A stretch of 64,000 nucleotides of DNA. It comes from Marsupella aquatica. Its lineage: Eukaryota; Plantae; Marchantiophyta. How positions within the stretch are numbered: the stretch's first letter is position 1; every line of letters begins with the position of its first letter. Below are positions 1-64,000 of the stretch, in pieces. The notes beneath the pieces are model-generated. The model searched no databases. It had not been told where the DNA came from and was given only the letters and a program-made list of their open reading frames with translations. The stretch spans positions 7,805,808 to 7,869,807 of the forward strand of contig OZ316891.1 of NCBI GenBank assembly GCA_973895155.1. Reading direction: 5' to 3'. A program made the position numbers and the translations under genes.

Positions 1-264
1 TCTTTGAGACGAATCAATCTGAAACTCGATTTGGTTTCATTCATAGCTAGATAAATCCCACATTCATCCATGACCATCACGGTGGAGCGTTTGCGGTTTG
101 CAGAGCTAACACCTCTAGGAATGCAAATTCGGATTGGTCTGGGAGGACAATCTGGGAGGAATCAGGAGAGAAAAAAAACAATACCAAATCTTTGGGTCAA
201 CCCTACCCTCAGATCTCTGGCCTTTAGATCCTGGATGAGACAGCACCTCATGTCTCGAGGTTTG

Positions 265-590
265 CTCATGCTCATGTCTGTCGTGTGATGAACAATGCAC
301 TCACCATAGAAGGTGAAACCCAGCTCTAGTCCTAGTGAAGTTGAATGTGCACTTTATAATGAGAGCCTCACTGTTGCCCATGTCTGTCGTGTGGTGAACA
401 ATGTACTCCACCATAATGGTGAAGTGCAAGTACATTCCACAATGTGCTCACCATAAAAAGTGAAACCCAGGTCTATTCCTAGTGCAACTGAATGTGCACT
501 TTATAATGAGAGCCACACTCGCTCATGTCGGTTGTGTGTTGAGCGATGTACTCACCAGAAAAAGGGGAGCCGGGGTACATTCCAAGTGAA
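265..590. repeat. Degenerate tandem repeat (~110-150 bp units)
   Basis: Recurring blocks ctcatgtctgtcgtgtg..gaacaatg(c/t)actcacca and gaatgtgcactttataatgagagcc occur 2-3 times. A further small duplication attggagaggcagaaagctcacatt lies at ~648 and ~694. Confidence 0.7.
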
Positions 591-1694
591 ACAGTGGTGA
601 TTTAAAAGAGAATGGGAGCTTCCTGCCTCCAGTGACAAGGAAGCTTACATTGGAGAGGCAGAAAGCTCACATTCTTACTGAATGTCCCGACTTATTGGAG
701 AGGCAGAAAGCTCACATTGGTGAGTGAAACGGCAGAGCTTCGAGTAAATCCTGTCCTAGACTCAGCATTTCTATGTGCTGTGAGGGTTTCAAGCTCTTCG
801 AGCTGACTTGCTTATCCCTCATTCCGAGTCCGTTGCTGCTGCTAACGTTTAAACTTGAAAAGGTGTGGTTTCCTTCCACTCGCTGATGCTTCGTCATCAA
901 ATGTCTTGAAATGGGCCTGCCCCAATTTTCCTTGACATCAGCTCCTCAAAATGACCCAGTTGCCTTCCTTCCGCTATGAAGTCCTTTATTCGCTCATCAA
1001 ATTGATGAACTTCCAGACTTAGACTCTCTACCTTTCAAATTACAAAACGAAAACAGACACGGTATTTCAATCGACAATCCAGATAGAGCTCGCGCAGCCG
1101 AGACGTAAATGTACAGATTGGAGTGTCTGGCCAACGGTGACAGACGCACCTCATTCCTAGCTCAAATGATGTTCGAGTACCATTTGAACAAAGTGCAGAC
1201 TACCGTTTGCACACAAGTGCAACGTTTTTCTGCCAGCATGAGCGTCGTTTTCTTAACCTAGACCAAACATTAGCTCCTCACGGTCTACATACTGACATTC
1301 AGGGTGTTCAGTATGAGCCCAGTATGCGGTAAGAGGTAAACAATGTTTGTTAATAGAAGCAACCACAGGTATACAAGAAGAACCGGCAGTCCAAAGCATA
1401 ACGAAGAAAGCAGGTCCTCCTAATTTCAGCCACAAGACACCCTTCAAGCTATCAGGAAGTGGCTCATGGAACTCTTACAGCTATCAGGAAGGTACCACAC
1501 TTCCTTGGCTCCTTGGCTGTCCAAGGAAGCTGTTTCCCTGACTTATTGGAGAGACAACAAGCCCTGCTACTCTTTCAACGTATTCAATTACAAAAGCTTC
1601 AGTATAGAGATCGACTTGAAAGAGAAGGTGTTCGTCAAAAAATAAATTAAAATAGCAGATATCCGCCTCCACCCTACACAAAAATGTTGTCGTC

Positions 1695-3360
<1,666 letters not shown>

Positions 3361-3370
3361 CGCTGCCAAC

Positions 3371-3817
3371 GCCTATGCCTTGCGTCCCGCGTTCCGATTC
3401 ACTGCCTCTTCCTGAAATTCCCCCCGAGAAGAATCCGATTCACAAAACACGCACAGACGGACGATAAGATCACCTCAGTGCGTAAAATAACTCGTTCCAG
3501 ATTGTGAACCAAATCAATGGAGTCTACCACCTATGCCCTATACTGATTCATTGACTCCTCCTGAAATTCACACTCCCCGAGAAAGGATCCGATTCACAAA
3601 CACGCAGAGGCGGACGATAAGATCACCTCAGTGCAAAATAATTCGTTCCAGATTTGTGAACCAAATCAATGGAGTCTACCACCTATGCCCTATTCCGATT
3701 CACCGACTCCTCCTAAACTTCACACCCCCGGGGACAGAATCCAATTCACGAAACAGCCACAGAAGCACGACAGGATCACCGCAACGCAAATAATGCGTTC
3801 CAGATTGTGAACCAAAT
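3371..3817. repeat. ~150-bp tandem repeat, 3 copies, immediately upstream of the PSST start codon
   Basis: cctatgcc...gattca...gatcacc...cgttccagat(t)tgtgaaccaaat recurs at ~150-bp spacing (unit starts near 3372, 3530, 3682). Confidence 0.85.
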
Positions 3818-5019
3818 AGAAAAAAGCAGCATCGCTACCTTGCGAGTGAAGGTCGTCCGATGCAGAGCTCCTCCTTTCTTCCGATTCCCCAAAACACGCC
3901 AAAAAAATTGGGCGATGATGTCACCGCAATGCAACAATGATACGTTCCACACTTGTGAGCCACCGAATGAAGAGGATCGATAGCTCCGCAGTGGAGTCAC
4001 AGGATTGCAATCGGGAAAGAAAGCTGCTCTGATCAAAACTCTGCTGCTCGTCGAAATACAGTGCTTCGTAACAAAGCGAACAAAGCTGGATCCGAAAACG
4101 ACGCTCTTCAGTAATTGCGAAGAGTTTTCACTCAAGATTTTCAGTGTGCAAAAACCCACCATATCCGCTTTTAACACATTGCTATTAAGATATTTTAATT
4201 TCCCATGTTGCCATTGTTCTTGTTATATTTACAAAAACATCAGTGTATTTTTAATATTCTCACCTGGTTACTTTCTTAGACTAATAGTCAGGGTTTTTGT
4301 ATATTCTCACCTGGTTACTTACTTAAACTTACAGTCTTCATACACTGTGGCATATTTGTAAATACAAAAAATGAATTGTAAATACAAAAAATGAATTCAC
4401 CTGATTACTTTCTTCAAATTATAGTCTTTATACACTGTGGCATATTTGTAAATACAAAATAAATCATGACAATACTATCTTTCCTTGAAATGACAATACT
4501 ATCTTTAGTGGCAAAGTAATTAAAAGTTGCAATACACATATCACGCTGCAAAAAATGTACTCAATTTCTAAAAGCACACCATATGGATGTCAATATGATG
4601 GTGCCCAAAAACACTCATGTCCAAAATGCCCACCATATCTATCAATGTGTTTATAAAAGGAACTCCTCCTTTGACAAGATCCCAAAGAAATCTATGAGGG
4701 GTGGGTCTCTAAGTGGCCAAAGGGAGAGAAGAAGAGGTAAAATCTGTAAGACATTGTGTTCTTAGTTGTAATCAATTTGGCTTATCAAGAGTTGATTAAC
4801 ATTTGATTAGTTTAAAAAATTCACATTTTCTCTCTCATGGTGTAGATACTTGAGGAGTTTATCATGTTGTCTTGACTATTTAGTGATTGAGATTGGTATA
4901 CTCATGTTCTGTTTATGTAGTGAGGTTTCTCACAATATCTTTCAACCAAGATGTGAGTTACAAAGTTGTAGTATAATGCTACTCCCCCAGTGAGAAACGC
5001 AATTGACAAAGGTTTTCTA

Positions 5020-5620
5020 GTAGAGAAGAACCTGGTGGATCCACTTATGGAAAGGTTGTCCGTCTACTAATGTCAATCTTGACTCTTGGAAAATGATGCA
5101 TGCAAGGTTCTTCTCTAATTTGCCTGCCAAGAGGACATTAAAACAATTGAACACTTGTTCTATGACTGTCCGAGGCTTTGATAAGGTTGGGATCATCTAG
5201 AATGTATAGTTGGTGGCACCAGAGTAAACCACCATCATCCATAAAACATAATGTACATGTGCAATATCTAACTTATATACCAGTGGTGGACACAAGAGAT
5301 ACATGGTTTATCTCGCTATAGGCTATAGGAACATAACTTTAAGATGCATAATTCCCATAGATTAAGCTCTCCTTATCTCTCAATTGATTCCATAACAATG
5401 AGAGGTGCCTAAATTATTTCACTCATTAAATCCTGTTAGTGAATATAGTAGTAACTTATATAAGATTAATCAAACACTTGATTATTGTAAGAATAATTGG
5501 GGTTATATAGTAACTCTACATTTAAGCGCAACCCTAGCTTTTTCCTTATCATTAGATGATTATAAGTATTTGGATTGAAAGAAAACAATGCACATTTAAG
5601 GGAAGCTACAAGGTTCCCTG
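5020..5620 (+). mobile_element. Degenerate L1-type LINE ORF2 3' fragment (zf-RVT region)
   Basis: Plus-strand fragments translate to WWIHLWKG...WKMMHARFFSN, CQEDIKTIEHLFYDCPR (zf-RVT-like E.I.HLF..CP) and IWIERKQCTFKG (IW.ERN...F-like). They are broken by frameshifts and stops. Confidence 0.6.
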
Positions 5621-7588
5621 ATCATCTCCTTCTCCATGGATCTACAATGAACATTCATCCAACTCGTCAGCAGACTAGAAACATTATAGAGTGCCTCAAT
5701 GAGACTCTCACTTAAATCACTGAGATGATTGAAAGGGCCACTAAGAGAAACCACAACAGTGGTAGTATTATTGATGATAGAATGTAGCTCTCGTCACTAT
5801 AGTCGTCTGTTGCCAATAGGGAGTCAAATAGGTTGAAGGTTGAATGCTTGTAGTGGTGTTACTTTCTAGTGTGGGCAACATGAAAGGACCCAGTGCAGGA
5901 GCTCCCACAACGCCATTGATAGAGATCCCTGGAGTGATAGCCAGAACCATCATAGGTCCCTTGCTGTTGGGCTCCCCAGCTGGAGGCAATGGGGTCACTC
6001 AACGGCATGGATCCAGGTACTGGAGTGAGAGATCTTGGTATTATGTATTTCAACACAAAAATGGCCTTGCAGTAAGTCCCTGCTCTTTAAGGGTCAACTG
6101 CACAAATTCATAAGAACGACGTGAGAGTAAGATAAATATATTTGAGAGTATTTGCAAAAGTTTTAAAAGCGAGGGAGATTTTAATCAGATAGCTGTAAGG
6201 CAAGCTTCATAATTTTACAGAAAGGACTTCATTTCCCTGCTGTGGACGTAGTGACCTGCTCCGTGATTCTCAGTGTATTGTGTTCCCACTACTCCACAAC
6301 TCCCTGGAAAAAAATAGGACAGTCAACATGTTCCCAACTTTTTCGAGCGAGAACTATAAATAGGAGGTGAAAAATTACATTCTTTGCAGCAATCACTCGT
6401 GGAGAGCATCTTCATAGTAAGTTGCCATGATGGAATAAAGTAAGTGCTTATCACATTCATAAGACTTGCATTCGTATCCATAGCGACTCACAAGATTGCA
6501 CATCGGTATCCAAATTCTCGCCTTCACTCATGGCAAAGTGACCCATAACTTTTGTGTATGAAAAGATCAGGTACACATCGATTACACCTTTATAACATGT
6601 CTCAGTAGCCGGGAAAAGAGAACTGCTCAACATGAACACTGCCGCGACCTTATAGACTGGGTGGCAGCTGGTAATTTCACTCATGCACTGATACTCATCA
6701 ACCGTAGAATTGGACTAGAGCTCCTGGCACTAAGTTGGATTCGAGAATCAAGAACAATTGTCGCCCTCGGTACCCAAGTTGTCCACCGGCGTCCCCTCTC
6801 GCTGTTGAGGCTCCTGCAATCCTTCCTCTCACCCAAAGCTACAGTAACAAACACACGCTTAAGTAAGGCGCTGAATGTTGAGCAAAGACAACGCAAGTAT
6901 GTAGAAATGAAATTAAACTCGAAGCCTCCTAAGAGTTTGCTGATGTGGGACTCGGACTTGTCTTTTGAGTAACGCCCACAAGGATTGCCTATATCGGTTT
7001 GTCACAGGGGTCATACCTAGTGCATCAGCCAATAATATGAAATCTGGCAATTGGGAAGCTCTATGCATGCACGCGTATTCTTACATAGATCCCACCTGTA
7101 CTCACATCCACACCACCACCGACACGGTTACCAGACTATCATCCCAAAACTCACTTCATTAACCGTAAATGCAATCCATGTCATAACGGGATATCACAGG
7201 CCAAAACACATTAACTTATTCTCAGTCAAAGAACAAGGACGACCTGAACCTCTAAACCTGTCAACCCAATTCTTAATCGCAATTTCCATCAATTGAACAT
7301 GTCAGAGGATAGGTGAGTTGGAGATGTCAGTATTGTGATTACCTTCCGTGGGTCATATGTGATGCTTTTAAACTCTATCTTGAAGAACGACCCTGGGAAC
7401 CGATTGCAGCAAATCACATTATGTATCCGCATTTGAATTTCCCCATAAGAGTGACAAACTCTTATTACTGTGGCTCTGGCAGCATCTACTCTTTCACCAT
7501 GAATAACCGATCTTGACGGAGAAACTGCCAATGTCCAACTTTGCTGCAATAATTCTTGAGAAATGATTGTCGACACGAGTATCTGATC

Positions 7589-10500
7589 TCAAATCCATGG
7601 AGTCCACCCCTCAAACATGTTACACAGGTTGTCAATGCTCGTGGCTTGTCGCAATAAGTGATCAACATGCTCTGCCACTGCAAGTTGCCTGTAAATTCCA
7701 TTATAGACCGTTAAGAATGTATATATACCCTGGCATATTACCTTACTCCAGATGCGAGAGTTTGCTGATGGCAAAATTTCGCAGATGCAACGTAAGGGCT
7801 GTGAATGCCCCAAGTGCCATAATGAGCTTGTAGACTTGGCTCTAACAATGTGCTAGCAGAAATTACACAAGACCATTATGCCTTGAAGATTTTATTCAGC
7901 ATTGTCCACGATACAAGCTTATTTGTCATTTACAAGGATGGAACGAGTTATCAAAAATATACCTGCTACCATTTATATCCTGTCCTTCAAGTTTGGTTCT
8001 CACTCGCTTCAATACTGAAACAGCATATGCATTTTTCTCTGCAAGGATCAAGGTCCAGGTGTCGTTTATCCATCACTGGGAACGAATTGACAACTACACA
8101 CCAGCAACTGATCTACTGACACTATCACTCCCACAGGGTGGAACATAATGAAAAAATCAGCGGAAAGGTCTGCTATTTCTTTGATCGAATGTTACCTCTG
8201 GTATTTCGCTGCTGGAAGTCCGGATGCATGATGTGGTAGCTGCCCTTCGCTCTTGAGAGTTCCTGTTTTGAATGGTTCAGCACCATTTGGATTTGTTGAT
8301 CTCTATGAATACCAGATGTCCAATTATTAACGGCAATCTGTGTGCTTGGAGAAGCATCACTGATCTTCAAGTTCTCAAAGTTTCCTCTACTACTTTTCAG
8401 GCCCGACTGGGTATCCATGTCCTTATCTTCTGTTCCCAAAATGGTAGCAACTGCAGTTGAATGTCTGTACTCGTCATCTGCTGTAGCTGCCATTTCGTTA
8501 ATTGGAGTGTCTGTACCTTCTCCAAGAGCCGTTGCGTTAATTGTTCCTCCTAATTCAAGTATTTGATTGGAAGAAGAAGTCCCATTAATGGTATTCTTCT
8601 TACCAGTGGTTGAAGGAGAAGCACCGGAACAACCCGTGAGTCGCGGTGATGCCTCGACTGTAAGTTGGAAGGGACCACGCTCGTTCGGATTGACTGATTC
8701 AAGGCTGACAGAACTGTCAGGTGGTGATAGAAAATTCTCTTCATCGTCGTGCAAATATAACCCATCGGATTGAGAAACAAGCCTTGTGGCACCATCACGT
8801 ATATTTAGCTCGACAAACCCATTCGTTTGACCTTCAGCGGATGCTACAGCCCCAGCAGCAACTTCTGATCCCACACCTGCAATCTCTTGTGATCTGGAAT
8901 CTTGACTCTCTCCCACACCTTCCAGTGCCTTGTGTAGAACACCTGCGTCCAAGCAGGCAGTACGTGCAAGCTTTGCCAATGATGAATGTAAGCACTTGAC
9001 GTAAGCGATCAATCCAGGGATTGTGTTGGCCAGTACTGGTGCAATCTCCCTCACGTTCTTCAGAAGGGATTGCAGAGGCACCGAGCTATGACCTTGAATT
9101 CCCACCTCCATATCTACCTCACGCTCTCCTCCACCCGAAACCCTGTGCCTGAAGGAAGTTGAGGCTGATGCAAGCATTGGGTCCAGAGGGAGAATCAAGT
9201 GATAAACCTTACTTAGATCAATCATGAGCTGCTTATGCTGAGCAAAAGCCTCCTGTGCAAGGCTGTGCACGTCATGAGCTCCTTCTGCGCTATCTGAGAT
9301 TGCAAGAACCTCTTCTATCATGGTACCACTCTCTGACGTAAGAGCTGAATGGTCTCTCATGACTCGGCAGAAAGAGGAAACTGCAGCTGTAGCCTCAGAT
9401 GTGATATCTCTAACCTCCATGTTTGCAGCTTGAAGTTCCCTTGAGGCTGACTCAACATCCTGGGAAGCAATGCGAAGCTCCTCTGTAATACTGCTCAAAT
9501 GGGCAGCCACTGCTTCTGACTTCTTTTGCGCTTCTTGCCATTCTCGATCAGAACCCGTGAAAGAGTGGTACGCAGCTTCTAGCCTGGAGATTAAGTTTAG
9601 ATAAGGTTTTTGCCAAGGATGTCGACGATCATTAACAGAACTTGTTGATAGTTGTGCCATATCCTTCTGAAAAGTTTGATTCCAAACTCCCCGCGAAGCC
9701 TCAAATTCTACGACTGCAGCACAAAGCCGTGCTATGCCAGCTGATTGTTCTTGCCCCGACCACAGCAATTGTCGTCGCCTGCGGAGATGTTCATGAAATT
9801 CTGGTGGAATCCCTACATTCCGGCTACTGGAGCTGATGCTACTCAGGGCATTACCGCTATTACTTGGACCTGCACATGCCCAAGCCATGGCTCTATCAAG
9901 CTGCTCTTCCGCTGAAAGACTAGCCTCTTCGCACGCTTGAAGGGCCTCTGTGGCTCTGGTGATCGCAGAAACTGAAGACTGCAAGCCTTCAAGGACGTTT
10001 TGCCTACTCCACCAAGCCACATTTGTTGCGCTGGACTCTCCAGCGAAAGAACTGGGAAGCCCCAGGAGCTGATTTTGGGGAATGGTTCGAGCTAAGGCAC
10101 CATCATGTAGCCACTCCATCTGGGCAGCTTCCATGTGAGCTTTATGCAGAGCCTGCATGAGGTCATCCACTCGAGACTTTAAAGAAGACACGGCAGAATT
10201 TGTTGACCGTACAGTCTCATGAGCATCACAATACTCGTGAATGAGCCTCAGCGCCCTCTTGACTGCTGCTTCTTCTTCTTTCTTTACCTGCTGTTGCGCA
10301 AAGTCATCTCCTTCTGTCACAGCCGGCCTCAAAAGCTGTTTCTGCCTTGAAAGGCAAAGCAGTATGACTGGGCCCACACGCTCCCTCAAATACTGATCAA
10401 GAAAACTCTGCAGCTGGATTTCTAGCCTCTTTTTCTGACGACTCAGGATCTGATCCAATCCTGTAGTTACATCCTCACTCGACGAAGCGCCTTGGACGCA

Positions 10501-13500
10501 CAAATTAAGTAGCGTGTCCATTACCCGAACTTTCCATACAAAGAACATCTTGTTATAGTTCAAATTTGAGGATTTCCAAACAGACTTAAAACCTGGGTAT
10601 CCAGCACTTAAAAATTCAGTCTGAGTGACAGATTCCCCCTCCAGCTCTCCCGATTCTCGTGCAAAAGAAGTAAGTAAATGGTCCAAAGGTTCTAAACCGG
10701 CAAATAATCTTGCAAAAGCTGCCAGAAGAACTTTCCCACGCATAAGATGAAGATCTCCATCTGGATCAAGGGCTACAAGAGCATCAAACTGCTGCTCTGC
10801 AGCTCCAAGCGCTGCTTTAACATTTAGTTCACTCCGAGATATAGCTGAAGCCTGGGACCCACGCTGAGCCCAGACTCTGTGCAGTTCCTCTAGCACCCCA
10901 CGACATGCCTCTTCTTCACTAGCCAGTTCATCCGCTTCTTCCCATGACAAGTGCTCCCGACTTCTAGCTGCATTGTCTTCCAGCTCAGCCTGCCGTTTGG
11001 AGATCTGGTCAACCTTCTCTGGGTAGCTTTTCTCTAGATCCAAAAGAGAGGACCTTTGGGCCTCAATTACAGCCACTTGCTCTATGGCAGCATCAACAGA
11101 TAAGCGAACTCGTGAAAGAGAAGTGAATGCTTCTAGCACAACTGGGTCATGGGAAAGAGATGCCTTTAAAGCCTCTGGTAGAACCAGTCCTCCCAGCTGA
11201 CTCCCAAGATCCTCAACTCCATCTATGCATGCCCGACAGGATTGAGCCCATTCGGCAATCTGAAGAAGTTCATCACTTAAAGGACTGCCAAGCTGATGAA
11301 ATTCTGTAATCAAATCTGACACAAGGGCCCACTGCTCAACGTGCTTTTGAAACTCTGGAAGACACCACCTCCACACTTCTGAACCATTTTCGTTTCCATA
11401 AGGGAATGCTCCTCCTCTGTCAGTAGTTCTAGCTCCTATTCTTTCGGAAATTTCATCGACAAGAGTTGCTACTGCTGCGTGTAGCACAGATAATACCTTG
11501 GCGCGTTTCTCCTCAGTTTCAAGGGGGAATCCACCTGTGTCCCTGTCTTTTCCTTCTTCAGTTTTGCTTTGAAGCACTACGGTGGATATCAGATCATCTT
11601 CTTTCTTTGACTTACCTCTGGACAGCAAGTGGCGCGAAAATACGGTCAGAAGACGATCCTTTGCCTTGCGCTCAGCTTCAACATCAATGGATTCCTCTAG
11701 TTCAGTACATTCAGCTTGTATCTTGCGTACTTCTTTCCAGAACTGCTCAACGTGCACCTGTAAAGCCTCATACTTTTGCCTGATTACATCATCATGCTCC
11801 CCCCGTCCTCTAGCTACAAGATCCGATGCTTGATGCCTAGACGCAGCTAGAACATCCGGTGAAAGCTTTCTAACAAGAGCCTGCAATATTTGAGCCCAAC
11901 TATGACCATCACAACTGGCCATATAGTTGCCTGGTAAAAGCCTTTGGAGTGCCATTGCATAGGCCTGCAGCATCTGCGAAGCATGCAGAAGGGCTTCATG
12001 GCGCGTGGTGAGAAGCTGTGCAACCTCCCTGTCAACCTCCTTACAATGAATCTGCGCAGGTTCTGGCACAATTGTCAAAGGCACCCCAGCTGATAGCACT
12101 GCGGCTGTTAGAGATAGACCCTCGAGAAGACTGGGGAGTTTCCCAATAGTTTGGACCTCTGGAACATTCCCATTGCGAAGAGCACTCAGCACCCGAATAT
12201 GTTGGTCTACCCATTGAGTCATTTCTACAGCCGCCTCAGCGAGCTGTCCCTTCACTTGCCCAAAGTCATGAACCTGAATCTCATGTCCGATTCGAGCTTG
12301 GTCCAAGGCTGTGGATGACTCTGACATAAGTGCTCTAGCAGCTGCCTCGGTTCTCAAGATCATCAACCGTTTCTTTTCTAGCTGTCCAGACGCAGTCAAT
12401 GCTCGCTCATATCTGTCTCCAGCTTTTGTCCATCTTTGTAGTGCGTGAGAGACTGCAGGGAGAGTTGTCAATAGCTGATCATGGTGTTTCTGAAGAGGTA
12501 CACGAATCTCTTGCACACGTGATGCAAACAGGCTCAAGCTGACTGCCAGCTCCATTCCCTTACGCTCCTCTCCTCCAATAGTGGCTTCATCATGCCCATC
12601 TCCCCGCATCCACTCAACCAATGGATCCCAAATAAACACCTCTAAAAGCATCAGAATTAAGTCCTTATGATTCTGAAGTGCTTTCAAAACTGCTTCACAG
12701 TTCGCGCGAAACATTCCTTCCACTCCCGTCAACCCTAAGGCTGCTTGGATTGTCTGCGTAAGACGGAATGGAACAATTTCTGGGATCTTCAATCGTAGTC
12801 CTTTGTCAAAGCAAACATTGTAATCAATGTGGACAACATCACCAGTGGAGAAATCCACAAGAATGTTGTCGAGGTGGCGATCCCCAAGTCCCAAGATATA
12901 CCCTACCATACTCATGACAGCAATACTTCCAGAGAACCTGCAAGGGAAGAAAATAGCAAGCAAATATATCTCATTAGATCTCTATACCAAAATCTATCAT
13001 CGAGGATGAACTCCGAAGCGCAGAGAACAATAAGTCATCTCAATCTGAAGGATTGGTTAAATAGACAGGAGAATGTGAGAGAAAGTTACAAAAGCAAGCA
13101 AAAATGTCTTGCTTCATAAAAATGTGATGGCACTGCTCAAATAAGGCTTTGCCTAATATCAGTGGAATCGCACGCTAGTTTGATGACGAAAGAGTATGGA
13201 ACACAAAATCGAGGCGGCTTACCTTTCCTGCTTGAGGTTGAAATTATGCAGTCCAGCACTTGCACACCAAAGTTCCCGATGTAGCAACTGTCTAGGGGTC
13301 TCTTTCATGAGTTCCAGCAACACTTTTCGCTTTACTTCTTGTGGCCAGTCTCTCCTAGATATCACTTTTCTTAAGCCTTTTTCTTTTAAAGCTGGGATAA
13401 TTTTTCCATAGAAAAGGTCACTAGGACGGGGAACTTCAGGAGGATGAATCGTATCGACAGGTCCAGCAGAGCTCCGTTGTACAGCCTGTACACGTTGTTG

Positions 13501-16500
13501 CCAGCCTTTGAAGACACTGTACATACTGGTCAGGTTATTCAACCACTGGATTAACCCTGCTCGCCCGCTGATTGGAGTGACTGAGTAGTGGCGAACAGCG
13601 AGACCTCGTCGTTTGGTTGTACCGTGAGCTCTCAACATTCCATTCACAGCATGTAAGAGTTGCATTATTCTTGAATCTAGTCGTAGATCCTCTCGACCCT
13701 TAAGGAGATACGTGTAGCGCTCACCATCAGAACCCACCATCGAAATCTTCTTAGGCTTTGTCTTTGTTGCGAGAATGGCTACTTCCTCGTCGAAAGCAGC
13801 AATGGTTACCATTCCGGCGTATCCACTACTTTCTTTGGCAACTCGGACATCCTTGGATACATCTTGTACAACACCTTGGAGACCTGATGTTTGCACTTCC
13901 AGTCCAGGCATTGGTGCTTCAGAAGACCTCACAGCCGCTAGTTGAGGAGAAATATCACTGAGCAGAGTGGATGACTTCTTTTGATGGTTATTAAAAGATG
14001 CTGCTATTGCATCCAGAGCGACCCAGGCTTCCCCAAGAGATGCTAACCCTGCAGAGGGGGCTTTGAAGTTGGAAATTGAAGTCTTTAATTGTGCCCCAAA
14101 TTGCTCTTGAAACCACACTTCATGTGGGGTCACTGCGGGCCTTGATGTTGATGCTAGACGGCGCTCCAAGGCAACCGCTACAGGTGCCATCATGGCAGAG
14201 TACTTGGCGGCATTGATCCGCAACTTCTCTGCATGAGTGAGTGTCAGATTCTCTGCCACCCTAGCCGCTTCATCCTTCAAAGTGGCAATACGTCGCATGA
14301 CATCTGCAAAGTAGAAGTATGAGGTTAAGCAACTGCAGGTGCTCCGATACTGAAAGCTCTTTTGACGAACGAATCATTCTCTTGAACACAGCATACAACT
14401 TTTCGTTGTACTATCCATAAATCTTTCATAGTGCCTACACTTTATTTGGTAGCAAAAGAGTAATAAAAGCACACTGCTGTTTTGAGTGCAAACGTACCTG
14501 CATGTAGGTCCTGCAAAGTACTCAGCCATTGCTCGTCCCAAAGAACTGTGATGGCACCGAGCTCAGCAATCATTACTTGAACATCCTTCACAAGTCTTGG
14601 ATGGAGATAAACCTGCAAATCACAGACCAATCTGAGAAAGTCATTCTAAGATAAGGTAACGTGATGGAAGAAACACATTGAAGGTTTGACATTAAAGTTG
14701 AGAATGATGACTTCTCCTTTACATGATCCTTAGGATTGTCTAATGTTTTCTTTCGAAAATAGCTGCTGATACATTTCTGTTCCGGGGCCAAATGAATCCT
14801 TGAGAATTTCAGTTCTGTGCCCCTAGTAGAATGGATTGCAAGGAATATGAATACAAAAGCCAAACCATAATCTGCCGAAGAGAACAAAAGGTTCTTGAGG
14901 CAGCTGTATTGAGTCCATGAAAAGTTGTTCGTACCAGGCAGCTGAGAATTCGTTGAAGTTCTTCAGAAGGCTGGCCTTCAGAAGCATTAATGTCCACCAA
15001 CGTTGGGTAAACAATAGCCCATGGAGACACATGGGCCAGAGACATTAGCAAGCCCTCCAATTGCTTCCGCACCTTCATCTCAGGATGACTGCTTAATCGA
15101 GCAAAAAGTTGCGCTGTCAAAGCCTGCAATCGAGGACGCCTTAAGAAGCAGGTCCTGGTAGCCTACGAGTTGACCGAGACACAACAAAGTTTCCCAGGAA
15201 GAATAATGGAACCCAAAAAACAATTACTCTTAATCAGACAATCCTTGGACGACTTATTACTACCGACTAACGGTCTCGGGCATGTCCTTACCTGCCAAGG
15301 AGATGGAGGCACTGATGCGAGTCCTTGCACAAGTACATCCTCCAGCTCTACCCCATAATTCAGAAGGATTCGCATCACAAATAAGGAAGCACTAAGTACA
15401 CCATCTGTTCTCTTCGACTTGACCCTGTCTGGCCAGCATTTCCTATTGGACTGTAGGTCTGGCTGCTCATTATTTGACATGGAAAGATAATGAAGGAAGC
15501 CCCGAGCAGCATGCCCGAACAAAGAAACTTTCTTTCGACGCACGTCCCACCAGACACGCATCAACTGGCTGACAAGAGTAGTCACGTCAAAAGAACTATC
15601 AATCAATGAGAGTATCTGTAGCTCCTGATGTAGCTGCATAGAGAGCGACATGGCAGGTGACTCTCCGTCGGAATCTTCGACACCAATCACTCCGGCTGCG
15701 TTTTCCATCATGAACACCAGGCGCTGAACGAGAGAGTCCAAGGGAATGCCTCTATCCCTGCATAACTGCGCACCATGCGTGGATCTGCTAGCTCCACCTC
15801 CTACTTCTTCGTCTTCAATTTTGCTGGATTCCAGGGTGATAGCATCGCTGACAATTGTAAAGATTGTCTCACTTCTTACACTTTCTCCACTACCATCCAG
15901 TTCTAATTCAAGACGTTGGGAAAAGATCTGTGGCTTGGGGGTAGAAGATCCCAAAAGAAAACTTCTTGCACGTTCGTAGCACCAAGACGCATACAAAAAC
16001 CACGCTTTAGCCATCTCAGGGCACAGCACTGTCGCTGCTTTTATACCCGCACCTACGATCTCCTGCAGGATAGCGGAGGACTTTCCATTTGCAAATCTGT
16101 CTGTGCTCCGAGCTACCAAATCCTCGTCTGCTATTATTTCAGAGCTGTGATCACAATTTTTGTCAAGACTCAATCTAGGAAGTAGATTTGCCAGAGACAC
16201 TTGTGAAGGCCTGCGTTTTAGCCAAGATGACAGCTTCAGGCAGGCTGTGGCACTCAGGACTTTGTCAAATTCAACAGACTGTGATGAAGGAGTATTCAAA
16301 ATAAAATCCCGGGAAAACTCCCATAGCTCCACAATAGCGTCCACGTAGTTCTCCTCTGCATAGCTGAGCAGGATGCTCTCATACTTAAAGCTCCTGGGCA
16401 AAACCCTCCCAGGGATTATTCCATGTTTGGAAACTCGTTCACCCGGAGTTTGGAGTAATAATCGTCGTGCCAGTTTAAAGTTGAACTGCTTGCGCCCTAA

Positions 16501-19500
16501 TCTTATGAGTTGCTGATGCAGATGAAGCGTCACTGAAGAGTCAGGTGATACTGTGTGGTAGACCCGGAAAAGCTTCAACCATAAGTGGCAGTCTTGCTGG
16601 AGTGTGTCAAGGGGAGATCTCGTAACTTGTGGCAAGGCACTAGTAGAAAATAGATCTGGCAACTTCATTCTTGTTGGATCATCTAGGCCACCATGACGAC
16701 TACTACATCCTGCCTCAAACGCCCTTATGCACTCGAGCTGTATGACAAGGGGAGCTGCATCGGGTAAACTATCAAGAGAGGCCACCTGAAGACCAGCTTC
16801 CAACATGGCTTTGGCAGTTGCAACATCCTGCGTTGATTCTTCTGTATTCCTTGCTCGAAGCATTGCTTGAAGGAGCATCTGATCACTCCTTTGAAGAGCC
16901 TGCCGAGGATCAGCAGTCAGTTCGTTGCTACTTTGTGGGGTCAGGTCCAAGTATCCCCAAGCTCCGGAGACATCTCCGGCATCAAAACGTGCCAAAGCAT
17001 GAATGGCATTCATATCGTTGCCAGCGGTTGTCAGAGCCCCGGAGTATGCCTTCCCTGCATGTTTTGCACGGAGCAACTGGAGATCCTGCAACCAGCAGTC
17101 TAAAGCTTCCCAGTCACTAAGTGCCACATAGCTCTCAATCATTCGTGCAATAGTGAATTGCACTCCATCAGCACCCATGGCCCCCAGTGCTTCTTCTGAT
17201 TGTAGCAAATGGCTGTAATGAGCAACAGCCCTTTCATACTGCCCGTCAGCTTGAAACCCAAGTCCCGTCATCCAACTTAGAGGACCTACAACTTTTAGGG
17301 ATGTGTTGCTATCCTCCCCAAGTACCATACCAAAATTTGCCATTGCCCAAGCCTGTAGTCCAGGAAGCACATCCACTTTATGAGCCCTACAAAGAGCCAA
17401 GGAGGCGTAACGAAGCACACGGTACACATCCTGCTGAACCTTCAACTTCAAGGATGGCTGTGTATCAGATAGCTGAGCACGCGTTGAATCTCTCAAGGCT
17501 GAGGCGGTGGCTAACGACAAATCTTGCAAGCGGAGTGATGCGTGATGAAATATTCCAGAGTGGCATTGAATGGCAGCACTAAGATTCAACAAGGCATCGC
17601 GTATTCTTACGAACCACTCCTCACAGACCTTCCGGTTGGCTCGAAAGAATGGGGCACTCGCAGCAGGTGCATCGGACATAACAACAGAGCCTTCATAGGC
17701 GTTGTAAATATATTTCTCTAGTGATTCCATGAACTCCAACAAAAGTCTCATTGGCAAAAGCTGCACTGCTGTCGAGCTGACAGTGCTGACAGTCTCTCTT
17801 TGCCCGTTGTCGGTTTGGAACAGTAGTGCAGCATCCACAAGCATTCGTTCAAGCACTGCAAAGGTCTGTGTGGGTCCCCCTAGGTGTGTGCGAAGCCTCA
17901 CAGTGACCAAATGCTGGGCTCCAATTTGAATAGCCCACCACCCTGCAGCGAGATTATTGCTGCCGCAAGCCTTTTCCAGAAGGGCAGTGTCTAGAGCCAA
18001 ATCATCAGCTCTGTGGTCTGCCTTCAAATCACCTACGGATGATTCCAACTTAGCGAGCCGCTCTTCTTCTTCACTTTGTACAGACTTCACAGGGCAGTTA
18101 TGAACAAGCCGCTGAAGCCAGTTTGGAGGCAGACTCTGCCATCGCTGTGAAATGTAATTCAGAATAGTCACCAACTGTTGTGGACGCAAATGCCCTACGG
18201 AATGCTTCCTTTGATACAAATGCTTCCAAGATGCTGGACTGTTAGCATTTGAGTCAACGCTGATCCACCCGCAAATCCACAAGGCAGCAGGGGCAAAAGC
18301 TGCTAAAACTTTCCTAAAAACTATTTGCAAGTGTGGATCTGGGTCACCAAGCTGGTCTAAAGCAACAACAGCGACAGACTGGAGCTGGGTAGGAGCCACC
18401 ATTTCAGCTTGCAGAAGCTGCTCAAGCACAAATGCAACCCGTCCCCTCACTGTGGGTTCTCTGTGGGCTGCGGCACTGAGTAAGGTTGAAAGGAAACAGA
18501 AGCTTAAGCCCGGCGTCTCAAGCGTATTTTCCGGGCTGACCTGTAAATTGCGAGTTCCCCCGAGAGACCTCGACTGCTCTTTTTGAGAAGAAACTGCTTC
18601 GCACAAACTACTGATCCAATTTAACACCCCAAAAATCAAAGGTAAACTGGCAAATGGTTCCAGAGACGGCACTATTACCTCTGAGCATTCATTGAGGAAG
18701 TTCATTCCCACTAATCCAAGATCCATCTCTGTAGGCGGTGCTGCAGACACCTTTAATGATAGCATGACTGAACATAATCTATGAAGAGCTTGTACAATGG
18801 AAAGCTGCAAGCTGGGATACCCCTGCAGTGGGTCTTTACATGGTAGGAGCTTGTCCAAAATGAACATCTTCAGTTCCAGTGCTCTAACCAGCTGTTGATT
18901 GGACTGAAGCAATGGTCCCTTCTCAACATGTGGTTTCACTGTAACGGCTGTTTTCAAGCAAACCCTACCAACCAAAGCGGTAAGGTCAAACTTAAAGAGA
19001 GCGATGGCTTCTGCGTCTGAAATTCTCCTGCCAGAATGTTTTTTGTTGAGTTCACAATCTTCTGTCGATCTTTGTGCAAAGAATAATTTGAGACCGGTTA
19101 ACTCCTGCTTCAGACACTCGTTTGCCTCCGAAGCCACCATCTCAGAAGAATGTTGTAATAAAAACAGATACGTTGTTGCAACAATGCTTGTGACCAGACG
19201 ACTTGGATGAAGGCGCAGGCTGGAAACCAGGGAATTCCACTTCAGCAACTTATGCACAGCAGAAATTGCCAATGCATGTCCTTGTGCAGACAGTAGCTGC
19301 AGATTTACCTGCAGAAGAGTGTGGACCTGCTGGGCTTGTAAAGCCACTCCAGCTGAAACAGTAAAAAATCCAACAATATCACTCTCCTGCGAGGCCTTAA
19401 TGCTTGGCTCCAAATTTTGAAACAACACTTGTAGGACTGAAGGGTAATGGCATGCGAACTTCTCCTTCAGAAAGTCAGCAAACAGAGTCATGCACTGGCA

Positions 19501-21013
19501 TGCGACAACTGTCCAGCTAAAATCTCTGAACTTCCTGCTGACAGTGGCCAGACAGGTTATCAACCGTGGTAGCATCTCAAGCGCAGGCACGGCAATAAGT
19601 TCGACTTTGTCGGGCTCTAAAATCCCCGAGGTGAGCGCTTGAAGAACAGCCACAAAACAGAAAGCCAGAGCCAAAAGCCGACGTAATTGCTGATGAGTTG
19701 TTGGAGTGGCATCGTGAACTAGCACTTCCATATCTCCAAGAAACTTGGTGAGCAAATTCATAGAGAATGCCAAGCTTTCCACCCAAAGATCTTGAAATTG
19801 CACGAAGCTATCTGTAATGATTCGACAATCCACTTCTGAAACTTCGGACTCAAGTGCCCACCCAAGTAGCAGGTCCACCATATCTGCGAAATGAGGTTGC
19901 ACACACCAGCTGAATCTGCGGCCTAAAACCACAAGTACACCTAATAAAGGGCGCAAAAGGGTCATTGAAGTCCCATCGTCCTCCAAAAGCGACTGGCAAG
20001 CTCTCAGTATGGGAGGAGCAAACCTCTCGAGAGTTCCTGGTTCACCTACGTTGAGAAACTCCTTCAAACCGGTCAGCGAAAGTACAGCTGCATCATTGTC
20101 CACGCTAGACTGGGCAAGCTGAGGTAAAGCCCATCCTATGAATTGCTCCGCTGGGCCTCCAGGCAGTACAGGATTTACTCGCGCACTTGATGATGTGGTT
20201 ACCGCCGCTGCAACCGCACCCCATGCACCATAAGCCACCACGGCCGCTTGCCGTACAGCATATGATCTACGCCCCCAACAGGTATGAAAATGAGCTAGTA
20301 GGTAGGAGTGGCAACTATCACCGATGAGGATTTAACAGAATTATGCTTCACACGAGCTAATGAGAAGAATGTTGAAACACCAAAGCTGAAGTCGAAATTC
20401 CGAGAACGACGTAAGTGGCTTACTCGTCAAAGATAATTCATCGACCTGGCGGTAATGCTTAGCTTACTTCAAAGATTCAGCGTAATTATATTACAGATAT
20501 AGATTAAAGCCAGGCATGCTGAGATCGTCAAATCTACAACGGTGTCACGCTGAAACACAGATGGCGAGTTGTCTAGAGAAAAAGCGGGAAAAAAAATTCG
20601 TTCTGTGCCAATGGTGGACAAAACACACACTGGTAAAACAGCCCCTCAGATATTTCCAACTGCTAAATTTGAAAGGCATTACAGAAGACTTTTCTTTAAG
20701 CGAGTGGGGTGAAAGAGAATTCCAATCCGCAGCTGTTCAGCAAGGAGCCTTACTTGTCAAAAAGCATCCGGTGCAACGAATGGAGAATTCGGAAGGAGGA
20801 TCGCCTCAGATGAAGAGCTGCATGGGGCTGCAAAATCATGCGATGCGCGGACACAATTGCTGCCACCCGGGTCGCTTCATCGACGGCAATTGCACCCCCG
20901 CTCTCCGAACTGCCGCCTCCTCCCGGAATGGCTGTGGCCAGCAAGTTAGCCAACTCCTGTTGCTGGTGGCTGGATGCCGTGGTGGAGTACGTATGTTGTC
21001 CTCCATCGCCCAT
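7589..21013 (-). CDS. SMG1: SMG1 PIKK kinase (NMD; UPF1 kinase), 8 coding exons: 21013-20754, 20266-15292, 15123-14935, 14612-14498, 14303-13223, 12937-8196, 8038-7963, 7688-7589; ~3,845 aa
   Basis: Kinase motifs TKTKPKKI, YLLKGREDLRLDSRIMQLL, GYILGLGDRHLDNILVD, VHIDYNVCFDKG and IPEIVPFRLT. A very long insertion follows the kinase domain, as is typical of SMG1. The FATC end is ATSIDNLCNMFEGWTPWI. All junctions are GT-AG and the summed length (11,538 nt) is divisible by 3. Confidence 0.95.
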
Positions 21014-22559
21014 CACCTGCCCCCGAAAAGCAAACGCAGAAGCTATCAATAATCATCCTCGTCGTTATTGTCTTCCTATGCGCACAGAATCATGACTCCA
21101 AACACCGACTAGAGCAAATTCCCTCATCATCTCCAATACCTAGTGATCTTGGCAATGTAACCCAAACGAATCCTCAAGAAGGGTTCACCTCGATACCCCT
21201 AAACAAGACATTCAAATTCCTGGCAATTTAGTTTCCGAATGATTGCTACAAAGCAAAAGGGTACTCTGTACTGTACCTGAAAAACTTGTCAAGTCAACAA
21301 AAGTCTCGATCTCACGCACGATCCATCGCCCACACATAACCTGCGTAAGAGTAAGGGACAACGAACTCGATCGGCGGGCAAATTATCTAAGGTCCCTCCT
21401 CGGCATCTTAGGCCCGGGCAGGCCGGGAGAAGGGCTTAACGACCTAACGAGAGTCTTGTGACACAGCACGAGATGGGTTGCTCCTACGCTCTCTTCCTGT
21501 CCTCGTGACCTGCTAGCACATCTTTCCCCTGGTGGAATTAAGAGACGCCGGAATGATTTTGTGAAGTGCTTCTTTGGTTTTCAAAAATTCACGAGAGGCC
21601 AGATTTCAGAGTTCAGTACTGAGCACGCACATTACTGTTTCTCTTTCTTCCCTGAGCGGTGTCTTTTCTCAGAAGCATGAACACAGAACGCAGTTAGAGA
21701 AAACCTTTCCATTATAGTTTCACTCAGTATTGTTTCACTGCTTGAGGAGAAGCTCAATAGCAGTTCAACCTCTACATTCATACACGAAACAACTGAACGG
21801 AAGTCAATTTGAATTGTGAAGACAACTCACTTTTCCCAATATGCCGAGAGCTCAATCGCGAGAGGCCGATCTCACATCCTGAAAGAGAGATCAACGACCT
21901 AAAGGAGGTATGTGGAAACAACAAAATTGAATGCGCAGTAGAGAAAACCCGATCCCTCTCAATCTCTCATAGAGGGTGTTTAATTAACAAGTGAGGGGTC
22001 TGGAGCAGTATCAATCAGCCACTTGTAGAGAAGAAAAGTTAAGCAAAGTAACCTTATTTAGCTTGAGCCAATATGATTTGGCAACAAACGACCAGTCTCC
22101 ACACTAACCCCCATGCGGCATGAACAATTGAACCAGAGTTAATTGGCTTAACCAAGTGTGGGAAAAGATGGCAATATCCTCCAAACTAAAAAAAGGTTGA
22201 CGAACCAAGTAATTCCACAAATTTGCTACTACTATAATAAGGAATCCCGCCAAAAATGATGTATCATCTATGTACAAACACACTTTTAGAGGGAACATTC
22301 TCTTACTATTGGATTTATACATTCTTTTATCCTAACCTTTCATTATTCAAAAAGCAATCTCCCTAATCCAAAGAGACAAAACAAGGTATTTTGGTATACC
22401 AGAGTCGCGAATATGGCTTTCACCTACTTGTAATCGTTCTTGCGTTGCCTAACTCCAACATTGAGCCCCCTCAGTTTTGCTACCATCGTGGCCATTAGGG
22501 ATGCGACTAACAAAGAGGCCAGTAACAGCAAGGACAAGATTTGAGAAAAGCGCGCTCTA

Positions 22560-25460
22560 AGATAACTATATCAGGTCGTTGCTGATCATGGATAAATAAA
22601 CTATTTTTCCAACGGATCACCCAAGGGCCGCATATTTCTCGACCAATGGACCCATGGGCCAAAAGTTATGGCCGACTCAAGTAGTCGCAAAACTCGACTA
22701 CCTTAACACTTAGCTCCGACTTCGTTGACTCTGACGCCGAGCTTCCTTATGGTCCAGGCCCGGATAGGCCATCCGGGGAGGACTTAGCATGGGGAGACTT
22801 GTGGGCAACAGGGCGTGGCACTAGGAAAGGCAAGGCGTCAAGTTGGTGACACACACTAAGGACTTAGACTAGTTGAAGGTTGATCGGGTCAAGGGGAAAA
22901 AGGTCGGGCTCAAGGTCAACCGTCCGGACCCCTAGATGGACTTTGAGTTCTAAGGGTGAGAGCTCCTCTTGGGCCCAAGGCCAATGGAGTTGACACCATG
23001 GGCAACGGATGCTTGGGGCACAAGTTATGGCCCGATCGGGGTTTGGCCGATTGGGGGCCCCAAGCAGCGGTGAGATCTGAGGGCCTAGGCATGAGCACTG
23101 GGTCGGCCCAATCACAATGGACTAACTAGAAAGTTATGGGCATTGCTAGTTGGTGGTGTGCCCAAACATGCGGGTTGGGATCTAGGTGGGGGGCCAAAAT
23201 TTGGGGACCAAAATTGGTCCGGGGGTGGCAGGTCTCCATAAGCATATATGAGGGCAGTGGTGTCTCCCTGGGGGCTAAAGGCGAGCCGAAGTCGTGAGCC
23301 GCGGTGATCGCGATACTAAGGAAAAACGTCAAACGGAAACGGCGATAACTTCACAACGGAATGTCCGTTGGAGGACTTCTTGGGTGCATTGGAAAGCTCT
23401 CGAGGAGCGCTACATTCTCTAGAGCTTAGATGGGTCTGGGGATGCCATAGGTTTGTGGGGTTTGCGGGGCTATCTCGCCCGCTTGCCAAATCCTACCGAA
23501 GCAACAGCCAAGCCGCGTCCAGTCTCTCAAGAGAGCTTGCATTGGGGAGGCAAGGCAGTAGGCGTGGAGGTTGATTTCCAAGGGCACTTGGCCCCTAGAC
23601 CATTAGTGGGGCAAGAACCGGGAGTTAGTTGCTAGAGTCGGGGCCATTTTGGTCCCGGCGTGTTGGGACAAACTTTAGGACAAGCTATACTACTTGGGCT
23701 ATGATCATGTCCTAGGGACAAGGCGGTCAGTTGGTGATGGATAGGTATGAAGGGGAACCCGGGCTACGGCCAAGGAAGGAGTTGTTTTGGATGAACAGTG
23801 GGCGTCGAATCTTGTTCCGACTTATGGCATCGGGAGGATCTATTGCTGACCTACTTATCAATGTCTGTTGAACTTGAGTTAGGATGCTAGACTTGGGAGA
23901 TCTAGATCTTGAAGGGTTACTTATCGAGATGCTTGGTTGCTTGTGCAGACAATGAGGACCGTTGAGTAGCGGTTGTGGTAGAGGGCAAGTGCGGCTTCGT
24001 ATGGGAGGGATCGCAGGTGGTGCAAGAGGCAGCAAGGTACTTGCTTGAGGTATTTCGTGGAGGCATTCGGGCACCAGGGGCATTTAGGCGTGGGTGCTAG
24101 GATTGGTGAGGGCGCTGGGTGGCAAGGTCCACCACTCAAGTTGCATGCTTGTAGTTTGGGCCCGTTGCCGATCATAGAAAAATAATTATTTTTCCAAAGA
24201 ATCCCCATAGGGGCCCGAGAAGCCTCACATGAGCCCAATCACTTTTATCTTGACCAATGGACCTAGGGGCCAAAAGTTATGGTTGATTCAAGCCGCATGC
24301 TTATAGTTTGGGCCCGTTGACAATCATGGAAAATGAACTATTTTCCAACAGATCACCGTAGGGGCCCAAAAAGCTCCACATGAGCCCAATCATGGGGTCG
24401 CATATTTCTCGACCAATGGACCTAGGGGTCAAAAGTTATGGTCGATTTTGACTCGACTAGAGTCGCCGCACATCAATGGACCAAGGGGGGTTGCTTGGAC
24501 CAGAGCGGGTTGTTAGGCCATAGGCATGGAGGATGAGTTCCAAACGCACTTGGCCCCTAAACTACCAGTGGGCGAGAACCGGGAGTTGGTTGCTAGAGTC
24601 GGGGCCGTTCTGGTCCGGACGTGTTGGGACAAGCTTTAGGACAAGCTATGCTATTTGGGCCATGAGCATGTCCTGGGGGTAGGGCGGTCAGTTGGTGACT
24701 GATACATACGGGGAGAACCCGAGCTGCACCCAAAGAAGGAGCTATTCTAGACGAACAATGGGTGTCGATTCTGGTTTTGGCTTTGGCATCAAGAGGACCT
24801 ATCATTGACCTACTTACCAATGTCTATTGAGTTTGAGTTAGAATGCTAGATTGGGGAGATCTAGATCCTTGTGGGTTATTTATCGGACTACTTGGTTGCT
24901 TGTGCAGAGAGTGAGGACCGTTGAGCGACAATCGTGCTAGAGAGCAAGTGCGGCTTTGTATGGGAGGGGTCGTAGGTGGTGTTGAGGGCACCAAGTTGCT
25001 TGCTCAAGGAGTTCCGTGGAGGCGTTCGAGCACCAAGGGCACTTAAGCGTGCATGTTGGAATTGGTGAGGGCGCTAGGTGGCTAGGTCCACCACTTAGTT
25101 TGGGCCCGTTGTCGATCACAAAAAAATGAACTATTTTTCTAACATATCATCATAGGGGCCGAGAAGCCCCACATGAGCCTAATCATGGGCCGCATATTTC
25201 TCGACCAACGGACCTAGGGACCAAAAGTTATGGTCGATTCAAGTCGCATGCTTGTAGTTTGGGTTCGTTGACGATCATGGAAAAATGAACTATTTTTCCA
25301 ACGGATCACCATAGGGGCCCGAGAAGCTTCATATGAGCCCAATCATGGGGCCACGTATTTGACCTAGGGGCCAAAAGTTATGGTGAAATTGGACTTGACT
25401 AGAGTCATCGCACATCAATGGACCAAGGGGGGTTGCCTGGACCAGAGCGGGTTGTTAGGC
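22560..25460. repeat. Degenerate repetitive element: two ~0.95-kb tandem units (~23585-24520 and ~24547-25461) plus nested ~130-bp subrepeats
   Basis: gcacttggcccctag/aa...ccgggagtt.gttgctagagtcggggcc occurs at ~23585 and ~24547. gaccaatggacc.aggggccaaaagttatgg recurs at least 5 times (~22640, 24255, 24415, 25205, 25360). No recognisable protein domain. Confidence 0.75.
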
Positions 25461-26516
25461 CGTAACTTCTAGCCCCCAACTTGTGCTTGAGCCCAAGTTG
25501 TAGAGGGTTTTTGATTATCTTTGTTTTGAGCTAAGTGGCGGGGCCCACGGATCCTTGGATAGGGGGCCAAAACTAGTCCGGGGCTAGCAGGTCCCCAGAA
25601 GCATATATGAGAGGAGTGCTCCTCTCAAGTTTCAGCTCGAGTTAATCATGATCAAGAACATACGTTGTTTCAAGTTTTGGAGCAAAAATATGCATAACTC
25701 AAAGACTGGATCTTCGTTGAGGAAGTGTTTGGCTCATTGAAAAGCTAATGAAGAAAGTTACTTTATGGTGCTCTCTAATTGTGCATTGGACGGTTTTAAT
25801 TTTGAGGCTTGCAATTGGGGGAATTTCTCTTGCTGATCCGAAGTCGAACAGTGACCAAACCACATTTGGTTCCTACAGGGGCTTAATGTTGGAGAGGTAG
25901 AACCAAGTAGACTCTAGGATCTGTCATTGAGTTCTGGTCCCGATGCATGGTGAGAGTTTGAGCAGAACCCAATTTGGTCTAGGGGGAAGGGGGGATATTT
26001 ATGGAAAAGAGGGAGGGAGATGCTTCATCTTGCCCCTTCCATTCGTGGGTTAGGGTGAGAAAATAGTCAAGTTTATTTTCTCACCTCAAATTGTTTTGCT
26101 CTACTTTACATTTGGTTTGCTCAACATCCTTCTCTCCTTTGCAAGAATTTATCTCCTCATTTTTTCTCATCTCAACATCTTTTCTCTTGTGGACATATGT
26201 TTCTCACCTCTACATCTTTTCGCTTTTCTATATTTTTTCTAATGATTTATTTTATCACCTTAACATTTTTTCTCTCCTCGGTATCTTTTTTTGTATTTGA
26301 TATCTTTTTCTCTCCTCAATTTTTTTTTGCTCACCTCAACATCATTTCTTACCTTAATATATGTTTCTCTCTTTGATTTTTTTTATCACTTTGATATCTT
26401 TTTTCATTTAGATATCTTTTCTCTCCTTAGTATCTTTTATCATCTTGACATCTTTTGTGCAAAGGGCTAATTTTTCACCACTTGACATCTTTCGTGGAAA
26501 GGCCCCGGGCTAGTAT

Positions 26517-27694
26517 CCCTTTAATTTAATTTTATACTGATGTAGTGCTGGTCGTGCATTGTTGCTTTATATCCCCTTGATTTAAATTTGCAGTAAGAAG
26601 TAGCCCGGTTTGGACTTGCCTGGCAAATAGAGCCTTCAGAGGCCGTCAACCAGACCGTCCCGGTCTCCGTATCCTGGCCCGGTCTCCGTATCCCGGCCCG
26701 GTCTCCGTTTCCCAGCCCTGCCCGGCCTGGCCATGACCTCTCGGCCCAAACCGGCACAGCCCTGAAAGACCCAAACCTCTCCCGGCCCGAGCATCCCGGC
26801 CTAAATTGCCCGGCAAAATCCCGTGGTCCCGTGGCCCCGGCCCGAGTTCCCCCCTCCCCCCCTCACCCCGGCCCGCCCCCTCGGTCTCCCCCGTCTTTCA
26901 CTCCCCCGGTCCCGGTCCCAGTCGCGGCCCCTGGTCTCCCGTATTAATAGGCCCCGGTCCGGCAGGGAGGAGGGGGAGCCTGGGAGGGGAAGGAGGGAGT
27001 TCGGGAGGAGGGGAGAAGGGGGGTCCGAGAGGAGGGGAGGGGGAGGAGGCGGGAGGAGGGGATGGGGAGGAGGAGAGGGGGTTTGGGAGGGGCAGGAGGA
27101 GGGGGGAGGGGAGCAGGGGAGGAGGCCCGGCAGGGAGGACGGGAGGATGGGAGGAGGGCTGGGCGGGTCAGGCACGGAGGAGGGGAGGAGGGCCGGGCCG
27201 GCAGGGAGGAAGGGGAGAAGGCCGGGCCGGGCAGGCAGGGAGGAGGCCGGGTGCGGGACAGGGCAGGGCAGGGCAGGGCAGGGCAGGGTCCGGGTGAGGG
27301 GCTGGGTGCAATTCTATGGTTAAGCCGGGGCCGGGATGGGGCAGGCCGAGTCCGGGTGAGGGGAGGGGCCGGGCCGGGTGTTGGGAGGGGAAGGGCAACA
27401 GGGTCCGGGCGGAGGCCGGGAAGAGTTTGGGCCGGGCCAGGGAATAAGTGCGAATATGCATCAAAGGGCAACAGGGTCCGGGTGGAGGCCGGGAAGAGTT
27501 CGGGCCGGGCCAGAGAATAAGTGCAAATATGCATCAAATAGAGAATAGAGACTTTTTAATCCTACAAATGCCAAGTTTATGTGCCGGGCATCTGGGCAAG
27601 TTGCCCTTTAATTTAATTTTATACTTAAGATTAGTGCTGGTCGCGCATCGTTGCTTTATATCCCCTTGATTTTAAATTTTGCAGTAAGAAGTAG
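26517..27694. repeat. ~1-kb extremely GC-rich, C-rich-then-G-rich segment flanked by ~87-91-bp direct repeats (26517-26603 and 27604-27694)
   Basis: Both flanks read ccctt(t)taatttaattt(t)atact...agtgctggtcg.gcat.gttgctttatatccccttgattt(t)aaattt(t)gcagtaagaagtag. The interior has ccggcc/cccc runs, then gggagg and (gggca)n runs, and a ~72-bp tandem pair at ~27393-27538. Confidence 0.8.
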
Positions 27695-27835
27695 TGCTGT
27701 CCGCGCCTTGTGCGCTCCCCGTGAGTCTTTTGATGCGTCAAGTCGTTCGTTCGCAACTACAGTCTAGGTCGAAGCGTTTTGTTAGGAGAAGTTAGGGGGA
27801 GCGCAGAGCAGCTCCCTTCTGTTCGTTCGGGAGCG

Positions 27836-28930
27836 ATGGCGGATTACGGAGATGTGTACATGCGCAAAGATGGCGCGGGGCCACCCGGGCGCACCAAGGC
27901 ACAGAATCGAGCCACCGTGCAGCAATTGAAGCTCATCGGGCAAAGTCATCCGACTGGGCTCACCGCCAACCTGCTCAAGCTCTTCGAGCCCCGTCCTCCA
28001 CTGGAATACAAGCCTCCCATCGAGAAGCGCAAATGCCCTCCGTATGCAGGCATCGGACATTGTGTCAACCAGTTTGCAGAGCCTGGCGATCCGGAGTATG
28101 CACCTCCGGTCACGAAAGGGGAAACTCCCGCCCAGCGGAGGCTTCGGATCCACGCCCTTCGACTAGCGAAAGGAGCCGAGAAGGCGGCCGCGGAGCTCGA
28201 GAAGTACGATCCTCCGAGCGATCCGAATGTGGAAGGCGATCCTTACAAGGCCTTGTTCGTGGCGCGAGTAAGCTATGAAACGACAGAGCACAAAGTTAAG
28301 AGGGAATTCGAGGCCTATGGCCCCGTTAAGAGGGTCCGGCTTGTGCACGATAGCGTCACTGGGAAACCCAGAGGGTACGCCTTTATCGAGTACCAACATA
28401 CGAGGGATATGAAGACTGCGTATAAGCAAGCGGACGGGAGAAAAATTGATAATCGTAGAGTGCTGGTCGATGTGGAGAGGGGAAGAACTGTGCCGAATTG
28501 GAGGCCGAGGAGGCTCGGCGGGGGATTGGGGTCGACCCGCGTTGGAGGGGATGAGGTCAACCAGAAGTTCTCGGGGCGGGAGCCTCAAGTCTTGACTGCT
28601 GCTGCTCCAGTAAACAGTAGATCGGAGGAGAAAGTACGTGAGCCGGAGCGGGGCGAGCCTCACAAGCGGGAGAAAGATTATGATCGGGAGAGGGAAAGGG
28701 AACGAGAGCGAGATCGGGAGAAAGAACGAGGTGGTGAGCGGGATCGGGATCGGGACCGAGACCGTGACCGGGATAGGGATCATGATAGGTATGCTGATCG
28801 GGGGAGGGATCGCGGTGGTCGGGACCGCGACAGGGAGAGAGAACGAGGGGTTCGCGAACGGGATAGGCACCATGATCGAGGAGACCGTGATAGGGATCTT
28901 AACGAGCGGGATAGGGAGAGAGATCGATAA
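27836..28930 (+). CDS. U1-70K: U1 snRNP 70-kDa protein, single coding exon, 364 aa
   Basis: U1-70K N-terminus (SHPTGLTANLLKLFEPRPPL), RRM with GDPYKALFVARVSYETTE and RNP1 KPRGYAFIEY, RRVLVDVERGRTVPNWRPRRLGGGLG, and an RD/RE-rich C-terminal tail. First ATG at 27836. Confidence 0.95.
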   Translation: MADYGDVYMRKDGAGPPGRTKAQNRATVQQLKLIGQSHPTGLTANLLKLFEPRPPLEYKPPIEKRKCPPYAGIGHCVNQFAEPGDPEYAPPVTKGETPAQRRLRIHALRLAKGAEKAAAELEKYDPPSDPNVEGDPYKALFVARVSYETTEHKVKREFEAYGPVKRVRLVHDSVTGKPRGYAFIEYQHTRDMKTAYKQADGRKIDNRRVLVDVERGRTVPNWRPRRLGGGLGSTRVGGDEVNQKFSGREPQVLTAAAPVNSRSEEKVREPERGEPHKREKDYDRERERERERDREKERGGERDRDRDRDRDRDRDHDRYADRGRDRGGRDRDRERERGVRERDRHHDRGDRDRDLNERDRERDR

Positions 28931-31900
28931 ACTTCTTTGCCTTCGGATCGGTTTTCGTTGGAGAACAGTGGATACAGGCACCGTCAAATTTTCCATGTGA
29001 TCGATGAAGCTGGTGGTGCGAGGCAGGGCAGGTATGATCTAGTCAGGAATGGTAATCATAGAAAGGAATTCTTGAAGGTTGGTCAGTTTCTTGTAAATAT
29101 ACTGTAGTTTCCGTGGCAGCAAGATTCGTGACTGTTCTCAAAACCTTTCTTCTCGTCGATTTTACACGTTTTTGTAGTTGGAGTTGTAGTGATTGTGCCA
29201 GTCTAGTCCTTTTCTGCAGAGAAAGAAAGTCAAAGAAAATTTTGTATTCCAAAACGTTCATGTGGGGGACAACAAAAGACAAAAACATGCATATCCAGGA
29301 CTCAGATTTGGTAAAGGTCTGGTCCCAATCGCCAAGCAAAGTGTAAGTCATATTTGCTTTAAAGACTGGGCATGGTTTCGTTTCGTTATCGAGGTGCCAG
29401 TTTTCAACAAAACAAAATGGATTGATTATGGTTTGTGGGTTCAAGGGAAAGAAATTTCTGTCCGAGGTTCAGCCTTCTACATAACTATCAGGTACAGTCT
29501 CCCGAAGGAAAGGTTTTTGGAAACGATACCTAGTAGAAAGCGAAAAAATATTAGGGTTTGTCAATCTCTTTGAAGACCGGACCATTAAACCTCCAGAAAG
29601 GAGATGGTTATTTTGTCCCAGTGTCTAATCTTTAGTGGTAAAAGGATAACGTTGACAAAGTTGTGCGGTCTGTTTCAAGAAATTCTTTTTGTGTGTTTAG
29701 CGGTCGAGTTTTTATCGTGTCAGGTAAGTGATGCGGTAGAGCCTGGTATTAACCATGTAGGACACATCTCCTATGAATTCTACGAGATCATCCGAAGGGG
29801 ATATCAAGTGTAAGCTATTGCGCTCCGTGGCGTGAAATACAATGAAGGTATGAATTTTCCAGTCACAGATTTTGCCAGTGCTTTTGCACCAACCAAAGGG
29901 TTGAAGCTTTACAACTTCCTTGTCACTCGTGCATAACATTCGTGTAGACTTTGTGAGAGGTTTGGAGATTCGGGAAAGAGTGGGTTTGTAAAACACCCAT
30001 CTGTCGACGTAGGATTGGGTTTATAAAGCACGCAGGCCACTTTGTGTTCTTCGAGTCCTCGGTTCCTAGATTCGGCTGCCCATCCCACTTTCAGCAGGGG
30101 CACAAGTTTAGGACATTGAAACTACGTAATGTTAGTGCACTACCTGCAGAAGACTGGAGGCTGAGAGCATATTCTTGCAGATTCTACAGTAATCCTCGTG
30201 CTGCAGCTAATGCAACTCGTGCGAGAAAAATCTGTCTACCCAAGATATGACCAATATCTCTGGCGGGAAGAGAAGAGTTACTTCCATAATCTCTTGCAAT
30301 GAAGCATACCCTTCGAATGTGAATCCTGATCAGCCATCAGTAAATTGACTGAGAAGGGGTCTTACAAAAGTCTCTGGTTTCTCTGCTATTGCAGCAGCTC
30401 CTTGGAATTTGGTCAGCCACCACTAACTTCTCGAAATTGACTAACAAAGTCAGCTGAAACCTGAGAACATCAGGGAGTGTCATTCTTATTAAAACAGAAA
30501 GAAATGAACGGAGAGAGGAAGTGAATGGGAATGCCGAAAGTGTGCCGATTCCACAAAAAGATTGTGTGCAACTGCAGCCAGGTCACTGGAGAAAGGTGTA
30601 AAATATGTTGAAACAGTTTCTTCAACTTTAGTCAGATTCAGGATCGATCCCACTAGCTCAAAACCTTTTCTTGCAAAAATTCGTTGACTGAAGAGTTTTT
30701 TCATCTGCGTTCGCAAACTTTGTGCAGCCTTTTGAAAAAGATCAAGCATAAGCCGTCCTTTCCGTAGTTAATTAAAGTAGCTTGCAAATTGTAACGATAA
30801 ATAAAATAATTTTGCTGAAAAGTTGCCACCAAAGTAGAAACTGAGGTTACCAAGGATGACCATGTTCGACAAAAGATCGGATGGACATGACAAATGCTTG
30901 AATGGACCACTTTAAGCTCCATGGGGCCACTCTCAAAGTGCAACGTGTTTATCAGATAACACATTCATTTTGCATAAATGTTGGTTTGGACGTCAAAATT
31001 TACTTTGTCCATCTAATCCTCCAAATGGATGATCCTTCCAAACCATCAAATCCACCAAAATGCGAGGAGAAAAAGGTTTTTATAATGAAAAACTATTTTT
31101 ATTTTCTGTTCCCCCAAAACGGTTCCAATTACTAGTCTACCTCCAAAACTTATGTACGTGTCAAGTTGCCCCCACTGTGTATACATGTGGACTGAATTTC
31201 TTGAGGTGACACTTAATTGGTTTATGGATGAGTCGAGGCTAAGAATTTTTCCAAGCCACCCTCCCTCTGACGGCAATAGTTTTGCTGATAGACAACACTC
31301 TACACCTACATTCTGGTGAGTGTCCAATGGGGGACCATGTCCAACTAAGTTTGCTGATAGACAACATTCAACACGTACATTTAGGTGAGTGTGTAATCGG
31401 GGAAACAAGTACGACAGGAAGGTATGATTGGAGGGGTTAGCTCCAGCAAATCACGAGCTTCCATTTGTCCACAAGATGATTGTATGCATCTCAGGTTAGT
31501 CTAGTCAAATTAAGCCAACCCACAAACACACTGGGAGGCATCCTGATAATGAAATTAGTTTTGGGGGTAAGTTACTGATTTAGACAAATTTGAGAATAGG
31601 ATAGTAAACTACATGGACACTCTATTTTGTCAAATTACTTGGTGCCACCTTTTTTTACTGTTAGTGCAAAGTAAACTTAGCTACTTTGGAAGGATCCAAC
31701 TATCAACATAACACCAAAATCTTATCTGACTGTTATTATCCTCCTCATCCTCAACACCCCCACCCTTCACCAGGGGATTTGGGGGTGCGGAGAGGGGGTG
31801 GGGGGTCGGGAAAAAGGTGTCTATGTATTAATATCAAAATTGATGCTCCCATGGACAAGCCCATGAACCATGTAACCCCCCCTGGACAGTGACACATTTT

Positions 31901-32609
31901 ACACCTTCACTTGTTCACACCCTTCTTGTTTCCAAAACATTTTCAATAGCAAAGTTGACCTATAATTCCTTTGATATCCAACTGAATTGGCTCTTCTTAG
32001 GCTTGTGGGTTGGAAAGATCTTTCTGACCAATCTAACATCTCTAGTGTTCATGAAGCATTGAGAATTATGAGTTTCTGAAGATTACTCCATCACTTGTTT
32101 TTCACATTTTGTGCTTAGCAAAAGTATTGAGTAACTGTCTTTGAAATTCAATATCTCGTCTTATCTCATCCAATATCATAACGAAGCTGATTGTTTTGGG
32201 TTAGTTCATTAGACTTGGAAAGATTTTTCCAAGCCTAATCTAGTCACATTTCATCCAAAATTTTTATTGATCTACAAATTTTCTGTCTGCTTTTCTCACC
32301 ACATTTCTCCCATTGGTGTAATATGTACTACATGAGCAGGGCAGAGAGTTTTTCTGCGAGTCCATAGTGTTGCAACAGTTTATCCAAGCATTTGGCAAAC
32401 TTGGAGGTCCATCCGGGCTTCAATGTCTTCATTGGTAAAACTGCTATCAAAACCTACGATTTTGGAACCTACTATTCAGGGTTACTGTCTAGGGTGAAGC
32501 CTCTAAAGAGTGGGTCTAAGAAGATAACTGAAAGTGCATTCGGGATAGGAGCACAGATGAACTGGAAGTAATAAGAACTTCCTCTGCCAATTTTTCCTCG
32601 TCTTATCTC

Positions 32610-33262
32610 TATTTGTGTTCAAGGAAGGGAAGGGGTAACCAGGCTAGCTCTATCTACTCTCAAGGAGCAGGTTCATCTCTATTTACTTTCAAAGAACTGG
32701 TTATCGCTATGTATGTTCAAGGAAGAGGTAACATATCTATCAAATTGTCAAAAAACAAAAAGCACCCAACGAGACAAAAATAGCCGGGCAAGAAACCCAT
32801 TCAATGGAGAAAAAGCAAAGGGCCAAAAGGAAGGGAAAGGCCTATGTACGTTCAAGGAAGAGGTAACATGTATATCAAATTGACAAGAAACAAAAATCTT
32901 CCAACCTGGCAACAAAATCACTCAGACAAGAAACCTAATCAAGGGAGAAAAAGCTAAGGGCCAAAAGGAAGGGAAAGGCCAAAAAACAAAAAGCTCCCAA
33001 AGGTGGAGACAAAATCACTTAGGCCAATCAAGGGAGAAAAAGCTAAGGGCCAATAGGAAGGGAAAGGTCGAAAAAACAAAAAGCTGGCAACGGGGAGACA
33101 AAATCACTCAGGAAAGAAACCCAATCAATGGAGAAAAAACAAAAAACAAAGGGCCAAAATGAAGGGAAAGGGTAACCAGACTAGCTTATTTATGTTGTTC
33201 AAGGAATGGGTAACCAGGCTAGCTTATTTATGTTGTTCAAGGAATGGGTAACCAGACTAGTG
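32610..33262. repeat. A-rich minisatellite array (~75-135-bp units) plus 38-bp repeats upstream of the RecQ gene
   Basis: aagggccaa(a)a.gaagggaaagg and gagaaaaagc.aagggcc occur about 4 times. gggtaaccag(a/g)ctagcttatttatgttgttcaaggaat occurs about 2.5 times at 33169-33260. Confidence 0.75.
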
Positions 33263-33333
33263 AGAAAAAAACAGGTTTAATCATAAGTGAATTCCCTGCA
33301 GCGACTCCTGTACTGTACTTTCGTGAAGGAGGG

Positions 33334-33341
33334 TTTCGCGC
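33334..33341 (+). promoter_or_regulatory. Putative E2F-binding site (TTTCGCGC) ~240 bp upstream of the RecQ start codon
   Basis: Exact match to the canonical E2F element TTTSSCGC, in front of a DNA repair/replication gene. Function is inferred. Confidence 0.4.
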
Positions 33342-33576
33342 CATCCTATCCCGAAATTCTTGAAGGCATTACAGTGCAAATGCCTGGAATGGCAAAACTT
33401 TGCGGAATTTCCAGCTGAAGAGTACGCACACCTTGAGTTCGGCGAATTTTGCGATGGCACTTTGATGAATTTGGACTTCCAGCTGAAGCGGATGTAGTCC
33501 TCGAGTTGGCGAATTTGCGATGGCATTTTGATGATTTGGAAAAGTCATCCGGCTGAGACTTGCGAAGATTTGAACG

Positions 33577-42268
<8,692 letters not shown>

Positions 42269-45200
42269 TCGCAACTGAAGGCGGAAGGGCTGATTTTATG
42301 CAGTGCTGTACACGGGCTCTATCAGGAATCGTGTGGCCTAGCACACCAAGTGCTTTGTAGCTGCTGGGGTGTTCAATGTCCTTAATCATGCAGACATTAG
42401 GCAGAGATCCTGTCCTACACCTGAATTCTCGTGGGAGCTGTGCAACCCAGCAAACGATTATGGAGCACATGTGTTCAGACATGGAGCTTAAATACACATT
42501 GCACTTGTTCTTGTTCTCAACTGGTCAGGCAGTGAGGTGCAACTGCCGATATCGGCATGCTCGGCATGCTCCAGCGGGTTCCTCTGAACAATCTTGAAGG
42601 TCTGGAAACAGTAGACTAAATTCATGTATTGCGGCTGCCGCTACTACAGTAGGTACTGTAGGTGAGGTAAATCTCATCGGAGGAGATTCGGAGCCCTTAG
42701 AAGTTTTGCAGATAGTAGTGCTCATAGGTATTGGATTGTCCTCAGTTTGTTTGTATCGTACCCATGCTGACTGGAAGCTCCACATCGATCGGGAAGGTCT
42801 GTACCGCCGGGGACCCTGGCTTGAAAACCGGAACGGGGACAGCTACACTTTCTTGCAACGTTGCGATGAGTTAGGACGATCTGAAGCAGTGGAAGAGAAA
42901 ATGGAGTTCAATATCGCTGATGCCAAGCACAAGTTTGTGCAAAGTTTTGAATCTTTAATTAGTTTCCGGAAGTTGAAGAGACTTCAGTTCGTGATTGTGG
43001 TTGCCCTCTGCCCACTGAATGTTACCCACCAAGTTGGTCCGAAACGTGGAATGAATTTTTGCACGAATGAAACTAAGTTTCTTGGTACTCCGATGCTCAA
43101 TTTGTTTTTACATTCTCACATAGTAGTAGCAACAAATCTTGGCCTCAATTTCATGATTGGCAGTATAGCACGTAGCACGGACTAAAGCAGCTTCTTAATC
43201 AACTGGGTGATTCCTTTAGCGAACTCAATCGATTTGTAAGTTTCAGAGTCCTCAATGGGGCAACGAACGTAGTACTAACCTGCACGTTTGCAGAAGCGAA
43301 AGGTAACCAAAAGTACCAACCGCTGAGAAGAAAATAGGATTGCGTCACCTTTCTTTCTTCGGCGATTGTTTGCGTAGATTCCTACAATTCCACTCTCATA
43401 TTCCCAAAATCGTCATAAGGCGGCTTCGAGGAGACGGTGGAAGGGCGTCTACTGATGGAATGCTTGTTACTGTCCACCAAGAATTGAGCTCTATTGTGGG
43501 CAGATAGGGAGAGAGATACTGCAGATACATAGGACTTTCCCTTTTTTAAATTGAAACGTCTTACTATCATTTATTCTTCTGAGTTTCCTGTGCTATTGAC
43601 AACACTGCACCAGATTCGAGCTAAACCTTTGTGTCTAGTTTCTTGGTTTCTCCAGTTTTGAAGTTTTAGAGTTTTAAAGTTTTAACGAGAGGGATTTTGT
43701 AATAGTGCGGTAGAGAGCAATCAGCGCCTCTTTGTTGTGATATCTCGAATGGAATAGTGACAACGGTCAAAGACTGCGCTCAACTTGATGGCAATGAGAT
43801 ATAATATAACGGGGTCTCGCGCTATGCGAACGGTGAGCACAGGAGCATCAACAAGTGATGAAACTGGGAGCAATGACAATTTGTTGTCCAACATGGAACT
43901 TAAACATCTCACTGTGGATTTCATTAGAGAGACACCCATTTGTCAATTGGGGAGAGACGGTGATTTGACTGAATTGAAAGAATCACGAATTCGAGGGGAT
44001 TTTATACATTCAGTCTACATTGAGGTCTGAGATTTCACTATCTGAGCACAGGATAGCTTGTTGCGTTGCTCGCACTTGATTGTATTTTTCTCACCGCCGC
44101 AAACTCTTCGCCGCAAACTCTTTCCGGATTCGCATCCTGCTAAAAGAAAGCCATGTTGATAAGAGGCACATATTTGAAGATGAGGGTTCAATAGGTGCAA
44201 AGCGAAGTTCGCAGTCCCACCACTTTCGGGATTTGTCGAGCATCCCTAATTCTGTCACTACAGTACAATAGTATGACCTCTAGTGGATTACATTCGATGA
44301 ACTAGGACGGACGGTACCGTATCTGCTCAATTGTGCTGAATTGGAGCACATTGTTTTCTGCAGCCCTCACTCAACCAACGTGCAGATAGACATGTTGCCC
44401 TTGCCTTGCCAATGAACGCGGCAATGAGGCTTCTCTGTTCAATAAAAGTGATGAAGCTCGGTTGCATGACATCCAAACCCTCTACAAACAGAGCAGCAAT
44501 GGCCGACAAGGGACCCTCTCTACACCGTACGTTGTGCTGGAGAACAAGGGTCTTTCCAGACGAGGTGAGGCCGATTCGTTGCAGCTTCCTGTTGTCCTTT
44601 CAAAACGGCAGTTAATGGAGCAGGGTTTGTAAGACCGATGACGGCAGTTCGCAACAATTTCGTTCGTTCGTACAATTTCCTCGTTCGTGTGATTATTATT
44701 AGACCCAGCTCCGTCTGTCCCCAAAATGGCCGCAATGTCGCATTGAACAGAAAGCTGAACTCCCTGTAAGAGGGCTGGTATCGCACTCATACTTATTTGG
44801 TGTCTGAAACAGTACCCATACGACGAGGAACTCCCCTGTGAGGCTGTATTCTGTCTTTCTTGACGGATTAAAGTTCGATTGTCAAGGCAAAGTGGAACTG
44901 TTCTGTCTTATTTTGCGGATTAAAGTTCGATTGGCAAGGTAAGAGGACCTGTGGGTAAAGTTGCTGCTGCAAAGCTGCGGCAAGAATGAAGGCACAGCGC
45001 TCCTTCGTGTAGGGCCCGCGCGGTGGGGCATGTGTGACACACAAGAGGGCCTGTCTGGTCTGGTCTCGTGGGAGGTCGAAAGTGTCCACAAGATACACGT
45101 CTCTACAGCTGCAGCACTCCGCCGATCTTCCGGATGCTGCTGCTACTCCTGCTGCTGATTGCGGATGACGAATTGACGTCTTGACGAGCGTTTTCCGGGG

Positions 45201-47808
45201 TGTGCGTGCAGATTCCAAAGCTGAGGTAAAACTTTCTGATGTGAAATGGCATCTTCCCATATCGGAGAAACTGGTGCGCTCCGGTTGGGGTTCGGCGTAT
45301 GTACAGAGCGTTTCTGTCATACAATTGTCGCCTTCTCGCCCCCTCTCTCTTTCTCTTTTTCTCTTCAGTTAAGGCGCTCGCTTGCCAACTCCCCTCGTTA
45401 CTATCAAGTAATTCGCTCACGAGCGCAGAATGGTCTATCAACTTCAGCTTGCTCGGTCGGTTGAATTTAATTTCCCGAAGCGTCTAACAGCTTTCCTCTC
45501 CTGTAGTTGGCAATTGGCCAAGTAGCGGACCTCAGCTACGGTAGTTGCGTCGATGCGGAATAGAGGATTACTCTTTTCTCTGGTTCTCGTGGCCTTGAAA
45601 CGGAAAATCGTGGCTGGATTGGATTCCTCACTTTTGTTTGTCCGTTTCGATGGCACGAAGCTCGGAATTCTGTCGTGCGCCAAGCCATCACAGTTTGCTG
45701 CGGTGGTCTTATTCAGATGATTGCATTACTGCGGTGCGATGTCATCAATCGCTTTTGCCTGCTGTGGTCTCGCATAGATTAATCGACTGAATGAACAAAT
45801 CGTAGCTCATGTTTGATAACAGGATGCTGAATTTCCCTTCGATGAAATCAGTACGCGTGTGATCGTACTCTAATTATTCGTGACAGAGCAGGAACCATCG
45901 AATTGAGCAAATGAATCACCATTCTAGTTAGATTTCATAGGGAAGGCTGCTGTCTGCCGCTCAGAATGACGCGTGCGAGGAACTTCTCCGGGATTACTCT
46001 CGTGTGTTGGAGGATTGAGTGTGCGAAGATCCGAATGACCTACTGGCGCACATGATTCTTCTTCACAAACGGTACATGAAAATAGATTTAGGAGCGAATG
46101 CGTGTTTCATGTTCAGAGTGAAGAATTACCAAACTTTATGAAAGATAAATGACACCCTGTTCTTCGTTTTCGATGACTCAATTTGACCTCACGACGGCCT
46201 GGATTCTGTGGTGACCTTCGATGAGCAATTGTTCGATTCTTTCCTTTCCAATGAGTTTACCTCTGCAGATTTGAGAGTGACAATTAGCGCTGTCGATGTG
46301 CAGAATGAGGTTGTTAGGGAATGTGAAGATTTATATTCACATGGAAAGGTGCACGTCAATCAGAGCTTTGCCATGTCCAGTATCAGATTTACGGGAACCG
46401 TGAAAGATCTGAGCCGATTCTGCTCTGTTGGGGCTGTTGTGGGAAATGCCAAAAATCATTTCTCAACAACATTCGTTTCGGGCTTCTTTATAAGCAAAAA
46501 TACATATGAATGTGTTCTACGATGTGTTCATAAATTTTTCCTTTGAGAAGATTTTACTCGTACACGACCAAAGAAAATATAGTCAATTGAATTGATGAGG
46601 AAACTCCATCTGGAATATGGCATTTGGAAGCCTTTTCATAAGTCTAGTGGTGAGATTTCACCGATTTTGGGTCGGTAGAAATTTTGAAATCTTCTTGAGA
46701 AACCCCTTATCGACTTAATACCTCTTGTCTCAGGCACAACTCGTTGCGATGGTGGGGTGCAGCAGTTAAGGAATGCATTTGATTTGTTTTTTGCAGTGAT
46801 ATTGAGAGCTTACCACTTTTCTTAGGTTTTTTTTTGGCTGTTTCTAAAGTCTTGTTTTCTGCATAGAACAGATCAACAACAGATCAGTCACTCTGGGAGT
46901 ACTATCAAATGCACAGGGACTTCAATAAGCTGGTACAGTCTCAGAAGAAGGAGCCAAATGAAGAGTTGTACTCTTGCATTTACCAGAAGTTTGAAGGTAA
47001 AAACATTTCTGACGTAAAGCCTTTCCGTCGTCAAAACAGTCAAAGGGAAGCAATGCAGGTACCGAATGCTTCGCCCTGTACGTAAACAAGTGTAGGATAT
47101 ATTCTTGAAGGGCAATAACGGAAAATGCAACAAAGGTTACCCGTCTGCACTGAAAATTGTTGCGAAACGCATTCTCCAAACAGTCATCACTAAGCTTCTC
47201 CAGAGTCTCGCCTCTAGGTGTGGTGGAAGCCATTGTTATCAATCATGCCAAACTGCCGTGATGGTTGTTAGATTTCTCCTGTCGTCAAGTTTTTCTTGTT
47301 TGACGCTCTCTGTTGGCTTACTGCTACGGTTTTAATTTCTGTGTTATGTTCCAATTCGAGCTGGGTGTACTAAAATATTTTTGACCGTCATTTTTCATGC
47401 ACTGGAGGGAAGTATAGTTCCGAGGCCCTGTAAATTTGGTATAGTATGACAAGTTGGCCCCAGTGCAAGAACAAGAACTTTGCAATGTGGTTGATGTTGT
47501 CTCCACTATCCTAGTAGTTTCCTTCAAGGTTCGGGAACAGTGGTCTAGATCGGTTCTTAGTAGCGAATAAGTAGATGAGTTTAAACTGACGAGGATATTT
47601 TGGTCAAATCAGAAATCTCTTTGTATCTGGTTGGCTTGTGCCAGCAAAACACCCTTGTCGTGTTTTCCAGTTTAAAGCAGTTATAATATCAGGTCTACTT
47701 GAGGACAAAAATATCTTTCATGTTCTATTCTGATGCTTGGCTTTTGCTTCTTGTATCTTATTAGTTCCTGCAGGTGTTGGGCGGTCACACAGTGATCTGT
47801 TGACGACC

Positions 47809-50800
47809 ATGCAGTGCAAAGATGCTATTAATTCTAGCACAGGAGATATTATCAGGAGTTTCTCATTAGGGAGCCCGCGAAAGGACAAGGAGCACTCAAT
47901 AATAGGGCAAAACCTTGTTCCCACCGAGAACATAATGACCGAAGGGAAAATACCAAATGACCCGTCTTCAGAACCTGGCTGTGGTGAACAGAAGGGCGTA
48001 ATTAAGTACGATGAGAACGAGAAGAGTCGTGAACGTCTACCAGATTATGAGGAAGAGGCAACGATTGGTAGCTTCCTTATGGAAACATCACCAGTTGATG
48101 AACGAAATTTCTTTGAGTCCGACCTTCTAGTGCACGAGCTGCAAAAAACTTCAGATGCTCTTGAGGAAATGGAAAGCCGGGTGCAGGTCAAGGTGATGGT
48201 TGGTGAGGCTGTGCTGAAGGGCATATTGACTGCTATGGAAAGGGATGCCACAGAGGCAGTGGAAACTAAGGAGGCTGAGTTGCAGAAGGTTAGAGATCAG
48301 TTGCAGGAGAAAGAGTCTATCGTTAACAGACTCATATATACGTTACAAAACAAGGAGGATGAAATTTCAAAGCTTGTTGAAGAGAGCAATCAGAAAGAGA
48401 GGAGGCTTGTCTTGTGTATGCTGACAGAAAGAGAGAGAGTGCTTGCAAAGATAAAGGAGAGTGAGAAATTTGTGGCAACCAAAGAAGAGGAGATTCTGAA
48501 TATGGCAGAGAATATGGTGGAGCTTGCTAAAAGTTTGGATTGTGGAAGCAAGAGAGTTAAGGAGCTGGAAAGGCAGATCAGAGAATTTGTAGCTTCCAAG
48601 GGAACAGAAGCAAATGCTATGATGGAGAAGTCTGAGCAGTCTAAATCACAGAAAGACTCAGTAGTTGAAATGGTCAGAACACAAGGGGAGTTAGGTTTGA
48701 CTGATTCTCTGGTTGACAAGGCTAAGTCCCCTAATAGGCATATTCAGAAATTTAGATATCTAGAATCTGCTGAGCAACAATTAAGGGAGGCATTGCAAGT
48801 GCACAAGGCTGAGGTCTGTCAACTCCTGCAATCAAACAAGGACGACTCGACGCTTCTGAAGAAGCGCAAATTTGAAAACAAGTATGCTGCGGACGAGCTT
48901 GATTCAAGAGAAAGCCATAAGTCTGTGCAAGGTGAGGTGGAGCTTTTGAAGAATAGAATTCTAGAGCTGATAATTGAGAATTCTATGCTCGTGAATGAAC
49001 TTAGTAGTCAAAAGGCGGAAATTGGAGTCAAGGTGAAGGGGCATCAGCGAGAAAATGGCCTCCAAGATGAAGAAATTCACAATCAAGCAGTTTCCGAATC
49101 CGAACAACTGTTGAGGATCGAATTAATGAGAATGAGAGCCACCGTGCAAGAATATGTGGAGGCCGCTCAATGTCTGAAAACAAAGATGGAAGAACAACGC
49201 TGGATGCATGAATTTGAAACTGGTGTGATCATAGAAGCTTTCAAAGGGAAGGTGCTGGATTTGATTGACGAGACACACCTAGTTGAAGACGACCCGGCAG
49301 GCAATCAGAGAGAGAGAAAAATGTCTAGGAGCAGAATGCCGCAAAAAGGTCGTACGGAGCTCGTCAACTTGCAGTCGTCCAAAGTGGAATTCCAGGAATC
49401 GGTGAACAAACTTAACGCTGTGACCAGGGATTTTAAACAAATAATCGAGGAAAAGGACAAGAACTTGGATGATGGACTGCTGTTGAGGAAAACAGAGAAT
49501 GGGATCTCTCATCTGAACGAGAAGTTGCCTGAGAAGCAGTCTCATCTTCAGAAGTACAACAATCAATCAGGAGAGAGAAAATCTCACGAGGAGAGTGTAG
49601 AAAAGAAACAGCAGGTGTTGGAAGAAAATGCTCAGATGTTAAGAGAAGCACAAAATAGGGTTTCTTTCCTGGAACAAGAGTTGGCTGTGAAGGAAGGTCT
49701 TCTCCAGACGTGCAAAGTTGAAATGGAAGAACACTCATGGAGATTCGAGCTTGAAGAGAAGCTTCTAAGCACGTATGTCCAAGACTCTTTCCGGGAGTTT
49801 ATGAAGCACACGGTTGAAATCCAAGGAAACCTTGTTGACGTTGGGCAGAAGCTGGTGAGTAGCCAAAATGAGCTCGATGCAGCTCAGGATGAACTGATGA
49901 AATGTAAAGCAGAAGTAGATACTCTGAAATCAGTTGTTGGATCAAGTTCTAATTTTGTAGATCAGCTACAAACTGAAGCTAAGAGCTATCTCTCAGAGTT
50001 AGAACAAGTGAGAGTAGAGCTTCAGGATGCACGTTCTGAATCTGATAGTGAAAAAGTTAGTTTTTCTGAGAAACAGAAGGAAATAGGTTCTCGGACCAAG
50101 GAACTGGAAGAAAATCTTTTTATGAAAGGGGAGGAAGTTGTAGAACTGCTGCGGAAACTAGAGGAGAGTGACTGGAAGTCCCAAACACAGACCGCTATCA
50201 TCCTTGGGCTTGTAGAGGGATCCACCCAAGAATGTGCTGTGGAGTTTGCTCGGCTTAGAGAGGAGCTCAAACTTAAGCATCAAGATGTCTTATCGCTACG
50301 GTCTGGGGTTGAGGAACAAAATGAAAGGTTGAACTCTTATGTATCTGAGGTGTCGGACTTGACGACCGCTTTAGTAAGGAAGGATCACGACCTCCTTGCT
50401 TTCAGACAAGAGGCTGAGTCGATAAGTGCCATGCAACGAGATGCTCTTTTGCGAGAGCAGGAGACAGTCAGAGGAGCTTTGAAAGAAATTGAGGACCTGA
50501 AGAAAGTGAAGATGACGTTAGTAGCAAGGATAGAAGAGGAGAATCAGAGGGTCCAGCAGTTAGAGGAGGCATTAGCAGAACAGACCTGGAAAAACGGAGT
50601 TGAGCTGGAAATGGTTGCGACTATCTTTTGGGAAGGTAAGCCTGATGCTTCAGTCACCTGGACCAAAGAAAGAGCAGCGCCTCCCAGTGAAGCCCAGAGT
50701 CATCATGGGCTCGCAGGACAGAAGCCTACTGCGAAGGAGTCTTCAAATCACGGCCCTCATGAAGGTGGACATGATGGATTGATTGTAGAATCCGCTCATG

Positions 50801-52569
50801 GTCCTGTTCAACATGCAGAATGCGAAGCATCTAATGTAAAGAACATTCCAGCCGTAAAAGCCGACCCAGTCATACTTCTTGAGAGGCAAAATTCCGAGCT
50901 TCGCCGAGAAAAAGAGAAGCTGCTGGAGCAGAAGACTGATGAGATTTACAAGCTCAAACGTGAATTCTACAAGGAATTAGAGCGGATCAAAGAAGAATGG
51001 AAAAGGGATACTGGGCGGCGTTGGGATGATGAAAAGTCAAGCTTAATGGAAACGACATTTCAGAGAGATGAGCAGATTAAGGGAAAAGATGAAAGGAGTA
51101 CAGCAGTTCCGACAGAAATCTCCGATGCATTAGAAAAGGACAGGACTCACGTATCAACGAAGGTAAGCTTGGTTGACAATCTGGCTGCTCTCGAAAGGGA
51201 AAGGAGTCGCTTGAATTCAGTTCATCAGAGAGAGAAGGAGAAGCTGATTGCATATTACAAGAAGTTGCTCGAGGAGAAGCATGTTGCCTTAAGTGGAGCA
51301 CTTGAAGAAATTCACGGGAACAAAAAGCACATTGGGGGATTGGAGGTCGAGTGGAGTCAATCAAAGGATGAAATTGAAGCTTTGAGGATTGAGATGGGGA
51401 GGAGGCAGGAGCAATTCAAAAGCGATTTTGAGCAGATGCAAACATTAATGGTATCATATGAGCAGCTAGAGAATCGTGCTTCTCACAAGATTAACCAGTA
51501 CAATATCAGGTCTGAATGCCTCCTCCATCCAGTACCGCCTATCTGTTGTCTCAGTGTTTGGTCCAGATCCTTCTACTGAGGCTTTCTAAGCTGAAGTAAA
51601 CAAAGATTAAGCTCCCCTTGTGGTTTGTTCTATCCATGGATCTCCCTGTTGGACTTCTATTTTTGATGCTGATTGTTTTTCATTAGGAATCGAATACTCT
51701 ATGTACTGGGTTGTGAGAAGCTATTTCCCTTATGGAATTTCATTAGCGTGATCTTGAGATCCACCAGTCACCGGAGCTGTTATCTTCAACTTGACTTTGG
51801 CATCTTGATATGGAAGTGAACTTGTCTGTGAATATTAGGCTGGAAGCGGCACAAGGTCTGGTAAATTATCTAATCGGGCAATATCGCGTACTTCCACTGA
51901 GTGAAACCGAGTATCTACAAAATGTCCAGAATCTTCAAAAAGCGGAAACAGAGGTGCATATCTCCCCTCAGGGATCTGTCGAATGTTAGTATTTGGTTCT
52001 TAGAATGTGTACTTTTGACGGTAAATTGAGGTCCATGAAGTTGCAGCTTGTGGATTTTGTGCTTCAGTTTGGGGCCTGTCTTCCTTCCATACCATATGAG
52101 TAGCATACCGCAGATCGAGGTGTGCTTGGATGGTTGAATGGGTGGAAAATCGTATCACAAATTTGATTTCTTGACTAAATCTTGTGGATTTGAATAAAGG
52201 TGGACATGCTTGGAGATGAAGTTGATGCTCTCATGGATATATTAGAAAAGGTTTACAGCGTGTTGAATCATTATTCTCCAATTATTCAACATTATCCTGG
52301 GGTGAGTATGATGAGAAACTGCAACTGACGTGCTTTGAAAATCTAGAATAAGAAAATTATGGCAGAGTCCCTTGAGAGTATCATTTTAGAATCATATCGT
52401 TTCATGGATGCATCAAGCAATGTACTTGCTAAGCGTGGAAATTGTCTGTTGGTGTCAATGCATATCCTGAAACTAATTTACTGTACCGTTGGTGAACCAG
52501 TTGGCAGAGCTTGTGAAGGTAGTGAGACAAGAAATTCTCCAGCGTCTAGAAGACTCCAATGAAGTTTAA
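47809..52569 (+). CDS. WPP domain-associated protein (WAP)-like long coiled-coil protein; exons 47809-51509, 51839-51953, 52200-52301, 52501-52569; ~1,328 aa
   Basis: Long E/K/L/Q heptad-rich ORF. The spliced C-terminus NLQKAETE|[34 protein letters not shown]|[12 protein letters not shown] matches the conserved WAP C-terminal motif as I recall it. N-terminal [20 protein letters not shown] is WAP-like. The start codon is uncertain because upstream exons are possible. Confidence 0.75.
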
Positions 52570-54007
52570 TCCAGTTTAATTGCTGAATTCAGCAGAATCA
52601 ATTTTGATCTAATCACACTTTTGTATAGTGGTGTATGTGGCCTGGTGGCCTGGTGGGCTGTGAGGCTGCAGGAATTGAGACCCTCCTTTGGTCATCAAGA
52701 TGTATAGCGAAGTATAGAGAGAGCACAATTTTAGGTAGGTCAGCCAGCTGCGTTTCATATGTGCAGAAGTTTTGGAGTAATTAAATGAGTATTTGGTCTT
52801 CTCTTATAAGCCACTTTTTTCCAAGGCAGTTTCTAGCTGGAACTGTGAGTTTTCAGTCAGGAGGATAGAGTGGCACCTGTGTCAACTGGAAGTGTCTACA
52901 CATGCGCATAGTAGGCAAAAATAATCTACATCAGGTTATCTCAAGTCCTTGATTGGAGGGTCATATTGGGAAGACTGAGGCCACGGAGGGATCCTAAATT
53001 TTGAGTACAAATGGATGGAAACTACAGTAGTTGCTTTGGGGTATGTTTGATCCTATCAACGGTAAATTTGTGAATAAATGAAATGATGGATGAAGTGCAT
53101 GAATGACTCGAACAATTAGGGGGGTCCAACTGGACAATAAATCAAGTTACAAAGCATCAAGAGTCTCTACAGTTGCAAACTCACATCACATGGTCAAGAT
53201 TTCCAGCAACCTAACCAGAGAGCTGCCGATTACCCATGATATCCACTAGTTGTTTATTGAATCGAATGAATGGCTTCTGCTTGGAGGTTGACAAGAATTG
53301 GTAAACGGGGAGGTTTGCAAATTGGACTAGGTGGCTATGCTCAGATCTAGCTCTAATACATACTAGCTGCTAGTGGCAACGCTTTCAGGTAAGAATAAGG
53401 ACCAGTTCACTAGAAAAGAGGCTTACAAGTACGATGGAGTAAAGCAAAAGAGGACCAGAAAGGCCAAACACAAAACATAAAAGAAGAGGGCAAAACTAAA
53501 CCCTAAACCCTAGAAAGAAGGGAAAATGGAATTAAAGGCCTACCACAATAATTGTGTGATGAGCTAAAGGTCCACATCTAGTGTCATAACTAAGTTCCCA
53601 AGTTGAACATGGATGTCCTATAAGTGGCAAGCCTCTGCTGAGACACACTAGTACCCCCTGGTAGGGATCTTCGAATGGATCGCTTGGGATTGAACCCGTT
53701 GCAGTGTGGTTGAAGTCTGCTGACAGAAGTGCATGGTTGAAACAATACTTGTGGTCTTGTGGCACCAGCACATGCATAAATGTCTCAAGCTACCTGTCAA
53801 AGGACCCCATTACTCTGATGATGGAGTCTATTTCATATGAAGGGGGATAAAACTATCCCAATAATGGTTGAGATACATATTTGCCCTACTTTGCTGTTGC
53901 TACCAGTGTCAATATTGCCCTTGGCTGTGATGCCATCAAGTATATTGTTTTCTATTTCAAGAGCTGATCTGTGAACGTAGGAATAAAGTTTTAGCCATAT
54001 GCAAACC

Positions 54008-55424
54008 TGCCATGGTTTTTACAGAATTTAGAATATTGCCAATGTTCTTGTATGTGGTTCCTTTGGTTGAGACGAGTTAACCCAAGCTTGAGGTGTCCCA
54101 TACTTGTTGGGTTAAAAACAAGTTAAGTTTGTTATGTGTTAACTTTCAGTCAGCTCTATTTTGGTGATGTGTTCTATGCTTGCCCTGAGAATATACCCAC
54201 AGTCTTCACTACATGTGGAGACAAAGAGAATAAGAGTTTCACATCATACCCCACCAACATGAGGTCGTAACCTTAAACAAAATGCCCTAGCAAGGCAACT
54301 TACTGAATTCAAAATTTGTAGAGAAAACAAAGGGAGCATTGTGTTGAGCTTGTTCTTGAGCATTGTGTTGAGCTTGTTCTTGAGCAGTGTTGGATGAGCT
54401 CGCTTCAGAGGAATTGGATTGATCGGCAAGTGCTATATCAAAAATCTGTGTTGCTTGATGGAGAGAGCTTGATTTCTGACATTTGAGTGCACAAAAACAA
54501 GTTGAATGCCAACTTTTGTACAGAAAATATTGTGCATGTTTTCAAAGGTCTGGAAAGTTTAGAATGAGTACCTTTGTCAGGGGATGGAGAGTTCAAACCA
54601 AATGCACCACTAATTTTCCTTACAAAAATGCACCACTAATTTTGACACTGCTATATGGTGAATAAGTCTTTCATGTTTTGTCTTATTCAGATTTTGTGTC
54701 CAATATTTTTATTTCAATATGCCTTAACAAGAGGAATCATTTGTATTATTCAGATGATGAATTAATTGTGGGATCCACTTTAATTTTTGTTATCCTAGAG
54801 TATTGTGAATTTATTTTGGCTCCCTTCATAAATTTATAATCTTTGCTATCCTAGCAATCCAATATCTAGTGAATTTCTACCACTTGATAGAAATTATACA
54901 TTTGCTCATGAGTGTGAGAGAAAATGATTTCCAACCATGGGCAAACCTGGTGTCTTAAGTTCTCCTCAGGTTTCCTTCCCAAAGTTTATGGTTTTAATTG
55001 AATTGACTATAATTATTACAGGCAAGTGAAAATATGTACCTTATGTGCACACAACTTTTAGGGACCTTTGTACTTTACTAGTCATTATGTGCTTTTCTTT
55101 GCATATGCGCTACTTATGCTTTTGTGATTATTTAGTTCACTCACACCTACTTTTTTTTAAATATACTGTGTTTCTACTCTCTTCTTTTATACTAAATTAA
55201 TTAGATCAATTACATACCACTACATGACAAAAAATGAGGCATGTCCTTGGATGAACATGCTATATCAGGGGATGGAGAGTTCAAACCAAATGCACCACTT
55301 CATATTACATGTCGGACACCAGAGGAGAAAGGCTGACCCATGGTTATCCTTGGTTTCAATCTAGTTACCTGTATAAAAAAACCATGGCAGTATTCTAAAT
55401 TCTGTAAAAACAATGGCAGTATTG
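54008..55424. repeat. Degenerate AT-rich element with inverted and direct repeats abutting the 3' LTR
   Basis: ctgccatggtttttacagaatttagaatattgcca (~54008-54042) is the near reverse complement of tggcagtattctaaattctgtaaaaacaatggcag (~55385-55419). caggggatggagagttcaaaccaaatgcaccact is present directly at ~54578 and ~55266. Confidence 0.5.
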
Positions 55425-55822
55425 TGATAAGTCACATTTTTAGTGGCAATGTAGTTGAAAGTTGTTTGGTATAATTATCCTCTAATGATGGAGCATACTG
55501 GCATTGCAAACTAAGGAATACATGTGACAACAACAGGATAGTTGAAAGTTGTTTGGTATAATTATCCTCTAATGATGGAGCAAACTGGCATTGCAAACTA
55601 AGGAATAATTGTGACAACAACAGGAAGGTTGGGCCTCTTCTCATCTTAAAGTTTAAGCGCAATCCTATTGTGATTGTATATAGGGTTACAAGTGCACCTC
55701 ACAGCATTGTTGTGTAGCCCTGGTTGCTGCAAATTCCAAAGGACTTGTTTTCTGCACTAATGTGCCTGACTGAGCCTTAAAAATGTCATAGTCCATGACA
55801 TTTTGGGAGGACTGAATAATCA
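55425..55822 (-). repeat. Putative 3' LTR (~398 bp), TGAT...ATCA termini, with an internal 87-bp tandem duplication (55452-55538, 55539-55625)
   Basis: On the minus strand it starts TGATTATT directly after the purine tract and can end TTATCA at 55425. A TATA-like ctatatac sits at ~55676-55683. The distal boundary cannot be confirmed without the 5' LTR. Confidence 0.6.
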
Positions 55823-55833
55823 CTTCCCCCCTC
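55823..55833 (-). other. Polypurine tract (plus-strand primer) of the retrotransposon
   Basis: Minus strand GAGGGGGGAAG immediately followed by TG, about 1.07 kb downstream of the polyprotein stop. Confidence 0.75.
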
Positions 55834-56914
55834 ATTGTTAAGCCTAGTGTTTTTTCTAGAATTTAGTCACAATTCATGATTTATTCCATGTAAACCCCAT
55901 GGATGAGGGGGAACAAAGTAGCACACAATGCCACCAAAAGACCAGTCAGAGGGCATACTAAAGCACATGCAGCACACTAGGCGCAAAGCTCAACCAAAAT
56001 GGCAGTGTGCCATAGAAGGCCACCGTAAGGAGAGTAAGTCAAAACCACCAATGTAACCCATGGCCTGACAGAGCACCGCACAGGGAGCACATAGTTGCCA
56101 CCAAGGTCACCACCAGCAAAGGGAAAACAGCATAGTACTGCTGACAGGAAAGTGGACCAGCCTAGCTATAACCCTGTCCTATCCTTCCTTGGAGGACACT
56201 GGGAGTCACCCCACCTAAGCCAAACAGTCAATTCAGTGCCAACACATTCTAAGGCCTTAATAAGACAAGAGTGTTTCCTATCTTTATTCATATTATCTAA
56301 TATGATCAGCACCTCTCATAACAGTAGGATGACAGTGAACTTCTGCCGGCCACCAGAGCAAAACATATGTTCATTGCTACCACGTCACAGGGCACTGTCA
56401 AACTTAGTGTTGAACATTATTGAGCAATTGTGGTGACCTGGATCCACCAGGTTTTGAAAATGGACACTGGTGGTTCAAAGAAATCACCAGGGTTGGGCAA
56501 AAATGTGACCGACACAGGCAAACTGACAATTTTTGCCTGAACATAGCTTTTATTTTTTGTAAATGAACATAAATAAATGTCATGGGAGGGTTCACACTCT
56601 TGCCACCACAGCTGGAGGGTGGGTCCATTTTCCATCTATGACAAAATAAATATGGTCAGAACCTCCACAATATTTGGTCTCTGTCGTGACATATAGTATC
56701 GTAGCCATAGTGTATCAAAAACATACAAGTCGTCGGCAAGGCATATGTGCAAGCTGCTAGCAACCAACATGCATAGAAAAAGTCCAATCACATTCACAAG
56801 TGCCAAGAAAAAGCAAATGAAGTGGTATGTACGTAGTGGAGGTGTAAACCTCTGTATCCCCCCCAGACCACAGCCAAAAGGAGGGCTGAAAAAAATTCAG
56901 GTAGCACGTGGAGC

Positions 56915-57049
56915 ACAGGAAGGGCAAAACCATAACCCTTCTGGCACCTGGGTAAGTTCAGGCCGAAGGCAGAAAAGATGGTACCCTCCATTGCAATTGT
57001 CACACAGCAGCATCTGGTCAGCATCATCAATTCACAAACACACTTTGCA
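56915..57049 (-). other. PHD zinc finger at the integrase C-terminus (absent from the ORF track because of flanking stops)
   Basis: In-frame translation CKVCL*IDDADQMLLCDNCNGGYHLFCLRPELTQVPEGLWFCPSC gives the canonical Cys4-His-Cys3 spacing with the PxGxWxC signature. Confidence 0.9.
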
Positions 57050-60000
57050 AGGGTAGTCCACAAGTGGAATCCAAGTAGAAGTCACAATGGTGGAATCCAG
57101 GTTAGGCAGATGACAAGGGGCGCAATTCTTGGCATTGTCAGCAATTGTGCGCCCATCTGCCCCTTGTAACTCTAGCACTCCAGACGGTCAAATAGCTTTA
57201 ACCCTGAGAATAGTATGACTAGTAGAGGTGTCCAGGGTGTCGTTAGCTTGCCGCTGCAAGTACACAAAATCTCCCACTTCAAAATTCCTGACCTTGGGCT
57301 GAAAAGTGCCCCCTCGTGTGTGTGCATAACGCAGTGTGTCCCTATGCTGTGCGATGGCCAAATTCTCCATGGCCATGGGCATAACCCTCCTGAATAGGGC
57401 AGCCCTCTCAGAGATCACATCAGACCAAGTCACAGCTGAATCCAAGTCTACCACCTGAAGCATGTGAGTAGCAATAGCAGAAGGTGGAACTGCGTGACGA
57501 CCAAACAACAAGAAGTAGGGAGAAAAGTTAGACAGTGATGCATGTCTAGACATCCTATACCCCATGGCAATGTAGGGTAAGGCCAGGTCCCAATCCTCCT
57601 TGTTTTTGGTGAGGCAAATCTTCCGGAGACCCTTCTTGCATGTCTGAACCATGCGCTCTGCCAAGCCATCTTCCTGTGGGTGATCTCGTGATGTCCGGCG
57701 ATGATCAATGAGGGCCTGATCAAGCAGCTCCTGGAACTCTCCTCTAAACTCTGAGCCCTGGTCAGTGAGACATTCTGCACAAGCTCCAAAGCGGCTGAGA
57801 ACTTGTTGCAGGAATGCCTGGCTAGTGCTACGGGAGGTCTTATCCGGCAATGCCACAAGTTCTATCCACTTGGAGAAATGCTCTATCATGATCATGATGT
57901 AGAGATTACACCGAGATGTGAGGGGTAATTCTCCAGCCAAATCACATGACCAACGATAAAACATGCCCTGAATAGGGAGTGGATGAAGTGTGGGTTGCCG
58001 AGATGTGAAAGAAGTCCTTACCCTATCACACTGCTCACACCGGGCAATAACATCTCGAACCTGGCCATGCATGCCTCTGCAATGATAATGAGGGACCAAG
58101 AGGCTGTAAGTCCTCTTAACACCAAAATGACCAAGCTCAAAATGTACCTTACAGATAAGGCCAACCCTCTCATGAATGGGTGGAACCACCACTTCCCTGT
58201 CTGGCAAGCAGCGCACAAGATGATCTCCCTTCCACAAGTAGCGCTTGGACCTTTGCTAAATTCGGTCTCTCTGGGCAGCAGTAACATGGATGGGGTACTC
58301 CCCATGCTGCAAAAATCTCAGAGTGTCGATGTCCTCCCATATGTCCACCACAGGTTGGTCAACAACGTAGCATGGCAGCAAAGCAAGATAGGTAGATGCA
58401 TGAAATGTAGGCAGGATGGAAACCTGGTCAAAATCCTGCCGTGCATCTGAGGAATCATCAGAGGCAATCAAAGGGCTGCGGGACATAGTGTCAGCATTTT
58501 GATGTGTCACACCAGGCCTATGAATTACCTCAAAATCATACTCCTGGAGTATGAGCGCCCAACGAGCAAGCTTGTCAGTAAGCTTGTCGTTGGTCATCAA
58601 CCACTTCAAGGGCTGGTGGTCGGTGTAGAGAACAAACCTGGTCCCATAGAGGTAGGGCCTGTAATGTATGACAACCCACACAACAGCAAGGCATTCACCC
58701 TCATAAGAAGAATAATGACTCTCTGCCTGATTGTTGCTCCTGGATGCATAGGCAATGACGTACTCTTTACCGTCCTCATCATGCTGGCCCAGAATGGCAC
58801 CAATCCCAAGGGCACTCCAATCTGTGTGTAACACAAAGACCTTGCTGAAATCAGGTCTTCTCAACACCGGGTATTCTGAGAGCTTCTCCTTCAAAGTGGC
58901 AAATGCTGCCTCAGCATCTGTACTCCACGTCCAAGTCACATTCTTTTTCAACAAAGCATACAATGGGTGTGCAATGGTACTAAAATCTTTGATGTAGATC
59001 CGGTAGTAATTGCACAACCCAATAAAACTCCTCAAAGTGTGAACATCGGTAGGAGTGGGCATTTCCAAGATGGATACCACCTTGGCCCAGTGAACCATGG
59101 TTCCATTTGGAAGAATGCGATGCCCAAGATATACTACTGATCTGACAGCAAATTCACACTTCTTGGGGTGTATCTTTAGGTTCACCTTCTTAAGCCTCAT
59201 GAATAGCTCCTCAAGGTCAAGTAGATGCTGGTCAAATCCTTTGCTGTGGACCAACACATCATCAATGTAGCATTTCAGAAACTCAGCACCTTGAAGAACC
59301 TGGTCCATGACTCTTTGAAAGAATATGGGCGCATTCTTCAAGCCAAATGGCATCACCAACCACTCCCATAGTTGGTTACTACCATGGAAAGCTGTTTTCT
59401 TGCGGTCCTTTGCAAGCAGCAAAATCTGGTTAAAGCCTTGCCTTAGATCCACAAGAGTGAAGATGTCTGAGTCTCCAATGCTGTCAAATAGCTCCTCTGG
59501 CCGTGGCATGGGGTACCTGTCCTGGGGTGTGACCAGGTTTAGTGGCCTGTAGTCCCCACACATGCGCTTCTCTGTCCACAATCCACTGGAATCCTTCTTT
59601 GCTGGCATCACTGTAGCTGCTGCAAAATCTGATGTAGATGGCTGAATAAGACCAGCTTCATATAACTCTTGGCACCTCTCATCCACCAGCTGCCACTCAT
59701 GCTTACTCAAACGGTGTCTCCGCCTGAAGATAGGTGTTTCATCAGCCAACTCAATGGAGAACTGCATAGTCTTGCACTTACCCAAGTCCTTCATAGAGAA
59801 AGCAAACACATTCTCATGCTTGAGGAGCAAATTCAGCAGCTGGTCCTTCTGTCTTTTACTCAGGTGGTTGCCCATGATGAATGTGTAGTTGGCAACACTA
59901 GGAATAGGACCTGATGTACTCATACTTGAAGAGCCAGAAGTGCTAGCCTCTCCACTGTCCAAGCTGCTAGCATGCTGCTGGTAAGGTGATGAGGCCTCTC

Positions 60001-60229
60001 CAAGGCCTGTTGTACCTGCTGATCTGGGTTGGTCCACACCATGAAACTCAGAAATAATATCAGCCACATTACAAGGGACCTCCTCCCCCCCAACACTTGG
60101 ACTGAAGCGGTGAGTGTTGAATAGAGGTAAGTGCACTTGGTCGTGATGCCATGTAGCAGCACCATGGAGTGGTAGAGCTAGAACTCCAGATGCTGGATGA
60201 ATGTACATCTGAAAATGGATGCAAGTGAC

Positions 60230-61170
60230 CAGAAGCCAAGTGAGAGCATTAAGATCCATTACCCTGCCAAGTAAAGCATTCCTGGCCAGCCTGGTGATCT
60301 GGGTGTGACCTGTAGTACCGGATTGGAAGCCCATAGCCCGTTCTCTCTCCTCAGGACTAGGTTCATCCCAAGTATCGGTAGAATGTCGATAAACCAGGCC
60401 AGGACCATCACCCTGAAAGGCATGTGCACCTGGAAAGGATACAAATGTAGGCCAAGCAGCACGGGGCTGTCCAATGGTATTGGCTGGATACCAAGGTGCT
60501 GGCTCTTGCCGTGTAACTGGTTGGCAAGAACTGTCAGGATCCAAAATCTGGTCCACTGTGAGGTTAGTGTCCCTGGATGTGTGGTGAAGAGCTAACTCCA
60601 ACAAGGAAGGTGGTGCAAGGTTAGTCCAAAAGTTACGAAGACGATGTGCATAAGAACCACAGTGCACTGCATCAATGAGAAGGGGTGGTCCCAAGTAGTG
60701 CTGGACCACACTGAAATCCTCTTTGACCTGTGGACGCTGGTCAAACTGAGATGGAGTATTCTCAATGATATAACCAACAGCAGGATAAAGGGATTGAGCC
60801 CAGGTGAGAATCTGAACCAATGCTGTGAAAAGGCGAGAACGAGAATCATGCAGTCCAGCACCGTGACCAGCAGCTGAAAACCCTTGGCATTCCCAACCAG
60901 CTATGATCAAATCAAGGGAGCCAAGAAGGGTTAAGTGCCGGTGCTAGACAAGCTGGATATCTGGAGGAAAGAACGAAAATGCAGACTTCCATGCACTGTG
61001 TGGAAACTGCTGGGGAAATCACTCTGAAAATTCCAGCAGATGGGATTCAGCCACTTGCCTTGCACCTGGATCAATATCCACATAGATGTTCTACTTCACC
61101 ACCATGCCAGACTGTAGGAGAGCTTCCAGGCCTGTAGAAATGCCACCAAAAAGCTCAAGCAATGTAAGGC
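60230..61170 (-). other. DNMT3-like C5 cytosine DNA methyltransferase domain within the retrotransposon polyprotein, between protease and RT
   Basis: Motifs occur in canonical order: I LLELFGGISTGLEAL; II IYVDID; III PPDI; IV DLIIAGWECQGFSAAG (Cys at 60887-60889); V GLHDSRSRLF; VI YIIENT; VIII PLLIDAVHCGSYAHRLRNFWTNL; IX PSPEERERAMGFQSGTT; X RLARNALLGRVMDLNAL. Confidence 0.9.
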
Positions 61171-64000
61171 CATCTGAAGGAGGAGTCCATGTAACTGGTG
61201 CGCTCAAGATTGGGGCTATTGGTTGGCCATTGTGCTGCCCAAGATCCTCAAATTTGCGCAATGCAGCCACCAAAGGTCCATGGGCTGCTTGGAGCCGTTG
61301 TACCACCTCTGGTTGATGATCCACGTTGCTGGAAAGTGCTACTATACGTGCAGCAGCATGTGCAGTAGCCACCTCATCATCATCCTCCTCAATCCAATCC
61401 CGCAATGGGTGGTTGACATAGGTAGCTGTGTGCACTGCTTTCAACACACAGTGGTGAGCCATAGGTGTATGGGCACCATGCAAATCAAGTGGAATGTAGC
61501 CCAAGTGTGAGCCATCCGTATGCCAATCAACTCTGTAGTATGCATGCTCATGCCAGTTGTCAATGGTAAAACCTGGTGGGAACAAAGCCTCCTGGCCAAT
61601 GAGCACATCATACGTAGTGGCACATCTGACTGGGAAATGCAATTCCTGATCTGTACCTCCATTAAAAGTGAGAGTGAGTAAAGTAGAACTCTCACCCAGC
61701 ACATCCTCCATAGTGCCACTAGTAGTTTGAATGTGCCACTTGGATTGCTATAAATGATCAGTCAACAATCCCGTCTTCTTGGCAAACTGAATGCCCAATA
61801 TCACTGGTTGAGCACCTGTGTCTAGCATGACCACCTGAGGAGTGTGACCCTCTAACTTGACCACTGAATTCCTGTTATCAACAATGGCAATGGTTGTGGA
61901 AACTAAAGTCCTGTCACTAGGCACCACTCTCGGCAAATGATGAGGTACCTTGTGAAGGGAGTTAGTGTCCACGGTCTTTCCACTCAACAACATAGCCAGG
62001 AAAGATGGAGCAGCATGACCAGAAACAAGTGTAGCTCTGGTCACACAATCAGCAGCAATCGGTACTGGGGCAGCCAAACCAGTGGAAACATGTAAAGGAG
62101 AAGAAGAAGGTCCAGTATGTACATGAGATTGGACCTCCAAAACCGGTGTCACAGGGGCTGATGAAGAATGCAGTGAACCCTCTAGCGCTTTGAGGACAGC
62201 TCTAGCATCCAGCTGTAAATCATGGCAACTGAAAAGTGGAGTTGTAAGAATCCTTTGTGCCATACCGGAGGTGAAATGCTCAAGCAGCTCAGGAGAAACA
62301 ACTCCCTATGAAATGTCAGCAGCACCTGGTGGTGGAATGGATGTAGCTACAGCTCCCTCCCCCCTCGCCAACAAGGTGTGCTCTTCAGCAAGTGTGAGTG
62401 GCTGAAAAGATTGGGGCATGACAGCCTAAGCTCCCGTGGCTCTAGTCATAGGACCGGCAGCAAGACTATCAGCCTGTACAATGCGGCGTGTGGGAGCAAT
62501 ACGGGAGGCAGCACTGGCCTGCTGGTAAGCAAAATAGGAAGGGCAGAATGAATTTGAAAATTATGCTGTAAGGCCAGGCTGTGTAGCAGAGGACAGCACA
62601 CACTCACCCATATGAGCATCAAATGGCAAGCCATAGAAAGAGCGGGGTAGAGGTGCTGAACTGTCAGTGGTGCCGGGGCCAGGGATGGGTTGCACGTGAC
62701 CAGCCGGGTGAGAAGGACCAGCAGAGGCAGGTGACTTGCCTTTGATGTTGGCAAGTTGGGCACGTAGGGACTCAACCTCATGAGTCAGAGACTGGAGTTG
62801 AGTTGCCTATGCGTTGTGAGCCTCGTTCTGAGCTGGTTGCTTCTATTGCTGCTTGGGCGGTTTGTTGGCACTGGGTGCTTTGCCACTGGAAGGAGGAGCA
62901 GTTGATGCAGTAGGAGCCCTCCTAGTTGGTGGGGTAGTGGAAACAGGAGCAAGATGAGTGGCCTGTTGTCGTAGCTGCTTCCTCTCTGGGAATTTGGCAA
63001 AACAAACTGCCTCCAAGTGGCCCACTTTTCCGCAAAAATCACAAGACAGGTCCTCAGCAACAATATCACATTCATTAGCCTTGTGATTAGGATTGCCACA
63101 GTAGTTGCAAGATGACAGCATGAAAGCAGCATGTGCTGGTTTGGTCTTGGAAGCATACTGTGGCACACGGGAAGGGGTGGCCATTGTAGGGGCAACAGCC
63201 TGGTACCTGGATCGCGGTGGACGCGCAATACTGGCCTCATAATGTGCATGGGCCAACTCAAGTTTCTCAGCAGTGTCATAGAAATTGAGCAATGAGTAGC
63301 TGTCTCCAAACTTTGAGAATACTTGCTGCAACACTTGTGAATGGAGAGCTGGTGTGCCCTCCAATGCGCGAAGATAGCGATGAGCAGCTTCCAGGTTAGT
63401 GATGCTCTAGGTGTCCTCCTTCAGCTTAAGAAGCCGGCGATACATCATCTTCAAGGTTTCATCGCGCTGCCTCACAAAGGTCGCCAACTGCATGATTTTG
63501 TCAGCACTCTTGATTGGGAATTCCAATTCAAGAACCTGGAAAAACTCAGCCATTGGATCAGCAAAGGCAAGAGAATCAATGGTGGGAGAAATGCCTGATG
63601 TAGCCTGTGCCAAGACAGTGGGAGTAACTAGCGCAGTGGTAGGAACTGGAGTAGGAGGGGAAGTGGCAGGAGCAGCAGCATGGGCTACAATGGCATTCTG
63701 TAAGGCCAATTGTGAGGCTGCCGCAATTGCACTGGCATAGGTAGGGTTAGGCAACTGTGTGACAGCAAGCAGCCGTTGAGAGTGCTGCTCATACACATCT
63801 AAAGCCTCATGGTGCACATACCTGGCTAGCTGCTTAAATGCAAAAGAATTTGTGAAATTGTTGCCGTACTTCAACTCCAATTCGTAAACGACAGTGTAGA
63901 AAGTGGATTTGAACTCACGTAAAGAAACAGTGCCTGGCCGCCCGCTGAAGCGTTCAATGCGACCAGATGAGTGGCTGGCGTCCATGCTGTATGTCGGTGA

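Follow-up and report, generated by a model that had tools for sequence, protein, structure and literature searches.

A DNMT3-like cytosine methyltransferase domain in Gypsy retrotransposons of liverworts, peat mosses and green algae

A Gypsy retrotransposon encoding a Dnmt3-like cytosine methyltransferase (DNMT) was described by de Mendoza et al. 2018 in Klebsormidium nitens. In the accessible part of that paper (PMC5890265), KnitGypsy-Dnmt3 has an intronless, unpermuted Dnmt3-like domain with its key residues kept in a Gypsy Pol frame, is under purifying selection, combines DIRS-like repeats (A-coding-B-A-B) with Gypsy domains, and is presented as an acquisition of the K. nitens lineage. We analyzed a 64,000-nucleotide stretch of the Marsupella aquatica genome (contig OZ316891.1), hereafter the window, and found a copy from a family sharing these features. 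Compared through the published description, the element is of the Gypsy-Dnmt3 kind already published for Klebsormidium. We find elements of this kind in chlorophytes and Closterium as well as in liverworts and Sphagnum, with two layouts and a C-terminal PHD finger.

Several other systems share parts of this organization. SymbioDIRS-Dnmt3 of Symbiodinium, as far as the same accessible text describes it, also has a Dnmt3 domain in Pol, A-coding-B-A-B repeats and two domain orders; it is a dinoflagellate tyrosine-recombinase element, whereas elements of the present family encode an rve integrase and are flanked by 4-bp target duplications. An unpermuted catalytic domain is likewise found in animal DNMT3A/B and in the host DNMT3 of moss and other non-flowering streptophytes (Yaari et al. 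2019, PMC6453930, accessible part). The host plant enzyme (PpDNMT3 type) is described there as a stand-alone gene with a C-terminal DUF3444, while the window domain lies inside a polyprotein; no DUF3444 was found in Pfam scans of the window polyprotein or of the relatives scanned. Like our element, the EpiLTRs/DAM-LTRs of a 2026 preprint (bioRxiv 10.64898/2026.05.21.726589) are Gypsy-like and join a methyltransferase to a chromatin-reading domain. In the accessible text their DNMT is sister to DNMT4 and is paired with DAM and a chromodomain. That main text, so far as accessible, names 'streptophytes (Gypsy-DNMT3)' as an earlier case, and the words 'bryophyte' and 'moss' are absent from it. A PHD finger is also found in the green-lineage Gypsy polyproteins Gypsy-7a_cRei and REM1 of Chlamydomonas, with no methyltransferase among the domains listed for them in the accessible part of PMC9940879.

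With most subscription papers outside the search, we found no land-plant or chlorophyte description of such elements, and the accessible parts of PMC11982613, PMC8616336, PMC10952607 and PMC11244446 held nothing further on them. A Marchantia methylome paper lists five DNA methyltransferases, and those described here are not among them. The range of these elements is far wider than what we found in print, which is one green alga.

The Marsupella copy and its methyltransferase domain

By Pfam scan and sequence, the window copy encodes on the minus strand a Gypsy polyprotein in the order gag, protease (PR), DNMT, reverse transcriptase (RT), RNase H (RH), integrase (IN) and PHD finger (Table 1). 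The Pfam matches follow one another along the frame as zinc knuckle, aspartic protease, DNA_methylase (PF00145), RT, RNase H, integrase and PHD finger. ORF translation gave a single minus-strand frame from 64000, the window end, to a stop at 56897-56899, with zero frameshifts. It is interrupted by 13 in-frame stops, three of them inside the DNMT (61091-61093, 61019-61021 and 60944-60946), and this copy is dead. An earlier note on this DNA had described a complete C5 methyltransferase in frame between protease and RT, followed by a Ser/Gly-rich linker. The in-frame position and full length were borne out and the linker is seen in the translation, but the three stops leave the domain without an intact reading. 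The note was right about the identity of the DNMT; the PHD finger, split repeats, green-plant spread and stops were absent from it. Over 23 copies we counted 396 stops, mostly one C-to-T or G-to-A change from the reading of other copies, a pattern that would fit decay of methylated DNA.

Table 1. Features of the element copy in the M. aquatica window.
Feature	Position	Strand	Basis and remarks
gag, N-terminal part	63221..64000	-	68-71% identical to the corresponding part of related elements; one stop; element 5' end beyond the window
Gag CCHC zinc knuckles (two)	63002..63112	-	Sequence; weak Pfam zf-CCHC match for the first knuckle
Aspartic protease, LDTG at 61814-61825, one stop	61583..61861	-	Pfam PF13975, E 1.1e-4, under its cut-off
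DNMT3-like C5 cytosine methyltransferase domain, motifs I-X unpermuted, three in-frame stops	60206..61171	-	Pfam, sequence, fold comparison
Ser/Gly-rich linker from DNMT to RT, variable, in frame	59846..60205	-	Sequence and relatives
Reverse transcriptase, YIDD at 59258-59269	59081..59803	-	Pfam RVT_1, E 8e-28
RNase H	58538..58927	-	Pfam RT_RNaseH, E 4e-37
Integrase, zinc-binding and core domains	57521..58180	-	Pfam Integrase_H2C2 and rve
PHD finger, C-terminal end of polyprotein, one stop	56915..57049	-	Pfam PHD, E 2e-10
Seven-G run, likely polypurine tract	56858..56864	-	Sequence; G run also 5' of repeat B1 in related loci
Terminal repeat B, single copy, CA end at 56682 as right end of element	56682..56857	-	Depth jumps at 56682, where loose ends are diverse; further loose ends at 56681 and 56857; aligns weakly to the L011 B repeat

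Elsewhere in the window, the minus strand holds the long exons of a large kinase gene (8173-20331), which we take to be SMG1-like. A U1 snRNP 70K gene lies on the plus strand at 27836-28930 in one unbroken frame (Pfam U1snRNP70_N and RRM_1), its nearest cluster being from Streptophyta. Also on the plus strand is an open frame of 1281 residues (47734-51579), rich in Glu, Lys and Leu and likely coiled-coil, with only a weak Pfam match. A degenerate repeat array with periods of ~950 and 150 bases occupies 22566-25464, and an 87-base tandem duplication lies downstream of the element at 55452-55625.

The window DNMT matched PF00145 with 27.5 bits, above the curated cut-off of 22. On the minus strand, motif I reads LFGG (61142-61153), motif IV GWEC (60887-60898), motif VI IENT (60755-60766) and motif VIII HRLR (60635-60646), followed by IX and then X, with IX and X at 60254-60271. 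The motifs run from I to X in sequence order and are not circularly permuted, as the earlier note had it. Membership in the plant DRMs was rejected since the permuted order is absent and only residues 1-145 of the model align with DRM2.

Among solved structures, the best sequence matches are DNMT3A, DNMT3B and DNMT3C, and a 30-sequence profile scored DNMT3A at 99.5 bits, DRM at 46-55 and M.HhaI at 37. The structure model of the domain (pLDDT 92.4) had DNMT3A as its top Foldseek match. Against 48,161 chains, VIA-align gave DNMT3B a Z of 28.4 (rmsd 2.6, 275 aligned), DNMT3A 27.3, M.MpeI 25.1 and M.HhaI 22.2; DNMT2 reached 20.6-22.4, below DNMT3 (27-28). Identity to DNMT3A/B is about 21-27% in the structural alignments. 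By sequence and modelled fold DNMT3 is thus the nearest family, ahead of DRM, DNMT1/CMT, DNMT2 and the bacterial enzymes, which supports the DNMT3 likeness proposed earlier. Descent from a eukaryotic DNMT3 would rest on these sequence and fold scores rather than on a tree. Phage C5 methyltransferases (L040-L045; Pelagibacter, Escherichia, Vibrio and others) are 25-28% identical, with E to 4e-11. A phage or viral origin seems less likely on these scores, the phage match being ~28% and predicted viral structures fitting the domain model worse than DNMT3 does; the outgroups of the DNMT tree are five phage enzymes.

We collected 237 matching proteins, near-copies included, of which 107 span the whole domain. 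The window domain has the SAM-binding motif I, catalytic Cys, Glu-Asn and Arg-x-Arg, as do 97-107 of these 107 homologues. Residue by residue, the two glycines of motif I are found in 101 and 107, the catalytic Cys in 106, Glu-Asn in 106 and 105, and the two arginines of motif VIII in 106 and 102. The usual Pro before the Cys of motif IV is often replaced: G-W-E-C is found in 65 of the 107 and the G-[W/F]-P-C type in 41.

A family in bryophytes and green algae

To see whether the DNMT belongs to a family, as opposed to a one-off insertion, the earlier note had called for other copies of the same RT family. A metagenome scan yielded 39 related loci at 40-74% identity. Those on long enough contigs have the same domain order, and the close ones all have stops or frameshifts. 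One locus also holds a second family copy on the opposite strand (L021:7572-12409), and another an unrelated retroelement of 30-33% identity (L024:762-2676). Stop-free copies, also sought at the suggestion of the earlier note, were found elsewhere: P0094 (DNMT 76% identical), P0129 and P0378 have PR, DNMT and RT in one frame, the latter two as whole stop-free polyproteins. Copies of the family in the host were viewed through sequencing-run contigs. In run X1 the summed contig depth, which serves as a contrast only and not as a copy number, was 79,552-157,228 over the DNMT versus 91,780-169,824 over the RT, hundreds-fold above the flank. At the two DNMT stops tabulated in this run, nearly all of the depth differs from the window copy.

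For dN/dS we used 22 of the 39 loci, after dropping apparent duplicates and short loci. Between the window DNMT and these loci the ratio was 0.08-0.16 in 18 and saturated in four, with dS to the window itself saturated (1.8-3.2) and a column filter that biases dN downward; a value near 1 had been set beforehand as contrary evidence. The DNMTs of L001 and L002 gave 0.09. Across all pairs, mostly of dead copies, the median ratios (DNMT 0.38, RT 0.37, linker 0.43) do not set the DNMT apart. These comparisons support a DNMT that is common to the family and, judging from sequence, under purifying selection. Of the refuting conditions named in the earlier note, the three that were checked (lack of a PF00145 match, absence of the DNMT from other copies, dN/dS near 1) did not arise.

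We also surveyed which organisms carry the element. At E values up to 1e-30, a profile search gave 663 clusters (50% identity), of which the best 150 were inspected. Among the matches listed, the named carriers are Marchantia polymorpha, Calypogeia fissa, three Sphagnum species and Closterium, along with the chlorophytes Haematococcus, Chromochloris, Monoraphidium and Cymbomonas. The bryophyte proteins are encoded on long contigs (9-67 Mb) or Marchantia scaffolds and are therefore not stray contamination. Among the same matches, from word- and length-limited searches that do not prove absence, there was no named carrier in vascular plants, hornworts, Physcomitrium or Klebsormidium.

The carriers have two layouts. 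In layout A, PR-DNMT-RT, are the window element, the bryophytes and Closterium. Layout B, RT-RH-DNMT-IN-PHD, places the DNMT between RNase H and integrase and is found in the named chlorophytes and most other long matches. P0013 and P0081 fit neither cleanly, and P0089 is of the PR-DNMT-RT type though labelled B in the DNMT tree with five phage outgroups. Four layout-B polyproteins (P0024, P0046, P0064 and P0296) also carry PF01585, presumably a G-patch.

All trees are quick trees with SH-aLRT as the only support. The RT tree has 94 rows, comprising 25 of 25 layout-A proteins, 32 of 88 layout-B proteins, 35 of 68 without a DNMT, and two loci. All sampled carriers fall in one RT clade with a support of 100, and 59 of its 61 rows have a DNMT, carriers being over-sampled as the rows came from DNMT-containing queries. 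Membership in the chromoviruses or in Athila/Tat (OTA) was rejected because this clade is separate from the angiosperm, Chara, fungal and animal Gypsy rows, whose lineage names were read from Pfam domains. One protein of 2130 residues within the clade, P0418, is without a DNMT and has no Pfam match in the 1,800 residues before its RT. The earlier note had asked how RT and DNMT trees compare: for 44 proteins with both domains, the A/B split is supported at 98 in both and patristic distances correlate (Spearman 0.72). Layout A is not one clade in the larger trees, and layout B may therefore have arisen within it.

Bryophytes have two element lineages, each with liverwort and Sphagnum members. 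The nearest named relative of the window copy is a Calypogeia fissa protein, 78% identical in the DNMT and 85% in the RT; Sphagnum proteins are 58% identical. The Marchantia lineage has four copy pairs of 96-98% identity, and its frames are dispersed, begin with gag and retain the catalytic motifs. Their dispersal, this high identity and the gag at their start led us to reject domestication of these Marchantia frames. In six proteins of the Marchantia and Calypogeia lineage (P0006, P0100, P0107, P0108, P0010 and P0134) the gag-PR-DNMT frame stops 84-86 residues past the DNMT. RT-RH-IN is therefore likely a second frame in that lineage, with the DNMT made at the Gag level. Unlike this split frame, the window's own lineage has a single frame throughout.

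Two alternatives bear on the history of the domain. That a single copy captured a fragment of a host or microbial methyltransferase, or that the resemblance is due to chance, might be suggested by the 13 stops of the window copy and the modest Pfam score. This explanation is scarcely credible and was rejected: most of the 39 related loci have the DNMT flanked by the same domains, contig depth in X1 over DNMT is like that over RT, stop-free relatives exist, the RT clade consists almost wholly of carriers, and the DNMT and RT trees are congruent. Horizontal transfer among mosses, liverworts and algae, as opposed to inheritance from an element of the green-plant ancestor, is possible, though we lean away from it. 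Both bryophyte lineages mix liverwort and Sphagnum members, and the identity of the window copy to Calypogeia and to Sphagnum proteins is also consistent with transfer. The layouts argue the other way, as their split tracks that of the hosts, with PR-DNMT-RT in streptophytes and RH-DNMT-IN in chlorophytes, in a small sample of named rows.

Split terminal repeats and integration

In the related loci two repeats, A (~320 bases) and B (~175 bases), are arranged as A1-ORF-G run-B1-A2-B2. The complete A-ORF-B-A-B structure is present in five of the 39 loci (L009, L011, L026, L027 and L031), and 16 of the 39 have B-A-B 3' ends, some of which are the same insertion. A conventional search for twin LTRs recovered only repeat A. 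The relatives' ends start with TG and finish with CA, and the 4-bp target duplications are exact in four of five and have one mismatch in the fifth. None of the five is of the NCGN form, the insertion site that Phygy prefers (Neumann et al. 2019), and the family differs from Phygy in this trait. A 2-base spacer separates B1 from A2 in all 11 junctions shown, with an intact CA-NN-TG in five. No tRNA-type primer site was evident by eye 3' of A1 in four loci.

The 3' end of the window copy had no BLAST match to the related loci, and its B repeat aligned weakly to the B of L011, with a score of 71 versus a shuffle maximum of 62. Four sequencing runs had the jump in depth at 56682 together with diverse loose ends, and the loose ends at 56857 and 56681 look by eye like A|B and B|A junctions. 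As these junction-like ends come from runs holding the window's family, the host family also has split repeats; in the window copy B occurs only once. L005, L024 and L037 likewise end in a single B. In L038, an internally deleted copy (700-760 and 3558-3734), the last bases of B precede A and one B is present at the 3' end, a weak hint of an A-B-A-ORF-B permutation.

Because the G run adjoins B rather than the TG end, an ordinary linear LTR cDNA cannot simply account for the two ends. The internal CA-NN-TG junction suggests that the element integrates from a circle. In the simplest reading, the integrase would open such a circle at a CA-NN-TG site and leave one junction uncut inside the new copy; copies with a single B could come from one-junction circles or from B1-B2 recombination. 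Against this, all five complete copies are A-ORF-B-A-B, although a circle with two equal junctions could also yield A-B-A-ORF-B. Circular intermediates are the model for the DIRS group; DIRS-1 cDNA was found mostly linear and single-stranded, as reported in the accessible part of PMC7192593.

Proposed role of the element-borne methyltransferase

We consider it somewhat probable that, in working copies of this Gypsy family, of which the window holds a dead one, the DNMT3-like domain travels in the particle and methylates the element's new double-stranded DNA before or at integration. The polyprotein would be packaged and the protease would free the DNMT inside the particle, where it could meet the new double-stranded DNA and methylate its cytosines. 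Reverse transcription would lead to a circle that the integrase may open at CA-NN-TG, and the PHD finger may steer integration to marked chromatin. A new copy would then be methylated on arrival, and so may resemble host DNA or damp its own expression. A bias in target choice through PHD-type domains has been proposed for other elements, and the Symbiodinium DIRS Dnmt3 domains carried out de novo CG methylation in yeast, their authors proposing methylation of the cDNA (accessible parts of PMC6673714 and PMC9940879, and of PMC5890265, respectively). Counting against the proposal, no methylation was seen when the Klebsormidium Gypsy Dnmt3 domain was assayed in yeast, an outcome that de Mendoza et al. 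themselves call inconclusive (PMC5890265). CpG depletion was rejected as a trace of self-methylation, being neither specific nor beyond the flanks: CpG observed/expected was 0.28 in the window copy versus 0.53-0.55 in two host genes, and 0.40-0.42 in five related copies versus 0.21-0.55 in their flanks.

The enzyme's target might instead be the host DNA near the insertion site, or other copies in trans, and not the new cDNA. The chlorophyte-type DNMT directly 5' of integrase and PHD would suit such a target, and the Marchantia-lineage frame end past the DNMT would give enzyme far beyond the need of one cDNA. Yet both layouts fit packaging with the cDNA equally well and the flanks of the five related copies are without consistent CpG loss, and we regard this target as unlikely. 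A further alternative is that the domain is retained for a different job: it could bind or methylate the RNA of the element or an RNA-DNA hybrid, or be a structural component of the particle. The inactivity of the Klebsormidium domain on yeast DNA and the unusual W-E/P-C motif IV are consistent with this, and de Mendoza et al. raise RNA methylation for a LINE-borne enzyme (PMC5890265, accessible part). We find such a job similarly improbable, with the Cys, Glu-Asn, Arg-x-Arg and SAM-binding glycines near-invariant and the fold nearer DNMT3 than the tRNA enzyme DNMT2.

A broader history that joins self-methylation to the circular route can be offered only tentatively. One Gypsy lineage may have taken up a DNMT3-like domain before chlorophytes and streptophytes parted, the domain may have moved between two positions in the polyprotein, and the enzyme may have been kept active into liverworts and peat mosses, with the element integrating from a circle that is opened at the internal CA-NN-TG and methylated by its own enzyme. 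The case for Gypsy-borne DNMTs had stood on a single alga. To it we add the land-plant and chlorophyte range, the single RT clade with two layouts, the young Marchantia copies, and ends suggestive of a circular intermediate. If the trees hold, this was a single ancient green-plant capture and not a Klebsormidium oddity. The combination of a DDE integrase with DIRS-like split repeats suggests that integration takes a different route from that of ordinary LTR elements. As Marchantia polymorpha is a carrier, the role of retrotransposon-borne DNMTs can be addressed with existing methylomes and mutants. If the reading of ancient uptake, circle and self-methylation is true, the young Marchantia copies would give this model land plant a source of de novo methylation that has gone uncounted.
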